Below are positions 1 through 56,894 of a stretch of 56,894 bases of DNA, piece after piece (position 1 is the stretch's first letter; every line of letters starts with the position of its first letter). The DNA comes from Candidatus Moraniibacteriota bacterium. GTDB taxonomy: Bacteria; Patescibacteriota; Minisyncoccia; Moranbacterales; UBA1568. Below the pieces are notes generated by a model. It was not told where the DNA came from and searched no databases. It saw only the letters and a list, made by a program, of their open reading frames with translations. The translations under genes and the position numbers were made by a program. The DNA is taken from positions 1 through 56,894 of the forward strand of contig CAINXS010000065.1 in assembly GCA_903854995.1 (NCBI GenBank), given 5' to 3'.

Positions 1-756
1 GGACTATCAGAAAAGGAGGCTTCCTTATACCTCGCCCTTTTGGAGATCGGATCCGGAAAAGTGCAGGAGCTATATCGGAAAACGGCGCTGAACCGGACGA
101 CTATCTACGACATCCTCGAATCCCTGACACAGAAAGGGCTCGTGAGCAGATACAAGAAGGGTGGCGCGACCTATTTCAACGCCCTTGAGCCTGATCGTTT
201 GCTGACTTACCTTGATCGTGAGGCTGAAGAGCAGGAAAAGCTGACAGAACGGCAGAAACGAAAAATCTCGGATATCCTCCCCCAGCTCGTTTCCATGCAG
301 AACATCTACGCCGCAGGCCGGCCGAAAGTCCGCTTCTTCGAGGGGGAAAAGGGCATGCGCGAGGCGTACGAGGATACGCTTACGGCCAAGGAAGCTATCC
401 TTGCCTATGCCAATGTACAGACGATGCACGAAGGCCTCCCTGATTTCTTCCCGGAATATTACCGCCGGCGCGCAGGGAAAGGGATATTCATAAAAGCGAT
501 CGTCCCACAAAATAAGCTTTCGCATGAACGGTCCCTGCATGATCGGGAGGAGATGCGATCGATTCGCTTTCTCCCGGAGAGCGAACTGTCGTTCTCGCCG
601 GAAGTGAATATCTACGGAAACAAGATGCTCATCGCGTCCTGGAAGGAGAAAATAGCCATTATCATCGAATCGAAGGAGCTCGCCGATCTGCAGAGGCTCA
701 CCTTCGATCTCCTCTGGCGGACGCTTCCGAAACATATCCCTGAACTCGACGCCTGA
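1..756 (+). CDS. TrmB-family transcriptional regulator (5' end runs off the window)
   Basis: Frame 1 is open from base 1 (GLSEKEASLYLALLEIGSGKVQELYRKTALNRTTIYDILESLTQKGLV), a winged-helix N-terminus typical of TrmB-type regulators. ORF-track entry 40..756 is the same frame. Confidence 0.7.
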   Translation, partial: GLSEKEASLYLALLEIGSGKVQELYRKTALNRTTIYDILESLTQKGLVSRYKKGGATYFNALEPDRLLTYLDREAEEQEKLTERQKRKISDILPQLVSMQNIYAAGRPKVRFFEGEKGMREAYEDTLTAKEAILAYANVQTMHEGLPDFFPEYYRRRAGKGIFIKAIVPQNKLSHERSLHDREEMRSIRFLPESELSFSPEVNIYGNKMLIASWKEKIAIIIESKELADLQRLTFDLLWRTLPKHIPELDA

Positions 757-777
757 CCAGATTACGGAAATGATCAC

Positions 778-810
778 GAAAAACCCGCCTTTCGGCGGGC
801 TTTCGTTTTC
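778..810. terminator. Bidirectional intrinsic terminator between the convergent TrmB-like gene and gyrA
   Basis: Stem CCCGCC / GGCGGG with loop TTTC (784-799). It is flanked by an A-run on the left and a T-run on the right. Confidence 0.7.
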
Positions 811-826
811 TTATCTTCCGTTCCCC

Positions 827-861
827 GTTGTCAGTTGTCAGTTGTCAGTTGTCAGTTGTAA
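827..861 (-). repeat. Tandem heptamer array: (GTTGTCA)x4 plus degenerate GTTGTAA; reads TGACAAC on the gyrA strand
   Basis: Direct reading gives four perfect 7-nt units at 827-854 and a fifth degenerate unit at 855-861. The array lies between the gyrA stop (873) and the terminator at 778-810. Confidence 0.9.
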
Positions 862-872
862 GCTCCCCGATA

Positions 873-3329
873 TCAGAGCATCGTAAACGCTCCGACCTTG
901 TCGCCGGACTGGGGCTTCATGACGCGGACACCCTGAGTGACTCGGGAGAGGAGCGGAACGGACTTGAACGGGATGCGGATGATGGTCCCCTTTTCCGAGG
1001 TCAGTATGAGGTCATCCTCGATATTGGCCATGGAGGTGATTGCCGCACCGACGAGCTTGCCGGTCTTATCGGTAACCTTCATCGTCTTGATGCCGGATCC
1101 GCCGCGCTTCTGAACCTTGTAGTGCTTCAGGTCCGACCGCTTTCCTTGGCCGTTCTGGGAAAGGATCAGGAGCTCAAGCCCCTTCTCACCCTTATTGATG
1201 ACGTCCATCGCGACAACCTCGTCGCCGTCGCCGAGACGTATGCCACGGACGCCTGCGGCCGATCGTCCCATGGCACGCACGTCGGTTTCCTTGAAACGGA
1301 TCGCCTGACCGTCCTGGGTCGTCAGGATGATATCGTCGCCTCCGTCGGTCGGCCGCACCCAGCTCAGGAGGTCGCCCTTGTCGAGATTGATCGCGATGAG
1401 ACCCGACCGTCGCACATTCTCGAATTCCTCGATCTTGGTCTTCTTTACCGTTCCGTTGCGGGTCGCCATGAAGAGATACTTCGTGTCATCGCCCTGCTTG
1501 CGTGCGACGAGCTCGGTTATCTTCTCCTCGGGACTGATCTGGATGAAGTTTACGATCGCCGCCCCCTTCGCGGTACGGGACGATTCCGGAATCTCGTAGG
1601 CCTTCAGTTGGAAGACCTTTCCGGTATTCGTGAAGAACATGAGGTCGGCATGCGTCTCGAGCGAGAGCACCATCGCGATCTTGTCCTCTTCCTTGGTGAC
1701 TGCGCCGATCACGCCCTTGCCGCCTCGTTTCTGCACGCGATATGCGTCCGGATTCATGCGCTTGATATACCCGTCCTCGGAGAGCGTGATGATCGCGTCC
1801 TCGTTCGGGATGAGATCCTCCTGCTTGAATTCGCCTATACCGTTCCGGACGACCCGCGTCTTGCGGGCATCACCGTACTTCTCGCGCAGCTCCAGGAGCT
1901 CGGTCTTCACCACGCCGAGCATCTTCTCACGGCTCGAGAGCAGGTCTTCGAGCGTGGCTATGAGCTTCATCTTCTCATCGAGTTCATCCTCGATCTTCTT
2001 GCGCTCCAATCCGGAAAGCGTCTGCAAGCGCATTTCGAGGATCGCGGTCGTCTGCCGATCGGAGAGACGGAAGTTCTTCATGAGGTTCTGGTGCGCCTCC
2101 TCCTTCGTCTTCGACTTTTTGATGGTCGCGATGATCTCGTCGATATGATCGAGCGCCTTCTTGAGACCCTCAAGGATATGCGCGCGGTCCTTGGCCTTGG
2201 CAAGTTCGTATTCTGCCCGGCGCTTCACCACTATCTGTCGATGCGCGATGTAGTGCTCCAGGATGGATTTCAGCGAGAGGATCTGCGGATCGATGCCGTC
2301 CACGAGAGCCAGCATGTTTACCCCGAAATTCTTCTGCAGATCGGTGAGGGTGTAGAGCTGGTTCAGGACCTTCTGCGGATAGGCATCTTTCTTGAGCTCG
2401 ATGACGACACGCACACCATCCTTGTCGCTCTCATCACGCAGATCGCGGATGCCGAGGATCCTTCCTTCCTTCACGAGATCGGCCAACTTCTCGATCAACG
2501 TCGCCTTGTTCGTCTGGTATGTCATCTCGGTGACGACGATCTGGAACGTACCAGCCTTCGTCTCGACGATTTCCGCCTTCGCCCGCATCGCGATCTTCCC
2601 TCTGCCGGTAGCGTACGCCTCCCGGATATCCGAGGATCCATATACGAACCCTCCCGTAGGGAAATCGGGGCCCTTAATGAACTGCATGAGGTCGTCAACG
2701 GTCGCATCCGGATTGTCGATCAGGTGACAGATCCCGTCGGCAAGCTCCTCGAGATTGTGCGGCGGGATATTCGTCGCCATACCGACGGCGATACCGACGG
2801 TTCCGTTCAAAAGAAGTTGCGGGAGCTTCGCCGGAAGCACCGTCGGCTCCATGTGCACCCCGTCGAAGTTCGGAACGAAATCGACGGTATCCTTTTCTAT
2901 ATCCAACAGCATTTCCTCGGCGATCGGCGCAAGCTTCGCCTCGGTATAGCGGTATGCCGCCGGGCTGTCGCCATCCATCGATCCGAAGTTACCCTGACCC
3001 CAGACAAGCGGATATCGCAGGGAAAAATCCTGTGCCATGCGGACCATGGTATCGTACACGGCCGTATCGCCGTGCGGATGCCACTTTCCAAGCACCTCGC
3101 CGACCACCGTAGCCGACTTACGGAACTTCGCCGTCGATCGGAGGCCGGTCGACCACATGGAATACAATATGCGACGATGAACCGGCTTCATACCGTCACG
3201 TACGTCCGGGAGCGCCCGGGAGACGATCACGCTCATCGCATAGTCAAGATACGACTGTCGCACCTCGTCGGTAATCTGACGCTCTTCGATCCTTCCGTTC
3301 ACATCGATGTCCTGCTGTTCCTGAGCCAT
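873..3329 (-). CDS. gyrA: DNA gyrase subunit A
   Basis: 818 aa. N-terminus [40 protein letters not shown] is the canonical GyrA motif including the active-site region. C-terminal beta-pinwheel repeats are present. Confidence 0.97.
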
Positions 3330-3367
3330 ACGGTATGTATACTTATTTTTGCCTTACTCCCCCGATA

Positions 3368-3679
3368 CTATCGGGCGGAATCCTGCGCTGAGCCGGGAAC
3401 GCCCTCGTCCGTGAGCGTGGTGGACTCAATCATCTGCGTGATTGACTGCCCCTGGTTCTCGATCTCCCTTATTGACGACGGTATCGACTGCTGAATCGCC
3501 TTCGTATCGGCCGGCACCATAGCCCGCAGCCCGTTACGAAGCGTCATGATCCAGAACAGGAAGATGAGCACCATCACGGTCAGTACCGCTCCCCAGACAT
3601 ACCTGACCCGGATCTGTTCGGGTTCTTGGCGTATTTCGTCGACTTTCCGGGCAATGAATTCCTTCATAATGACTAGCAT
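3368..3679 (-). CDS. Small hypothetical membrane protein (one TM helix)
   Basis: 103-aa ORF with hydrophobic segment YVWGAVLTVMVLIFLFWIMTL. It is packed between the MBL-fold gene and gyrA on the same strand. Start may be 3679 or 3667 (MKEF...). Confidence 0.5.
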   Translation of the reverse strand: MLVIMKEFIARKVDEIRQEPEQIRVRYVWGAVLTVMVLIFLFWIMTLRNGLRAMVPADTKAIQQSIPSSIREIENQGQSITQMIESTTLTDEGVPGSAQDSAR

Positions 3680-4332
3680 TTCTGGAGAAACACGATTTCC
3701 ATGCTCTTCCCGTCCAAATCTTTCTTCTTGAAATTGAGTTTCGGAAGCTCTTCACCTATCTTGCATCCCGTCTCCCGACAGAACGCTTCCGGTCCATCGG
3801 CATCAACCGTCACGCCGGCGGTCCGGTAATGCATAGGGATGACAATCTTCGGCTCGATAGCGCGGATCATCTCGTCAACTTTCTTCGTCGGAACGGATTC
3901 CCCTCCGCCCACCGGGATAAACAGTACGTCTATATCGCCGACCTTACCGACCGTATTGCTGTCAAGCTCATGGCCGACCGCCCCGAGAAACGCAAGGCGA
4001 ACCTCCTCGGAATCGAATACGTAAATGGTATTCTGACCACGGCTCGCGCCCCCTTCCGAATCACGAAAGCTCGGAAAACCGAGAATACCGACGCCTTTCG
4101 CCGCATATTCCCCCGGCGTATGAATGATGACCGGATCATCCTTCAGCCCCCCGAGCGACTCGTCGGACAGATCAAGATGCGACAACAGCACGATATCCGC
4201 GTGGCCGAAAGGAGATCGGATTCCCGTTTTCCGCTCGGGAAGATCGGTCCAGATTACCACGTCCTCCGTGGCCCGGCCGGCCGGCTTTGTGGTTATCTTG
4301 AAGCAATAGTCCCCGTAGTACTGTATGTTCAT
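3673..4332 (-). CDS. MBL-fold (Lactamase_B_3-like) metal-dependent hydrolase
   Basis: 219 aa. Overall pattern (MNIQYYGDYCFKI..., DIVLLSHLDLSD, VLFIPVGG, IVIPMHY) resembles UPF0173/UlaG-like beta-lactamase-fold hydrolases. Confidence 0.6.
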   Translation of the reverse strand: MNIQYYGDYCFKITTKPAGRATEDVVIWTDLPERKTGIRSPFGHADIVLLSHLDLSDESLGGLKDDPVIIHTPGEYAAKGVGILGFPSFRDSEGGASRGQNTIYVFDSEEVRLAFLGAVGHELDSNTVGKVGDIDVLFIPVGGGESVPTKKVDEMIRAIEPKIVIPMHYRTAGVTVDADGPEAFCRETGCKIGEELPKLNFKKKDLDGKSMEIVFLQKC

Positions 4333-4544
4333 GACGGTCGTTCAAAAAAGAAAAGGCCCTGTGGCGAAATGAAGTCTAGCATGAAACAAGCCGTCCTGCC
4401 AAGCGTTAAATGGCTGTCAGACTTGCCATTTATCGGAAAACGATGTATCCTTTCCCGTACGCTTCCCGGGGTGACCTGGAGGACCTGAAAGTGGCGCAAT
4501 AATCGATAATCGGGGACAGCGCCAAGCCCCGCACAATACGTGAT

Positions 4545-5705
4545 ATGACAAAAGCAATAACCGAGAAGGATCTTTCGACCCTTCTGACGGAAGATTCGGT
4601 GATGATACCGGCGGTTGGCGACGTCGTCACCGGCGTGGTAATCAATGTCTCTTCGAACCATGCACTCGTCGACCTCGGCCCCCTCGGGACGGGCGTCGTC
4701 CTGGGAAAGGAGATGAAGAGCGGCCTCGGGGGCAACGCCAAACTGTTCGTAGGCGAGGAAATCAGCGCGACGCTGACAAGCCTCGAGAACGAGGATGGCG
4801 ATATCGAGATTTCCATCCGCGAAGCCTCCTACGAGAAGTCGTGGGAGGATCTCCAGGAGAAACTCGAGAACAAGGTCGTCGTCGATACGAAGGTGCTCGA
4901 TGCGAACAAAGGCGGCCTCATGGTGGAACTCAACGGCATCATGGGCTTCCTTCCGGTCTCCCAGCTTGCCAACGAGCACTATCCTCGCGTAGAGGATGGC
5001 GACAAGAACAAGATTTTGGAGCTCTTAAAAGCCCTTATCGGTGTCACTATCAATGTCCGCATTCTTGATACCGACCGCGAGAACGAGAAGCTGATCGTCA
5101 GTGAAAAGGCCGCTCAAAGCGAACGCGATCGCGAACTCATCAATCGGCTTCGCGCCGGCGATGAGATCGAAGGCGAGGTATCCGGCGTCGTCGACTTCGG
5201 AGCATTCGTCAAATTCGATGCCCCGACAGACAAGGACGGCAAGAAGTCGAGCCAGAAGCTCGAAGGACTGGTGCACATCTCGGAGCTTGCCTGGCAACTC
5301 ATCGATGATCCGCGTGAGATCGTGAAGACCGGCGATCATGTGAAAGCGAAGATCATCGGCATCGAGGATACCCGCATTTCGCTTTCCATGAAGGCTCTCA
5401 AGGAAGACCCGTGGACCAAGGTCGCGGAACGCTACGCGGTCAATCAGACCGTTTCCGGCAAGATCGACAAGATCAACCACTTCGGAGCGTTCGTATACCT
5501 CGACAAGGATATCCACGGATTGGCGCATGTATCCGAATTCCACGACGTCTACCCGGGGCGAAAGATGGAAGACATCTTCAAGGTCGGGGAAACCTATGAC
5601 TGGAAGATACTGTCCATCGAACCCAAGGCGCATCGCATGGGGCTTCTCCCCATCAAGGACGGGGCAAAAAAGAAGAAGGACGTCGAAGAAAAGGACGAGA
5701 AATAA
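4545..5705 (+). CDS. rpsA: 30S ribosomal protein S1 (multi-S1-domain protein)
   Basis: 386 aa with repeated S1 OB-fold signatures (VGDVVTGVVINV..., GDEIEGEVSGVVDFGAFVKF, VSGKIDKINHFGAFVYLD). Confidence 0.85.
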   Translation: MTKAITEKDLSTLLTEDSVMIPAVGDVVTGVVINVSSNHALVDLGPLGTGVVLGKEMKSGLGGNAKLFVGEEISATLTSLENEDGDIEISIREASYEKSWEDLQEKLENKVVVDTKVLDANKGGLMVELNGIMGFLPVSQLANEHYPRVEDGDKNKILELLKALIGVTINVRILDTDRENEKLIVSEKAAQSERDRELINRLRAGDEIEGEVSGVVDFGAFVKFDAPTDKDGKKSSQKLEGLVHISELAWQLIDDPREIVKTGDHVKAKIIGIEDTRISLSMKALKEDPWTKVAERYAVNQTVSGKIDKINHFGAFVYLDKDIHGLAHVSEFHDVYPGRKMEDIFKVGETYDWKILSIEPKAHRMGLLPIKDGAKKKKDVEEKDEK

Positions 5706-5710
5706 GCCCA

Positions 5711-5740
5711 GAAAGTCCCGCCGCGCGCGGGACTTTTCTT
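5711..5740 (+). terminator. Intrinsic terminator after rpsA
   Basis: GAAAGTCCCGC / GCGGGACTTTT hairpin followed by a T-rich tract. Confidence 0.7.
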
Positions 5741-5762
5741 ACCCGTACCGTAATAAAAATTC

Positions 5763-6341
5763 ATGAACACGCAAAGCCTTTTCATCCTTTCCGGTCCGTC
5801 CGGAGCCGGAGAAGATTCCATCATAAACGCGCTTTCCAAACGACTTCCTGTGGAGCGCGTCGTCACGACCACGACTCGGGATCCCCGTCCCGGCGAAACC
5901 CAGGGGAATCCCTACTATTTCGTATCGCGCGCCACTTTCGACGCGATGATCGCCACCGATTCGCTTGCGGAGTGGGCTGAGGAATATAATGGCAACCTGT
6001 ACGGTGTCACGCGCGAGGAACTGATACGTGTATCGTCTTCCGATAAGATCGGGATTTGGAAAATCGAATGGAAAGGCGTCTTAACGGCAAAACGGATGTT
6101 TCCTGGCATAATTTCCATTCTCATATCGGCACCGCTTGAAAGTATCGAGGCTCGGATACGGAAACGGGACAATCTTTCGGAAGCGTATCTGGCGGAACGG
6201 ATGGAATATACCAGGGAATGGATGACCCATACCGATATCTATGACTACACGATCGAAAACCGCGACGGCGAGCTCGAAAAAGCCGTCGACCAAGCGGAAG
6301 CTATCATCCGGCGGCACTCGGAACTCCCAGAAAGGTCCTAA
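5763..6341 (+). CDS. gmk: Guanylate kinase
   Basis: 192 aa. P-loop LSGPSGAGEDS, then TTRDPRPGETQGNPYYFVS, typical of Gmk. Confidence 0.9.
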   Translation: MNTQSLFILSGPSGAGEDSIINALSKRLPVERVVTTTTRDPRPGETQGNPYYFVSRATFDAMIATDSLAEWAEEYNGNLYGVTREELIRVSSSDKIGIWKIEWKGVLTAKRMFPGIISILISAPLESIEARIRKRDNLSEAYLAERMEYTREWMTHTDIYDYTIENRDGELEKAVDQAEAIIRRHSELPERS

Positions 6342-6348
6342 GGTTTTT

Positions 6349-7341
6349 TTGCCGACTTCCTCGTACGGACGCACGCTCATCAAACGCGTCCGGAATAACG
6401 ACGTCGAATACGGACTTTTGGCCAGAAACGCCGCGATTTTGGTCGGTTGTTCCGGAGGGCCGGACAGTGTCGCCTTGTTGCATATCCTTTTGGCGTTGCG
6501 CTCAAAACTCAGCCTTCGGCTCGGCGTAGCGCACGTCAACTACGGAATCAGGGGGCTCGACGCGAATGAGGACGAATCGCTGGTCCGGAGGCTTTGTGTC
6601 GCATACGACATTCCTTTCTACACGTATTATCCACGTCGCGTACAGGGAATGAACGAGCAGGTTCTGCGGGATGTGCGGTATGCTTTTTTCAGAACGGTAC
6701 TTCGACGAGAGCGTTTCGACGTCGTTTCGGTAGCCCATACCCGGGATGATCAGGCTGAAACGGTACTCATCCGATTGCTCCGAGGAGCGGGCCCGGATGG
6801 GCTGTCCGCAATGCGTCCCGCCCACGATCACATTATCAGACCCCTGCTCGATATCACGAAAGCGGAACTCCTGGAATTTCTTTCGAAAGAAGGCATCCGA
6901 TTCAGAGTCGATTCGACGAATCGCGACATGAAAATCCTCCGAAACCGCATCCGACACGAACTGATTCCCCTCCTTGATAGCGATTATCGTCCGGGCATAG
7001 TAGCCGTTCTCGCCCGGACTGCCCGGATTCTGGATTCTTTTCCATCAGCAGACGAACACCGGCACTATCTCGCGACCGAAATCATTCCGGGAGGAGTCTC
7101 TTTCGGGGTCACGGACTTCTTGGCACTTTCGAACGTCGACCGTGCCCACGAGCTCCGCGGATTGTACCAGATCGTCTCCGGAACAGGGCTGTATCCGCCG
7201 GAATCATTCGTCAGGGAGGTGATCAAACTCATCATCAGCAGGAAGAACAAGGTGAGGATATACCGCTCCGGACGGTTGAAAATCGAGGCGAGAGGTGATA
7301 GAGTGGCCATTGTACAGGTTTTTTTCCGTTCTAAATCGTGA
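6349..7341 (+). CDS. tilS: tRNA(Ile)-lysidine synthetase
   Basis: PP-loop motif VGCSGGPDSVALL, then HVNYGIRG and AHTRDDQAETVL. The ORF is open from 6241 but that would overlap gmk by 100 nt. The first plausible start after the gmk stop is TTG at 6349 (start uncertain). Confidence 0.85.
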   Translation: MPTSSYGRTLIKRVRNNDVEYGLLARNAAILVGCSGGPDSVALLHILLALRSKLSLRLGVAHVNYGIRGLDANEDESLVRRLCVAYDIPFYTYYPRRVQGMNEQVLRDVRYAFFRTVLRRERFDVVSVAHTRDDQAETVLIRLLRGAGPDGLSAMRPAHDHIIRPLLDITKAELLEFLSKEGIRFRVDSTNRDMKILRNRIRHELIPLLDSDYRPGIVAVLARTARILDSFPSADEHRHYLATEIIPGGVSFGVTDFLALSNVDRAHELRGLYQIVSGTGLYPPESFVREVIKLIISRKNKVRIYRSGRLKIEARGDRVAIVQVFFRSKS

Positions 7342-9230
7342 AGACGCTTCCTATGGACAAATTCATGAAAAACATCGTGACGATTGTAATCGTCTTTTTT
7401 GTCGTTTCAGGCATTCTTATCCTTGCCCAAGACAACGCTCCTCGACCGGAAACGGTCTCTCTTTCGGCCCTTGTCTCCCAGATTAACGATGGTCAGGTAA
7501 AGAAGATCGACGTCTCGGCAAACGATCTGTCCATCGAACTCACGGACGGAAAGACCGAAAAAAGCCAAAAGGAAGCGGAATCCTCGCTGACGGAAACCCT
7601 TAAGAACTACGGCGTCGACACTGGAAAACTCGCGGCGGTATCCGTAGACATAAAGACAGAATCTGGCACCTCTTTTTGGGCGACCGCGATACTCCCCTTT
7701 CTTCTGCCTTTTCTGCTCGTCGGCGGCTTCGTATGGTTCATGATGCGACAGGCTCAACGTGGAAACTCGCAAGCAATGAACTTTGGCCTTTCACGGGCCA
7801 GAATTCTCGATCCGAAAAACAAGAACAAGCGCATTACATTCGCAGACGTGGCCGGTTCAAAAGAAGCGAAGGAGGAGCTCCGGGAAATCGTGGAATTCTT
7901 GAAGCATCCGAAAAAATTTCTCGCGATGGGCGCCAAAATTCCGAAAGGAGTACTGCTCCTCGGGTCGCCTGGAACAGGCAAGACGCTTATCGCCAAGGCC
8001 GTTGCTGGCGAGGCAGGCGTTCCGTTCTTCAATATTTCGGGCTCCGAATTCGTTGAGATGTTCGTCGGCGTCGGCGCGAGTCGAGTTCGTGACCTTTTCA
8101 AACAGGCGAAGAAAAGCGCTCCTGCCATCGTTTTTATCGATGAAATCGATGCGGTCGGCCGACACCGCGGCGCAGGCCTCGGCGGAGGCCATGATGAACG
8201 CGAACAGACCCTGAATCAGATCCTGGTCGAAATGGACGGCTTCGAGACGGAAACGAACGTTATCGTCATCGCCGCGACGAACCGTCCGGACGTCCTGGAT
8301 CCGGCCCTCCTTCGCCCTGGCCGCTTTGATCGCCGGGTAACCATGGATTTGCCCGATATAAACGATCGTGAGGCTATTTTGAATATCCATCTCAAAGGCA
8401 AACCCCTTTCCAAGGAGGTGAATGTCAGACGCCTTGCCGAACGGACTCCCGGCTTTTCGGGTGCCGATCTCGCGAATCTCGTCAACGAGGCAGCTATTCT
8501 TGCCACCAGGAGGTCAAAGAAGGAAATCGGCATGGCGGAACTCACGGAATCGATCGAGAAGGTCATCCTCGGTCCCGAGCGCAGGAGCCGTGTCATAAGC
8601 CAGAAGGAGAAGGAGATCATTGCCTACCACGAAGCCGGTCACGCACTCGTGGCAGCGAGCCTTCCGAATGCCGATCCCGTTCAAAAAATATCGATCATTT
8701 CCCGCGGACATGCCGGCGGCTACACACTCGCGGTTCCCACTGAAGACAAGAGCCTGCACTCCTCCGCATATTTCATCGATGAGCTGTCCGTTCTCCTTGG
8801 CGGGTATTCCGCGGAACGCCTCACCTTCGGGGACACGACGACGGGGCCGTCCAACGATCTCGAGCGAGCGACGGCACTCGCTCGGGGAATGGTGACCCGC
8901 TACGGGATGAGTCGCCTTGGTGCCAGGACATTCGGGCACAAGGAGGAACTTGTTTTTCTCGGAAAGGAGCTTCATGAGGAACGGAACTACTCGGACGAGA
9001 CCGCGAAAATGATCGACAACGAGGTCGCCAAACTGATCGAGGATGCCCTCGCGCGCTCTTCGGCGATTCTGACGGAAAAACGGGACCTGCTGAAGTCGTT
9101 GGCGGATGCGTTGCTGACCAGGGAAACCATCGAGAAGGACGACTTCGACGCGATGATAGCGGGAAAGCCGATTTTACCGTTCGACGAGTCGGTTTCCGTT
9201 TCCACAAAAGCAAGCTCGGACGCCGAATAG
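7338..9230 (+). CDS. ftsH: ATP-dependent zinc metalloprotease FtsH
   Basis: 630 aa. N-terminal TM helices, Walker [27 protein letters not shown] region, zinc site HEAGHAL. It overlaps the tilS stop by 4 nt. Confidence 0.97.
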
Positions 9231-9277
9231 ACGACGCTCGTATTTGACACGTCATCGTCAAAGACGATGAGAATCAT

Positions 9278-10147
9278 ATGGACGAACTACGCCTGTTTTT
9301 CGGATATTATGTTGAAGCGGCACGTCGGTTTCCCAAAAGCGTCTTATCAGTATTTATGGCGTTCATGGGAACGCTGTTCGGAACGACCATACCGGGTCTT
9401 TTCCAGGAGGGTTTCCCCCTCGATTCGTGGGCGCCGTATGCATCGTCCGCATTCGCTTCCCATCCCTTTCTGTTCCTGCTGGTACCGATCTCAATCTCGA
9501 TCGTCCTATTCTTTACGGCCGCTCTGACTACGGCTTTCAGATCGGAAAGCAAGCCGTCATTCGGAATCGTGTTTCGAAAGTGCGGACGAATTTTCCCAAG
9601 ACTGCTCTCACTGAAGCTCGCGTTGGTTTCCGCCGCGCTGGTATGTCTGTCGGTACTCAGTTTGCCAGGATTCATTGCTATCGGGATAAGCCCGTCTCTC
9701 GCCCGAATCCTATCACTGTCCGGCATCGCGCTGTTTCTCATTATCTTCGTCATTCTCATATTTTCAGAGACATATGCCTCCTTATTCGTCATAACTTCGG
9801 AAACGTCATTTTCATCCTCACTGAAGCTCGGGTATTCGCTCTTTGTCAAAAGGATGTCGACGAGCCTCATATTCGCTCTGGTATCGTTTGCGATAGTACT
9901 CCTTTTTTCCGTATCGACGGAGGTGCTCCTGTACGCGGCAAACGTCTTCTTTCCGGCCTCACTCCTCCGTGAATCGCTTTTATCGGCAATCATCATCCTC
10001 ATGCAGTCGACACTCTTCTTTCTCCGAACATTCGCACTGCTCTCATTCTTCACGTTCATCAATACGCCTCAGCAGACGACTCACGAGCCGGAGACTTCAC
10101 AAAATGTCGAAAAGGTGATACAAAAGGAAGTACCGGAAATCGGATAG
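9278..10147 (+). CDS. Hypothetical polytopic membrane protein
   Basis: 289 aa with about 6-7 hydrophobic helices. No recognisable motif. Confidence 0.55.
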   Translation: MDELRLFFGYYVEAARRFPKSVLSVFMAFMGTLFGTTIPGLFQEGFPLDSWAPYASSAFASHPFLFLLVPISISIVLFFTAALTTAFRSESKPSFGIVFRKCGRIFPRLLSLKLALVSAALVCLSVLSLPGFIAIGISPSLARILSLSGIALFLIIFVILIFSETYASLFVITSETSFSSSLKLGYSLFVKRMSTSLIFALVSFAIVLLFSVSTEVLLYAANVFFPASLLRESLLSAIIILMQSTLFFLRTFALLSFFTFINTPQQTTHEPETSQNVEKVIQKEVPEIG

Positions 10148-10188
10148 GATTTCGACAACGACCGTAGTCGTCATATTGGGAAATTCGT

Positions 10189-10262
10189 GGGCGGCTAGCT
10201 CAGTTGGTTAGAGCGCCACATTGACATTGTGGAGGTCACAAGTTCGAATCTTGTGTCGCCCA
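10189..10262 (+). tRNA. tRNA-Val (anticodon GAC)
   Basis: Hand-folded cloverleaf: acceptor GGGCGGC/GTCGCCC, D arm GCTC..GAGC, anticodon stem CCACA/TGTGG with loop TTGACAT, T arm ACAAG-TTCGAAT-CTTGT, discriminator A. CCA is not encoded. Confidence 0.9.
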
Positions 10263-10321
10263 CGAATTTCCGAAATAGCCGCAGAGGGACCGCATCGACA
10301 AATCGCAACCATATACGGTAC

Positions 10322-10351
10322 AAAAAAAAACGGCCATAGGCCGTTTTTTAT
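10322..10351. terminator. Bidirectional intrinsic terminator
   Basis: AAAAAAAAACGGCC-ATA-GGCCGTTTTTTATT lies between tRNA-Val (+) and the convergent minus-strand secreted-protein gene. Confidence 0.75.
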
Positions 10352-10363
10352 TCCCGAATTCGC

Positions 10364-11386
10364 TCAGTTACCAGACAGAATCGGCATCGCCGCACCGGAA
10401 CCGGCAGCATTAAGGTTCACGTTCACCTGTTGCCGCACACCGGACGTATATGCCGCCCCGCGTCCCAACTGCCTGTTCACGACGTCCACCTGACTCATGA
10501 TCTGACTGTCAACGTTCGAAATTTCACGCTGAATCGATGCCTGCACCTTACCGAGGCCGTTCTGTATCAAATTCGTTATCATGCGATTCGCCAGCGTCGT
10601 AATCACCCCTCCGACCAGCTCCGTAGGATTCTGCGCCGCCGCAATCACCTTGTTGCCGATATCCTGAACATCCGCGACCATCTGGCCGATAGTGCTGCCT
10701 GGTAAAATCGTATTACCCGCCTTATCCTGCACTCCTTTATATCCCGACGACGTCGCCTTCAATTGGGCTTCGGTCTGATATTGTGCGTCCGCACCCATCT
10801 TGAACCTCTCGGCACGAAGCGCATACCCCAAGGGGTCGCTTTCTGACGAATACATCGCCGAAATCACCCGTATGTCTCCCGCGTCGACTGACTTGATCGG
10901 ATCCGAACTCAGCTCTCCAAGCAGCGTCGTCGAGCTATTCAAAAGATTCGTATCTAACACATGACGATCGCTGAACTTTTCAAGGTACGACTCGTACGAA
11001 GGACCTCCGGATGCCGATGAAAATCCGCTTGAGCGACCCTTTAAAGTGGCCGATTTGAATCCATCATATGCGAGGAGCGCTTTCTGTCCCGGCTCCTGGT
11101 AGAGGTATGCTCTCCAGTCGGATATGACCAGAGATGCGCTTGTCGATGAACCTCCCACAAGACTCGCAACACGGGTATTCAGCAACGATATGGCAGTCGA
11201 CTTCAGCACGCCAAGAAGCTGGCCTTCTATCTGCTTCTGTATCTTCTCCAGCATCTGTTTCAGAATGGCAGCCTCGAAGTCCTCGCCCCATGCGCCGGCA
11301 TGAACGAACGACGGCATCAGCGTGCAGTACGAAACCGCAATTAGGGCGATCAGCGAGTACAACCGTTTGATTTTCATGCTTTTCAT
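10364..11386 (-). CDS. Hypothetical secreted protein
   Basis: 340 aa with a signal-peptide-like N-terminus (MKSMKIKRLYSLIALIAVSYCTLMPSFVHA). Ser/Gln-rich, with a predicted helical N-terminal part. No family recognised. Confidence 0.55.
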   Translation of the reverse strand: MKSMKIKRLYSLIALIAVSYCTLMPSFVHAGAWGEDFEAAILKQMLEKIQKQIEGQLLGVLKSTAISLLNTRVASLVGGSSTSASLVISDWRAYLYQEPGQKALLAYDGFKSATLKGRSSGFSSASGGPSYESYLEKFSDRHVLDTNLLNSSTTLLGELSSDPIKSVDAGDIRVISAMYSSESDPLGYALRAERFKMGADAQYQTEAQLKATSSGYKGVQDKAGNTILPGSTIGQMVADVQDIGNKVIAAAQNPTELVGGVITTLANRMITNLIQNGLGKVQASIQREISNVDSQIMSQVDVVNRQLGRGAAYTSGVRQQVNVNLNAAGSGAAMPILSGN

Positions 11387-11411
11387 ACGGGCTGCGGATA
11401 TGCGTATCGAA

Positions 11412-12413
11412 CTAAAGATCCAACGGGATGTTCGTTATCTCATACTTGGAAAGCTTCGTCTGCACATCGAGAACGAAACCTCCGACCACGTTCAGCAATC
11501 CCTGAATGCGAGACAGCGACCTAATCGTCTTAATCGGATCGTCTGCCGATGACGCACCAACCTCTTCCTTCATCTGCGAGAGATATGTCACGATTTTCAG
11601 CGCTTTCACATGAGTGTCCAGCATCGCCTCAGGAACCTCGACTTCGTTCACCTGTTCGAGCATTTTCGAACCGCATTCGACGTAGGAATCGATTTTGGAA
11701 AAATCCCCCATCGACACGGCAAGTATGGCCTCATCGGCGAATCCCTCCGATACAACCTTCAATTCGTCCTCCGTTTTGAATTGCTTCGGCGAGTTGCTCG
11801 CAAAAATGTACGAAATGGTCGTAAGATATTCAACTATGTCCTCTCTTATTCGCGCTTCGCGTTTTGACTTCGAAAGCCCGGTGTAGGATTGATCCTTCAT
11901 CTTGATAAGACTCATGTCTATATCCGGAAGAATGATTTCTTCAGAATCTCCGCCGGAAACTTCCTGAACGATACCGTTAAGCTCTTCAAGCGAAACCTCG
12001 GACATGCCGTCCGCGTTAGTTTGAGAGTTTTGAACGATGACTGCCAGTTTTTCCGATACCGCTTCAGTAAGGTTGTCCCCGCCTTTTCCGTTAGCAACAT
12101 TTTCAAATCCGGCACCGACTTCCGGAACTATCTTGTCGCCAGGCGCTTTCTTCAGCGGGTTGTATCCACCTCGCACCTCCACGCCGTCAGCGTATCCATC
12201 TCCATCTGTGTCCTTATTCGACGGGTCGGTCCCATAAAGACGCTCCTCGGCGGTCGTGAGTCCATCCTGATCGGGATCATCAACGATATTTTGCCCGATC
12301 ATCTCCTGCGCGGAAGAAATGAAAAATCTGTAACCGACAAAAAGGAGCACGAACAAAAAAGCGAAGTCCTTTTTGAGACCGCCTTGTGCGTTTTTTCTCA
12401 TCACGTTTCGCAT
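11412..12413 (-). CDS. Hypothetical membrane-anchored or secreted protein with thrombospondin-type-3-like Ca-binding repeats
   Basis: 333 aa. N-terminal TM helix (FAFLFVLLFVGYRFF), then DPDQDGLTTAEERLYGTDPSNKDTDGDGYADGVE (DxDxDG repeats). Confidence 0.55.
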   Translation of the reverse strand: MRNVMRKNAQGGLKKDFAFLFVLLFVGYRFFISSAQEMIGQNIVDDPDQDGLTTAEERLYGTDPSNKDTDGDGYADGVEVRGGYNPLKKAPGDKIVPEVGAGFENVANGKGGDNLTEAVSEKLAVIVQNSQTNADGMSEVSLEELNGIVQEVSGGDSEEIILPDIDMSLIKMKDQSYTGLSKSKREARIREDIVEYLTTISYIFASNSPKQFKTEDELKVVSEGFADEAILAVSMGDFSKIDSYVECGSKMLEQVNEVEVPEAMLDTHVKALKIVTYLSQMKEEVGASSADDPIKTIRSLSRIQGLLNVVGGFVLDVQTKLSKYEITNIPLDL

Positions 12414-12589
12414 AGAAATTTTGTTTTCACTATTGTATCATTTTTTTTGTATCGGTACAATTTTTGTAAAGATTTGATCAGAATGATTCTGCTACGTATT
12501 TCCCTGAAACGTTGAGAATTAATTTCCTTTATATTTGATCGTGTATTTACAGTGCAATATTTGTACATATATGTCAATACTCAAATTAT

Positions 12590-13180
12590 TGTTCCACGTG
12601 GAACAGTGAAACGATTTTTTTTTCTTGTGCGATTTTGGTTCATAATTGATTTGTTACACGTGGAACATTGCTTGATCCGATTGTTGGTTTTTTTGTCACC
12701 TTACGGTTCTGTTTCACGTGGAACATTATATTCACTTAAATTCTCGTGTGCTAACTGTTTCACGTGGAACTTGTGGTTAACGCAATGCTATTATTTTGTC
12801 CATTTTTTTAAATTATTCTTTTCTTAGCTTTCTAATTAAGCATTTATAAATTATCACTATTGAAACATGGTTAGGGTTACTGTTCCACATGGAACAAATT
12901 CATCGAAATTTTAATGTTCCACGTGAAACAACTTATATTTCTTATTACTCATTCTGAATTCCTTCAATTTGTTTCACGTGGAACAGATTGGGTTCCCTTA
13001 AGTAACTTCGACGAATATATTGTTTCACGTGGAACACAGGAAAGCAGGAAATTATGACATATGAGAAACAGTGTTCCACGTGGGACAGCAAACTGAATCG
13101 ACACAGACATTCAAGCCGTTCTAAGTAGAGCAGAAAGCTCGATTAGCAGTATATATTCAAATCGTGTTCCACGTGGAACA
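12590..13180. repeat. Array of 10 parS-like 16-bp palindromes (candidate centromere)
   Basis: Sites: 12590-12605 TGTTCCACGTGGAACA; 12652-12667 TGTTACACGTGGAACA; 12710-12725 TGTTTCACGTGGAACA; 12756-12771 TGTTTCACGTGGAACT; 12881-12896 TGTTCCACATGGAACA; 12915-12930 TGTTCCACGTGAAACA; 12970-12985 TGTTTCACGTGGAACA; 13021-13036 TGTTTCACGTGGAACA; 13072-13087 TGTTCCACGTGGGACA; 13165-13180 TGTTCCACGTGGAACA. They match the canonical ParB site TGTTNCACGTGAAACA at 14-16 of 16 positions. The surrounding 12414-13282 is AT-rich and has no credible ORF. Confidence 0.8.
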
Positions 13181-13209
13181 AATATTGACTTTAGTAACGT
13201 TTCGTGCTG

Positions 13210-13218
13210 TGGTATAAT
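13210..13218 (+). promoter_or_regulatory. Extended -10 promoter element (TGGTATAAT) upstream of tRNA-Ala
   Basis: TGnTATAAT match 65 nt upstream of the tRNA-Ala 5' end. Confidence 0.5.
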
Positions 13219-13282
13219 CTATTGAGATTTAATACCTGTTTGACGCAAAATAGTATTACCTATATCATTTACGTGATGATGC

Positions 13283-13355
13283 GGGCCTGTAGCTTAGTTG
13301 GTAGAGCGCCTCCATGGCATGGAGGAGGTCAGGAGTTCGAGTCTCCTCAGGTCCA
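13283..13355 (+). tRNA. tRNA-Ala (anticodon GGC)
   Basis: Acceptor GGGCCTG/CAGGTCC with the G3:U70 Ala identity pair. Anticodon stem CCTCC/GGAGG with loop ATGGCAT. T arm AGGAG-TTCGAGT-CTCCT. Discriminator A. Confidence 0.9.
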
Positions 13356-13420
13356 CAAGCATATCGAATACACGAAATGACGCTTTCATAAAGCTCATTT
13401 TTCATCAGCGTGCCCATAAT

Positions 13421-13492
13421 GCCTCGATAGCTCAATGGATAGAGCGAATCCGTCCTAAGGATGAGATCTAGGTTCGATTCCTAGTCGGGGCA
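13421..13492 (+). tRNA. tRNA-Arg (anticodon CCT)
   Basis: Acceptor GCCTCGA/TCGGGGC, D arm GCTC-AATGGATA-GAGC, anticodon loop GTCCTAA, T arm CTAGG-TTCGATT-CCTAG, discriminator A. Confidence 0.85.
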
Positions 13493-13610
13493 CATAGAAC
13501 ACATAGCACCCCGAGATGCCGGTTCAGAAAAAGGGGCGCGACGACCACCGGATAACGACCTTTGACAAATACGCCGGATTAAACCACAATGAAATGATTC
13601 ATTCCGAAAC

Positions 13611-13943
13611 ATGTCTCACCGAATACTGCAGATAAACGAACTCATACGCGAGCACCTCGGAGAAATACTTCTCCGCGAAGTGAGTTTTAAGTCTGGAATA
13701 CTGGTAACTATCTCGAAAGTCGACACCACGCCGGACCTGCGCCACTCGCGCGTATCGATCAGCATATTTCCGGAAAGTGAGACGGGGTACGCTATCGGAA
13801 CACTTTCTCATGAAAAGGGGAGGATTCAAAAAGCGCTTCACGGGAAACTTCACATGAAATTCCTTCCCATACTTTCCTTTCGCGCAGATCCGACAGAACA
13901 AAATGCCGACGTAATCGAACGAATCCTCATAGAGCTGAAATAA
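13611..13943 (+). CDS. rbfA: Ribosome-binding factor A
   Basis: 110 aa. INELIREHLGEILLREV...VTISKVDTTPDLRHSRVSISIF is the typical RbfA pattern. Confidence 0.85.
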   Translation: MSHRILQINELIREHLGEILLREVSFKSGILVTISKVDTTPDLRHSRVSISIFPESETGYAIGTLSHEKGRIQKALHGKLHMKFLPILSFRADPTEQNADVIERILIELK

Positions 13944-13970
13944 GGGATTGTTCGAAGTTATACACAGGTT

Positions 13971-14936
13971 ATGCGCGATTACTCATCGGAATTCAGAAAC
14001 CTGAACTACGTAATCCGCAATGCGGACAGGTTTTTGCTGTTTGCGCACACCCGCCCCGATTCCGACACGGTTGGGGCAAATATCGCGCTGCAGGAGTTCA
14101 TCGAAATGCAGGGGAAACAAGCCGACATCTGCTGTGTCGATGCATTTCCGGAATTTGCGAAAGCGCTATTTCCTGGCTCCACCTTCAACGCTCCTTCTGC
14201 GCTCGATTTCACCTCATATGACGCATATATCGCGTCAGACAGCGTCAATCGCGGCTTTAATACCGTTCGTGATCGCATATCTTCGGAAAAGATCGTGGCA
14301 TTGATCGACCATCATCCGATCGAAGATCCTGAAGGGGACATCGTCATCATCGATACCGGCTTCTCTTCCGCGGCCGAAATCGTGTATCAGTTCATAAAGA
14401 GCACCAAAACGAAACTTAGCCATCGAATGGCAACGGCACTGTTACTCGGTATACTCGGAGATACGGGGAATCTTCAACATTCATCCACGACACCCGAAAC
14501 GTTCGCGGCTGCCGCATCTCTCATCCGCAGCGGCGCCCAACTGCCGAAGATTACGACGAGCGTCTTTTCCAACAACTCCATATCCACGCTGAAGCTGTGG
14601 GGCAGGGCGTTATCGCGGGCAAAGATCAACCCGAGCAACGGAATGATATACTCCGCGATAACGGAGAAGGACATCATCGAGCTTGGAAATCCCTCCACGG
14701 AGGATCTGTATATCGCATCGGCACTTCTGAACAATGTGCCCGATGCCAAGTTTTCACTGCTGTTCTATCAGATTTCGCCCGATTCCGTGCGCGGAAGCTT
14801 ACGCACCGAGCCGCATAAGGGAGTCGACGTCTCGAACATCGCACAGTCACTCGGAGGGGGAGGGCACAAGTACGCGAGCGGCTTCGAGATTCCTGGACGA
14901 ATCATAGAGACGGCCGAGGGCTGGGAAGTCCGATAA
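13971..14936 (+). CDS. nrnA: DHH/DHHA1 phosphoesterase (NrnA-type oligoribonuclease / pAp phosphatase)
   Basis: 321 aa with intact motifs: HTRPDSDTVGA (DxD), LIDHHP (DHH), GGGGHKYASG (GGGH). Confidence 0.85.
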   Translation: MRDYSSEFRNLNYVIRNADRFLLFAHTRPDSDTVGANIALQEFIEMQGKQADICCVDAFPEFAKALFPGSTFNAPSALDFTSYDAYIASDSVNRGFNTVRDRISSEKIVALIDHHPIEDPEGDIVIIDTGFSSAAEIVYQFIKSTKTKLSHRMATALLLGILGDTGNLQHSSTTPETFAAAASLIRSGAQLPKITTSVFSNNSISTLKLWGRALSRAKINPSNGMIYSAITEKDIIELGNPSTEDLYIASALLNNVPDAKFSLLFYQISPDSVRGSLRTEPHKGVDVSNIAQSLGGGGHKYASGFEIPGRIIETAEGWEVR

Positions 14937-14956
14937 ATCGTTGTTTTGCACCGGTT

Positions 14957-15559
14957 ATGCACGATCCGATCCGAAACATCAAGGAATCGCTGCTTTCAGA
15001 CCTTAACGAGCGCATGTCGACCGAGTGCACATGCACTTTGAAGGAAACTGCCACGCGGCCGGTCCCGGGAGACGGGTCTGCCTGCGCGACTATCCTTCTT
15101 ATCGGTGAGGCTCCCGGAAAGAACGAAGACCTCCAGGGAGTTCCTTTCGTCGGGGCGGCCGGCAAGTTTCTTGATGAGATGCTCGCTTCCATCGGGCTTG
15201 ATAGAAAGGACATCTATATCACCAATATCGTAAAATACCGCCCACCGGACAATCGTGACCCGCTTCCGCAGGAAATAGAGGACTGCGCCGAGTGGCTTCA
15301 CGAACAGATCGGCATCATAGACCCCTTGCTCATCGTAACGCTCGGTCGGCACGCGATGAACCACTTCTTTCCCGATAAGAAGATAACTGAAGCTCACGGA
15401 AACGCATATCGACGCGAATTTCCCGCGGGCCGTAGCCAGGTGTTCTATACCCTGTATCATCCTGCGGCAGCACTCTACAACGGCGGCATGAGAGATACGT
15501 TGAAACAGGATTTCTTGCGCATCCCCAAGGTACTCGAAAAGTTACGAAGTGGTGCATAA
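14957..15559 (+). CDS. Uracil-DNA glycosylase, family 4
   Basis: 200 aa. LLIGEAPGKNEDLQGVPFVGAAGKFLDEML and the HPAA motif are characteristic of family-4 UDG. Confidence 0.88.
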   Translation: MHDPIRNIKESLLSDLNERMSTECTCTLKETATRPVPGDGSACATILLIGEAPGKNEDLQGVPFVGAAGKFLDEMLASIGLDRKDIYITNIVKYRPPDNRDPLPQEIEDCAEWLHEQIGIIDPLLIVTLGRHAMNHFFPDKKITEAHGNAYRREFPAGRSQVFYTLYHPAAALYNGGMRDTLKQDFLRIPKVLEKLRSGA

Positions 15560-15698
15560 GTCGAGGACAACTCGCAAAATGCCTGATTTCTGCCGTTTTT
15601 GTTGACGCTCTTTGCGGATTCTGGTACCGTGAAAATACTTTCGTCTGTTTTATTCCATCCGAGCAGTCGGCTCAGACGAAAGGTTCGTATACACAGAT

Positions 15699-15769
15699 GG
15701 TCCGATGGCCGAGTGGTTAGGCACGGGTCTGCAAAACCCTTTACGGCGGTTCAATTCCGCCTCGGACCT
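15699..15769 (+). tRNA. tRNA-Cys (anticodon GCA)
   Basis: Acceptor GGTCCGA/TCGGACC, anticodon loop CTGCAAA, T arm GGCGG-TTCAATT-CCGCC, discriminator U73 as expected for Cys. Confidence 0.85.
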
Positions 15770-15828
15770 CACAGAATATCCGTTATAGACGACCTGAAGC
15801 GCGATCGTGGAGATTATTGCAATACATT

Positions 15829-15911
15829 GCCGCGGTGGTGGAACTGGTAGACACAGGAGACTTAAAATCTCCCAGCCAAAAGCTATGCGGGTTCGACTCC
15901 CGCCTGCGGCA
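15829..15911 (+). tRNA. tRNA-Leu (anticodon TAA), class II with long variable arm
   Basis: Acceptor GCCGCGG/CTGCGGC, anticodon stem GGAGA/TCTCC with loop CTTAAAA, long variable arm, T arm GCGGG-TTCGACT-CCCGC. Confidence 0.88.
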
Positions 15912-15976
15912 CTCAAACGATTTATTCGATGATTACTCGTGGCAAAGCGCCCCCCTTGAGATCTCGTACGAAACAG

Positions 15977-18778
15977 ATGGCTTTTCTTCCTTCCGATACC
16001 ACGCGATGTACGGATTTGCGATGCGAATACGCTTCAAACCCGATCGGCATCGATTCAAAGCGACCGCGACTCAGCTGGCGAATGGAATCGTCTCGACGCG
16101 ACACGCGCCAGCAAGCCTACCAGATACGGGTATCCGCATCGAAGAGAGCACTGACGGCAGGGTCTGCGATCGTATGGGACTCGGGCAAAGTCATGTCCGA
16201 CAGATCGACGCACATCACGTATGGAGGACCGCCTCTCGTTTCCAGGCAGGCGTATTATTGGAGCGTCCGAGTGACCGATAATCACGGCGACACTTCGGAT
16301 TGGAGCGATGTCGCCACATGGGAAATGGGACTGTTGCTTACCGAAGACTGGAAAGCCCTTTGGATACAGCCGATCGAATCATCCCGCTCCGGCGACAGGC
16401 CGGCCCAACTCCTGCGAAGTTCGTTCGAAATTCCCGATAAGGAGATCGTTTCTGCGCGATTGTATGTGACGAGTCATGGCACCCATGAAGCCTCTATCAA
16501 CGGGACGACCGTCGGAGAAGACGTCTTCGCGCCTGGCTTCACCAGTTATCACGACCGTCTACAATACAGGACTTGGGACGTCACAAACCTGCTGCATCGG
16601 GGTGAAAACGTCGTCGGCCTGATGATCGGAGACGGTTGGTATCGAGGCAAGCTGACCATCATGTCGCTTCGCGACGTCTATGGAGACGCGCTTGCCGCAC
16701 TCGCCCAAATCAATGTCTCTTTTGTCGACGGAAGTACGCACATATTTTCTACCGGGGCCGATTGGCGGTCATCAACGAGTCCGATACTCAGATCGGACAG
16801 TAAAGACGGCGAAATCTTCGATGCAAGACGATGCCTTGACGGATGGAACTCCGCAGATTTCGACGATGCCGGATGGAAGCCGGTCATGATCGCCGACTTT
16901 GGAACCAAGAATCTTGTCGCTTCCTTATCGCCTCCCGTCAAACGGCATGAACAGATTCGTCCGATACAGCTATTTCGAACTCCTAATGATCAATTGGTCG
17001 CCGACTTCGGCCAAAATCTCGCGGGACGGGTACGAATCAGGGTAAGAGGAGAAAGGGGGACGGTGATGCGACTGCGTCATGGTGAAACGCTCGACGCGAA
17101 CGGTAATTTTTCGATTTCCAATCTTCAGCCGACAGCGCCCGGAGTCGCGCCCTGCCTGCAGGAAGATATATACATCCTGAGGGGCGAAAATGAGGAAACA
17201 TACGAGCCGACTTTCTCGATTCACGGATTCAGATACGTGGAAATCGAAGGGTGGCCGGGCGAACCGTCGGAAGATGACCTTGTCGCAATCGCAATCTATT
17301 CCAATCTTGAACGGACGGGGACATTCGAGTGCTCCGACCCGCGGATTAACCGCCTCCATGAAAACATCGTTTGGAGCATGAAAAGCAATTCCGTCGACAT
17401 TCCGACGGATTGCCCCACCAGAGAGCGGGCGGGGTGGACTGGAGATGTCCAAATTTTCGCGAGTTCGGGTGCGTACCTTATGAACACCGCAGCTTTTCTC
17501 GAAAAATGGCTGCTTGACCTCGCCGCAGACCAAAGATCGAACGGCCTGATTCCGAATACCGTCCCCGATGCGGGCCGATACAAACCATCGGCACTATCGG
17601 AAATCACGGAAGGATCAGCCGGCTGGGGAGATGCTTCCGTCATCGTCCCCTGGACACACTTCCAGTTTTTCGGCGATGTCAACGTACTGGAAAATCAGTA
17701 CGAGAGCATGAAAAAATGGATCGACTTCGGAATAATGCGTTCCAAAAGAGGAAGCCTGGCGAGTAAGATGAACCCTGTGCTTCACATGGATGCCGATCGG
17801 CTGCATCGGCAGCCGTATATACTGAACAGCGGCTACCATTGGGAAGAGTGGCTCGCGCCCGGAGAAAGGAAAAAGACGTCGTGGAATATGGCGAGGAATG
17901 TCCTCACTAATAGAAAATCCGAATCAATGGTTGCAACGGCATACTTGGCGCATTCGACAGATCTCCTCGTTCGAATCGCGCGGATCTTAGGCAGGCATGA
18001 TGATTGCGACAAGTATGCCGCCATCAATGACAATATACGGAACGCCTTTGTCGAAGAATTCACCAGCGACGAATTGCTTGATCCGGATACCCAATCGGCA
18101 TATGTTCGAGCACTTGCATTTGATCTTCTTCCGGAACGCGTACGCCTTCGCGCCGCAGAACGGCTCGTCGAGTTGATAAAGGAAAAAGGGTGCCATCTGG
18201 ACACCGGATTCCTTTCAACTCCGTTCATCTGTCCGGTCCTCGACAGATACGGATATGCCGACCTTGCCTATGAACTCCTATTGCAGGACTCGTATCCCTC
18301 CTGGCTCTATGCCATCGGTAAAGGAGCGACAACCGTTTGGGAGAGCTGGGATGCGATCGATGAATCCGGAAATGTCCACGGATCTCTCAACCACACGGCT
18401 TTCGGATCGATCGCATATTTTCTTTATCAATCGGTCGCAGGCATATCGCCCGATCCGGATAAGCCGGGCTTTCAGCATTTCATTCTTCAGCCGAATCCGA
18501 ATGATAGACTTACGTATGCCGCAGCGACATACCGATCTTTACACGGAACAATAGCTTCCCGTTGGGAAATCAGCGAAAATCAGTTCACGTATCGCGTCAG
18601 CATACCGCCGAACACTTCCGCGACGGTAATATTGCCGACAAAAAATGCTGACATGATAACCGAAGGCGGCAAACCCATTCTGCAACACGATGAAATCCGC
18701 GTCCTCAGCAGTGAGCCGGATGATGTAACATTACGTGTCGGATCCGGCCATTATGTTTTTGACGCGAAGGCCGCGTGA
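15977..18778 (+). CDS. Alpha-L-rhamnosidase (GH78 family)
   Basis: The ORF is open from 15929. The ATG at 15977 gives MAFLPSDTTRCTDLRCEYASNPIGIDSKRPRLSWRM, the typical GH78 N-terminal signature. At ~930 aa it has the architecture of bacterial rhamnosidases (N-terminal beta-sandwich domains plus an (alpha/alpha)6 catalytic domain motif, WESWD). Confidence 0.85.
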   Translation: MAFLPSDTTRCTDLRCEYASNPIGIDSKRPRLSWRMESSRRDTRQQAYQIRVSASKRALTAGSAIVWDSGKVMSDRSTHITYGGPPLVSRQAYYWSVRVTDNHGDTSDWSDVATWEMGLLLTEDWKALWIQPIESSRSGDRPAQLLRSSFEIPDKEIVSARLYVTSHGTHEASINGTTVGEDVFAPGFTSYHDRLQYRTWDVTNLLHRGENVVGLMIGDGWYRGKLTIMSLRDVYGDALAALAQINVSFVDGSTHIFSTGADWRSSTSPILRSDSKDGEIFDARRCLDGWNSADFDDAGWKPVMIADFGTKNLVASLSPPVKRHEQIRPIQLFRTPNDQLVADFGQNLAGRVRIRVRGERGTVMRLRHGETLDANGNFSISNLQPTAPGVAPCLQEDIYILRGENEETYEPTFSIHGFRYVEIEGWPGEPSEDDLVAIAIYSNLERTGTFECSDPRINRLHENIVWSMKSNSVDIPTDCPTRERAGWTGDVQIFASSGAYLMNTAAFLEKWLLDLAADQRSNGLIPNTVPDAGRYKPSALSEITEGSAGWGDASVIVPWTHFQFFGDVNVLENQYESMKKWIDFGIMRSKRGSLASKMNPVLHMDADRLHRQPYILNSGYHWEEWLAPGERKKTSWNMARNVLTNRKSESMVATAYLAHSTDLLVRIARILGRHDDCDKYAAINDNIRNAFVEEFTSDELLDPDTQSAYVRALAFDLLPERVRLRAAERLVELIKEKGCHLDTGFLSTPFICPVLDRYGYADLAYELLLQDSYPSWLYAIGKGATTVWESWDAIDESGNVHGSLNHTAFGSIAYFLYQSVAGISPDPDKPGFQHFILQPNPNDRLTYAAATYRSLHGTIASRWEISENQFTYRVSIPPNTSATVILPTKNADMITEGGKPILQHDEIRVLSSEPDDVTLRVGSGHYVFDAKAA

Positions 18779-18859
18779 TACGGATTTGAGACTGTCAGGC
18801 GGTCATGCCAAATCGCAAGAAGATTCTGGCCGGACTTTCATGATTTCGTTTTTGTCACC

Positions 18860-18887
18860 AAAACGCCCCGATTGCTCGGGGCGTTTT
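18860..18887. terminator. Bidirectional intrinsic terminator
   Basis: AAAACGCCCCG-ATTGCT-CGGGGCGTTTT lies between the convergent rhamnosidase and 3D-domain genes. Confidence 0.8.
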
Positions 18888-18901
18888 CAGTCTTATCCTG
18901 A

Positions 18902-19480
18902 TCAGTCGGTAACCACCTCCGCTATCATGTTGCGACGTCCGAAGGCGAACGCCTCTTTCTTCGTTTCCATGTAGACATCGAAATGGTTTCCCTTGATGGC
19001 ACCTCCTCGGTCCTCGCATCGGAATGTACCGAATCCCTCGATTGCGATCTTGGCGCCGAACGGGTAGGCCGGGGGACATGCCAGCGTCCTGTTGGCAGCA
19101 ACCTTGAGTCCCGAGGCCGTTATGCCTCTGGAATTTCCGCATTCATCTGCCGAGGCGGTATATGCGGACGCGTTGATCTCGAATTTCCCTTCCGGGAGAC
19201 CGCTCCAACGTTCGATCTGCTTTTCTTTCCAGCGCTCGAGGATGATGTCCTCCGTACTTTTCACCCCTTCGTCCTTCGACATCGAATTGCTTGTCGAAAG
19301 TGTTGAGCGTATCCCCTCAAGTGAGAACGGATTTCGCCCAATCACGCTTTTGTTAGTCGCGGTACTTCTGAATATCTCGTAATGAACGTCAACCGCTTGA
19401 ACAATCGACGTTTCGGCATGCGCGGCGTTCGTCCAGAACAGGATAACAGGAAGGACGAACGCCAGACGTTTACCACTCAT
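18902..19480 (-). CDS. 3D-domain (RlpA/MltA-like double-psi beta-barrel) cell-wall protein
   Basis: C-terminus ASAYTASADECGNSRGITASGLKV...FRCEDRGGAIKGNHFDVYMETKKEAFAFG matches the 3D domain. The ORF is open to 19546, but the ATG at 19480 gives the signal-peptide start MSGKRLAFVLPVILFWTNAAHA. Confidence 0.75.
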   Translation of the reverse strand: MSGKRLAFVLPVILFWTNAAHAETSIVQAVDVHYEIFRSTATNKSVIGRNPFSLEGIRSTLSTSNSMSKDEGVKSTEDIILERWKEKQIERWSGLPEGKFEINASAYTASADECGNSRGITASGLKVAANRTLACPPAYPFGAKIAIEGFGTFRCEDRGGAIKGNHFDVYMETKKEAFAFGRRNMIAEVVTD

Positions 19481-19648
19481 ATCGTAAGTATAGTGCTTAT
19501 CCAAGCCCTCCAGCTTGAGTAACGACCAAATCTGCCTCAGTCGCAACGGTACAATATAGCATACTTATAAGATGCTGTCAATACTTCTTTGACGAAAGTC
19601 ATGCTACACCATCATCAGATGCATCTTCAACGCAAACAGGAGTCGACC

Positions 19649-19798
19649 ATGCCGAACGTTTACATATGCCGAAAACTGCGCGTTATCACAGGCCGCGGTG
19701 GACGCACGTTTAAAAAGGCAGGCCTTTACAAGCAGCGAGGCCGCGCCCTGAGAAAATTTCGGCGCGCACGCCGCCTCGGACACGGTCCGAAGCGGTAA
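19649..19798 (+). CDS. Small, very basic hypothetical protein (49 aa)
   Basis: ATG at 19649 is preceded by AGGAG with 6-nt spacing. Product MPNVYICRKLRVITGRGGRTFKKAGLYKQRGRALRKFRRARRLGHGPKR. A hairpin follows at ~19804-19832. No family assignment possible. Confidence 0.35.
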   Translation: MPNVYICRKLRVITGRGGRTFKKAGLYKQRGRALRKFRRARRLGHGPKR

Positions 19799-19890
19799 GA
19801 GACGAAAAGCCCGGGCTATTGCACGGACTTTTCTTATCGAAATTGCAAGAACAAAAAAGAGGACCCGAATAGATCCTCTTTTTTGCTTTC

Positions 19891-20035
19891 TTGAGCGGGT
19901 AACGGGAGTCTCGTCCTCAGCGCCTGCTGGCGCTTCGTAGTCCAGGGCTGAGCCGAATGCTGCACTTGCTTGCATTCGTCTACACTCGTTTTGCTCGCCT
20001 TCGCTCACAACTCGTTCCTGCCCGTTCGACTCCCG
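19891..20035 (-). repeat. tRNA-Gly 3'-end-derived element 2 (inverted tRNA-fragment termini)
   Basis: 19891-19910 TTGAGCGGGTAACGGGAGTC is identical to the 3' end plus flank of the real tRNA-Gly gene (20290-20309). 20022-20035 CCGTTCGACTCCCG is the same T-arm segment in the opposite orientation. CGGGAGTC/GACTCCCG close a ~130-nt GC-rich segment. Confidence 0.7.
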
Positions 20036-20127
20036 ATATATACAAAGAAAACACTTTGAAAGGTGCTTCTTTGTGAGCGGGCCGCCCCATATTAGGGCGA
20101 GCCTCGCTCAAATTTTCGAAGAAAATT

Positions 20128-20245
20128 TGAGCGGGTAACGGGAGTCCTCCTCACCCGTCCTGCACAAGCAGGACTCCTTCGGAGCCGGGGTTTCTGAAAA
20201 GCGAAATCGTTCGCTTTTCAGAATACCCTTCGACTCCCGTTACCC
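20128..20245 (-). repeat. tRNA-Gly 3'-end-derived element 1 (14-bp closing helix plus three internal hairpins)
   Basis: 20128-20146 TGAGCGGGTAACGGGAGTC equals the tRNA-Gly 3' end. 20229-20245 TTCGACTCCCGTTACCC is the inverted copy. GGGTAACGGGAGTC (20133-20146) pairs perfectly with GACTCCCGTTACCC (20232-20245). Internal hairpins: 20157-20174, about 20171-20186, and a perfect 13-bp stem 20193-20205/20210-20222. Confidence 0.75.
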
Positions 20246-20292
20246 ATAAGAAAGAAGAAGAGGCTCATATGAGCCCCTTCTTCTTTCCTTTG

Positions 20293-20364
20293 AGCGGGTA
20301 ACGGGAGTCGAACCCGTATTTCGTCCTTGGCAAGGACGCGTAATAGCCGCTATACGATACCCGC
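20293..20364 (-). tRNA. tRNA-Gly (anticodon GCC)
   Basis: Reverse complement folds: acceptor GCGGGTA/TACCCGC, anticodon stem CGTCC/GGACG with loop TTGCCAA, T arm ACGGG-TTCGACT-CCCGT, discriminator U. Confidence 0.9.
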
Positions 20365-20417
20365 CTGCGCTACGCTCCGGCGTGGCAAGCCCGCTTTTAA
20401 CCGATCTTCACCGCCTG

Positions 20418-20490
20418 TGGGACTGGCTGGATTCGAACCAGCGACCAAGCGGTTATGAGCCGCCTGCTCTAACCGCTGAGCTACAGTCCC
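20418..20490 (-). tRNA. tRNA with CAT anticodon (elongator Met, or Ile2 after lysidine modification)
   Basis: Acceptor GGGACTG/CAGTCCC (G1:C72, so not an initiator), anticodon stem GGCGG/CCGCT with loop CTCATAA, T arm GCTGG-TTCGAAT-CCAGC. Confidence 0.85.
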
Positions 20491-20543
20491 GGCCGGAACA
20501 TGGCTATAAATGGTATTATACACCACTTATACACATTTTCCTG

Positions 20544-20615
20544 TGCCTGGGGACAGAATCGAACTGTCGACACGAGGATTTTCAGTCCTCTGCTCTACCA
20601 CTGAGCTACCCAGGC
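20544..20615 (-). tRNA. tRNA-Phe (anticodon GAA)
   Basis: Acceptor GCCTGGG/CCCAGGC, anticodon stem GAGGA/TCCTC with loop CTGAAAA, T arm GACAG-TTCGATT-CTGTC. Confidence 0.9.
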
Positions 20616-20765
20616 GAAACACAAATATGAGTGTACAAGACTTTGCCCGACCCGTAAATACCCCGGCCGATTGCCTGTGGGCAATGGAGGACTCGCCCGG
20701 CATTCGCCAGGCGCCCCGCGTATGCGGGACGAACCCGACTTCATTTCATAATCACATCTTCTCCG

Positions 20766-20839
20766 TGCGCGCTCAAGGATTCGAACCTTGGACCCCCTCG
20801 GTGTAAACGAGGTGCTCTAACCAACTGAGCTAAGCGCGC
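20766..20839 (-). tRNA. tRNA-Val (anticodon TAC)
   Basis: Acceptor GCGCGCT/AGCGCGC, anticodon stem CCTCG/CGAGG with loop TTTACAC, T arm CAAGG-TTCGAAT-CCTTG. Confidence 0.9.
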
Positions 20840-20856
20840 AAATATCCGATACCATA

Positions 20857-20902
20857 CCCTCGGTGTAAACGAGATGCTCTAACCCGTTTGAGCTAAGCGT
20901 GC
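20857..20902 (-). pseudogene. Truncated tRNA-Val(TAC) copy (acceptor 5' strand, D arm and anticodon arm only; no T arm)
   Basis: GCACGCTTAGCTCAAACGGGTTAGAGCATCTCGTTTACACCGAGGG parallels the first ~46 nt of the adjacent intact tRNA-Val(TAC), then diverges (GTATGGTATCGG...). Confidence 0.75.
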
Positions 20903-20950
20903 CTTGATTTCCACGCCTCTCAAGTATAGGGCACGGAATCCAAATGGCAA

Positions 20951-20976
20951 GCAAAAGGAACAGGCCGTCCTGTTCC
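20951..20976 (-). terminator. Intrinsic terminator ending the minus-strand tRNA-Leu unit
   Basis: On the minus strand, GGAACAGG-ACGG-CCTGTTCC is followed by TTTTGC. Confidence 0.75.
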
Positions 20977-21006
20977 TTCGTTCCGTTGTGCCCAAGAGAG
21001 GACTCG
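20976..21006 (-). repeat. 31-nt direct duplicate of the tRNA-Leu(GAG) 3' end plus downstream flank
   Basis: CTTCGTTCCGTTGTGCCCAAGAGAGGACTCG at 20976-21006 is identical to 21116-21146 (the latter is part of, or flanks, the intact tRNA). Confidence 0.9.
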
Positions 21007-21128
21007 GTCAGAGTCGATTTCCGGAGAAATCGCTCCCGACCCTGCCTCGCTCCGCTCCGGCTTTCTCGTCCTCACACAAGCCAAACCATTGGCTTGTTTC
21101 TTCGTCCCAACTCCACTTCGTTCCGTTG

Positions 21129-21212
21129 TGCCCAAGAGAGGACTCGAACCTCCAATCCCTTGCGGGAACTAGCACCTCAAGCTAGCGCGTATACCAATTC
21201 CGCCACCTGGGC
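21129..21212 (-). tRNA. tRNA-Leu (anticodon GAG), class II
   Basis: Acceptor GCCCAGG/CTTGGGC, anticodon stem CTAGC/GCTAG with loop TTGAGGT, long variable arm TTCCCGCAAGGGATT, T arm GGAGG-TTCGAGT-CCTCT. Confidence 0.88.
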
Positions 21213-21224
21213 AGGTGGGAAGAA

Positions 21225-21719
21225 CTACTTCCCGGACTCCTTACCGCCATCGTCATTCACCTCCTCAACCGAAGTCTCGCTCTCTTCAACCGCGACTTCT
21301 TCCGCTTCTGTCTCGGACGCCTCCAAAGCCAACTCTTCTTCCGGCTTCAGGCCCTTTCCGATCTTCAATCCCACCTCCTTAAGCTTGCGACGAAGCAGTT
21401 TTGCCGACTTCTCACGAACGAAATACAGCTTGGCGCGACGCGACCGGGTGCTCTTCAGAACCTCGATCTTCTCGATGTTCGGGGAATATATCGGAACCAC
21501 GATCTCTACACCTATTCCGAAGGACGTCTTTCGCACGGTAATGGTAGGGGACGAGCTCTGTCCTCCACGCATGGCGATGACCATGCCCTGGAAAATCTGT
21601 ATCCGCTCCTTGCCTCCCTCTACGATTTTTCTATGAATTTTCACGACATCTCCGGAATGAAGTACCGGAACGTCCTTTGTCCTGCGTTCCATGTTGAACG
21701 CTATGAGGTCTTTGTGCAT
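21225..21719 (-). CDS. rplS: 50S ribosomal protein L19 with acidic C-terminal extension
   Basis: From the ATG at 21719: MHKDLIAFNMERRTKDVPVLHSGDVVKIHRKIVEGGKERIQIFQGMVIAMRGG...ITVRK is the L19 core. The ~45-aa Glu-rich tail is unusual. The ORF-track entry extends spuriously to 21896. Confidence 0.9.
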   Translation of the reverse strand: MHKDLIAFNMERRTKDVPVLHSGDVVKIHRKIVEGGKERIQIFQGMVIAMRGGQSSSPTITVRKTSFGIGVEIVVPIYSPNIEKIEVLKSTRSRRAKLYFVREKSAKLLRRKLKEVGLKIGKGLKPEEELALEASETEAEEVAVEESETSVEEVNDDGGKESGK

Positions 21720-21783
21720 ACGGTTATTTTCCCTATTCCAAGCGGATTCCGCCACTGAAAATCGGAATGATAGATAAAAAGAA

Positions 21784-22791
21784 TCAGTCCTCGCGTTTGC
21801 GATTCGAAGCTTCCCCAGGATAACCCGGATTTTCAGCGGCGTCAATACCTGAGATGAAATCCGCGAAGTCCGCAGGCAACGGCGCCTCATAGACACGAAT
21901 GCCGTCCTTAAAATGGAACGCTATCCGCAAAGCGTGCAGCAGCTGTCTTCTCGGCATACCCTCCCGTCTCATGCGTCGACCTCCATAGAGACTATCGCCG
22001 AGTACGGGGTGTCCGATGGCAGCAAGGTGGATACGTATCTGATGCGTCCGGCCCGTTTTCGGAAAGATCTCTAAAAGATCATATTCGGCATATCGATGCT
22101 TCAGCCGATATTCCGTCAGCGCCTCTTTCATCTCGCCATCGAACGATTGCGGATCTTTGACGGCCTGTCTCTGCAGCGTTCCCGTACGTTGCGCGAGCGG
22201 ATAGTCTATTTTTCCTTCCTCCTCCGGCACATGCCCAACGACGAGCGCGAGGTAGGTCTTCTCCGTTTTCCGCTCGCGAAACGCCTCGCGCATCACATCA
22301 CAAGATTCGTCCGTCTTGGCAAGCACGACGACTCCGCTGGTGTTCCGATCCAAACGATGGACGATACCCGGCCGGATCGGGTCGCCTCCCACCATCGCCA
22401 TTTCTGGCCTCGTTGCCGCGATCCAGTTCGCTACGGTATGGGTCCGGTCATTCCCTCCCGGATGCATCTGCACGCCGAACGGCTTGGAAAGGATCAGCAG
22501 GTCGTTGTCCTCAAAGATGATCGGAAGTGAGAGATCGGGATTCGCGAACAAACCTTCCTTTGGAGTCGGAGCGATTCTCGACACCACCACGTCCCCGTAT
22601 CGCAGACGTCGAGTCGGGCTCGTTTCGGTCTTACCGTTCAGCGTGACCAATCCAGCCTCGATTCCAGCGCGGGTATCGCTCCGCGAAAGTCCGTCCATCC
22701 TCGTATATGCCGCCAAAAAGGCGTCCAGCCGCTTTCCGGATGAGATCTGCTGAACCGTCTTTTCTATCACGAATCCGTCTCGCGTCTCCAT
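21784..22791 (-). CDS. RluA/RluD-family 23S rRNA pseudouridine synthase
   Basis: 335 aa. N-terminal S4-like domain, catalytic HRLDRNTSGVVVLAKT, and GRTHQIRIHLAAIGHPVLGD. Confidence 0.9.
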   Translation of the reverse strand: METRDGFVIEKTVQQISSGKRLDAFLAAYTRMDGLSRSDTRAGIEAGLVTLNGKTETSPTRRLRYGDVVVSRIAPTPKEGLFANPDLSLPIIFEDNDLLILSKPFGVQMHPGGNDRTHTVANWIAATRPEMAMVGGDPIRPGIVHRLDRNTSGVVVLAKTDESCDVMREAFRERKTEKTYLALVVGHVPEEEGKIDYPLAQRTGTLQRQAVKDPQSFDGEMKEALTEYRLKHRYAEYDLLEIFPKTGRTHQIRIHLAAIGHPVLGDSLYGGRRMRREGMPRRQLLHALRIAFHFKDGIRVYEAPLPADFADFISGIDAAENPGYPGEASNRKRED

Positions 22792-22931
22792 ATGTGGCTG
22801 TAGATGATTCGTTCAATGATAGGCCATTCTTCACGGAACGGCAAGCATCCCTTTGACATTGACCGTGCGAAGACTAGTATGAGAACAGGATTCGCATGGG
22901 TGATTCCGCCTAAGAAAATAACCGACCACAT

Positions 22932-23579
22932 ATGGATTGTTGCGAAAATAGGGTTTCATGCGCATCGGGATGCGATTGCGACTGTGCGGATAATCGGAAC
23001 GGGAACCTTTGTTTCCCGATAATTGGTGAGGAGATCTCGGATTTCGAAGGGCAGGTCTTCCACGAAGAGTCATTCAAGGACGTGCGTCTTTCGGATTATC
23101 GTGGCAAATGGCTCATCCTTTTCTTTTATCCCGCCGACTTCTCCTTCGTGTGCCCGACGGAACTTGAGGACCTGGCGGAAAATTACACGGCCTTTCAGGA
23201 ACTCGGAGCGGAAATACTTTCCGTGAGCACGGACACGGTATACGTCCATAAGGCATGGCATGACCAGTCTGCCGCCGTTCGAAAAGTGACCTATCCCATG
23301 TTCGCCGACCCGACCGGCGAACTGTCCCGGATATTCGGCACCTATATCGATGACGAGGGCATATCCCTCCGGGGAACGTTCATCGTCGACCCGGACGGCG
23401 TATTGCAGTCGGTAGAAATGAGCTCGAACGCGATCGGCAGGAATTCCGCCGAACTATTACGAAAAATTCGTGCGGCACAATTCGTTCGCGAACACAGCGG
23501 CGAAGTCTGCCCTGCCAAATGGATGAAATCCGGCGATCCGACCCTGACCCCGGGCCCGGACCTCGTCGGCAAGATCTGA
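22932..23579 (+). CDS. 2-Cys peroxiredoxin (AhpC/Prx1 type) with Cys-rich N-terminal extension
   Basis: WLILFFYPADFSFVCPTELEDL (peroxidatic Cys) and a C-terminal EVCPA (resolving Cys). 27 extra N-terminal residues MDCCENRVSCASGCDCDCADNRNGNLC. Confidence 0.88.
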   Translation: MDCCENRVSCASGCDCDCADNRNGNLCFPIIGEEISDFEGQVFHEESFKDVRLSDYRGKWLILFFYPADFSFVCPTELEDLAENYTAFQELGAEILSVSTDTVYVHKAWHDQSAAVRKVTYPMFADPTGELSRIFGTYIDDEGISLRGTFIVDPDGVLQSVEMSSNAIGRNSAELLRKIRAAQFVREHSGEVCPAKWMKSGDPTLTPGPDLVGKI

Positions 23580-23616
23580 TCGTTCCCGTCGGCAGTACCA
23601 TTGTCATCTTAAACAT

Positions 23617-24180
23617 ATGTACGAGAAAAGGGATTATTCGGGACTGCTGGGAACACCAGGCTTTTCCGATATGCTTCTGACAGACCATTTCACCCTGTAC
23701 GAAGGATACGTGAAGAACGTCAACTCGCTTCTCGGGAAGCTTGCCGAGACCGGCGCGGAAACCCAGGAAGGCGCCGAGCTCAGGCGCCGATTCGGATGGG
23801 AATGGAACGGAATGAGACTTCATGAACTCTATTTCGGGAATATCCGGAGCGGAGCCGAAAAGCTGCACGAAGGAAAACTCAGGGAGCGCCTCATCACGGA
23901 ATACGGCAGCGTCGAGACCTGGGAAAATGACTTTCGGTCCGTGGGTGCCATGCGCGGCATAGGCTGGGTCATTCTCACGGAAGATCCTGAGAACGGAGGA
24001 CTGCTCAATACGTGGACGAACGAACACGATGCCGGTCATCTTGCCGGAGGAAGACCGGTCCTTGTCATGGACGTCTTCGAACATGCGTACCTTCGGGATT
24101 ACGGCATAAAGAGATCGGAATACATCGATGCGTTCATGCGCTCGATCGATTGGAACGTGGCAGAAAAGAGACTCTCCTGA
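23617..24180 (+). CDS. Fe/Mn-family superoxide dismutase (divergent N-terminal half)
   Basis: C-terminal ligand motif DVFEHAYLRDY (compare DVWEHAYY), WNGMRLHELYF, N-terminal DHFTLYEGYV. 187 aa. Confidence 0.8.
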   Translation: MYEKRDYSGLLGTPGFSDMLLTDHFTLYEGYVKNVNSLLGKLAETGAETQEGAELRRRFGWEWNGMRLHELYFGNIRSGAEKLHEGKLRERLITEYGSVETWENDFRSVGAMRGIGWVILTEDPENGGLLNTWTNEHDAGHLAGGRPVLVMDVFEHAYLRDYGIKRSEYIDAFMRSIDWNVAEKRLS

Positions 24181-24206
24181 ACATGCCGCTCGTTTCGACA
24201 CGAATG

Positions 24207-24233
24207 AAACCCGGACCATTGTCCGGGTTTTTC
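24207..24233 (+). terminator. Intrinsic terminator after the SOD gene
   Basis: AACCCGGAC-CATT-GTCCGGGTT followed by TTTTCG. Confidence 0.75.
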
Positions 24234-24246
24234 GTTGCACGATATG

Positions 24247-24255
24247 TGATATACT
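24247..24255 (+). promoter_or_regulatory. Extended -10 element TGATATACT
   Basis: TGnTAnnnT match about 20 nt upstream of the 24276 start codon. Confidence 0.4.
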
Positions 24256-24275
24256 GGAAAAAATAATAACATCGT

Positions 24276-25199
24276 ATGCGAATCATAAAACGGAAGTATA
24301 CGTGGATGTTTCTTGTCCCGCTTTTTCTTTTCATCTTCCTCCCGAATCCGTCATTCGCGGCGGACGGATTCACTTACACGCCACTTGAGCCGATTCCCGG
24401 ATCGGAAGACGCCGCGAAACTACCGGAATACATCACGGCCATCTACAAGTTCGCATTGTGGGCCGTCGGCATCGCCGCCATGTTCATGATAACCATCGGC
24501 GGCGCCATGTATCTCACGAGCGCAGGAAACACGTCGGCACTCGGAAACGCGAAAGGCGTCATCACCGATGCCATCATCGGCCTCGTGCTCGCTCTCGCGG
24601 CCTGGTTTCTGCTCAATCTCATCAATCCGGACATCCTCAGCGGAGACTTGTCGATATTCAGCATCGTCGGAGGCGACACGCCCTCTACCGTGGGCGGCGG
24701 CACCGGAACCGACACGGGAACAACCGCCCTGACGACTTCCGGCGGCGCCTGTACCGGAGCGAATTCGGGTTGCTGCAAAGCCGGAACGAAATGCGCGGAC
24801 TGCCAAGGATGCGTCAGTTTCACGAACTCGTACGCAAATCTTTGCTATAAAGGCGCTATGGGCAACACCGGATGCATGTTGAGTTCGACCTTAGCCAGCA
24901 AGCTCAACGCTGCGAACCTTGACAGTGTCAATGCCGAGGTTTCGGAGGCATGGCCGCCCACTGTTATTCATTCCGAACCTTGCCACGCGAACGGCACGTG
25001 CGCTGACGTCAGGTGCAAGAGCGGCTGCGCGAACGCGAGCGTGGCCAGTATCAAAGCAATCTATGACGCGCTGAAAAAAGCCGGACTGAATCCCGTGTTT
25101 GAAAGCTATGCCGCGAATTGTCCGACATACACCGCGGCAGGAATAACATGTATATCTCCGTCGACTATGACGGCCCCGTCATTTCACGTCAATCCGTAG
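24276..25199 (+). CDS. VirB2/TrbC-like (T4SS-pilin-type) two-TM domain fused to a Cys-rich C-terminal domain
   Basis: Signal peptide ...PNPSFA. Then PLEPIPG...ITAIYKFALWAVGIAAMFMITIGGAMYLTSAGN...AKGVITDAIIGLVLALAAWFLLNLINP, a hairpin of two TM helices as in VirB2/TrbC-type pilins common in CPR genomes. The last ~170 aa contain 12 Cys. Confidence 0.6.
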   Translation: MRIIKRKYTWMFLVPLFLFIFLPNPSFAADGFTYTPLEPIPGSEDAAKLPEYITAIYKFALWAVGIAAMFMITIGGAMYLTSAGNTSALGNAKGVITDAIIGLVLALAAWFLLNLINPDILSGDLSIFSIVGGDTPSTVGGGTGTDTGTTALTTSGGACTGANSGCCKAGTKCADCQGCVSFTNSYANLCYKGAMGNTGCMLSSTLASKLNAANLDSVNAEVSEAWPPTVIHSEPCHANGTCADVRCKSGCANASVASIKAIYDALKKAGLNPVFESYAANCPTYTAAGITCISPSTMTAPSFHVNP

Positions 25200-25275
25200 T
25201 GCGGTCCGGTCCGATAGATGTCGCTTCCGAGCGCACAGCCTCGGCATTCCGAAAGGTCCTGAAGAAATTTGCAAC

Positions 25276-26418
25276 ATGAAACGAAACTTGTTCATAACAG
25301 GCTCACTGTTGGCCGTCGGAGCCCTCTTCGCCGGCGTATATGTCGTCGTTTTCAAGAATAATCCCAGTAACCCCGTCGCCGACGAGAGAAAGCGCGTCGA
25401 ATCGAAGCAGGAGGAGGCGAAACAGTTTTCTCAGAACGCCTCCGGCGAAACGGTATCGACGGTTATCGATTCTCCGACCGTCGGTGCCACGATTCTCGAC
25501 GAAAATCACATCGCCTATTTTGCGGATCGGCAACTGAAGCGGACGTCACTCGGCGGCGGAGGAGAGGAGGTCTTACTGAGCGATCTCCCGGGGGAGGTCT
25601 TGGACGCGATATGGTCACCAGATCGGGAGCGCGTCCTTGCACTGATGGGAACAGGGTCAGAAAGAAAGTGGTTTCTGGTTGTCCCTTCCGAGAAAACCGC
25701 TACTCCACTCAAAGCCGGAATCACTTCGCCGGTGTGGTCGAATCTGTCCGAACGGATCTTCTATTCGTATGCCGATTCGAAATCCGGCAAAGCGGAACTT
25801 GATTCCGCGAAACCCGACGGCACGGACTGGAAGCGAGTGGCGACGATGGATGAGCCGAGCTCTTTTCTGTCCACGGTCCCTTCTACCGCGATCATCTCGT
25901 ATTGGAACAAGCCTTCGGCATTCGAGGCGACCTCTCTCTATACGGTATCCGCCTCCGGCGGCACCCCGAAGAAGATTTTCTCGGAAAAATTCGGTGCCGA
26001 TTATCTCTGGTCTCCTGACGGAACAAAGGTACTGATCAGCAACACGCTCTCAAAGGGGGGAACGGAGACGCGCCTTGGAATCGCAAACCGGGACGGCGGA
26101 GAATTCAAGACCCTGCAGGCGCCGACGATCACATCGAAGGCGGTATGGTCGAAGGACGCGAAAACGGTCTATTACGCGCTCCCACTTTCCATTCCGGACC
26201 ATGCGGTACTGCCGAACGACTACTTCGGAAGGCCTATACATACCCAGGACTCCTTCTGGAAAATGGATGTAGCATCCGGAAAAAGCGACCGAATCATAGA
26301 GCCCGATCGAATCGATGGGAGCTACGACAGTTTCCGCCCTTTTCTCGGTCCTGACGAACGATATCTCTACTTCACCGACAGGGTCAGCGGAAAGCTTCAT
26401 CGAATTTCCCTGAAGTAA
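25276..26418 (+). CDS. Membrane-anchored TolB-like beta-propeller (PD40 repeat) protein
   Basis: N-terminal TM helix. Repeated WSPD-type blades (AIWSPDRERVLAL, LWSPDGTKVLIS, AVWSKDAKTVYYA). Confidence 0.65.
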   Translation: MKRNLFITGSLLAVGALFAGVYVVVFKNNPSNPVADERKRVESKQEEAKQFSQNASGETVSTVIDSPTVGATILDENHIAYFADRQLKRTSLGGGGEEVLLSDLPGEVLDAIWSPDRERVLALMGTGSERKWFLVVPSEKTATPLKAGITSPVWSNLSERIFYSYADSKSGKAELDSAKPDGTDWKRVATMDEPSSFLSTVPSTAIISYWNKPSAFEATSLYTVSASGGTPKKIFSEKFGADYLWSPDGTKVLISNTLSKGGTETRLGIANRDGGEFKTLQAPTITSKAVWSKDAKTVYYALPLSIPDHAVLPNDYFGRPIHTQDSFWKMDVASGKSDRIIEPDRIDGSYDSFRPFLGPDERYLYFTDRVSGKLHRISLK

Positions 26419-26473
26419 TTCGCGTGTCGGAACGGCCGCCCCGAGCCACGGGCGACTTTTGTGATCTTGTCGA

Positions 26474-27703
26474 TCAAATGTCCGATTCACCACCTTCGTA
26501 CGGACCAAGGTTCGACAACGAAAGTATCAATCCGTAGACGGCAAAGAATGCCAAAGAAAGGTCGTTCCTGAAAAAAGGCGTGTCCACAAGGCCGTGCACG
26601 AAAAACGTGACGAGAAGCGCCAGCATGACGCCTGCCGTGCCGCTCGCCCTCGTCTGCGGACCGAAAGCAAAAAACGACGACCTTTCAGCCAAAAAAAACA
26701 ACATCAGGATAAACCCCGCAAATCCGATCGCCCCCATTGAAAGCCAGACCGACAGAATCAGATTCTGCGGATGAGGAACCGCCCACTCGAGATATGTCGG
26801 AAATTGAGGCTGCATATCGAGATAGGCCCGTTCGAAATTTCTCAACCCGATACCGAGAATCGGATGATCGGAAAGCATCTGAACGGATACGTTCCATATC
26901 ATCACGCGCGAGGCAATAGAGCTCCTCACCTGGCCGGTTTCAAGCACTCTCCAAGAAGAACCCACGAACACGGCCGGAACGAGAATAGTCAGAAAACAAA
27001 GAGTAGCGAGAGTAATGACCGCCCCTTTTTTAAGCCGAAAGTATGAAGCGATCAGAACAACCGACCCGATAAGTACCGCGATCAGCGCCCCAAGCGAGCC
27101 GGTTCGCAATATCACGAACACGATCAGTAATAACGAGACCGAAACCAATGCGAATAATCCGTCACGCCCCGCCCTCAGCCTTTCCAGAAGGAAAAACAAG
27201 CCGATCGGCACTCCCGCCTCAAGGAAAAGCGCGAGGTGATTCGGTGATGGAAAATATGAGGCGAGTCGCCCGTCATACGTGACATGAACGAACGGCAATG
27301 ATGCCATTGATATCGCCGCGACCGCCACGAGACCGAGATACCAGAACAAGAGGACGCGCCGTCTTTCGGAATCGCTTTGAACGACCTGGAAGAGCAGCGT
27401 GCCGAATATGACAGGAAACACGATCCAACTTTTTAACGCGCCGAGTTCGGCATGGCTGAAGCCCGAGGAAACGGATGAAACGAAAGAACCGACAATGAAT
27501 GCCGAAAGAGCGACGGAGACGAGGGCAGGAATCGGACGCCACTTGATCTCCGCGGCGCGCAAACCAAAGATAAATGCCACCATTCCGACAAGAATGAGCA
27601 CCTCCGGGAGATAAAGGGGGGCGCCGAAGACGGTCACTCCCGTTTGCGAAAGCGGCAGCGACAGCATCGTCAAAATCACGATCTTTTTCGATAAGTCTTT
27701 CAT
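26474..27703 (-). CDS. O-antigen ligase / Wzy-like polymerase family membrane protein (copy 1)
   Basis: 409 aa, about 10-12 TM helices. Periplasmic-loop motif WAVPHPQNLILSVWLSMGAIGFAGF. Confidence 0.7.
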   Translation of the reverse strand: MKDLSKKIVILTMLSLPLSQTGVTVFGAPLYLPEVLILVGMVAFIFGLRAAEIKWRPIPALVSVALSAFIVGSFVSSVSSGFSHAELGALKSWIVFPVIFGTLLFQVVQSDSERRRVLLFWYLGLVAVAAISMASLPFVHVTYDGRLASYFPSPNHLALFLEAGVPIGLFFLLERLRAGRDGLFALVSVSLLLIVFVILRTGSLGALIAVLIGSVVLIASYFRLKKGAVITLATLCFLTILVPAVFVGSSWRVLETGQVRSSIASRVMIWNVSVQMLSDHPILGIGLRNFERAYLDMQPQFPTYLEWAVPHPQNLILSVWLSMGAIGFAGFILMLFFLAERSSFFAFGPQTRASGTAGVMLALLVTFFVHGLVDTPFFRNDLSLAFFAVYGLILSLSNLGPYEGGESDI

Positions 27704-29022
27704 GTGATCGGACTTTCGGACGAACCGTTCGTCGGGGAGAACCTCACCGTGCCTTCTGCGCTGTTTGCCGATGGCAACGCGAGAACCATCAGGAGAACGG
27801 GGAGAACATGAACGGAATACATCGGGGTTTCGAAAAGGGAATGACCGAAATATATGGCCAAGGAGACCGCCCCCGCGGCAGCCACGCGGGCGCGCGACCG
27901 GGAAAGACCCATAAAAGCGGTAAAGATGACGGATAGGAACAATGACGCGCCGATAATCCCGGACTCGGTCGCGATGTCGAGATATTGGTCGTGGGCATAT
28001 ATGGGCTCACGGTAATCCGCCGTCGGCTTTACGGCGAGCGGATAATTACCAAGGCCGTACCCGAACGGTCGTTCGGCGATTCGCCGCACCGCCTCGGCAT
28101 AGATTTCAAGTCGCCCCATATTCGATCCTTCCTCGGCCGAAAACGACGACCACGCACGCTCCCGAACGGGACCCGACGAAAGCGCCGCGGCGAGAACAAG
28201 GCATATGAACGATACCGGCACGATCGCACCTCTCTCCGAGTCCGATATGCGCCGAAAATATCGCGCAAACAGATACGCAAGTCCGAAACCGAGGCCCACG
28301 TACCCGCCGCGTGAGAATGTCAGCACGTCGGCAAAAAGTATCATTGCCGCAAGAATAGCATACATGACCCTCTTCCCGACATGATCGGCGTCTATCATCA
28401 AAATGAAGGAAAACGGCAGAGCGAGACCGAAGTAAAACGCCGCCATGTGGGGATCCGGAAAGAAGGCGCTTGCACGCAACACCGTCTGGCTCCCTATGCC
28501 GACGAGAAGGCTCGGGTATTGCGCGACAGCGGACGAAAAGGACGTTCCGAGAAAAAACGGGAGGATCGTTTCCGTCCAAAATCGGAACACGGTCGGCACC
28601 CCGAGGACGAATTGGGAAAAGAACTCGAGTACGCCCACAGCGGCAGATATCCCGGCCCCAGCGACGAACGCGCGCATGAGCCTCGCCGCGGAACGTTGAT
28701 ATTCGGAGAATATCGAAGAATACACTATGAATAACGGAAAATATCCGGCGATGAAAAACGCACGTCGAACGGCCCATATGCCGTTCTCCGCCCATGAAAT
28801 CGAAAGCAGGGAGACGAATACAAACATCGAAAGAAGAACGGCTTCCCGCGAGACCGGAATCGTGAGCTTCCTTCGCGAAAGACCGACCGCGACGAATATC
28901 GCGAACAGTACGACGGAAAATACGCGCGAAAACGGCAAGTCAACCCCGGGAACCGGCGAAAGTGCCCACTGAAAGGGGAGCGAAAAGATAAATGCTTCCG
29001 TCAACAGCAGAAGGACATTCAT
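27700..29022 (-). CDS. O-antigen ligase / Wzy-like polymerase family membrane protein (copy 2)
   Basis: 440 aa, polytopic. Motif YAHDQYLDIATESGIIGASLFLSVIF. 4-nt overlap with the downstream gene. Confidence 0.7.
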   Translation of the reverse strand: MNVLLLLTEAFIFSLPFQWALSPVPGVDLPFSRVFSVVLFAIFVAVGLSRRKLTIPVSREAVLLSMFVFVSLLSISWAENGIWAVRRAFFIAGYFPLFIVYSSIFSEYQRSAARLMRAFVAGAGISAAVGVLEFFSQFVLGVPTVFRFWTETILPFFLGTSFSSAVAQYPSLLVGIGSQTVLRASAFFPDPHMAAFYFGLALPFSFILMIDADHVGKRVMYAILAAMILFADVLTFSRGGYVGLGFGLAYLFARYFRRISDSERGAIVPVSFICLVLAAALSSGPVRERAWSSFSAEEGSNMGRLEIYAEAVRRIAERPFGYGLGNYPLAVKPTADYREPIYAHDQYLDIATESGIIGASLFLSVIFTAFMGLSRSRARVAAAGAVSLAIYFGHSLFETPMYSVHVLPVLLMVLALPSANSAEGTVRFSPTNGSSESPIT

Positions 29023-29825
29023 ATCTTGAGAAATCGGGAACGGACGATTCGAAACAGGATTCTCTCCCAGCGCGGACGGTGATACGCGAAATACCGGTCT
29101 TGAGAGTCGTGGTAGACCCGTTTCTTTTCCACATCGGAACGGAAACTGAACCCTCCGTCATGCCGGAAAACGATTGAGGGCAGGAGAACGGTTCGAAAGC
29201 CAGTTTTACGGGCACGGGCGCAGAGATCCATGTCCTCAAAATACAGAAAGAACCTCTCGTCGAAGCCGCCCAACATGTCAAACGTCTCGCGACGAACGAA
29301 CATGGCTCCTCCACTCACCCATCCGACCGCGTTCGGACGTCGATACTCCCAGTGACGCTTCGAAAAACGGGGGGCGACGTTGTTACGAATCAGTCGAAAA
29401 AGGGACAGCGGTTGACCCGCGCTCCACGCCTCGATCAAACCCGTGTCCGAAACCAAACGAGCGCCGACGACACCCACCTCCTTATTCGTCTCAAAAAAAC
29501 GCGAAACATAGTCGAAAGACCCGGAAACATACTCCGTATCAGGATTGAGAAAAGCCAGCACTTTACCATTCGCCAGAGCGGCGGCAACGTTCGCCGCGTT
29601 CGCAAACCCCCGATTTTCCGGCAGGAACACCGTCCGGACGTCAACCCGCCGACCGAGCTCCTTGATCCGAGTATCCTCCTCCGGATCATTATTTGCGATG
29701 ATTATCTCCGTCGACCCGAGCGCGATTCCCGAATTTCTTACGGAACAAACAGCCCTCTCAAGCGGCTCGGCGCTTCGGTGATTTACGAAAATGAAGGAAA
29801 ACTCAGGATGTTCTGAAATCTGCAT
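29019..29825 (-). CDS. Family 2 glycosyltransferase
   Basis: 268 aa. FSFIFVNHRSAEPLERAV, DPEED, and a rhamnosyltransferase-like GT2 layout. Confidence 0.8.
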   Translation of the reverse strand: MQISEHPEFSFIFVNHRSAEPLERAVCSVRNSGIALGSTEIIIANNDPEEDTRIKELGRRVDVRTVFLPENRGFANAANVAAALANGKVLAFLNPDTEYVSGSFDYVSRFFETNKEVGVVGARLVSDTGLIEAWSAGQPLSLFRLIRNNVAPRFSKRHWEYRRPNAVGWVSGGAMFVRRETFDMLGGFDERFFLYFEDMDLCARARKTGFRTVLLPSIVFRHDGGFSFRSDVEKKRVYHDSQDRYFAYHRPRWERILFRIVRSRFLKI

Positions 29826-30672
29826 AGGCCGAGGAAACAGGGAAGGCCTCCTTCTTTCCCCGAAGCTTATCGATACCGTTTTTGACCCGCCTCAGCACTA
29901 TATAGAATGCCACCCAGGGACGCAACGCCAGAGGCGTATGCGACCTGAAAAATCGCAAGCCGGAAATGACCAGCCAGTAGGTCTTTTCCGGATTTTGCGA
30001 GCTTATTTCCGCATGGATGACCGTGGCTTTCGGAACCACGAGCCTTTCGACCCCTTTTCCGGCCGCCCGGACGGAATAATCGGCGTCCTCGTAATAAAGA
30101 AAGTACGCTTCATCGAAAAGACCGACTCTTTCGATTACCTTCCTCGGTATGAACAGGGCACATCCGGAAAGGTATCCCGTTGGATACGGATCGTTTGCCT
30201 TTATCGCATCAACCGATTTGACGTGCAGGGCTCGCATCCGGATATAGTCTATTCGTCCTCCGGCGAACCATTCGACGCCTTCCGGTGTAAGAATCCTGGG
30301 ACTGAAGAGTTCGGGACTTTCAGACGACTGAGCCGCCAAAACAAGCTCCGAAAGGGCCTTTCGGTCGCACTCGGTGTCATTGTTCAGTATCCACACGTAT
30401 TCCGCCCCTTTCGAAAGCGCGAATCGGATTCCGACGTTCATTCCCGCCGCGAAACCGATATTTTCCGGATTGAGAACGAAATGAGCCCGCGAAAAAAGAT
30501 TTTTCGCCACCTCAAGAGAGCCGTCCCTTGACGCGTTATCAACGACGACTACCTCGAAATTGCCGTACGCGAGGGCAAAAACGGAACGAAGGCAGGCGGC
30601 GAGCCTGTCTCCCCCGTTCCAATTGAGGATGACCACGAATACTTTCGGAGAATCACTCATATCGACCATCAT
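29803..30672 (-). CDS. Family 2 glycosyltransferase
   Basis: 289 aa. VFVVILNWNGGDRLAACLRSV...VVVVDNASRDGS and NIGFAAGMNVG are typical GT2 motifs. Confidence 0.85.
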   Translation of the reverse strand: MMVDMSDSPKVFVVILNWNGGDRLAACLRSVFALAYGNFEVVVVDNASRDGSLEVAKNLFSRAHFVLNPENIGFAAGMNVGIRFALSKGAEYVWILNNDTECDRKALSELVLAAQSSESPELFSPRILTPEGVEWFAGGRIDYIRMRALHVKSVDAIKANDPYPTGYLSGCALFIPRKVIERVGLFDEAYFLYYEDADYSVRAAGKGVERLVVPKATVIHAEISSQNPEKTYWLVISGLRFFRSHTPLALRPWVAFYIVLRRVKNGIDKLRGKKEAFPVSSAYADFRTS

Positions 30673-30693
30673 ACCATCCCGATGAGCATCTTT

Positions 30694-32145
30694 CTAGAGC
30701 ACCTCCTCTACAAACACCGCCTCTTTTTCCGACTGCTTCGAAAAAAGTCCGGCCACCTCGACGCTTGATACCGCTTTGAACAACCAAAGCGCGGCAACAT
30801 ACACGACGACCGAGAGAAAACCGGAGACAACGAACGGCAAGGGGCGCGTGAGCCACAACGCGCCACCCATTATGAATGCGGAAAGGACCACCCGACCGAT
30901 CTTGTCGAACGAAGGACGATATCCCAGAAGCCGGTGCGCCAGAAACCCGGTAACGACGGAAACAAGAAATTCCGTCCCGAGCGACGTACCGGCAGCGCCC
31001 AGATAGGAAAATCTCGGTATAAGAAACGAGTTAGCGATGATATTCGCAACGGCGACGAACAAAAGGGTCTTCATCAGCTCTTTCTGATGATTCCCGACGA
31101 TGAGAATCATGTTGAAAAAATTCCCGAAGAAAATGAAGGCAAGTGAGACGATAAGGAGTTCGAGTACGGGGACGGACTCCTGAAAGCCGCTTCCCGAGAC
31201 GATCGGAATGATCTGCTTGGAAAAAAAGACTCCACCGAGAACGAGAGGGATCGCTATGATGGCGAATACTCGAAAGGTGGTATCGGCGATGTCCCGAAAC
31301 CGGCTCCGATCGACGGAAAGGGCTTTTGATAAGAGTGGCAGAATCAATCCGGCAAGCAACGCGGGGAAAAAAGTAAGGTTTTCCATGACCTTGTACGCCA
31401 CGCTGTACGTCCCTACGGCCGCACTGCCCTTCATAACCGAGAGGAGAATGGTGTCCATCTTGAAATAAAAGAACGTTATGAGAGCGCTTCCGCCAAGCGG
31501 GAGCGAATCATGCAGGAATCGTTTCCAGAACGGCACATCCGCCACGAAATGGAATTTTGCGAACTTTCTGCTGAGAAAAAAAGCGACCAGGGCATTGAAC
31601 GAAAGGGAGATGAGAAGCGTGGACGCGATGCCGAGAAAGCCGAGCTTGAAGTACACGACACCGTACACGGCCGACACCTGAACGATCTTCCCGAGAAACT
31701 CCGTCATCGCGATGCGGTCCATCGCGATGTTTTTTTGGAAGATTCCGTTCAGAAATATCGAGAAGGTCGAAAAAACAATCGTTCCAGCGGCAATCCAGAT
31801 GCCGATCTTGACCGGCAGCGAGTACGAGAAAAAAGGGAGAAGCAGCGGAACGAGAAGAAAAACGACAAGAGAGGAAGCTATCCTGAGGGAAGCCACCCTT
31901 CCAAGTATGCCGCTCTCGTCCGCCCCTTCACGGGAGATTTCGCGTGCCGTTATGGAGCCGATACCCAGATCGGCTACTGCGGAAAAAAAGGCGAAGTACG
32001 CTAGCACCGTCGCATAATCGCCAAAGCCCTCCTTCCCAAGGTACCCGGTGATAAGCCGTATTGAGACCAAGGAAAGAACCACGGTCGTCACGACCTTCAT
32101 GATCGAATTGAAGACGATATTGTATGCTATTTTCCGTGTTGACAT
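30694..32145 (-). CDS. Wzx-type (MOP superfamily) polysaccharide flippase
   Basis: About 483 aa from the ATG at 32145 (MSTRKIAYNIVFNSIMKV...). About 12-14 TM helices. The ORF is open to 32268. Confidence 0.75.
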   Translation of the reverse strand: MSTRKIAYNIVFNSIMKVVTTVVLSLVSIRLITGYLGKEGFGDYATVLAYFAFFSAVADLGIGSITAREISREGADESGILGRVASLRIASSLVVFLLVPLLLPFFSYSLPVKIGIWIAAGTIVFSTFSIFLNGIFQKNIAMDRIAMTEFLGKIVQVSAVYGVVYFKLGFLGIASTLLISLSFNALVAFFLSRKFAKFHFVADVPFWKRFLHDSLPLGGSALITFFYFKMDTILLSVMKGSAAVGTYSVAYKVMENLTFFPALLAGLILPLLSKALSVDRSRFRDIADTTFRVFAIIAIPLVLGGVFFSKQIIPIVSGSGFQESVPVLELLIVSLAFIFFGNFFNMILIVGNHQKELMKTLLFVAVANIIANSFLIPRFSYLGAAGTSLGTEFLVSVVTGFLAHRLLGYRPSFDKIGRVVLSAFIMGGALWLTRPLPFVVSGFLSVVVYVAALWLFKAVSSVEVAGLFSKQSEKEAVFVEEVL

Positions 32146-32264
32146 GATTTTTCGACGACTGCTCCCAAGCCCTGACATTGTACGGTTCGGCGGAGGAAAA
32201 GGCAAACGAAAATCCCACGCCGGCCGGTAGCGTGGGATAGGGAGGACTCTTCGATGCCTGCCGA

Positions 32265-32753
32265 TCACGAAAAGACGGCCTTTGGCCTCACAACGACCTT
32301 CCGCTCCTCGCCTTTCCCGATGCTCCCCGTCTCGACCCGCTCATTCTCGGCAAGCACCGCATGAACGACCTTCCGTTCATATGGAAGCATCGGTCGCATA
32401 GCGACAGGACGACCTGTCGCGACCACCTCATGTGCCGCTTCTTCCGCATCGCGTCGCAGATGAGCCCGTTTTTCTTTCCAATAACGGTTCACGTCCACGG
32501 AAAAATCCGTGTGATCACCGAATTTTCGTCGTGCAATCATCTGGAGAAGATGTTGGAAGGAAAACAGGGCCACACCGTGCTGTCCGATGAGCATCTTGGA
32601 ATCCTTCCGGTCGACAGTAATGGAAAACATGACCGTTTCCCGACCACCTTCCCTTCCGGCAAAAAAATCGACTTTCGCTTCGTTTATGCCCATTATCGCC
32701 AAAAGCTCGATGATCGTCTCCGACATCACGTTCTGAAACTCTTTTTCTGCCAT
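32265..32753 (-). CDS. jag: Jag/KhpB RNA-binding protein (KH + R3H domains)
   Basis: 162 aa. KH-like LIGQHGVALFSFQHLL and R3H-like MLPYERKVVHAVL. Conserved position downstream of yidC. Confidence 0.8.
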   Translation of the reverse strand: MAEKEFQNVMSETIIELLAIMGINEAKVDFFAGREGGRETVMFSITVDRKDSKMLIGQHGVALFSFQHLLQMIARRKFGDHTDFSVDVNRYWKEKRAHLRRDAEEAAHEVVATGRPVAMRPMLPYERKVVHAVLAENERVETGSIGKGEERKVVVRPKAVFS

Positions 32754-32763
32754 ACGGTTTCGA

Positions 32764-33504
32764 TTATTCCTTATTCCCGTCGTTATTTTTCCGATCGAGT
32801 ATATACCATTGCTGAACGATGGAAAAGACGGTGGAAACGAGCCAATAAAGAGATAGGGCCGAAGGGAACCTCACGCCGATAAACAGCGTCAGAATCGGCC
32901 CCATGTACAACATCTGCTTGTTCATGATGGTAGCGAAATCAGCCTCTTTTCCATCATCCTGTTTTTTTTCTGCGGGCTTGTCTTGGGACAGCATCTTCAT
33001 CTGATAGAACTGGCCCAATGCCGCCAACACCGCGAAAAGAATGCTCGGCTTCTCAAGATCGGCGATACGGAAGAACTCGTGGGAAAGGGTGCCTGGGTCG
33101 GACACGAACGGGTATAGCAACGACGCGTCGACGCCGAATCCGGTCTCCGAAATCCGCATGATTACCTGATAAATCGCGATCAGGAAAACGATCTGCACGA
33201 TAAGCGGCAGACAACCCATGACCGGATTCACCTTGTTCACCTTGTACAGCTCCATCATCGACTTCGACTGCTGCTCCTTGTCATCCTTGTATTTCTCCTG
33301 TATCGCCTTGATTTTCGGTTGGAGATCCTGAAGTTTTTTCTGCGACTCTATCTGCTGTTTGGAAAGCGACACGAACAGCAGTTTGATGACTATGGTCGCT
33401 ACGACGATCGCGAGCCCGAAGTTCGCTATCGGAAAGAGATCGGCAAAAAAAATGATAAGGTTGTATACCGGCTGGTAGACGATGGTGGTGAATATCTCGT
33501 TCAT
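32764..33504 (-). CDS. yidC: Membrane protein insertase YidC (short form)
   Basis: MMELYKVNKVNPVMGCLPLIVQIVFLIAIY and GVRFPSALSLYWLVS motifs. The start MNEIF at 33504 is preferred; the ORF is open to 33537. Confidence 0.9.
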   Translation of the reverse strand: MNEIFTTIVYQPVYNLIIFFADLFPIANFGLAIVVATIVIKLLFVSLSKQQIESQKKLQDLQPKIKAIQEKYKDDKEQQSKSMMELYKVNKVNPVMGCLPLIVQIVFLIAIYQVIMRISETGFGVDASLLYPFVSDPGTLSHEFFRIADLEKPSILFAVLAALGQFYQMKMLSQDKPAEKKQDDGKEADFATIMNKQMLYMGPILTLFIGVRFPSALSLYWLVSTVFSIVQQWYILDRKNNDGNKE

Positions 33505-33512
33505 ACGTGTTT

Positions 33513-33863
33513 TCAGTTTCGGCGCGTTGAGGCGCAAATTGCATTTATAAGACCATCCAGGTCATGTCGGACTGCCCCCATTTCCAAATGTTCAGGCTTG
33601 CTTCTGAAGAATAGCACTATATGGGCATCCTCAGGAAATGACGAGGCTACCGGCGCCACCGCCTCAGAAAGTATCCTTCGGGCCCGGTTCCGCTCGACAG
33701 AGAGACGAAACATTTTTTTTGCCGATAAAAAGCCAAATTTCCGACCGGATTTTGCGGAAAAAACGATTCGGCATCCTACATTCCCGAAGAAAAAGGCCCT
33801 TCCGAAGCGAAAAGCCTTTTGAAACGACAGGGGGTTTTTCAGCCGAAGCGCGCTGGGCAACAT
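33513..33863 (-). CDS. rnpA: Ribonuclease P protein component
   Basis: 116 aa. KKMFRLSVERNRARRILSEAV (RNR motif). Position between rpmH and yidC. Confidence 0.85.
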   Translation of the reverse strand: MLPSALRLKNPLSFQKAFRFGRAFFFGNVGCRIVFSAKSGRKFGFLSAKKMFRLSVERNRARRILSEAVAPVASSFPEDAHIVLFFRSKPEHLEMGAVRHDLDGLINAICASTRRN

Positions 33864-33871
33864 AGCCGAGG

Positions 33872-34006
33872 CTAGACTGAGAGCTTTTTGCGTCCCTTCT
33901 GACGACGGCTGCGAAGAACGCTCCTTCCCCCGGCGGTGCTCATCCGCTCAAGGAAACCATGTCTCCGAGTCCGACGCCTGGTTTTCGGCTGATACGTACG
34001 CTTCAT
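33872..34006 (-). CDS. rpmH: 50S ribosomal protein L34
   Basis: [44 protein letters not shown] (44 aa), the canonical L34. The ORF-track entry extends upstream to 34108. Confidence 0.95.
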
Positions 34007-34261
34007 ATTGGTGGAGGAAGAAATACTTAAAACGCACTCCCATGAGTCACTCACTAGGATATGACACCTTCGGACATATGTCAATTCCCACCCGAACCAA
34101 AGACTCATATCTACGACGTAGGAACCGCAACACCAGGAATCCGAAAACTACAAAATGGGCGATTCTTCAGTTTCGGTAACGTTTTATTGTTTTAAATATA
34201 GGATAATCTCAGGTTATCCACCGGATGTACACTGCGAGAGATGACCACTGTACGACCTGCG

Positions 34262-34270
34262 TGATATAAT
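34262..34270 (+). promoter_or_regulatory. Extended -10 element TGATATAAT upstream of dnaA
   Basis: Perfect TGnTATAAT 15 nt upstream of the dnaA ATG (34285). A DnaA-box-like TTATCCACC lies at 34214-34222. Confidence 0.55.
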
Positions 34271-34284
34271 CGGATTTGTCACGT

Positions 34285-35727
34285 ATGGAACATCAGGAAC
34301 TCTGGAAATCGGTACTCGGTCAGATAGAGCTTTCGATATCGAAGGCTAATTTCGTGACGTGGTTTCAGGGAACGGCGATCGTCTCAGTCGAAGACGGTAC
34401 CGCCATAATCAGCGTCCCAAACGGATTCGCAAAAGAATGGCTTGAAAACAAGTACAATCATACGATCATTCAGGCATTGCGAGGCTTCGATGAGACGATA
34501 CGGTCCATACGATGCATCATTTCCGGCCCTCAACCGATCAAGAAATCGTTCGATGCGGTAGTACAACCCGGAAGTCAGGCGACCATGAAGCCTGATGTCC
34601 AAAGTCAGCAGCGCACGAATTCCAATACGCAGACCACTCGCCCCGCAGGCGGATTCATTCAAACGGCGCCGAAACAGGCCACCGCGATGTTCCATGAATC
34701 GAATCTCAATCCGCGTTATACTTTCGCGGACTATATCGTTGCCGAAAACAACGAACTCGCCAACGCGGCATGTGTAGCCGTCTCCAGGAACCTCGGACAG
34801 ATTTACAACCCTCTCTTCATATACGGAGGAGTGGGGCTCGGTAAGACGCATCTCCTCCAGGCTCTCGGCAACGAGGTGAAACGTGAACATCCGGAGAAAA
34901 ACATCAAATATATCACCTCGGAACGATTCACAAGCGAACTCGTGGACTCGATAAAGAACCAGAGAACGGACAAATTCAAGGAATACTATCAGCAGATGGA
35001 CCTCCTTATCATCGACGACGTACAGTTTCTTTCCGGCAGGGAGAAGACGCAGAACGAATTCTTTCACATCTTTAACGCGCTTTACCAGATCAATAAGCAG
35101 ATCGTCATCTCGAGCGATCGGCCGCCTAAGGCGATTCCGACGCTCGAAGACCGACTCCGATCAAGGTTCGAGGGCGGCATGATAACGGATATCAGCCAGC
35201 CGAACGAGGAAACACGACTGGCAATCCTTAGAAAAAAGGTTACGGAGAAAGGCATCTCCATAGAAGAGGACGCCCTCCGCTTCATAGCGGAGAATATCAC
35301 GCAGAATATCAGGGAAATCGAAGGAGCATTGAATCGCGTGATCGCCTATTCGGAATTCTATAAGACAGCGCCATCGATTTCGCTCGTGGAAAAAGTGCTT
35401 TCCCAACTCATCATCCAAAACAAAAAGAATATTCAGACGAAAGACATCGTCGCCGCGGTCGAGAAACTGTATTCCGTCTCGGAAGAAGACCTCCTGAAAA
35501 AAGGACGCAAGAAGGGGATCTCGAATGCGCGACAAGTCGCCATGTATCTCATGCGCACGGAACTGAATATGCCTTTCTCCTCCATCGGTGACTTTTTCGG
35601 GGGCAGGGATCATACCACCGCTCTCCATGCATTTGAAAAAGTCAGTGGCGAGATCGAGAAGAACCTCCGGCTCAAAGGAGAGCTTTCCACCTTAAAGAAC
35701 GAACTCTATCAATCGAACGGTGCATAA
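34285..35727 (+). CDS. dnaA: Chromosomal replication initiator DnaA
   Basis: MEHQELWKSVLGQIE..., Walker A GGVGLGKTHLLQALG, LLIIDDVQFL, and the C-terminal DNA-binding helix FGGRDHTTALHAFEKV. A TTG at 34276 is an alternative start. Confidence 0.97.
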   Translation: MEHQELWKSVLGQIELSISKANFVTWFQGTAIVSVEDGTAIISVPNGFAKEWLENKYNHTIIQALRGFDETIRSIRCIISGPQPIKKSFDAVVQPGSQATMKPDVQSQQRTNSNTQTTRPAGGFIQTAPKQATAMFHESNLNPRYTFADYIVAENNELANAACVAVSRNLGQIYNPLFIYGGVGLGKTHLLQALGNEVKREHPEKNIKYITSERFTSELVDSIKNQRTDKFKEYYQQMDLLIIDDVQFLSGREKTQNEFFHIFNALYQINKQIVISSDRPPKAIPTLEDRLRSRFEGGMITDISQPNEETRLAILRKKVTEKGISIEEDALRFIAENITQNIREIEGALNRVIAYSEFYKTAPSISLVEKVLSQLIIQNKKNIQTKDIVAAVEKLYSVSEEDLLKKGRKKGISNARQVAMYLMRTELNMPFSSIGDFFGGRDHTTALHAFEKVSGEIEKNLRLKGELSTLKNELYQSNGA

Positions 35728-36014
35728 AGAGTGTATAAGTTCCATTTTTAACCGAATAGATGGTGGAAAAGTCGGGTACTTATCAACGTATGAAATGGGA
35801 GATGTAAGTTTTCCACAACAAGAAGCGACTCTCCGTATAAGTCGCGACAGATAGAGACAGACATATTTCAGCAACAGAAAAGCTAAAATCCGACCTATCC
35901 ACATTTCCACCACGCTAATAATCATAATAGTATACATAATATATATAATACTATTCATTACAGCACCGAAGACCATGTCGACATCCGAATACTAATCAGC
36001 AGATCGAAATACCT
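35728..36014. other. Candidate oriC (dnaA-dnaN intergenic): DnaA-box-like 9-mers plus AT-rich unwinding region
   Basis: TTTTCCACA at 35809-35817, CTATCCACA at 35895-35903 followed by TTTCCACC, TTTTCCACC on the minus strand at 35761-35769, and a very AT-rich tract at about 35916-35965 (CTAATAATCATAATAGTATACATAATATATATAATACTATTCATTA). Confidence 0.6.
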
Positions 36015-37166
36015 ATGAAAGTCACCTGTACTCAAGAAAATCTTTCCAAAGCCCTCTCTTTTTTAGAAAGAGCTACCGGAAAGCAGACTGCATTGCCTAT
36101 CCTCAGCAATTTTCTAATCCGGGTTGAAAAGGGAAAACTGAAGCTCTCATCTACGAATCTTGAGATCGGCGTCACCACCTACGTGAACGCGAAGATAGAG
36201 GGTGCGGGGGAGATAGCTGCTCCCGTGAAAATCATTTCCAACTTCGTCGGTAATCTGCCGAGTGGTGAGGTTGTTGTCATAGACGTCCAAGGAAGCGCCA
36301 TATCCCTTGAAAGCGGGGGATATGATATGAGGGTCAGGGGTCTGGATCCGAAGGATTTTCCGATCATACCGGAGAAAAAAGGGGAAACGTCGTTTCATCT
36401 TCCCGCACAGGCGTTGAAATCAGCTCTCCAGAGGATACTGCCATGCGTTTCAATGAATGAGAGTCGGCTTGAGCTGACAGGCGTCAATATGCTCTTCTTA
36501 GACGATGAGGTGCATATAGCCGCCACAGACAGCTTCAGACTCGCGGAACAGGTCCTGAGGCTTCCTGATGGTGCTTCCGGTGAAGGCTACGACTTGTTCC
36601 GGAGTCAGAATTCGTCGCTCATCCTGCCTCACATCACGATGCAGGAATTAGCCCGCATCATTTCGCCCGAAACCGAAACCGTCGCCGTGACCTTTGAGGA
36701 AAATCAGGTCTTCTTCGATATTGACGGCGTGTCGGTGGTTTCGCGTATTATCAATGGAAAATATCCCGACTACAAACAAATATTGCCGAAGGAGTTCGCG
36801 TATGCGGCGAAACTGTCCCGGGAGGAGTTGCTTCGGGCGGTCAGGATGGCGGGCGTATTCGCGTCGCAAATGAGCGGGGAGATGCTCGTTTCGGTATCTC
36901 CGGACAGCGGTGAGGTGCTGGTCGCGGCTCGATCGTCGGAGGTGGGGGAGAATCGGACGGTCATTCATGGTGAGATTTCCGGAGGTGAGCCTGTACAGAT
37001 CCTTTTCAATCCTCGTTATGTCATCGATGGCTTGAATGCGATTTCCACGGATTCCGTCTATTTTCTCCTGAATTCGCCATCCTCGCCGGCCGGATTTCGA
37101 ATGATAGGCTCCGATGGGGTTATTGACCAGGATTATCTCTATATCGCCATGCCGATCAGGAAATAG
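36015..37166 (+). CDS. dnaN: DNA polymerase III beta sliding clamp
   Basis: 383 aa. MKVTCTQENLSKALSFLERATGKQTALPILSNFLI and a three-domain clamp layout. Position after dnaA. Confidence 0.95.
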   Translation: MKVTCTQENLSKALSFLERATGKQTALPILSNFLIRVEKGKLKLSSTNLEIGVTTYVNAKIEGAGEIAAPVKIISNFVGNLPSGEVVVIDVQGSAISLESGGYDMRVRGLDPKDFPIIPEKKGETSFHLPAQALKSALQRILPCVSMNESRLELTGVNMLFLDDEVHIAATDSFRLAEQVLRLPDGASGEGYDLFRSQNSSLILPHITMQELARIISPETETVAVTFEENQVFFDIDGVSVVSRIINGKYPDYKQILPKEFAYAAKLSREELLRAVRMAGVFASQMSGEMLVSVSPDSGEVLVAARSSEVGENRTVIHGEISGGEPVQILFNPRYVIDGLNAISTDSVYFLLNSPSSPAGFRMIGSDGVIDQDYLYIAMPIRK

Positions 37167-37215
37167 GGCACGAAATGATTTTTTATCTAGGAGAGATCAT
37201 AAATCGAATCAGCGT

Positions 37216-37518
37216 ATGCGGCGGATCGGTGACATGATGGTAATAATGCCTGTCGCTTCCGAAGCAAAGGCGAGGAAGACGGTTACAGCCGACGAAAAGA
37301 CCGTGTTTTTTCTTGCTGAAAAGGCGGTTTCCGAGTTATACGGCGTTCGAGGTCGTGAAAACGTGACGCCGAGGTATTGGAAGAGTGGAAAGCTGTTCCT
37401 TTCCTGTCGGAGTCCGCTTTGGGCGAACGAGTTGTGGATTACCCGTGATGCCTTGCGTGGCCGCATCAATGACGAGCTTGGTTATGAGGGGGTGAAAGAG
37501 ATCAAAACGTCGGAATAG
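37216..37518 (+). CDS. DUF721 / DciA-like protein
   Basis: C-terminal pattern GKLFLSCRSPLWANELWITRDALRGRINDELGYEGVKEIK matches DUF721 (DciA family), which is usually found next to dnaN/recF/gyrB. Start uncertain (37216 or 37234; ORF open from 37114). Confidence 0.65.
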   Translation: MRRIGDMMVIMPVASEAKARKTVTADEKTVFFLAEKAVSELYGVRGRENVTPRYWKSGKLFLSCRSPLWANELWITRDALRGRINDELGYEGVKEIKTSE

Positions 37519-37536
37519 GAACGAGAAACGGTACTT

Positions 37537-38106
37537 ATGGCCGATTTCAAGACTTCGGGATCGCGCTCGGCACACTCGGAACGATAGGAATCGTTTCCGT
37601 TTCACCCTCGAGCGACCCCGGGTTATTATTGGCGGCATTCGTGGCGGCAACCCTGGGATCGGTATTGCTGATATCGACAGCGATTCCGGCGTTCCATACC
37701 ACATGACGTTTGGTTCGCTCGCGCTTGTGGCGGGAGCGCTCGCGTTTGCGGAATACTCCAGATATGGAGGGGTGGATTGGATGTCGTTTCTGTATTTGCC
37801 GTCGGGACGGCTCTTTTCGTGTGGGTCGTCGTTGGGACCGTTTTCAAGCACTTCACAAGACATCGGGGAATGGCACACTCTATCCCTGCCGAGATTCTTA
37901 CGGGATTATGCACTTTTATGTTCTGTTCCCGATTCGCATTCGACGACCTGGAATCATTTCTTATTGGTTCGGCCGCGTCGGTCGGATATCTCATCCATCT
38001 CGTTCTTGACGAGGTATATGCCGCGACTAATTTCAACGGGATCATATTCTCTCCGAGCCGATCTTTAGGGAGCGCCCTCAAGATGTTCTCGCATCCCTGT
38101 TCATGA
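37537..38106 (+). pseudogene. Frameshifted DUF457/YdjM-like membrane-bound metal-dependent hydrolase
   Basis: Family-like segments sit in three different frames: FGIALGTLGTIGIV...AAFVAATLGSVL; ADIDSDSGVPYHMTFGSLALVAGALAF (compare the PDIDH motif); and ...HFTRHRGMAHSIPAEILTG...YLIHLVLDE (HRGxTHS motif, ORF 37777..38106). No single ORF covers them. Confidence 0.5.
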
Positions 38107-38294
38107 ATGTCGTCATGTATGGAACGATCGTCTTTCTCTGTGTAGTCAATCTTCTTCGGCTGCGAACACTCTTCATGTTTTTCGTGGGGCGTTTTGACTA
38201 GGCTGGGACCCGGTATCTCGGAACACCGAAGTGGGATCGATCCATCCCTTAAAAACGAACGCAACGAGGGTGCCGCGCGGATTTTCCGTGGGAA

Positions 38295-38326
38295 GAAAAA
38301 CGGCCATGACCCGAAGTCATGACCGT
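38295..38326 (-). terminator. Intrinsic terminator after the PBP1A gene
   Basis: On the minus strand, ACGGTCATGAC-TTCGG-GTCATGGCCGT is followed by TTTTTCTT. Confidence 0.75.
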
Positions 38327-38342
38327 TATTTGAAAAAATGAC

Positions 38343-40910
38343 TTACCAACTGACCGATACGCTTTTCTCGCCACCAGCCTCGTTCCCATTCTTATCCTTG
38401 ACGAGGGCTTGGATATGCACCGAAGAACCGTTCCTTTCGCTCGGAACCGTGTAGGAGGTTTCGAGAGAGTCGTTGCCCGTAGACGCGACCTCATTCCCGT
38501 CGACGAGAATTTTCAGTGAATCCACGCCGTAGGGCGCGTCGGCCTTTACCTGGATCGTTACGGACGGACCTGAACCGTCCGATGAGACCGAAACATCCGG
38601 TCGGTAGCTCGAAAAATCATTCTCTTTGCACTCGTCGGTCGGCGCGTCGGCGTTGACGTCACCCTTTCCTTTGTTTTTCTTGTACCAGTCCTTCACTCCT
38701 TCCTCCCACTTCTTGAATTGAGGATCGTTTTCCGGCTTTTCAGGCGCTTTGCCGAGAGGGTCGGAGCGATCGATATAGTAGAGGATGTCATGAACGTTCA
38801 CGAAATCCTTCTTATCCGCCTTGCTGTTCGGACAATATTCGTTCGCGAGGCAGTACTTGTTGTTCTTGCCCGGAATCTCACAGACTTTCAGGTTTTCCTG
38901 CTTGTCGAGCTGTCCGTTTAGGAGTGGCTTCTTCATCCAATCCGCATCTTTGTTTTCGTCCCGAAACGTATTCACGTCGTACTCCGGAAATCTCTCAATC
39001 GCCTGGTTTTGAAGCGCATAATCCATGAATTTTCGAAAAATCGGAGCAGCGACGTTGATGCCGTCCGCGCCGGAGATCATCGCCGTGTTATCGTTGTTTC
39101 CCGCCCAGACTCCGACGGCGATCTGCGGGGTGAAACCGACGGTCCAGCCGTCACGAAATTCGTTCGTCGTTCCGGTCTTCGCAGCGACCGGACGATTATC
39201 GAACCGCAATGGGTTGTTTGTGCCGAAAACCGGGGCCCGATAATCGTTGGTCGACATGATGTGATCGAGCATGGCGACGTACTTTTCATCGACGACGCGC
39301 TCGCCGGCCGAATCCTTGAACTCTTCGAGTACATTTCCTTTCGCGTCCTCGATCTTGAGTATGGCCGTCTTGTCCCGACGAACACCGCCTTGTGCCAGTG
39401 TCGAATAGGCATTCACATGATCAAGGAGCGTGATTTCTCCTCCGCCGAGAACGAGCGACAATCCGTACCGGTTCTCATCCTGGAGACTCGTGATGCCGAG
39501 GCTTTTCGCGAAAGTGATTGCGTCCTTCACGCCGACGAGGTAAAGCGTCTTTACGGCAGGAATGTTGAGTGACTGCGCAAGTGTCTCCTTCATCGGCATC
39601 GGGCCGTTGAACTTCCCATTGTAATTCTGCGGCTTGTAATCCTTTCCCTCGTCCGTGCTGAAATTCGTTTCCGTGTCGTAGAGGATCGTCTCCGGGGTAT
39701 AGCCTTTCGTGAACGCATCGAGATAGACATACGGCTTGAAGGACGAGCCCGGCTGCCGTTCCCGGATGGCCACGTTCACCTGGCCGTCGATCGCCTTATC
39801 GAAGTAGTCGCGCGAGCCGACCATGGCGAGTATCTGTCCCGTTTTCGGGTCCATAGCGACAAGAGAGGCATTCTCCGCCTTCCATTTCCGCTCGTTCTCT
39901 ACCGCCTGATCGTGAACGATCCGCTGTGCCTCCTCCTGTTTGTCCCAGTCGAGTGTCGTATAGACCTTGAGACCCATCGACTCCACGGCACTCTCGCCGT
40001 ATTTTTGTGAAAGATAGTCTTTTACGAACATGACGAAGTGGGGAGCCGCGATGATGTCTTTCTGCGTGGCTATTTTGTCGAGCGTTTTCTCCGCGATGGC
40101 GGCATCCGCTTCCTCTTGGGTGATATAACCGAGTTTCGCCATTTGTTGAAGGGCCTTTTCTTTGCGGACGATGAGTCGATCGACATGGGAGCCATACGGC
40201 GAATAGTAGGTCGGCGCGTTCGGAAGCGATGCGAGGACGGCCGATTCATCGAGCGAAAGATCTTTCGCGGGCTTTCCGAAAAATGTCTGTGCGGCCGCCT
40301 CGATCCCGTACGCGTTCGATCCGTAGGGAATCTCGTTCAGATACATGCCGAGAATCTCGTCCTTGCCGAATTTTTGCTCGATTTCAAGTGAGAGCAGGAC
40401 CTCCTTCACCTTTCGGACAAGCGTTTTTTCGTTCGTCAGAAGCGAGTTTTTCACGAATTGCTGGGTTATGGTCGATCCTCCCTGGGCGGCGCCGCCCCGT
40501 ACGACATCCTTGAAGACGGCACGGAGAATGGAGGACAGTTTGATGCCGTGGTGCGAATAGAAATCCTGATCTTCGAGGACTAGCGTCGCGACCTGGACGC
40601 TTTTCGGGATATCGGCAAACGCGACGATAGTCCTTTTTTCCTCGCCGTGAACGTCATAGAGCAGGTGTTCGCCGGATCGGTCGTAAATCTTCGTGGATTC
40701 CGGTATGACGCGAGAGTTGACTTTCCCAGGGCTCGGCAAATCCTTCGCGACCCATGCGAAGAGCGCAATCGCGATGATGAACACCGTTCCGGCGCCCCAA
40801 AGGGCGATACGCCCGAGGATTTTCGGCCATTCGCGCCTGTCAGCTTCGGACAATCTCCGCCACCTGCCGTCCGATGGCCGGAATCGGTCAAAAAGTCTTT
40901 TCATAAGCAA
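38343..40910 (-). CDS. Class A penicillin-binding protein (PBP1A: glycosyltransferase + transpeptidase) with C-terminal extension
   Basis: 855 aa. GT51 motifs EDQDFYSHHGI and RKVKE. Transpeptidase motifs SSFKP (SxxK) and KTGTT. The last ~120 aa look like an extra beta-rich domain. Confidence 0.92.
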   Translation of the reverse strand: MLMKRLFDRFRPSDGRWRRLSEADRREWPKILGRIALWGAGTVFIIAIALFAWVAKDLPSPGKVNSRVIPESTKIYDRSGEHLLYDVHGEEKRTIVAFADIPKSVQVATLVLEDQDFYSHHGIKLSSILRAVFKDVVRGGAAQGGSTITQQFVKNSLLTNEKTLVRKVKEVLLSLEIEQKFGKDEILGMYLNEIPYGSNAYGIEAAAQTFFGKPAKDLSLDESAVLASLPNAPTYYSPYGSHVDRLIVRKEKALQQMAKLGYITQEEADAAIAEKTLDKIATQKDIIAAPHFVMFVKDYLSQKYGESAVESMGLKVYTTLDWDKQEEAQRIVHDQAVENERKWKAENASLVAMDPKTGQILAMVGSRDYFDKAIDGQVNVAIRERQPGSSFKPYVYLDAFTKGYTPETILYDTETNFSTDEGKDYKPQNYNGKFNGPMPMKETLAQSLNIPAVKTLYLVGVKDAITFAKSLGITSLQDENRYGLSLVLGGGEITLLDHVNAYSTLAQGGVRRDKTAILKIEDAKGNVLEEFKDSAGERVVDEKYVAMLDHIMSTNDYRAPVFGTNNPLRFDNRPVAAKTGTTNEFRDGWTVGFTPQIAVGVWAGNNDNTAMISGADGINVAAPIFRKFMDYALQNQAIERFPEYDVNTFRDENKDADWMKKPLLNGQLDKQENLKVCEIPGKNNKYCLANEYCPNSKADKKDFVNVHDILYYIDRSDPLGKAPEKPENDPQFKKWEEGVKDWYKKNKGKGDVNADAPTDECKENDFSSYRPDVSVSSDGSGPSVTIQVKADAPYGVDSLKILVDGNEVASTGNDSLETSYTVPSERNGSSVHIQALVKDKNGNEAGGEKSVSVSW

Positions 40911-40974
40911 AAATCAGCTTTTGTAGGCTGATTTTACCACGGAACGCCAGAAAATTCCAGAGAGTGACAGTGGG

Positions 40975-41877
40975 TCAATTCATAGGAAACAGGTGATGGA
41001 TGATTTTTTTCGCGACGTTGATGCCGGTAACCTTTTCGAACCCCGTGAACTGGGCGGACGTATTTACCTCGACGGCGAGAAAACCGTTATCACTCCTTAT
41101 GAAGTCGATGCCTGCATAGAGAAGGTTTCCTTCCCGCATTATCTTTTTTGCCAACTCGTCCAATTCAGGTATCCGAGAGGCCATTTCAGCTATACCGCCG
41201 AGTGAAATATTCGATTTGAAACCGCTAGTTGCGGTACGTCGCATCGTGCCGAGTACCTCGTTGCCAAGACAGAGAACCCTGAAATCCTCTCCAGCAGCTT
41301 CCGACACGTATCTCTGAACGATGAAATCCGTATTCGATACTTTCCGGACGCCGTCCCTGTTGGTGATACTTCCCATGCATTCAAGATATCGGAGGAGCTC
41401 TTCCGTGGAGTGTACGCATTCCACGTACTTTCCCTGTGATCCTTGTCTTTTCTTCACGATGAGCGGAAATCCGCCGAGACGCTGGATGGCATCATGAAGC
41501 GACTTCATCGAGCTGACGAGATACGTTTCCGGTGTCTGTATGCCCTTCCTTAAGAAGAAGGCGTTTCCCTGGAGCTTGTCGGAAAAGCGCATGGATGAGA
41601 CGGAAGGCCATATGTCGAAGCCTTCGGCTTCCAAGAATGATTCCAACGCATGATTGATGCCCGCGTTCGAAATCGCCCAGAAGACGTCGGTAGGTCGGAA
41701 GATCAGCCGTTTTCCGTCCAGAATGATTCCGTCGTTCCCAACGAGTGTCCGATAGGAATGCACGGGCAGTATCTCGATACCGGCTTTGAGACACTCTTCC
41801 GTGAGTCGTACGTACCGGTGCTCGTTTTCCGACTCATAAAACAGCACGAGCCGTTTCGATTTGGATTTATCGTGCAT
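40975..41877 (-). CDS. RimK-type ATP-grasp ligase
   Basis: 300 aa. GFPLIVKKRQGSQGKYV, FIVQRYVSEAAGEDFRVLCLGNEVLGTMRR, SNISLGG, and YAGIDFIRSDNGFLAVEVNTSAQF are typical of RimK/alpha-L-glutamate-ligase ATP-grasp enzymes. Confidence 0.75.
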   Translation of the reverse strand: MHDKSKSKRLVLFYESENEHRYVRLTEECLKAGIEILPVHSYRTLVGNDGIILDGKRLIFRPTDVFWAISNAGINHALESFLEAEGFDIWPSVSSMRFSDKLQGNAFFLRKGIQTPETYLVSSMKSLHDAIQRLGGFPLIVKKRQGSQGKYVECVHSTEELLRYLECMGSITNRDGVRKVSNTDFIVQRYVSEAAGEDFRVLCLGNEVLGTMRRTATSGFKSNISLGGIAEMASRIPELDELAKKIMREGNLLYAGIDFIRSDNGFLAVEVNTSAQFTGFEKVTGINVAKKIIHHLFPMN

Positions 41878-43126
41878 ACTTCGCTTTGAAATATTTTTTC
41901 ACCCAACGCAGGGTTTTTACATGGTCGTCCCCGCAAATGACGACGACGACATCTCCGGGACCGGATTTTTCGGAGGACCGGCGTATGGCGCGCTCTTCCA
42001 CGAGAATCCTTTCGACGTTTTCGCGCGGCATATTTTCCAGGATACCGTTCTCGAAGAGCGCCGATACTTCTCCGATTTCCCGGACAATCGACGTATTCTT
42101 TCCGACGAACCTTCCTCTGGTCACCCCGTCGATCTTGTCGTACACGATGAGACGGTCGAACGACCGCGCGATATCCCGACCCGTTTCCCGGATCATCGCA
42201 TCTGTCCGGTCAGGCGCGAGTCTGACGACGCCGATGAGACGATTCGTCTTCAGCGAGTTTCCGAGCTCGGCTATCGCAAGGAGCGAACGCTTCTCATGTG
42301 CATAGTCGATGAGAATCGTGACGCCCTCATCATTTCTGAGAAGGGTCAGTCTTCCTCCTTCTCGGTCCGGTACGTAGCGACGTAAGATGCCGGCGATCCT
42401 TCGTGAGCTGACGTCTGTTCCGATTGCGTGCAGACCGGCAACGATGAACATCAGGTTAAAGAGCGATGGCTTGAATGTCCCGCCGAACGTCCAGGGAATA
42501 TCCCTTACGTCGACGACCTTCGTGGTCGTTTCCGCAGTTCTGATAATAACGGCATCGTGCTTGGTGGTGACCAGGGAGCCTCCCTCTCGGATGTGCCGTT
42601 CCACGTCAAAAGAGGAGAAGTCGAATCCTACCGGAAGTAGACGGATGCCTTTGTCTGCTGGGAGCGCTTTGAGTTGCTCACAGACGAGCGGATCGTCCGC
42701 ATTGAAAACTGCGGTACCATGTTCGCCGATCTGCCTGAATATGAACGACTTTGCCGCCGCGAGATCTTCGCGCGTCTTCAGTCTTCCAATGCCCAGATGA
42801 TCCTCGAACACGTTCGTGAATATGCCGACGGAATGAGATCCGTATCCGAGTCCATGGACACCGTTCGAGCCGAGCGCCGTTTCCAAGACAGCGGTGAAGT
42901 CCGGGTAATAGGGTTTCATCGTGATAAGAAATTTTCCCGGACAGACTGTCGGTGCCTTGTTGAAGAGATTCCTGCTGTCCTGAAGGGTGCTCTTTCGTCT
43001 CTCGTTTACGTAATGTCCGTCGGTATCGACCCTCAGCGTCCTCATCCCGAGCGAATGCAGAACGAACGCTATTCCTCGGGTCACCGTTGTTTTTCCCTTG
43101 GTTCCAGTAATCGAGAGTATGTTCAT
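41867..43126 (-). CDS. Mur-ligase-family protein (similar to the M domain of cyanophycin synthetase)
   Basis: 419 aa. MNILSITGTKGKTTVT (Mur-ligase P-loop), FTNVFEDHLG, and LIDYAHEKRSL (DYAH motif). Confidence 0.75.
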   Translation of the reverse strand: MNILSITGTKGKTTVTRGIAFVLHSLGMRTLRVDTDGHYVNERRKSTLQDSRNLFNKAPTVCPGKFLITMKPYYPDFTAVLETALGSNGVHGLGYGSHSVGIFTNVFEDHLGIGRLKTREDLAAAKSFIFRQIGEHGTAVFNADDPLVCEQLKALPADKGIRLLPVGFDFSSFDVERHIREGGSLVTTKHDAVIIRTAETTTKVVDVRDIPWTFGGTFKPSLFNLMFIVAGLHAIGTDVSSRRIAGILRRYVPDREGGRLTLLRNDEGVTILIDYAHEKRSLLAIAELGNSLKTNRLIGVVRLAPDRTDAMIRETGRDIARSFDRLIVYDKIDGVTRGRFVGKNTSIVREIGEVSALFENGILENMPRENVERILVEERAIRRSSEKSGPGDVVVVICGDDHVKTLRWVKKYFKAKYAR

Positions 43127-43133
43127 AAGGATT

Positions 43134-44072
43134 TCACTTCTTGAAAATATCGTAGAGGATGTCTCGAATCACGCGTCTCGCATCCCCGGCTCCCGGTTCG
43201 TAGTGGATACTGAGGCTCGGCCGGCTGTTGATTTCGAGGAAGAGAATCTTCTGGGAGTCCGGCGACTTCGAGATGTCTTCACATATCAGGTCTATTCCAC
43301 CGAGCCTGAGATTGACGGCTCGTGCCGCCTGCGCGGCCAGTGCCACGATACCCTCGTGCACCGCATCGGTGCAGTCTCGTGAGGACCCTCCTTCGGCAAG
43401 ACAGGAGTTTTCCTGGAGCAGCACCTGTTCACCGTCCTGTGGAACGGATGTCGGCGAAAAACCTCGCTTTTCAAGCGTTTCAAGCACTTTCTCGTTGATA
43501 ATGATCGTATTTCCGAAGTCGGCATTCCGGGCTTCTACAAGCGCAAGGACGGTGTCGACCCCGTTCCCGAGAATTTTCGGAGGAATCATTTCCAATGCCC
43601 CGATGATATGATCGCCCAAGACGAGGAGTCGGTATTCTCGTCCGAATGCCATTTCCTGGACGATGAATCCGCCATGAAACCTTTCGGAAACGGCGCGGAG
43701 TTCTTCCAGAGAACGGATATTGGTATGGATATTTCGGCTTTTCGATCCGCCGGATTCCTTGACGACCACCGGAAAATGGAAATCCGTCCGCTTGTCGGTT
43801 TTGAATTCGTTCGTGTTCCTGAAGTAGCGTCCGTGCGGGAAAGGGATATGGTCCCGCTCCCATAAAAGATGGGTAAGCTCCTTCGATTTCGAAAGCTTGA
43901 CACTTTCGGATTTCGGATTCTCCGCGAGATGAAACGTCTCCATTATCCTGATGGTCACGGAGCCATCAGAAATTTCCAACAGTTCCTTCTCGCGGGAAAC
44001 GATATCTACGGACAGTCCGATTCCGACCGCCTCCCGCATGATGAGGTCGGCGTTCTTGTTGAGCTTTTTCAT
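43134..44072 (-). CDS. ATP-grasp ligase resembling the G domain of cyanophycin synthetase
   Basis: FPVVVKESGGSKSRNI, FIVQEMAFGREYRLLVLGDHIIGALE...ILGNGVDTVLALVE, NSCLAEGGSSRDCTDAVHEGI, and GGIDLICEDIS...LFLEINSRPSLSIHYEP. The ATG at 44072 overlaps the upstream stop in an ATGA arrangement; the ORF is open to 44117. Confidence 0.7.
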   Translation of the reverse strand: MKKLNKNADLIMREAVGIGLSVDIVSREKELLEISDGSVTIRIMETFHLAENPKSESVKLSKSKELTHLLWERDHIPFPHGRYFRNTNEFKTDKRTDFHFPVVVKESGGSKSRNIHTNIRSLEELRAVSERFHGGFIVQEMAFGREYRLLVLGDHIIGALEMIPPKILGNGVDTVLALVEARNADFGNTIIINEKVLETLEKRGFSPTSVPQDGEQVLLQENSCLAEGGSSRDCTDAVHEGIVALAAQAARAVNLRLGGIDLICEDISKSPDSQKILFLEINSRPSLSIHYEPGAGDARRVIRDILYDIFKK

Positions 44073-45484
44073 AGTGTCGGCTTGTTCACGTCGATAAGGA
44101 ATTTCTTGAGATTCCATCGCCCGATGATGACAGGGTATTTCAGATTCGATCGGTCGACCACCGAGACTTTCGACGGGACCTCTATGCCGTCCATGATAAA
44201 ACTTAACCGGACTTTCGGGCGAAGGGAAATCCCGTTGGACGAGTAGATGAAAGCGATGTCCTCGAGATCATCGTGCTTTCCGACGTATTCTTTCCTGAGA
44301 CGCTCTTCCATCTCTCTGGCCCCCGCCCGTTCCTCGGGGACAAGACGTTCGATGGTTTCAAAATAATCGAGCACGTCGCCGAATCCGAGTTGGCAGGCAA
44401 GGTCGGTGTCTATCGATGTGGAATCAGCCCCGGTGTCGATTTTCGCGTTCACGACGATTTCTTTCCCATCCTTCCCGATAAGCTTTACCTTTTCTACGGA
44501 CCCGATGACACGCTTTCCGGAGAGCTCCTCGATTTCCTCCTCGATCTCTCCGCCGAAGAGGTTCTTCCCGAGGAGGATGCCTCGCTCGGTCGTCTTCACC
44601 TTGAGGCCCTTCACCCTATCCAGCCGACCCTTGAGTCCCGTGAGATTGGCGATCTGTATGGAGAGGCCAGGACGGGCGTTGAGTTCGAGAAGCACCGGGC
44701 CGCGATCGCGATCGATGGCGATATCCGCCCCGAGAAAGCCGAGTCCGGAAACGGATTGTGACTCGACCGCTATCCGCAGAATCTCGTTCCAGTAGGGGAT
44801 CCGGATTCCGGAGAGAGCGAGCCGTGTTTTCGGAACGTATTCGATGATGAACGATTTTCCAACGACGGCACTCGTCGTGGTTCCGGTCGCGAGGTCGATG
44901 CCGAGTCCTATCGCGCCCTGTTGCAGGTTCGCCTTGCCGTCGGATTCCCGTGTGGGGAGACGGAGCATGGCCATGACGGGAACCTTGTTAAAAACGATGA
45001 CGCGGATGTCGGGGATTCCCTTGTATGCGTACGGCTTGAACAGCTTGAGCAGCTTCAGACGTTCCTCGAAGAACGCGATATCCGGCGTGTTCGTAAGCGA
45101 ATACGATCCGTCGAGAATGTTGCGAATGTGCGCCTTGAGATCGTCGACGGTCACGACGGACCCGTTCGCCTTGACCCAGGCGTCGGTTCGACCGCGCCTC
45201 CGTCCGTAAACGATGAGTATACCTTCTCCGCCGAAGCCCCGATTCGGTTTGAGCGCGAAGCTTCCCGGTAGCGAATCCCAGTCGAAGGTATCGAGCTCCG
45301 CATGGTTTCTGATGCGCGCGACAAGGCCCGGAACGGGAAGTCCGTTCTTTCGGAGCAACCGTTTCGCGAGAAGTTTGTTGTCGGCGAACTCTCGGCTGCG
45401 GCGCCGGTTCAACGGACGCACGTAGTCGAGATTTCGTGCGTTCATGCCGAGGACCTCGCGGCTGTTTCGAAGCAGTTCGAACAT
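44069..45484 (-). CDS. RimK-related ATP-grasp ligase fused to a C-terminal retropepsin-like (RimB/DUF785-type) domain
   Basis: 471 aa. N-terminus VLGMNARNLDYVRPLNRRRSREFADNKLLAKRLL and ...ANLQQGAIGLGIDL..., LGADIAIDRDRGPVLLELNARPGLSIQ (alpha-L-glutamate-ligase-related family). C-terminus VNAKIDTGADSTSID ... VVDRSNLKYPVIIGRWNLKKFLIDV (DTGA aspartic-protease-like motif). Confidence 0.7.
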   Translation of the reverse strand: MFELLRNSREVLGMNARNLDYVRPLNRRRSREFADNKLLAKRLLRKNGLPVPGLVARIRNHAELDTFDWDSLPGSFALKPNRGFGGEGILIVYGRRRGRTDAWVKANGSVVTVDDLKAHIRNILDGSYSLTNTPDIAFFEERLKLLKLFKPYAYKGIPDIRVIVFNKVPVMAMLRLPTRESDGKANLQQGAIGLGIDLATGTTTSAVVGKSFIIEYVPKTRLALSGIRIPYWNEILRIAVESQSVSGLGFLGADIAIDRDRGPVLLELNARPGLSIQIANLTGLKGRLDRVKGLKVKTTERGILLGKNLFGGEIEEEIEELSGKRVIGSVEKVKLIGKDGKEIVVNAKIDTGADSTSIDTDLACQLGFGDVLDYFETIERLVPEERAGAREMEERLRKEYVGKHDDLEDIAFIYSSNGISLRPKVRLSFIMDGIEVPSKVSVVDRSNLKYPVIIGRWNLKKFLIDVNKPTL

Positions 45485-45488
45485 ACGA

Positions 45489-46145
45489 CTATTTCTGTCT
45501 CAAAACGTTCAGGAACCGCACGTACTCCGTCAGTCGAAGCCCGGTCCACTTGCCAAGAAGCACGTTGAGCGGAATCGTGAGTAGGACGGTCCACGGATAG
45601 GCGAGGATGAACAACACGAACGACGGCCATGAGATGAGCGCGTACCCGACCAGGGAGATGCCGAGCGTCTCGGCGGCCAAGAGAAGTGCGGCGTGAGTTC
45701 CCTTTTCAAGCTGTAAGGCGACGAATTTCTCGGTGATCGTGATCATGATGAGTAACGGGAATATCGACACGCCTGCCAGGCCGGTCCGGTGATATGCGCC
45801 TCCGATGACGAGAATGCCGAGCATGGAGAACGAGATGACCGAGAGCGTTATGGCCACACGAGGGAGATACAGCAGACGAAAACGACGAAGGACGTACCGG
45901 GTCACCATTCCGATAACGATGACGCTCGCAAAAATCGCGATGCCGTATTTGAGGCCGTTCGGATCGAAGGCGAGGAGGGCGAACGTGATTATGGAGGGCG
46001 TATATATGCCGAACGCTTTTATGCCGACGACCTGTCGGAAAAATGACGCGAGTGTCGCGACGACTGGCAGAAGCAGAAGAAGCGCCATCGTCTGCGCCGG
46101 AACGTTCTGGTCGACGATGAATTGCGTGATCGGGCTGAATTCCAT
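45489..46145 (-). CDS. Polytopic membrane protein resembling the 7TM module of inactive-transglutaminase-associated systems
   Basis: About 218 aa from the ATG at 46145 (MEFSPITQFIV...). About 7 TM helices. FRQVVGIKAFGIYTPSIITFALL-type first helix pair. It usually partners with the ATP-grasp family encoded just downstream. The ORF is open to 46262. Confidence 0.55.
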   Translation of the reverse strand: MEFSPITQFIVDQNVPAQTMALLLLLPVVATLASFFRQVVGIKAFGIYTPSIITFALLAFDPNGLKYGIAIFASVIVIGMVTRYVLRRFRLLYLPRVAITLSVISFSMLGILVIGGAYHRTGLAGVSIFPLLIMITITEKFVALQLEKGTHAALLLAAETLGISLVGYALISWPSFVLFILAYPWTVLLTIPLNVLLGKWTGLRLTEYVRFLNVLRQK

Positions 46146-46213
46146 AGTGGCGATGTTACAATGATTCGTATCTTGGTATCTCCGTCGGGACGCGATATCG
46201 TGACGACTTCTGC

Positions 46214-46708
46214 CTATCGCTTTCCGTACACGCTCCGCGCCTTTCGGGAGAATGCGTGACATACCGCCACCGCGATCGCGTCGGCTGTATCGTCCGGTTT
46301 CGGAATCTCCGGGAGTCGGAGAATATTCTTTGTCATCATCTGTACCTGGCGCTTGTCCGCGGAGCCGTAGCCCGTGACCGACTGTTTGACTTGATTCGGA
46401 GTATAACCAGCGATAATAACACCGAAGCGTCTCAATGTCAAGAGGATAACTCCGCGTGCCTGGGCGACTGAAATGGCGGTTTTTGCGTTCGTGGAGAAGA
46501 AGAGTTCTTCGACGGATGCTTCTTGTGGTTCATGGATGCGGAGTACCGACTCGAGTTCGTCCGCGAGCGCGCAGAGTCGGTCCGCCGGATCGAGGCCTTT
46601 CTCCGTGGCGATATGCCCGTAGGCGATGGGCGTAAGGTTCCCGCCGTTTTCTTCGATGATGCTCCAGCCGATGATTGCCGTTCCGGGATCGATGCCGATG
46701 ATTCTCAT
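46214..46708 (-). CDS. ruvC: Holliday junction resolvase RuvC
   Basis: 164 aa. MRIIGIDPGTAIIGWSIIE and EASVEELFF acidic catalytic residues. Confidence 0.92.
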   Translation of the reverse strand: MRIIGIDPGTAIIGWSIIEENGGNLTPIAYGHIATEKGLDPADRLCALADELESVLRIHEPQEASVEELFFSTNAKTAISVAQARGVILLTLRRFGVIIAGYTPNQVKQSVTGYGSADKRQVQMMTKNILRLPEIPKPDDTADAIAVAVCHAFSRKARSVYGKR

Positions 46709-46790
46709 ATATCAGTCGACAGTTAACAGATAACGATCGATCCGCCGCGTATTATGCGTATACCGCAATGGGATGATCCAGAGTTCCTGT

Positions 46791-47516
46791 TCACTGCTGA
46801 CTGTCGAGATTGTCCCAGACGGTTTGGACATCCTGGTGGTCTTCGAGCGCTTCCAGAAGCCTGTCGAATTCCGCCGCGCTCCCGGCAGGTAATGATGTTT
46901 TCTGAGTCGGAAGGTAGGACAGTCCCGCGGAGAGGACCTCGAAGCCGTTACGTTCGAGAGACTCTTTCACCGATTGGAGATCCTCCTGTCGGGAATAGAC
47001 GTACAGCGTATCCGCATCGCGGGTGACGTCCTCGGCGCCGGCCTCTATGGCGGACAACTCCGCCTCGTCCGGATCGCGCTGTCCGAGCGAGCAGGATATC
47101 TCACCGACCGGCCGGAACAGGTATGCCACCGAGCCTTCGGGAACGATCTTGCCGCCGTTCTTCGTAAGCAGGGTACGGATCTCTCCGAACGTGCGATTCC
47201 GATTGTCGGTCGCCGTGCCGATCAACAGCGCCACCTGTCCCGGTCCATAGGCCTCGTACACGAGCTCCTCGAACAGCGCTCCGTCCTTCAACTCACCCGT
47301 TCCGCGTTTGATAGCCTTCTCGATGCGGTCTTTCGGCATATTCGCGGCGCGTGCCGTGTCGATGGCGAGACGGAGACGGAAGTTCATATCGGGGTCGCCG
47401 CCATGGCGGGCAGCTATGGTGACCATGTTTCCGAGCTTCGTGAAAACGGACGCCCGCTTCGCGTCCGTCAGCGCTTTCTTATGGCGGATACCGGCCCAGT
47501 GGGAATGTCCCGACAT
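46791..47516 (-). CDS. yebC: YebC/PmpR-family transcriptional regulator
   Basis: From the ATG at 47516: MSGHSHWAGIRHKKALTDAKRASVFTKLGNMVTIAARHGGDPDMNFRLRLAIDTARAANMPKD. The ORF is open to 47624. Confidence 0.92.
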   Translation of the reverse strand: MSGHSHWAGIRHKKALTDAKRASVFTKLGNMVTIAARHGGDPDMNFRLRLAIDTARAANMPKDRIEKAIKRGTGELKDGALFEELVYEAYGPGQVALLIGTATDNRNRTFGEIRTLLTKNGGKIVPEGSVAYLFRPVGEISCSLGQRDPDEAELSAIEAGAEDVTRDADTLYVYSRQEDLQSVKESLERNGFEVLSAGLSYLPTQKTSLPAGSAAEFDRLLEALEDHQDVQTVWDNLDSQQ

Positions 47517-47571
47517 ACTCGATCGATAATCAACGATAGACAATCCAGTATAACGCGATCCTTCGGTGAGT

Positions 47572-48141
47572 TCAAGCTGCCGGAGCGTCCGATTCCGGGG
47601 TGGTTCCGGCATGTCTCCGCCCACGTTCGGCGAGCTTCATGATCGTGTCTTTCACTCCGACGGGATTCGGAATGTTGTGAAAAATGAACCGGGGACTCTC
47701 ACCGGCTGTCTGTACGAGAACATCGCCGAAATCGAGTATGCTCGGCAGTATGCCGTTCACCTCGCTTGTCACGTCCTGGATCGTGTGGAAACGGAGTTCG
47801 CTCACCCTGCGTGTGAAGAGATCTTTCTGTTCGATATTCACGATGCGTTCGTTCGTGATGATCCAGACATCGAAATATACGTCGATCCAGATAAGAAAAA
47901 GGGATACCCAGAGGAACAGCAGGAAAGAGTTTTGCAGAAAAAAGAAGAACGACACATTCGGACTCTCCGTGATTCCCGGGAACAGGCCGGGAAGGATGAG
48001 GAATCCTCCGAGCAGTATGACCGATAGGAACACGGATAGGAACAGGTGCGAGAAAATGTCGAACCAATGCCGATGATACACCGCGATCACCCGCTCCTCC
48101 TCGTGCTTGCCCGGAAAACGGACGAAGGAAAGATTTCTCAT
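47572..48141 (-). CDS. Membrane protein with bacterial PH-like (YdbS/YdbT-type) domain
   Basis: 189 aa. Two TM helices, then NERIVNIEQKDLFTRRVSELRFHTIQDV...FGDVLVQTAG. Confidence 0.55.
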   Translation of the reverse strand: MRNLSFVRFPGKHEEERVIAVYHRHWFDIFSHLFLSVFLSVILLGGFLILPGLFPGITESPNVSFFFFLQNSFLLFLWVSLFLIWIDVYFDVWIITNERIVNIEQKDLFTRRVSELRFHTIQDVTSEVNGILPSILDFGDVLVQTAGESPRFIFHNIPNPVGVKDTIMKLAERGRRHAGTTPESDAPAA

Positions 48142-48145
48142 ATGT

Positions 48146-48400
48146 TTAGAAGCCGGAGTAGGTTGAAGGGAACGAGGAGAACGAACTTGAACTCTTCAGC
48201 AAGGCGGTCCAATCGATGCGGAAGAACGTTATGGCGTTCGTGGCGAGGAAGAACAGGAACACGGTCGCGAAAACGAACACGGTCGCGAACGCGGCCCCTT
48301 TGGACAGCGAATAGCGAAGGATGTGGTAACAGACGTACATGCCTACCGTCGTTAATCCGAGAAAGAGTATGAGATACAGGAGATTGATGATGCCGATCAT
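48146..48400 (-). CDS. Small hypothetical membrane protein
   Basis: 84 aa with three hydrophobic helices. The start overlaps the ruvB stop as ATGA (48397-48400), suggesting translational coupling. Confidence 0.5.
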
Positions 48401-49410
48401 AGGAGTTTTGTTTGTTGATCTTCGGGAACAGGGAGTCCGACATGGAGGAAGCCGTCCGGCGTCACGACGCGCCCCCGCGGGGTGCGGACCAGAAAACCGA
48501 GCTGTATGAGATAGGGTTCGTAGACGTCTTCTATGGTTTCCGTTTCTTCGCCGGTGACTGCCGCGATCGCCTGGATGCCGGCGGGGCCGCCTTTGAATTT
48601 TTTCGCGATGGCGGTGATGATGTTCCGATCCGTCGGCTCGAGCCCGATCTCGTCGACCTCGAAGAGCGAGAGCGCCTCGCGAGCGACGTCTCTGGATACG
48701 TTGTCCCGGCCATGGATCTCTGCGAAATCGCGAACCCGTTTGAGAAGGCGGTTCGCTACCCGTGGAGTCTGACGGCTTGCCGCGGCGATGGCGTCCGCGC
48801 CGCCATCGTCGATCGGAACGCCGAGAATCCGCGCGGAGCGTGTGATTATTTTCCGCATCTCGTCATGCTCATAGAACTCAAGCCGGTTTGTCGAGCCGAA
48901 ACGGTTCCGAAGCGGATTCGATATGGACCCGAGTCGGGTTGTCGCCCCGACGAGGGTGAATCTCGGGAGATCGAGTTGGATCGTCCGCGCCGACGGACCC
49001 TTCCCGATGATGATGTCCAGCTTGTAATCCTCCATGGCCGGATACAGGACCTCTTCGATGGTCTTGTTCAGTCGATGGATCTCGTCAATAAAGAGAACGT
49101 CACCTTCTTCCAGGTTCGTCAATATTGATCCCAGGTCCCCGACCCGTTCGATGGCCGGCCCCGAAGTGATGCGGATATTGACGCCCATCTCTTTGGCGAT
49201 GATGTTTGCGAGCGTGGTTTTTCCGAGTCCCGCAGGCCCGTACAGCAGGACGTGGTCGACGCTTTCCTTGCGTCTCTTCGCGGCCTCGATGAATATCCCG
49301 AGGTTTCTTTTTATCTTTTCCTGTCCCACATACTCACCGAAAGAGGCCGGCCGCAGGGTGGTTTCGAGCACGACGTCATCCGACTCGATCTTTTCTGGAG
49401 CGGTAAGCAT
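48397..49410 (-). CDS. ruvB: Holliday junction branch-migration helicase RuvB
   Basis: 337 aa. [16 protein letters not shown], Walker [21 protein letters not shown]. Confidence 0.97.
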
Positions 49411-49475
49411 GTGGTTCGGTCTTTGATGGCTTGCCGGAGCGGCTCTTCGGTGATTCTGACTAATTCTAGCACTTC

Positions 49476-49504
49476 TTGACAGGAATACAAACCTATGCTA
49501 GGAT
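49476..49504 (+). promoter_or_regulatory. Sigma-70-type promoter (TTGACA - 17 nt - TGcTAGGAT)
   Basis: -35 TTGACA at 49476-49481, a 17-nt spacer ending in TGc, and -10 TAGGAT at 49499-49504. Confidence 0.6.
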
Positions 49505-49510
49505 GGAAGG

Positions 49511-49790
49511 TCCCGCTGAAAAAACGGACGACATTTGAAGGCGCATTCACCTGCAGGCAAATTGGGGATTTCTATCTTTTATCCTCAAGACAGGGGGCTT
49601 ACCCTCGCGCTTACCGTTTCTCACGGATTCCGTCGGAAACGGCAAGCGCGAGATGTCCAGACATGGGTTGGGTGGTTTCGGCTGCGCTCCTCCTCGACAC
49701 TGTCCCTTCCCGAGATGTCCTTGACGTCTCGGATTGCCTGCAGCTGAATGATCCTCCAATCGGAGACTCCCGTCATCGGAGTCTTTTCTT
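49511..49790 (+). ncRNA. Candidate ~280-nt structured RNA (independent sRNA or cis-regulatory leader of the SET gene)
   Basis: Bounded by the promoter above and a terminator (AGACTCC-CGTCATC-GGAGTCT + TTTTCTT, 49764-49790). Long-range 10-bp pairing CTGCAGGCAA (49551-60) with TTGCCTGCAG (49734-43), extended by CATTCA/TGAATG. A 16-bp hairpin 49604-49620/49636-49652. A 10-bp hairpin CCGAGATGTC-CTT-GACGTCTCGG. No credible ORF. Confidence 0.45.
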
Positions 49791-49810
49791 ATATCCGAAA
49801 GCGGAGTATC

Positions 49811-50281
49811 ATGGAGCCTCATCCAAAGGAAAAGACCATGAGTTACAGCGAGAAAAACCGTGCGGTCCGTGCTTCAAACAATGAGTCACAAGGAGTCGTG
49901 GTCCGTCGGTCGTCCGCCGGGCTGGGACTGTTCGCCGCGAAGGATTTCGCCAAAGGGGAGACGGTTATCGAGTACGTGGGGAATAGGATAGCCGCTTCGG
50001 AAGCTGAGAGTCGACCGAACCGATACCTTTTTCGGGTGAGCGCGAAGCAAGATATCGACGGCAGCCCCCGGTGGAATACCGCAAGATACGCGAACCATTC
50101 CTGCAAACCGAATTGCGAAGCCGAGAACCGTCGCGGGAGGATATATCTGGTGACGCGTCGAAAGGTGAGCGCCGGCGAGGAAATATGTTATGACTACGGG
50201 CGCGAATACGTCGACGAGTTCATTCGTCCTTCGGGTTGCCGTTGTAGGAAATGCATCGACATGAAAAAAGACCCCGCCTGA
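49811..50281 (+). CDS. SET-domain protein (putative lysine methyltransferase)
   Basis: GLGLFAAKDFAKGETVIEYVG, RYANHSCKPNCEA (NHSC motif), EEICYDYG, and a post-SET-like CRCRKC. The ATG at 49811 is preceded by GGAG. The ORF is open from 49748. Confidence 0.85.
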   Translation: MEPHPKEKTMSYSEKNRAVRASNNESQGVVVRRSSAGLGLFAAKDFAKGETVIEYVGNRIAASEAESRPNRYLFRVSAKQDIDGSPRWNTARYANHSCKPNCEAENRRGRIYLVTRRKVSAGEEICYDYGREYVDEFIRPSGCRCRKCIDMKKDPA

Positions 50282-50309
50282 CGCCGGAGCCTTTTTTCGT
50301 TCCCTCGTG

Positions 50310-53300
50310 CTATTCGTCGGTGACGCGTCGCACCTCTTCGATCGTGGTTCGGCCTTCAAAAACGGCCAGGAGACCGTCAGCGGAGAGTGGAAGCATGCCG
50401 TTTTTCAACGCCGTGTCCTCTATCTCCGACGTCAACGCGTTTTCGGAGATGAGTTTCTCGATGTCCCTGTCTTTTTCCAGGACTTCCGAGAGTACGATCT
50501 GTCCCGAATAGCCGACCCCGTTACATTCCGGACATCCGACTGCGCGATAGACCATATCGGTACGGAGCGTATCGGGATGCAGCTCCTCCGGAATCATCGC
50601 GCTGATGCGACGGATCATTTTCGCCTCGTCAGCGGTCGGGTGGTCCTCCTTCCTGCAGTGCGGGCACAGTTTCCGTACGAGCCTTTGCGAAATGAGGCAG
50701 TTTGCGGCGTTCGCGAGGTCGTCGGTCGATATGCCCATCCCGAGAATGCGGGCAATCGCACCGGCCGCACTGTTCGCATGGACCGTCGAAAGCACAAGGT
50801 GTCCGGTAACGGCCGCCTGCACGGCTATTTTTGCCGTCTCTTCGTCCCGAATCTCACCGAGCATGAGGATGTCCGGGTTTTGTCGGAGCAGCACCGAAAG
50901 CGCTTCCGGGAACGAGTATCCCTCTTCCGCATTCACCTGCGTCTGCAGGATTCCGGGAAGCCGGTATTCGATCGGATCCTCGACCGTGATGATCTTCACT
51001 TCGGGCGTGTTGAGTTTCGCGAGCATGCTATACAGAGTGGTCGTTTTCCCGGATCCGGTCGGTCCGACGTTCACGATGATCCCGTTCGGCCGTTTGATGG
51101 CCGCCTCGATGCGTTCGAGGTTCTCCTTCCGGAAGTCGAGTGCGTCGAGAGAAAGTTCGACTTCCGATCCGCCGAGGACGCGCATGACGGCCGTTTCGCC
51201 GTATCCGCCAAGAATGATCGAGAGGCGGACATCCGTGCGTCCCGCTTTGACGGTATCGAACGGCGTAAGGACGGAAAGCGAGAAGCGCCCGTCGACGACG
51301 CCGGAGCGTTCACCCGTCTTCAGGCCGCTCCACAACTTGATTTCGCCAAGTACGGAAGGATAGGTATTTTTCGGAAATGACAGGACGGTCTGCAGTATGC
51401 CATCTATCCGGAACCTGACGAGGATGGTATCGTCCGTCGGTTCGAAATGGACGTCCCCGGCGTGCAGCAGAAGCGCGGCGGCGAAGATCGCGCGGAGAAG
51501 GGCGTTCTCGTCGAGCGTCGCCGCATAAGTACGGAAATCCTCAAACGAAGAAAGGTGCTCTTTCGCTTCCGAAAGAGATGATGCCGAAATGACCGACGCA
51601 CGCGAAAGCAGACTCGGCATAAGGTCCTCGTATATCTCCTGGAGCGTGTCCCTTTTCCCCGTTGCTCGCCACACCTCCTCGAGCGTCGTTATTCCGCGAA
51701 GGGCCTTGACCATGCCGTCCTGGATCATCGTCACCATGCCGTCCTCGACCGCGGCCCGCGTGATTTCACGCTCGGTTCCAAGATTCAAGATGAGCTCCTC
51801 GATCGACTTCGTTATCGTGAACGCCTCGAAGATGCCGATCCGTCCGCGGTATCCCGTGAGTCCGCACTTCTGACAGCCGACCGATTTCCACAATTTCTTC
51901 GTTTCGTGCGGAATGGAAATCTTCGCTTTGGGAGAGATGATGGAGAGAATCTGCTCGATGCCGTCAAGCGTCTCTTTCGCCGGCTCATACGATTCCTTGC
52001 AGTCGTCGCAGAGAACGCGCACGAGGCGCTGTCCGATGATAATGTTCGTCGCCGAGGCGATGAGCGACGGCTTCACTCCGAGTTCGACGAAACGGCCTAC
52101 GGCGCCCGGAGCGGTGTTTGCGTGGATGGTCGAGAACAGGAGGTGACCGGTGAGCGCCGCGTTCACGGCGACCTCGGCGGTCTCTTCGTCGCGGATTTCG
52201 CCGACGAGGATGACGTCAGGGTCCTGTCGGACGATGGCTCGGAGCGCGGCGGCGAACGTATAGGAACGGTCCTTGGAGACCTCGGTCTGCACGATTCCGG
52301 GGAGTTGGTATTCCACCGGGTCCTCGACAGTGATGATCTTCACCTCCGACTTGTTGATGGAGTGCAACAGGCTATAGAGCGTGGTCGTTTTTCCTGAACC
52401 CGTCGGGCCTGTGTTCAGGATCATGCCATGCGGGAGATTGATCGCGTGACGTACTTTTTCGAGGGTTTCCCCTTCGAGGCCGAGTGTCGGCATATCGAGC
52501 AGGACGCTTTCCGCGTTCAGGATCCGGATGTTTATGCTTTCCCCATGATTGCCCGGGATGACACTTGCCCGGAGATCCGTCTTTTTGCCGTCGACCGTCA
52601 TTTCAAAATGCCCGTCCTGGGAGCGGTCGCGGATGTTGATCTTCATTTTCGCAAGCATCTTGACCCGCGAGAGCGTAAGCCGATAGATGTCTTTGGGGAT
52701 GTTGCCGACGTCCTGAAGGACGCCGTCGATCCGATACCGGAGTCGGACGGAGTCGGCCTCGGGTTCGATATGGATGTCACTCGCGCGGAGTTTGTTCGCG
52801 CCGGCAAGAATGATTTCGACCGTCTGCGATATGGAGACTGTCGTGGCATTTTTCAGGCTGAGCAGCTCGTCGAAATTCTCCTCGAATTTCCGAAGGTCCT
52901 CTCCCGAGAGCGAGATCCGCAGCAGGTCGAGGCTTCGCAGGATCGGTGCGGACTTGTACGTCCCCCAGACCTTTTCGAGTGATTGAGTGGAAACGACGAA
53001 CGGTTCGATGGACCATCTGTTTGTTTTGGCGAACTCGGTGACGTATGCCTCGGCCTCGACATTTTCGGGGTCCGCGAAAGCCACCCGGATGGTATCGCCC
53101 GTCTTGTCGAACGCGGCGATTCCGAGCCTTCGGGCGTCTTCTTCGGCGATGAGGGTCACGTCCTCGGAATTGGCGGGAAAGATATGAAGATCGAGATAGG
53201 GAAGGCCGAGCGCCGACGCTCGCCGCGCCGCCTCCTGCTCCATCGATTCTCCCTGGAGCTCCTGGAGCAGCTTCGCGGTCTTGGCCGCCTTGCTGTCCTT

Positions 53301-53336
53301 CCAGCCCTGCCCGGACTTCTGGATGACGTGGACCAT
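50310..53336 (-). CDS. Tandem-duplicated PilB/GspE-family secretion ATPase (two complete ATPase modules in one 1008-aa protein)
   Basis: Module 1: T2SSE N-domain, GPTGSGKTTTLYSLL, VILVGEIRDEETA, TGHLLFSTIHAN, CDDC...CQKCGLTGYRGR. Module 2: GPTGSGKTTTLYSML, ILMLGEIRDEETA, TGHLVLSTVHAN, CPHC...CPECNGVGYSGQ. Confidence 0.9.
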   Translation of the reverse strand: MVHVIQKSGQGWKDSKAAKTAKLLQELQGESMEQEAARRASALGLPYLDLHIFPANSEDVTLIAEEDARRLGIAAFDKTGDTIRVAFADPENVEAEAYVTEFAKTNRWSIEPFVVSTQSLEKVWGTYKSAPILRSLDLLRISLSGEDLRKFEENFDELLSLKNATTVSISQTVEIILAGANKLRASDIHIEPEADSVRLRYRIDGVLQDVGNIPKDIYRLTLSRVKMLAKMKINIRDRSQDGHFEMTVDGKKTDLRASVIPGNHGESINIRILNAESVLLDMPTLGLEGETLEKVRHAINLPHGMILNTGPTGSGKTTTLYSLLHSINKSEVKIITVEDPVEYQLPGIVQTEVSKDRSYTFAAALRAIVRQDPDVILVGEIRDEETAEVAVNAALTGHLLFSTIHANTAPGAVGRFVELGVKPSLIASATNIIIGQRLVRVLCDDCKESYEPAKETLDGIEQILSIISPKAKISIPHETKKLWKSVGCQKCGLTGYRGRIGIFEAFTITKSIEELILNLGTEREITRAAVEDGMVTMIQDGMVKALRGITTLEEVWRATGKRDTLQEIYEDLMPSLLSRASVISASSLSEAKEHLSSFEDFRTYAATLDENALLRAIFAAALLLHAGDVHFEPTDDTILVRFRIDGILQTVLSFPKNTYPSVLGEIKLWSGLKTGERSGVVDGRFSLSVLTPFDTVKAGRTDVRLSIILGGYGETAVMRVLGGSEVELSLDALDFRKENLERIEAAIKRPNGIIVNVGPTGSGKTTTLYSMLAKLNTPEVKIITVEDPIEYRLPGILQTQVNAEEGYSFPEALSVLLRQNPDILMLGEIRDEETAKIAVQAAVTGHLVLSTVHANSAAGAIARILGMGISTDDLANAANCLISQRLVRKLCPHCRKEDHPTADEAKMIRRISAMIPEELHPDTLRTDMVYRAVGCPECNGVGYSGQIVLSEVLEKDRDIEKLISENALTSEIEDTALKNGMLPLSADGLLAVFEGRTTIEEVRRVTDE

Positions 53337-53462
53337 ATCGTTTTTCGTTTATTTCGTGTGGGAACCGGCAGTGTCCATAAATGCAAAGTTCCGCTTTCAC
53401 ACACCTGTTCACGGTACTATTGTACCGGAAAAGGGGTGAAAGCGGAACGGGTTTCTTGAAAG

Positions 53463-54062
53463 TCACGCAGAGGGGGATTTCTGCCGGCGCTTCGTCGGTG
53501 TGAGCACCTCCAGCACGGCATTAAAGAACAGCTGTCCGTAGTCGGGTGGCTTCGGCATCCTCAGGCTGCGGCGTTCCAAGATGTCTTCCTTCGGTATTTC
53601 CTCGAAAAACTTCGGAACCTGCTCAAAAAAAGCGCTGAGCTTGCTTTCCAGCCATACTCCTGCATGTCGGATGTTGATTTTTTCGTCGCCGATGATGACA
53701 AGCGCCTCGTCAAGGAAATCAATGTCTTTCAACATTCTCAAGACGTCGCCGGCGTCGTCCGAGCCCTTTGGACATGGTATCAAGACCAGTGCAAAGCTCT
53801 TGTTTTCATCCGGAAAAAGCTGTTCGCCTGGAACCGCGATCCAGGATTTCTGATTGACTGTAACCCGAAGGAATTTTCTGAAAACGAATTCGGAAGTTGT
53901 TTCGGTCTTGGAGCCGAAATTGATCCTGAACGACTTATGCCCCAGTCCAACTTCGCTTTTACTTGGGGTTTTCCTCTCCTCCCTCCTTTTTAGTAACTGG
54001 TAGGTCGTTCTGACGAGGTTTTTTCCGGGAATAGAAAATGCTTGGAATGTGTGACGGTTCAT
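53463..54062 (-). CDS. Hypothetical protein (199 aa)
   Basis: ORF co-directional with and immediately upstream of the tandem ATPase gene. No recognisable motifs. Confidence 0.45.
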   Translation of the reverse strand: MNRHTFQAFSIPGKNLVRTTYQLLKRREERKTPSKSEVGLGHKSFRINFGSKTETTSEFVFRKFLRVTVNQKSWIAVPGEQLFPDENKSFALVLIPCPKGSDDAGDVLRMLKDIDFLDEALVIIGDEKINIRHAGVWLESKLSAFFEQVPKFFEEIPKEDILERRSLRMPKPPDYGQLFFNAVLEVLTPTKRRQKSPSA

Positions 54063-54094
54063 GGGGCGGATTTGTTAAGGTGTTTCTTCGAATG

Positions 54095-54120
54095 CAAAAA
54101 AGCCTGTGTGCAGGCTTTGT
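54095..54120 (-). terminator. Intrinsic terminator after the DHH-like gene
   Basis: On the minus strand, AAGCCTG-CACA-CAGGCTT is followed by TTTTTGC. Confidence 0.7.
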
Positions 54121-54167
54121 TTCAAGGGTAGGGGAAGTCGGTTGTTCGGTCAAGGTTTAGTGGATGA

Positions 54168-55313
54168 TCAGCCCGCCTCCGACGCACGTCGTATCGTGTC
54201 GAGCAATCCAGCCTCGGCATCCGCGCCGGTCGGGTACGGCAGCGCAAAGGACAGCATGTCGCCCCGGAGATTCGCACCGGGAATACGTGCCGCGAGGGCG
54301 GTGGCGATGGCGGTCTCGGACGTGCGGACGACGATTGCCGAAACAGCCGGCGTTTCCGGATAGATGGCGGCGAACAGCGTCCCGGACGAGAAGTTTGCCC
54401 GGACCTTGTCGAGGATTTCCGGGAGGTCTTCCGGACGGGTTCGGCTCTGGATGAAATCATCGAGTGAAAGCGTGGCATAGGCGAGGCGGAGGCCTTCGTC
54501 CCACTTCAGGGCGGACATGAACCGGCCCCACAACTTGAGGACGCCGAACGGCTGGGTCTTGTAGAGCGCCAGGACGATCTTCTCGCGGTCCGCGCCGAGC
54601 TCAATGAGGCGGGAAGCTGCCTGGAGCGCTTTCGGGGTCGTGTTTTTTCTCTGAAAACTGTCGGTCGCGGCGATAATGCCGGTCAGGAGGCTTTCGGCTA
54701 CCGAGTCGCTGATCCGAGTCGGATCTACGGAGAGCAGCGATTCGAAAAGGATTTCGGAAACCGAGGACGCGGTCATGTCTACGAGATTCACCTGCCCGAA
54801 ACGCTCGTTTCCGGCGGACGTATCGATATCCGCAATCGGAATCTCATAAAAAATATCCGGGTTTTCGACATATATCGACCCAAGCGATTCCTTGTCGGCC
54901 GACCCGATCACGAACGCGACGTCATATTGGAGTCTGGCGGGGATGAACGAAAAATCTCGTGGATCGATGGTGCCGCGCTCCGGTGTGATATGGATGCGGA
55001 ATTCGTTTCCGTCCTGCTCACTTCGTATGCCGAGGATGCGGTTTCGGTCCGTATTGAACGACAGGACGAACTCTCGGGTTCCGGAGAGCGAATCCAAGAC
55101 GTCGGCCGGCAGGCCGAGGAATGCGAGCTCTTGGATATGTGCGGACAAGCCTTCTCCGACGACGGTCGCGGCTTTTCCGGATGCCGAGATGAATCGTTCG
55201 AGGGCGAGTGCGGACGCAAGCGCGTCTTTCGACGGATGGGCTGGAAGAAGAATGAGCGGGTGTTCGCTCTTTCGTACGAGTTCGGCAAACTGTTCGACCG
55301 GGGAGAGGGACAT
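54168..55313 (-). CDS. DHH/DHHA1-like protein with degenerate catalytic motifs
   Basis: 381 aa, colinear with NrnA-type proteins (HPLILLPAHPSKDALASALAL... for motif I). The DxD, DHH and GGGH signatures are not conserved (see findings). Confidence 0.6.
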   Translation of the reverse strand: MSLSPVEQFAELVRKSEHPLILLPAHPSKDALASALALERFISASGKAATVVGEGLSAHIQELAFLGLPADVLDSLSGTREFVLSFNTDRNRILGIRSEQDGNEFRIHITPERGTIDPRDFSFIPARLQYDVAFVIGSADKESLGSIYVENPDIFYEIPIADIDTSAGNERFGQVNLVDMTASSVSEILFESLLSVDPTRISDSVAESLLTGIIAATDSFQRKNTTPKALQAASRLIELGADREKIVLALYKTQPFGVLKLWGRFMSALKWDEGLRLAYATLSLDDFIQSRTRPEDLPEILDKVRANFSSGTLFAAIYPETPAVSAIVVRTSETAIATALAARIPGANLRGDMLSFALPYPTGADAEAGLLDTIRRASEAG

Positions 55314-55619
55314 AGGCGGGGGAGTAAGTCAGAGAGGGTGCGTCGTATTCTCGCAGAGCTTCCGGGAGTCGGTCTGTCCATGTGCCGGAATACGCCTGTG
55401 AAGGGGTAAAATAGCAGGGAAAAACAGTCATGTCAAATGTCCGTGCCCGGTTGGAAGTCGAAAGCGAAAAGTGAAAAGCGCGTCGCGAAAAACGCACGCC
55501 TGACTGAGCCGTCGAAAGTCTTGTTCACGCGGGCTCGACGAGGTCGCACTTCAGGCGATCACGATGACAGGAGCGGAAATATAGGCTATGCTGCGGGAAA
55601 TGACCAATAGCGCCGACGT

Positions 55620-56054
55620 ATGGACATCATTTCGCATTCCGAGGAAGAGACGAAAATAATCGCGCGTGATTTCGCGAAAAAGATACCTGCCGCGAGCGTC
55701 GTCGCGCTTCACGGCGATCTCGGCGCCGGAAAAACGTCGTTCTCGGCTGGTGTTTTGGCAGCCCTCGGCGCCGTTGGGCCTTTCCAAAGCCCCACGTTCG
55801 TCATCATGCACCGCTATGACCTGGCAACCCCTTCCGCACAGGGAATCCGGCGCGTGTATCATATCGACGCGTACCGCATCGACGATCCGGACGACCTCGT
55901 CCGGCTCGGTTTCGAGGAGTGGACTTCTGATTCGGAAGGGCTGGTGCTTATCGAATGGCCCGAGCGTGTCGAGTCACTGTTGCCGGAGCATGCCGTCGCC
56001 GTTTCATTCGAGACCGTTTCGGAGACGGAGCGGAGGATTTCGTGGAAAAACTGA
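55620..56054 (+). CDS. tsaE: tRNA t6A37 biosynthesis protein TsaE (ATPase)
   Basis: 144 aa. VVALHGDLGAGKTSFSAGV, SPTFVIMHRY, YHIDAYRI, LIEWPE. Confidence 0.9.
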   Translation: MDIISHSEEETKIIARDFAKKIPAASVVALHGDLGAGKTSFSAGVLAALGAVGPFQSPTFVIMHRYDLATPSAQGIRRVYHIDAYRIDDPDDLVRLGFEEWTSDSEGLVLIEWPERVESLLPEHAVAVSFETVSETERRISWKN

Positions 56055-56089
56055 CAACTCACAACTTACAACTGACAATAGGTGACAAA
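56052..56089 (+). repeat. Degenerate tandem heptamer array TGACAAC-TCACAAC-TTACAAC-TGACAAT-(AGG)-TGACAAA
   Basis: Direct reading. The first unit contains the tsaE TGA stop. The unit is the same (TGACAAC) as the array downstream of gyrA (827-861, read on the gyrA strand). Confidence 0.85.
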
Positions 56090-56097
56090 TCGGATAC

Positions 56098-56131
56098 GAA
56101 AAAGACGAGGCGCGTGCCTCGTCTTTTCGTT
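56098..56131. terminator. Strong bidirectional intrinsic terminator
   Basis: 13-bp stem GAAAAGACGAGGC / GCCTCGTCTTTTC with loop GCGT, and A/T runs on both sides. Confidence 0.8.
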
Positions 56132-56705
56132 TCCATTCTTCGTTCTGCGGACAAGCAAGGCGGCTTGACCCTCCCGAAGGAGAGAGATCTTCCGGAGGGT
56201 CGAGGGGGACGCGAACGCGTCCCGGGCCGCGGAAGTAGTGGTTTCGACTCGCGAAGACCTGTACAGGGTCCGTATGTCGCGGATCGGCTCGTCCGCAGGA
56301 CGAGAAACGGAACGGGGAAGGTACGGAAGTGTAGGATAAGGAGTGAGAAGTGAGGGAAAGCGGAATCCTCTTCTCCCGGAGGGAGAAGAGGATTCTATTC
56401 TCACTCCATGCTACTCACTACTTTCTACTGGTTTTCTTTGCCAACTTTCCACTCCGCACTTCTATTCCTCACTATGAACATTCCTTCGCAAAGAAATGCT
56501 CAATGGTGAGGGAGAGCGTAAACCAAAGCCCCCCCGTATTAACTGTTTCCGCCTCCTCAGCGGACCTCGTTTGCTCAAAGCGCAAATGAGTGGGGAAAAA
56601 AAGTTTGTCTTCACCGAAGCGTTTCTTCGCGTGGTACGGTGGTGAGCATCGACAGCCATACGGAGTTTCCATACCCTCCGTACACCCTGTCTAACAGGGA
56701 GATTT

Positions 56706-56750
56706 CCTCCTTCCCGATTATTACGGGAGGGATTTCTTCTCCTCTTTTTT
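56706..56750 (+). terminator. Intrinsic-terminator-like hairpin plus T-rich tract
   Basis: TCCTTCCCG-ATTATTA-CGGGAGGGA followed by TTTCTTCTCCTCTTTTTTCG. Confidence 0.5.
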
Positions 56751-56894
56751 CGATTGCCCACAACGAAAATCTTCTGTAACTTATCCTAGCGTTGTATACA
56801 AAACAAAAGACCGGTTCAATGGAAGGTGTCTAAGCCGAACCATTAACCGATCTCTTGTATGCACAAGAATACCAGACTCCTCCCGTATATGCGA

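Follow-up and report, generated by a model that had tools for sequence, protein, structure and literature searches.

A compact array of ten parS sites near dnaA as a predicted chromosomal centromere in Candidatus Moranbacteria

In the model chromosomal ParABS systems, those of B. subtilis Spo0J and of the Caulobacter, Thermus, Myxococcus and Corynebacterium ParB proteins, the parS sites share one consensus and are origin-proximal. The stretches over which they are scattered range from kilobases to hundreds of kilobases, and the sites are often intragenic. Caulobacter has 7 parS in ~10 kb, C. glutamicum has 10 in ~35 kb and M. xanthus has ~24 in tens of kb, and a single parS is generally sufficient in model organisms. 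Plasmid centromeres (F sopC and the type I arrays) have many ParB-type sites within a few hundred bp and a point-like partition complex. F sopC consists of 12 repeats of 43 bp, and sopC-type arrays in general are regular tandem repeats of plasmid-specific sequences that adjoin their own parAB genes (sopAB). Chromosomes are known to have 1 to ~23 parS sites, and why the number of sites varies and what drives their clustering are open questions in the ParABS field (PMC7333895). Here we analyzed a 56,894-bp stretch of DNA (the window) in which ten sites with the consensus of the model chromosomes are packed into 591 bp of dedicated non-coding DNA.

All ten palindromes listed in the initial annotation were recovered by a search with TGTTNCACGTGNAACA that allowed up to two mismatches. 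They occupy 12590..13180, about one per 60 bp, and seven of them are exact matches whereas the other three have one mismatch. No further match was found in the 56,894-bp window, and shuffles gave a mean of 0.08 matches and a maximum of 1. The chromosomal parS consensus TGTTNCACGTGAAACA is the identical 16-bp inverted repeat. Sites 1 (12590..12605) and 10 (13165..13180), both TGTTCCACGTGGAACA, are the only perfect palindromes, where three had been counted earlier, and sites with two mismatches, which had also been mentioned, do not occur. Site 2 (12652..12667) reads TGTTACACGTGGAACA. Site 6 (12915..12930), TGTTCCACGTGAAACA, is indeed the canonical Spo0J site, and sites 3 (12710..12725), 7 (12970..12985) and 8 (13021..13036), all TGTTTCACGTGGAACA, are its exact reverse complement. 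The one-mismatch variants are site 4 (12756..12771; TGTTTCACGTGGAACT, ending in AACT), site 5 (12881..12896; TGTTCCACATGGAACA, with CACATG) and site 9 (13072..13087; TGTTCCACGTGGGACA, with GGGACA). The start-to-start spacings of 62, 58, 46, 125, 34, 55, 51, 51 and 93 bp, which agreed with the earlier values when recomputed, are irregular (34-125 bp).

Among the copies, the sites hold 1.6 bits of information per position and the flanks 0.16, and the 16-bp cores are the sole conserved elements of the surrounding non-coding island. TRF detected no tandem repeat in 12400-13300, and the spacers are mutually unrelated. A tandem-repeat origin for the array in the window was rejected on these grounds. 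The lack of a tandem unit indicates that each site is maintained individually, and the unrelated spacers indicate old parS copies that were each preserved independently. Noc binding sites (NBS, consensus ATTTCCCGGGAAAT), which are scattered along the chromosome away from the terminus, were ruled out as well, because the core here is CACGTG, that of parS, and the sites form one single cluster.

The host is an uncultured, ultra-small member of Candidatus Moranbacteria (CPR/Patescibacteria), and the contig is chromosomal, with gyrA, ftsH, dnaA, dnaN, yidC and 10 tRNAs. The analysis covers about 57-98 kb of the genome, and the parS counts apply to the 56,894-bp window. The array is housed in an AT-rich non-coding island (12414..13282) between a divergent TSP3-repeat protein gene (11412..12413, minus strand), a conserved left neighbor transcribed away from the array, and tRNA-Ala(GGC) and tRNA-Arg(CCT) (13283..13493, plus strand), the right-hand neighbors, which are conserved in all relatives. 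The GC content of the island is 0.33 (0.30 without the sites) versus 0.46-0.50 in most other intergenic stretches and ~0.53 in the window, so that no other intergenic region in the window is as AT-rich. No real ORF was found in 12414-13282, so that the earlier description of the island as ORF-free and AT-rich holds. A 47-codon ORF called by gene finders (12914-13057) was rejected as a gene because a 4-bp indel breaks its frame in the relative L204, where it is not called, and the TSP3-repeat gene has a 208-codon frame (11889-12515) antisense to it. No Rfam family matched in the island, the tRNAs being the sole Rfam matches. A promoter-like site (TTGACG, 17-bp spacer, TATCAT; 13240..13268, plus strand), which is a consensus match only and is kept in L204, sits just upstream of tRNA-Ala and forms the right-hand boundary of the island; the array stops ~60 bp short of it. 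Another candidate promoter directly after site 10, TTGACT...TATAAT, was rejected for its 22-bp spacer. The 10 kb to the left of the window encode TrmB, S15, NYN and PNPase, and rightward the contigs end. No mobile-element genes were found flanking the array; the flanks consist of housekeeping genes in conserved synteny.

The array is origin-proximal on the chromosome. With dnaA and dnaN (34276..37166, plus strand) as the reference point, the probable oriC is 21-23 kb from the array, and the dnaA start at 34276 is 21.1 kb to its right, which matches the distance of ~21 kb given before. The cumulative GC skew, a calculation proposed in the initial annotation together with the comparison of orthologous loci described below, has its minimum at ~35-36 kb, at dnaA. 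A second AT-rich spacer (35728-36014, GC 0.37) is located at dnaA-dnaN and carries DnaA-box-like sites, and oriC is probably in this spacer. DnaA-box-like hits numbered three around dnaA versus one in the island, the latter being weak with one mismatch, and the relaxed DnaA-box pattern TTWTNCACA was not found in the island.

Five contigs from independent assemblies (L001, L002, L003, L006 and L007) have the same ten sites, and the array is therefore not an assembly artefact. In the close relative L204/L205, the island is 92% identical and all ten sites are in place. The changes in L204 affect 1 of the 140 consensus positions, 2 of the 20 degenerate positions and 44 of the 413 spacer positions (Fisher p = 2.4e-5), meaning that between close relatives the consensus positions evolve more than 10 times more slowly than the spacers. 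The sole consensus-position change turns site 6 into TGTTTCACGCGAAACA. Site 1 differs at degenerate position 12 only, sites 2 and 3 are identical, and sites 4 and 5 have the same one-mismatch variants in L204. The parS sites are under purifying selection.

In relatives with 75-79% NrnA identity, 6, 4, 6, 7 and 14 sites lie at the orthologous locus, which is flanked by the TSP3 gene on one side and tRNA-Ala/tRNA-Arg-rbfA-nrnA-udg on the other, and six further relatives have arrays in this syntenic position. The comparison of orthologous loci thus shows a position that is kept and a site number that ranges from 4 to 14 in relatives. Recent duplications were seen in L135 and L151; L135 has 2.1 copies of a 157-bp unit, which are 100% identical. 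In a distant member of Moraniibacteriota (L087; NrnA 41% identical, GC 0.35), the order udg-nrnA-rbfA-tRNA-Arg is followed by parS at the contig end. No parS was found within 8 kb of the orthologous gene in distant relatives in which NrnA is 45-50% identical; the tRNA genes are missing from these loci, which indicates that synteny is broken there. Local tandem duplication and loss alter the number of sites, which are selected individually while the spacers drift and turn AT-rich.

Neither parA nor parB had been seen in the window by the initial annotation, and domain searches (Pfam and NCBIfam, ~50 sizeable ORFs) and tblastn with Spo0J and Soj seeds likewise found no ParA or ParB there. The 10 kb to the left of the window also gave no parA or parB. 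Three protein searches from a relative's ParB and seven contig look-ups, with candidates chosen by amino-acid composition and by the number and source of the carrying contigs, and the last seed by tetranucleotide similarity, returned ParB proteins that all belonged to other organisms or samples, and they were rejected as this genome's own. By accession, none of the ParBs could be assigned to the MAG (NTW...) with at least 90% identity to this contig. The lineage, however, encodes a canonical ParA-ParB pair, as seen in genomes other than this one, which addresses at lineage level the refuting condition of the initial annotation, a genome without a ParB homologue. Thousands of ParB homologues with the domains PF02195, PF17762 and PF23552 were retrieved, many named Candidatus Moranbacteria or Moraniibacteriota. 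A canonical ParB was present at all nine Moranbacteria-type loci inspected, and parA adjoins parB in eight of them, with folD directly or a few genes upstream of parA-parB; L150, the ninth, is truncated by the end of its locus. For P0118, matches were obtained to B. subtilis Spo0J (6sdk, 5e-54) and also to T. thermophilus Spo0J and the ParB proteins of M. xanthus and Caulobacter. In their N-terminal and HTH domains, the lineage ParBs share ~45-50% identity with Spo0J; they contain the motifs LGRGL, GERRFQAA and KSRSxVAN-xRLL, and have the CTP-binding motif GERRxRAA. No parS was found near the lineage ParB loci scanned (L150 and L168-L171), which places parS elsewhere in those genomes. A search for ParB or parS literature on CPR/Patescibacteria found none in the collection searched.

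To see how unusual such a layout is, we turn to other genomes. Loci with three or more close parS were scanned for in GTDB species genomes, and at least 120 such loci were found in many phyla, in a listing without this organism's genome. In view of these triple-parS clusters, the initial annotation goes too far in stating that parS sites on chromosomes are normally scattered singly. Among the matches listed, 71 of 120 have a parS cluster no more than 1.5 kb from parA or parB, in most cases immediately upstream of parA. The clusters upstream of parAB in Collinsella, Lachnospiraceae, Acidobacteriota and Cupriavidus are built from the same palindrome and are intergenic as well, and this placement in other phyla ties the motif to ParB. 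These clusters are small, with 3-4 copies in ~100-150 bp at the parA promoter region, whereas the array in Moranbacteria is three times their size and separate from parAB. Triple parS was also found on 17 IMG/VR viral contigs. A few arrays among the matches listed, from CPR and low-GC Bacilli, have 8-10 sites away from parAB. Five of them (L051, L083, L049, L024 and L124), all from uncultured bacteria, resemble the array in the window, with 8-10 canonical parS in 0.4-0.8 kb of non-coding DNA, AT-rich spacers, housekeeping neighbors and no parAB inside the 8-kb locus. L051 and L083 are located in the gyrA-dnaX gap of low-GC Bacilli, L049 is on a Paceibacterota chromosome, and L024, from Parcubacteria, adjoins gyrA/S1/tilS. 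Unlike the array in the window, L051 and L083 are tandem repeats of strict regularity (55 and 64 bp), and L024 and L049 contain higher-order repeats, which point to recent expansion. In contrast, the spacers in the window are fully diverged, and the array looks old, with selection holding each site.

The comparison with plasmid centromeres is only partly apt. The array shares with sopC-type arrays the head-to-tail packing of many sites into a few hundred bp and a copy number that is not critical, and the label of a plasmid-style iterated centromere fits only loosely. Unlike sopC, it is irregularly spaced instead of tandemly regular, its sites are not plasmid-specific, ParA and ParB are absent from the window and the contig is chromosomal. 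The array is an unusual layout of the well-known ParABS system, not a new system, and it represents the top of a range of parS clustering broader than textbooks suggest.

Based on these data, the island is very probably a chromosomal centromere in which ten canonical parS sites ~21 kb from dnaA/oriC are predicted to act as a dense loading pad for ParB. The proposal in the initial annotation of a high-density ParB loading platform near the origin is supported by the identity and number of the canonical sites, their selection, the synteny, the turnover of copy number at the locus, the lack of other sites in 57 kb and the canonical ParAB of the lineage. The mechanism is taken from the established ParABS model. 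ParB dimers would recognize each 16-bp palindrome through their helix-turn-helix, bind CTP, close as clamps and slide onto the flanking DNA. Ten sites for such CTP-dependent loading in 600 bp would multiply the loading rate and may thereby produce one dense partition complex at a single chromosomal point. ParA would move this complex, in keeping with the N-terminal LGRGL ParA-stimulating motif of the lineage ParBs and the adjacent parA, and the complex probably loads SMC too. As for the dosage effect of ten sites, the benefit is a matter of conjecture.

Could the array instead be an operator or silencer, through which ParB or another helix-turn-helix protein regulates the flanking TSP3 and tRNA-Ala/Arg-rbfA promoters? 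Plasmid KorB acts at such operators, as does ParB in autoregulation at parAB promoters, and the frequent placement of clusters near parA or parB in the survey is compatible with autoregulation. The array also occupies a divergent promoter region and ends close to the promoter-like site of tRNA-Ala. However, the flanking genes here are not parAB, the motif is absent from the other promoters in 57 kb, and ten sites across 600 bp far exceed what an operator needs. The fact that the position is kept while the number of sites varies is a better fit to a dosage-tolerant loading platform than to a tuned operator. In the model species that have been studied, moreover, ParB spreading leaves transcription largely unchanged. 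We consider it unlikely that the sites serve mainly to regulate the flanking genes.

Two other readings have still less in their favor. The island could belong to the replication origin or serve as an accessory replication element, in which the AT-rich DNA would be an unwinding region and the palindromes would be sites for an initiator or regulator. Its extreme AT-richness and its place in the origin-proximal part of the chromosome agree with this reading. Yet the DnaA-box-like sites, the second AT-rich spacer and the turn in GC skew are all at dnaA-dnaN, with one weak hit left in the island, and the role in replication initiation that the initial annotation had kept in view is unsupported. 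AT-rich spacers were seen in every dense parS array in unrelated taxa, and are thus a property of the arrays and not of an origin. An origin function is accordingly very improbable, and we hold it just as improbable that the array is now functionless, a neutral or selfish repeat that arose by minisatellite-like expansion of a palindrome or was left behind by an integrated plasmid or phage centromere. The tandem duplications in relatives such as L135 and the triple parS on viral contigs speak for such a repeat, but the slow change of the consensus positions relative to the spacers (p = 2e-5), the preservation of old copies between unrelated spacers in the window and the syntenic housekeeping flanks free of mobile-element genes all argue against it.

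The reading of the island as a compact chromosomal centromere leaves the known mechanism unchanged and widens the range of centromere layouts. The locus and its orthologues constitute a natural experiment, in which one chromosomal position carries 4-14 canonical sites with visible selection, drifting spacers and fresh duplications. The 600-bp natural cassette of ten parS, together with its cognate ParB, could also be a compact DNA-labelling tag. For the biology of the group, the array gives a first look at the chromosome-segregation hardware of CPR/Patescibacteria. Tentatively, and with some doubt, dense parS arrays (8-14 sites in <1 kb, off parAB and with AT-rich spacers) may recur in reduced-genome, ultra-small bacteria (CPR/Patescibacteria and small low-GC Bacilli), with one point centromere replacing the dispersed parS zone. 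If this is true, fast turnover by tandem duplication would provide a natural series of 4, 6, 7, 10 and 14 sites at one orthologous locus with which to ask why the number and clustering of parS vary, and a many-site point centromere could offset a very low ParB copy number per cell.

A scan of the window for TGTTNCACGTGNAACA that tolerated as many as two mismatches returned ten matches, starting at 12590, 12652, 12710, 12756, 12881, 12915, 12970, 13021, 13072 and 13165, and the motif was absent from the rest of the 56,894 bases. Dinucleotide-preserving shuffles of the window gave 0.08 matches on average, so that the clustering of these parS sites is far above chance. The initial annotation had placed all ten palindromes correctly, and its spacings (34-125 bp, start to start) were reproduced on recomputation. 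It had, however, counted three perfect palindromes, whereas only the sites at 12590 and 13165 are perfect, and had assigned one or two changes to the other copies, whereas seven sites match the motif exactly, three carry one mismatch and none carries two. Its description of an ORF-free, AT-rich island held: the 869 bp at 12414-13282 have a GC content of 0.33, compared with 0.46-0.50 in most other intergenic stretches and about 0.53 in the whole window, and contain no credible ORF and no Rfam family match. A 47-codon ORF called over sites 6-8 was considered spurious because it is disrupted in a close relative. When the ten copies were aligned on the sites, the information content was 1.6 bits per position in the 16-bp cores and 0.16 bits in the 14-bp flanks. 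The core is the sole part common to all copies; Tandem Repeats Finder detected no tandem repeat unit in the array, and a repeat search recovered the cores only. All ten sites are unchanged in five contigs assembled independently from different samples, and the array is therefore not an assembly artefact.

The window corresponds to the 57 kb at the right end of a metagenomic contig of 98.5 kb and is chromosomal, with genes for gyrA, an S1-domain (ribosomal protein S1-like) protein, gmk, tilS, ftsH, rbfA, yidC, dnaA, dnaN, an NrnA-like DHH phosphoesterase, a family-4 uracil-DNA glycosylase (udg), ruvABC and a class A PBP. Proteins that cluster with its DnaN and NrnA at 90% identity or more are labelled Candidatus Moranbacteria bacterium, which places the organism in the CPR/Patescibacteria. 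Its GC content is unusually high for this group; values from 0.27 to 0.54 were obtained for related Moranbacteria loci. The array is flanked by two transcription units that diverge from it, with a TSP3-repeat protein gene on the left and tRNA-Ala(GGC), tRNA-Arg(CCT), rbfA, nrnA and udg on the right, where a promoter-like site is found at 13240-13268 on the tRNA-Ala side. The start of dnaA is 21.1 kb to the right, in agreement with the earlier estimate of about 21 kb. DnaA-box-like 9-mers are few and cluster around dnaA, one at 34214 upstream of the gene and two at 35809 and 35895 in the dnaA-dnaN spacer (35728-36014). Besides the island, only this spacer (GC 0.37) is strongly AT-rich among the intergenic regions of the window, and the cumulative GC skew of the window turns at about 35-36 kb. 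Taken together, these features place the origin most likely at dnaA, with the spacer as the probable oriC and the array close to the origin but separate from it.

Several other features of the window deserve mention. Ten tRNA genes are found within 11 kb around the array (10189-21212). Directly after tRNA-Cys/tRNA-Leu(TAA) is an alpha-L-rhamnosidase gene with GH78-type domains (15929-18778, forward strand). In the close relative (contigs L204 and L205) and in the less close L131, the tRNAs are followed directly by the 3D-domain gene without the rhamnosidase gene, and L133 carries another insert, about 4.4 kb long, at this position. This tRNA site in a CPR genome appears to be an insertion hotspot that varies between strains. 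A 1008-aa protein encoded at 50310-53336 on the reverse strand combines two T2SSE (PilB/GspE-type) ATPase domains in tandem fusion with an MshEN domain, and a T4SS-pilin-like protein is encoded at 24276-25199. The reverse-strand cluster at 40975-46262 encodes a RimK-like ATP-grasp protein, a Mur-ligase-like protein, a second ATP-grasp protein, a fusion of an ATPgrasp_ST domain with a Zn-protease-like domain, and a membrane protein of the 7TM_transglut type; it is a predicted peptide-ligase-type module.

Comparison with relatives indicates how the array is maintained. In L204 and L205 (250,839 and 62,586 bp), the island is 92% identical to that of the window and all ten sites are retained, each at the matching position. 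Substitutions affect 1 of 140 consensus positions and 2 of 20 degenerate positions, as opposed to 44 of 413 positions in the spacers within the array (Fisher p = 2.4e-5). The deficit at consensus positions is direct evidence for purifying selection on each site. In relatives with an NrnA 75-79% identical, arrays share this location, flanked in every case by the TSP3 gene and tRNA-Ala/tRNA-Arg, while the site number varies from 4 to 14: four degenerate sites in L133, six each in L131 and L134, seven perfect sites in L135 and 14 in L151. L135 has a duplicated 157-bp unit with 100% identity and L151 a stretch with 33-bp periodicity; local tandem duplication is therefore the means by which the number of sites changes. 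A distant Moraniibacteriota genome in GTDB (L087; GC 0.35, NrnA 41% identical) has the order udg-nrnA-rbfA-tRNA-Arg(CCT) followed by three perfect parS sites at the contig end, so the location is either old or re-used. In further relatives, whose identity is 45-50%, parS is absent within 8 kb; the tRNA genes are missing there too, and the synteny is thus broken.

Neither ParA nor ParB is encoded in the window, as had been noted before, or in the adjoining 10 kb on the left. With the ParB encoded at the L150 locus of a distant relative as seed, searches yielded thousands of ParB sequences that contain the three canonical Pfam domains, many of them under the label Moranbacteria or Moraniibacteriota. 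In the Moranbacteria ParB loci (L168, L170-L206), parA directly precedes parB in all seven candidates looked up and folD is directly upstream of parA in six; in L206, folD lies a few genes further upstream. A ParB of the lineage (P0118) matches B. subtilis Spo0J (6sdk, E = 5e-54) as well as M. xanthus ParB, T. thermophilus Spo0J and Caulobacter ParB. The lineage proteins carry an N-terminal LGRGL motif for ParA activation, the CTP-binding motif GERRFQAA and, as recognition helix, KSRSxVAN-xRLL, whose arginine is reportedly typical of parS-binding ParB and not of Noc (Jalal et al. 2020). Canonical ParAB is thus present at the level of the lineage; in this exact genome ParB is predicted, and none of the ParB contigs retrieved came from samples that contain the array contig. 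Five ParB loci (L150, L168-L171) have no parS with up to two mismatches within 10 kb, except for one two-mismatch site 8 kb away. Whereas parS is near parAB in most other phyla that we surveyed, it is therefore not at parAB in this lineage, which fits a detached array.

The survey, for three perfect parS sites separated by 18-48 bp in one genome per GTDB species, yielded at least 120 loci. The matches listed include dozens of Collinsella, Lachnospiraceae and other Clostridia, Bacilli, Acidobacteriota, Flavobacteriia, Burkholderiales, Planctomycetota, Verrucomicrobia, Treponema and CPR. Among the 120 matches listed, parA or parB is within 1.5 kb in 71, usually with the cluster just upstream of parA, and the number of sites per 600 bp is three in 92 loci, four in 12, five in 6, six in 4, seven in 1, eight in 4 and ten in 1. 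The window array is at the top of this range but not unique. Five of the six listed arrays with at least seven sites are not near parAB and lie in housekeeping contexts. In five dense arrays elsewhere, 8-10 canonical parS occupy 0.4-0.8 kb and parAB is absent from the 8-kb locus: L051 (5384-5894) and L083 (3560-4023) between gyrA and dnaX in low-GC Bacilli, L049 (1473-1906) upstream of tRNA genes on a complete Paceibacterota chromosome, L024 (7008-7813) adjoining gyrA/S1/tilS in a Parcubacteria genome, and L124 (7232-7956). Spacers in dense arrays are AT-rich, 12-27 GC points below their own locus except for one low-GC Bacilli array at only 3 points below, and no two sites start closer than 33 bp. 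The window array differs from the other large ones in its fully diverged spacers; L051 and L083 consist of perfectly regular tandem repeats of 55 and 64 bp, and two CPR genomes have higher-order repeats. Dozens of Collinsella species and many Clostridia, Acidobacteriota and Burkholderiales (L013-L130; for example L013, 2083-2176) have three or four parS within about 100 bp directly upstream of parA-parB; this conserved promoter-proximal triplet suggests autoregulation in addition to centromere function. Three perfect chromosomal-type parS within about 150 bp were also found in 17 IMG/VR viral contigs (L207-L223), which may represent phage-plasmids, the borders of prophages or pieces of chromosome that were misclassified.

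The best explanation of the island is a compact chromosomal centromere of ten predicted ParB loading sites. The proposal of a dedicated ParB loading platform gains from the identity of the sites, the selection on them, their conserved position with changing copy number, their clustering, the chromosomal setting close to the origin and the ParAB of the lineage; ParB binding and loading, SMC loading and any advantage of ten sites are inferred. Weak alternatives are that the array acts on the flanking promoters as an operator or silencer, that it belongs to oriC, or that it is a repeat of a neutral or selfish kind. The evidence of selection, the varying number of sites, the lack of further motif copies in the window and the lack of DnaA-box enrichment in the island speak against them collectively, and the last, with the DnaA-box-like sites gathered at dnaA, also counts against the role in replication initiation considered earlier. 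As a centromere, the ten sites would seed a single dense assembly of ParB-CTP clamps close to the origin, which would serve ParA-driven segregation and probably also load SMC.

By sequence the array is chromosomal parS and would be expected to work like any other. In layout it is reminiscent of iterated plasmid centromeres, F sopC among them, but the term plasmid-style iterated centromere fits only loosely: the features that define the sopC type, namely a regular repeat unit, a neighbouring parAB and a replicon outside the chromosome, are all missing. Layout, not mechanism, sets the array apart, as an architectural variant of chromosomal parS. The number of parS per chromosome ranges from 1 to about 23, and the causes of this variation and of clustering are open questions (PMC7333895). 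Our literature search, of incomplete coverage, retrieved nothing on ParB/parS in CPR bacteria or on chromosomal parS arrays this dense. The array is chiefly of value as a natural series of copy numbers in which the reasons for the multiplication and clustering of parS can be tested, along with a first glimpse of the segregation hardware in ultra-small bacteria.

Follow-up and report, generated by a model that had tools for sequence, protein, structure and literature searches.

[quoted passage not shown] Five tightly packed minus-strand genes, g1 to g5, make up an operon (46145-40975). Between them they encode one membrane protein, four ligases that form amide bonds at the expense of ATP, and a protease domain of the poly-glutamate type. 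The first gene, g1 (45489..46145), encodes a 218-aa polytopic membrane protein of the 7TM_transglut family, corresponding to the 7TM part of RloB, and g2 (44069..45484) a 471-aa protein in which an RloC-type ATP-grasp ligase is fused to a C-terminal retropepsin of the RimB/RloA type. They are followed by g3 (43134..44072; 312 aa), a stand-alone ATP-grasp ligase of the CphA1-G/GshF type, g4 (41867..43126; 419 aa), a stand-alone Mur-type ligase resembling the CphA1 M domain (Mcore and Mlid), and g5 (40975..41877; 300 aa), an ATP-grasp ligase of the RimK family of alpha-L-glutamate-type enzymes. Public contigs with the identical sequence carry independently called genes whose products have the same sizes. 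Adjacent genes are separated by 4 nt (g1/g2) or 7 nt (g3/g4), or overlap by 11 nt (g4/g5) or in an ATGA at 44069-44072 (g2/g3), where the sequence was read directly as '...CTATGAAAAAG'. The start/stop overlaps suggest translational coupling. An earlier sequence-only reading had described these ORFs, gaps and overlaps, all of which were found as it gave them, and profile searches upheld its five domain calls.

The operon lies between a RuvC gene (46214-46708), upstream of g1, and the gene for a class A PBP (PBP1A; 38343..40910, minus strand) with transglycosylase and transpeptidase domains (Pfam Transgly and Transpeptidase on an identical contig), which is where the sequence-only reading had placed them. 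PBP1A starts 64 nt downstream of g5 and is co-directional with it, as is the entire stretch from RuvB to PBP1A, and may be on the same transcript as the operon. A promoter-like site, TTGACA-17-TATTAT with an extended TG (46413..46441, minus strand), matches 11 of 12 consensus positions and is found within the 3' half of ruvC, approximately 270 nt upstream of g1, but constitutes weak evidence because such sites are no commoner in this region than expected by chance. A terminator-like hairpin with a 13-bp stem, identified by consensus match only (38299..38327, minus strand), directly follows the PBP1A stop codon, with no strong hairpin between g1 and this point.

The g1 product matched PF14402 (7TM_transglut, 92.6 bits) and NF052267 (RloB, 74.8 bits), the latter over model positions 312-507 only, and its hydropathy profile contained 6-7 hydrophobic segments. 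The 7TM part of the earlier assignment was thus confirmed, but no transglutaminase domain was found in the RloB profile match or by inspection of the ORF, which can be extended upstream only into ruvC. The ATP-grasp part of g2 ('alpha-L-glutamate ligase-like', residues ~8-293) scored 228.5 bits against PF14397 (ATPgrasp_ST), well above the cut-off. Against TIGR02291 (RloC), of which it covers positions 9-291 of 317, it reached 285.2 bits, below the cut-off of 314.2. Its retropepsin part (residues ~326-467) includes the DTGA catalytic motif and matched PF05618 (26.8 bits) as well as the RloA1-3 models. Alignment with the structures in PDB entries 9G58 and 9G59 revealed a common K-x-D-T-G-A, 'RP' and 'DRS..YP..G'. 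No TM segment was detected in g2 by hydropathy. The ligase-retropepsin fusion is retained at ≥67% identity in more than 120 protein clusters, and genomes in this phylum are about 1 Mb in size.

The trio of 7TM protein, ATP-grasp ligase and retropepsin had been regarded as a conserved proteobacterial module of uncharacterised function. It is no longer wholly uncharacterised: in Pseudomonas aeruginosa these families make up the Rlo system (PMC12239564). There, mutants that lack the protease have defects that are suppressed once rloB or rloC is also lost (PMC12239564), which fits a ligase product that needs trimming. RimK makes alpha-poly-Glu as well as Glu tails, which are cut by RimB, while RloA cuts runs of at least eight Glu (PMC12239564). 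The operon parallels RloABC family by family: g1 is the 7TM_transglut membrane protein, and g2 joins a DTG-containing retropepsin to an ATPgrasp_ST ligase that scores near, but below, the TIGR02291 cut-off. However, g1 is missing the periplasmic inactive transglutaminase domain of RloB, three additional ligases are present, and the protease, lacking a signal peptide, forms one protein with the cytoplasmic ligase of g2, whereas RloA is secreted via a signal peptide. As RloB was reported to be 96% proteobacterial (PMC12239564), the version found in Patescibacteria extends its range.

For g3, profiles were scanned with a longer 327-aa ORF (43134-44117), residues 17-326 of which are residues 2-311 of the 312-aa product. 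The best matches were the NCBIfam CphA models (179-181 bits, TIGR02068 179.5), with these residues aligned to about model positions 155-473, followed by GshF at 130 bits. The closest PDB entries were CphA1 (E ~1e-30 for g4 and ~1e-26 for g3), and the AF2 model of g3 (pLDDT 89.2) was closest in fold to the CphA1 G domain (TMq 0.83), then to GshF (0.78), with RimK and Ddl at ≤0.56. The GshF ATP-grasp module is alike in fold, yet scores lower than CphA as a profile. A D-Ala-D-Ala ligase was ruled out by a Ddl score of 27 bits (cut-off 243) and a Ddl TMq of ≤0.43. The G-domain fold, including the G-omega insert, is accompanied by the catalytic set K64, K105, R148, D261, E280 and N282, equivalent to CphA1 K220, K261, R309, D431, E450 and N452, which is invariant in 32 family members. 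The CphA1 residues that hold Asp and the Arg-decorated primer are all replaced. E215, H267, R323, N394 and R458 correspond to K59, K111, M162, C224 and S288 in g3, and to V/T/R, K/N, M/L/H, C/S/A and S/Y/N in its family. In 20 CphA1 controls these positions are D/E (19/20), H/Q (19/20), R (19/20), N (18/20) and R (19/20), respectively.

The g4 product (residues 3-410) aligned to positions 481-859 of the CphA model, with a TIGR02068 score of 215.2 bits. The best of the Mur models, MurE, reached only 68.7 bits, with model cut-offs from 257 to about 1000 bits. The AF2 model (pLDDT 93.7) was closest to the CphA1 M domain (TMq 0.81) and then to MurE (0.72). Like MurE, MurT and the other Mur ligases, g4 has the Mur central and C-terminal domains, but there is no UDP-binding N-terminal domain 1 as found in MurC-F, the P-loop being reached already at residue 8; the missing nucleotide-binding domain and the sub-cut-off scores ruled out MurC-F or FolC. 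Besides the Mur-like core and the lid, the eight residues characteristic of the CphA1 M domain are all present, with K12, T13, T35, E82, D109, H110, R259 and H277 equivalent to K499, T500, T522, E558, D585, H586, R731 and H748. Six of these (K12, E82, D109, H110, R259 and H277) are invariant in the stand-alone M family, and T13 and T35 are found in at least 90% of members. The putative amine-binding loop of g4 reads Y-D-K-I-D-G followed by variable residues, whereas its CphA1 counterpart is (R/K)-E-D-D-D-L-R-G-R, and the R-G-R, invariant in 16/16 CphA1, is absent from the stand-alone family. We take this loop, by analogy with MurE, to be the site where Mur ligases hold the incoming amino acid, and in CphA1 it would thus be involved in binding Arg. 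At the P-loop position of CphA1 N497, g4 has K, as do ordinary Mur ligases. In a tree, the stand-alone M family was the sister clade to the CphA1 M domains (support 96/100) and is thus not the product of a recent CphA1 fission.

In sequence and fold, g3 and g4 are, as separate proteins, the closest relatives of the G and M halves of CphA1. [quoted passage not shown] The chemistry, in which a carboxylate is converted to an acyl-phosphate and then to an amide on a growing peptide, is likely to be shared, by analogy. The sequence-only reading was to fall if these genes proved to be ordinary Ddl, MurC-F or FolC, or if the cluster was not conserved; neither was the case, because g3 and g4 are nearest to CphA1 G and M, the break is at the G/M boundary and the unit is conserved. 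Its further proposal of a split cyanophycin synthetase is valid only as a statement of homology. Taken as a statement of function, g3 would make a poly-Asp backbone and g4 would add Arg, yielding a nitrogen store. Automatic pipelines label the two genes in this way, and one preprint treats an annotation of this kind in Saccharimonadia as correct. We nevertheless consider it the least probable of the readings weighed here. The N domain (PF18921), found in all CphA1 enzymes (PMC9262961), was searched for with an HMM derived from 24 such domains and was not detected in six-frame ORFs of the window (E≤10) or in 78 related loci. The whole-protein cut-off of TIGR02068 is 850 bits, which neither of the two separate genes approached, and no Pfam match to Peptidase_S51 (cyanophycinase) was found among the 47 larger window ORFs scanned, the genes that accompany g3 and g4 being of the RimK and Rlo types. 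The replacement of all five Asp/primer residues in g3, the different loop in g4 and the position of the M family beside rather than within CphA1 also argue against this function, as do the related loci, most of which have an M-like gene without a G-like one.

The g5 product belongs to the RimK family (TIGR00768, 157.5 bits, cut-off 143.4; PF08443, 134.9 bits). It scored only 108.7 bits against the S6-ligase equivalog PRK10446 (cut-off 331), and no rpsF gene was found in the sequences examined. In CphA1 an R/N pair holds the acidic side chain; g5 and other RimK-like ligases retain this pair, where g3 has M/C. The RimK/RimB pair, an S6 alpha-L-glutamate ligase and its retropepsin partner, is represented by g5 and by a RimB-type domain, and the conserved core in Saccharibacteria is literally M - RimB-like - RimK. 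The differences are that the retropepsin here is joined to another ligase, g2, and that the loci, gathered by an M search, all have a Mur-type ligase in addition. Since g5 is in the RimK family, some of these genes could do no more than add glutamate to ribosomal protein S6, or acidic tails could be added to another protein and no free polymer be made. This would account for the core being a Rim module plus one ligase, for the cutting of glutamylated RpsF in vitro by RimB/RloA-type proteases, and for the neighbouring ligases in related loci, some of which match TTL and YheC/D models. The score of g5 against the equivalog model, and a 7TM partner that ribosome modification would not call for, make this unlikely; it also overlaps with the reading we prefer (below), which allows either a free peptide or a tail.

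Neighbourhoods were gathered by a search with the M-like gene, giving 36 species-level loci flanked by 4 kb or more on each side. Within 7 kb of the M-like gene, an ATP-grasp ligase was found in 33/36, a RimK-like ligase in 31/36 and a retropepsin domain in 29/36, while the M-like gene was alone in three of these well-flanked loci. The G-like gene accompanied it in only 11/36. Next to M were 1-5 small ATP-grasp genes of varied subtypes, resembling an assembly set. The M/RimK/retropepsin core recurs, but the full five-gene set was seen again at the species level just once, in locus L010, where the order is different. This suggests that the parts may be modular rather than a single machine.

The five genes could also be unrelated neighbours, packed together as in other dense, co-directional Patescibacteria genomes, each ligase having its own role. 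Both the co-directional stretch from RuvB to PBP1A and the differences in cluster composition between species are compatible with this. However, M with an ATP-grasp ligase and a retropepsin recurs in Moranbacteria, Saccharibacteria and other lineages despite rearrangement. Retropepsins have, moreover, been joined to ligases by three independent gene fusions, C-terminal to an RloC-type ligase, C-terminal to a RimK-like ligase (L040) and N-terminal to RimK (L048 and L050), which is Rosetta-stone evidence for one pathway. With the start/stop overlaps, these observations make chance proximity very unlikely, and support the earlier view of a conserved, translationally coupled multi-ligase unit.

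ATP-grasp ligases add cross-bridge residues in some Gram-positive bacteria, and the operon could similarly tailor peptidoglycan or another envelope peptide. In that case g4, MurT-like without the UDP-binding domain, would act on a stem-peptide carboxylate of lipid II or nascent peptidoglycan, and the ATP-grasps would build a side chain or cross-bridge for PBP1A. The position of PBP1A ahead of the first strong hairpin is consistent with this, and the RuvC-cluster-PBP1A order was found again in several related species, with PBP1A directly after the cluster in nine related loci. In addition, Rlo mutants of P. aeruginosa show cell-shape, beta-lactam and osmotic phenotypes (PMC12239564). In four Saccharibacteria loci (L044, L047, L055 and L059), however, the M-RimB-RimK cluster is 6-8 kb from the RuvC-PBP1A pair, suggesting that the adjacency seen here may reflect insertion into an old synteny block. 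A separate, true MurT/GatD pair is present in one Saccharibacteria locus, g4 is nearest in sequence and fold to the CphA1 M domain rather than to MurT/MurE, and the retropepsin and RimK indicate poly-Glu chemistry. Peptidoglycan tailoring is thus improbable, and the link to the envelope proposed in the sequence-only reading is possible but weak.

The evidence as a whole suggests a glutamate-based peptide or protein tail, not cyanophycin. An acidic substrate is indicated by the Glu chemistry of RimK, RimB and RloA, the retropepsin motifs, the R/N pair of g5 and the net positive charge of g2 (+13) and g4 (+12). The best explanation, to which we give somewhat less than an even chance, is a ribosome-independent, ATP-driven ligase set that assembles an acidic peptide based on glutamate, adds branches or caps to it and trims it; the peptide could be a free oligomer or polymer or the C-terminal tail of a protein. 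What is observed are the domain identities, intact catalytic residues, changed substrate residues, tight coupling and conservation pattern; which substrates are used, in what order the steps run and what product results is our inference. In the manner of RimK, the g5 ligase and the RloC-type domain of g2 would add alpha-linked acidic residues. A peptide carboxylate would be phosphorylated by g4 and joined to an amine, as in the CphA1 M domain; the carboxylate is most likely that of a side chain and the amine probably not arginine, so that an isopeptide branch or cap would result. A non-acidic residue might be added to the C-terminal carboxylate by g3, poly-acidic stretches would be trimmed by the retropepsin domain of g2, and g1 may provide a tie to the membrane as an anchor, exporter or sensor.

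No published study of such a multi-ligase operon was found in the literature. A more specific version of this explanation, possible but on balance rather doubtful, is that the product is a branched poly(amino acid) or protein tail of a kind not known before, in which RimK/RloC would make an alpha-Glu backbone and the M-like ligase would add residues to its side-chain carboxylates, the stand-alone G and M genes representing the lineage that was fused into cyanophycin synthetase. If so, Patescibacteria would have an analogue of cyanophycin built on glutamate, or a bacterial equivalent of the branched polyglutamylation of tubulin.

Five closely packed minus-strand open reading frames were confirmed, encoding a 7TM_transglut protein (g1, 45489..46145), an RloC-type ATP-grasp ligase fused to a retropepsin (g2, 44069..45484), an ATP-grasp ligase resembling the G domain of cyanophycin synthetase 1, CphA1 (g3, 43134..44072), a Mur-type ligase resembling the CphA1 M domain (g4, 41867..43126; M-like) and a RimK-family ligase (g5, 40975..41877). 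Separate gene calls on identical public contigs gave products of 218, 471, 312, 419 and 300 aa, respectively. The junctions were as described in the sequence-only reading: g1 and g2 are separated by 4 nt, g2 and g3 share an ATGA stop/start overlap that was seen by direct reading of the sequence, g3 and g4 are 7 nt apart and g4 overlaps g5 by 11 nt. A gene for RuvC is found 68 nt upstream of g1, and the gene for a class A penicillin-binding protein (PBP1A) begins 64 nt beyond the end of g5. Within ruvC there is a near-consensus promoter-like site, and the first strong terminator-like hairpin is 3′ of the PBP gene, both being consensus matches that occur at chance density. The dnaA, dnaN and yidC (60KD_IMP) genes, at 34276–37166 and 32764–33537, are less than 10 kb from the operon, placing it near the chromosomal replication origin region.

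Several other features were seen in the window. A gene for a SET-domain (lysine methyltransferase-type) protein lies on the opposite strand at 49748–50281 (+), between ruvB and a secretion ATPase gene. The latter (50310–53336, -) encodes a 1008-aa protein with two T2SSE (PilB/GspE-type) stretches and an MshEN domain, apparently a pilus or secretion ATPase duplicated in tandem on one polypeptide. A complete, five-domain GH78 alpha-L-rhamnosidase of 949 aa (15929–18778, +) is unusual, as a catabolic enzyme, in a reduced Patescibacteria genome, and the region just upstream (12–14 kb), which encodes a TSP3-repeat protein, is low in G+C (0.42). A surface-polysaccharide block (26474–32268, -) contains two adjacent Wzy_C (O-antigen ligase-like) genes, a GT2 glycosyltransferase and a Polysacc_synt flippase, and AT skew is strongly positive across 26–32 kb.

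All of the domain assignments previously made by eye were recovered using Pfam and NCBIfam models. The g1 product is polytopic, and its match to RloB was restricted to the 7TM part; no hydrophobic segments were found in g2–g5. In g2, a TIGR02291/ATPgrasp_ST ligase is joined to a RimB/RloA-type retropepsin that aligns with PDB 9G58 and 9G59 and retains the K-x-D-T-G-A, ‘RP’ and ‘DRS..YP’ motifs. The trio of 7TM protein, ATP-grasp ligase and retropepsin had been described as uncharacterised, which is out of date as the corresponding Pseudomonas aeruginosa genes, rloB, rloC and rloA, were named in 2025. The g5 product scored above the RimK family cut-off and below the S6-ligase equivalog.

Its relatives assign the window to Patescibacteria, close to Candidatus Moranbacteria. 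The g3 product, which is 99 % identical to a Candidatus Moranbacteria protein, matched positions 155–472 of the cyanophycin synthetase model (179–181 bits) over residues 17–326 of the scanned 327-aa ORF, equivalent to 2–311 of the 312-aa product, compared with 130 bits for GshF and 27 bits for Ddl. The g4 product matched positions 481–859 of the same model (215 bits; MurE, at most 69 bits). The predicted structures were confident (pLDDT 89.2 for g3 and 93.7 for g4). The best solved folds for the g3 model were the CphA1 G domain (TMq 0.83), GshF (0.78) and CphA2 (0.76), with RimK and Ddl at 0.56 or less, and those for g4 were the CphA1 M domain (0.81) and then MurE (0.72). Together, the scores and folds rule out g3 or g4 being an ordinary Ddl, MurC–F or FolC enzyme, and the proposal of a split cyanophycin synthetase therefore survived this comparison.

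All CphA1 enzymes are reported to have an N domain, which binds the polymer and in many cases generates primers (PMC9262961). A profile built from 24 such domains detected none in any frame of the window nor in 78 related loci collected via the M-like gene. When the residue assignments from the TeCphA1 structures (PMC9427784) were mapped onto g3, the family-invariant ATP, Mg and catalytic set (K220, K261, R309, D431, E450 and N452) was found to be kept, as K64, K105, R148, D261, E280 and N282. However, the aspartate-binding R323, N394 and R458, which are retained in 18–19 of 20 full-length CphA1-type proteins, are replaced by M, C and S, and K is found both at E215, which binds the primer's arginine, and at H267, which binds the acyl-phosphate. 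Across the g3 family, the R323 and N394 positions are M/L/H and C/S/A, while this R/N pair is retained in all seven RimK-type ligases of the related loci, including g5. From these residues we infer that g5 adds an acidic amino acid and that g3 does not. The g4 product keeps K499, T500, T522, E558, D585, H586, R731 and H748. In the loop aligned with the Mur-ligase specificity loop, the stand-alone M family has Y-D-K-I-D-G, whereas CphA1 has (R/K)-E-D-D-D-L-R-G-R, of which R-G-R is invariant (16/16 CphA1). The 47 larger ORFs of the window were compared with Pfam, and none of them matched a cyanophycinase (Peptidase_S51) model.

A search of 1.84 billion representative proteins recovered approximately 85 clusters of stand-alone M-like proteins of about 420 aa, scoring from 456 down to about 135 bits, with fused CphA1 proteins ranking below them (135 bits or less). 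When a distance tree was rooted on other Mur ligases, the fused, N-M and M-M forms all fell outside the stand-alone M clade in 96 of 100 resamplings. This clade is thus a sister lineage of the CphA1 M domain, and recent gene fission of CphA1 is rejected. Stand-alone monophyly was seen in only 2/100 resamplings of the G-domain tree, and no conclusion is drawn on the history of G. The name split cyanophycin synthetase holds only as a description of homology. Five lines of evidence, from the N domain, the g3 residues, the g4 loop, the M clade and cyanophycinase, argue against a functional split enzyme; the same five lines make true cyanophycin synthesis by this operon very improbable. Two proteins of approximately 600–645 aa (P0272 and P0292) carry an N domain (PF18921) followed directly by a Mur-like M domain, without the ATP-grasp G, an architecture that is not mentioned in the CphA literature examined. 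An M-M fusion of 972 aa (P0269) was also recovered, and tandem M-like genes are found in two related loci (L012:9902–12474 and L016:7982–10548; jackhmmer scores 565 and 489), where neither an ATP-grasp nor a retropepsin gene was detected in the vicinity.

Scanning one genome per species gave 74 loci, nearly all labelled Patescibacteria, covering Moraniibacteriota, Magasanikbacteria, Saccharibacteria, Andersenbacteria, Campbellbacteria, SR1 and Peregrinibacteria, in which neighbouring ORFs were classed by iterated profile searches and Pfam. Of 36 loci in which the M-like gene is flanked by 4 kb or more on each side, 33 have an ATP-grasp ligase of any type within 7 kb, 31 a RimK-like ligase and 29 a retropepsin domain. 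G-like ligases (11/36), RloC-like ligases (6/36) and the 7TM protein (5/36) were less frequent, and the M-like gene was alone in three. The full five-gene set was found in only one other species-level locus, in a different order. Sequence conservation also differed, with g2 at least 67 % identical in more than 120 protein clusters and g3 and g4 far lower (62 % or less). Retropepsin-ligase fusions were of three different kinds. These fusions, the gene overlaps and the recurrence across lineages make it highly unlikely that the five genes are simply unrelated neighbours.

The Saccharibacteria clusters are built around M - RimB-like - RimK, and commonly a G-like ligase and a 354-aa protein that matches no family come before these. 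The Moranbacteria-like layout is RuvC - 7TM - RloC::retropepsin - (0–3 small ATP-grasp) - M - (RimK) - PBP1A, where the small ATP-grasp genes are of the G, RimK, YheC/D or TTL type. Adjacency to PBP1A and the Rlo phenotypes are consistent with a role in envelope or peptidoglycan tailoring, but in Saccharibacteria the cluster stands apart from the RuvC-PBP1A pair, which suggests that it was inserted into an old synteny block, and we consider such a role unlikely. The conserved gene of about 354 codons between the G-like and M-like ligases in Saccharibacteria (L077:6908–7972; also L035, L038, L044, L045 and L068) had no Pfam match in the L077 example. In another locus (L034:453–1787), a 445-aa ATP-grasp_4 protein with LAL_C2, the L-amino-acid-ligase C-terminal domain, is found directly upstream of the M-like gene in place of a RimK-type ligase.

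RimK synthesises alpha-linked poly-Glu and also attaches Glu tails to ribosomal protein S6, and RimB and RloA cleave runs of at least eight Glu (PMC12239564). In P. aeruginosa, deletion of rloB or rloC suppresses the defects of protease-less cells (PMC12239564), as expected if the ligase product must be trimmed. The CphA1 M domain phosphorylates the side-chain carboxylate at the peptide end and joins an amine to it (PMC9262961). Putting this family chemistry together, the reading we favour, while holding it tentatively, is that the ligase set may build, branch or cap, and trim an acidic glutamate-based peptide, either free or as a protein tail. The g5 product and the ligase part of g2 would lay down acidic residues, g4 would then attach an amide-linked residue to a carboxylate of the acidic peptide and g3 would add a non-acidic residue, with the retropepsin of g2 trimming the product and g1 linking these steps to the membrane. 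Both g2 and g4 carry a net positive charge (+13 and +12, respectively), in keeping with acidic substrates. Tailing of S6 alone, as by RimK, is an unlikely explanation. A tblastn search with an approximate E. coli S6 query gave no rpsF match in the window or related-locus sequences.

Patescibacteria have genomes of about 1 Mb with little biosynthesis, yet many of them retain two to six clustered amide ligases that consume ATP. Outside the amidoligase survey of Iyer et al. (2009), which may treat similar gene neighbourhoods, we found no literature on stand-alone CphA-like ligases or their union with RimK or Rlo genes. The cluster genes are not mentioned in the Southlakia Tn-seq paper, and the one mention that we found accepts the automatic annotation as ‘cyanophycin synthetase’ and uses it to infer that Saccharimonadia store nitrogen. 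All of the parts belong to known enzyme families. Together they make up a conserved pathway with a high energy cost, found in a major uncultured lineage, and its product is predicted from sequence. Should that product prove to be a peptide polymer or protein modification of a new kind, it would provide a biochemical handle for the Rlo system, which is defined genetically and chemically blank. It would also show what is done by the stand-alone proteins most closely related to the two catalytic halves of CphA1 and correct the recurrent mis-annotation of these genes as cyanophycin synthetase, and the ligases, being small, soluble and single-domain, could be used for making designed branched peptides.
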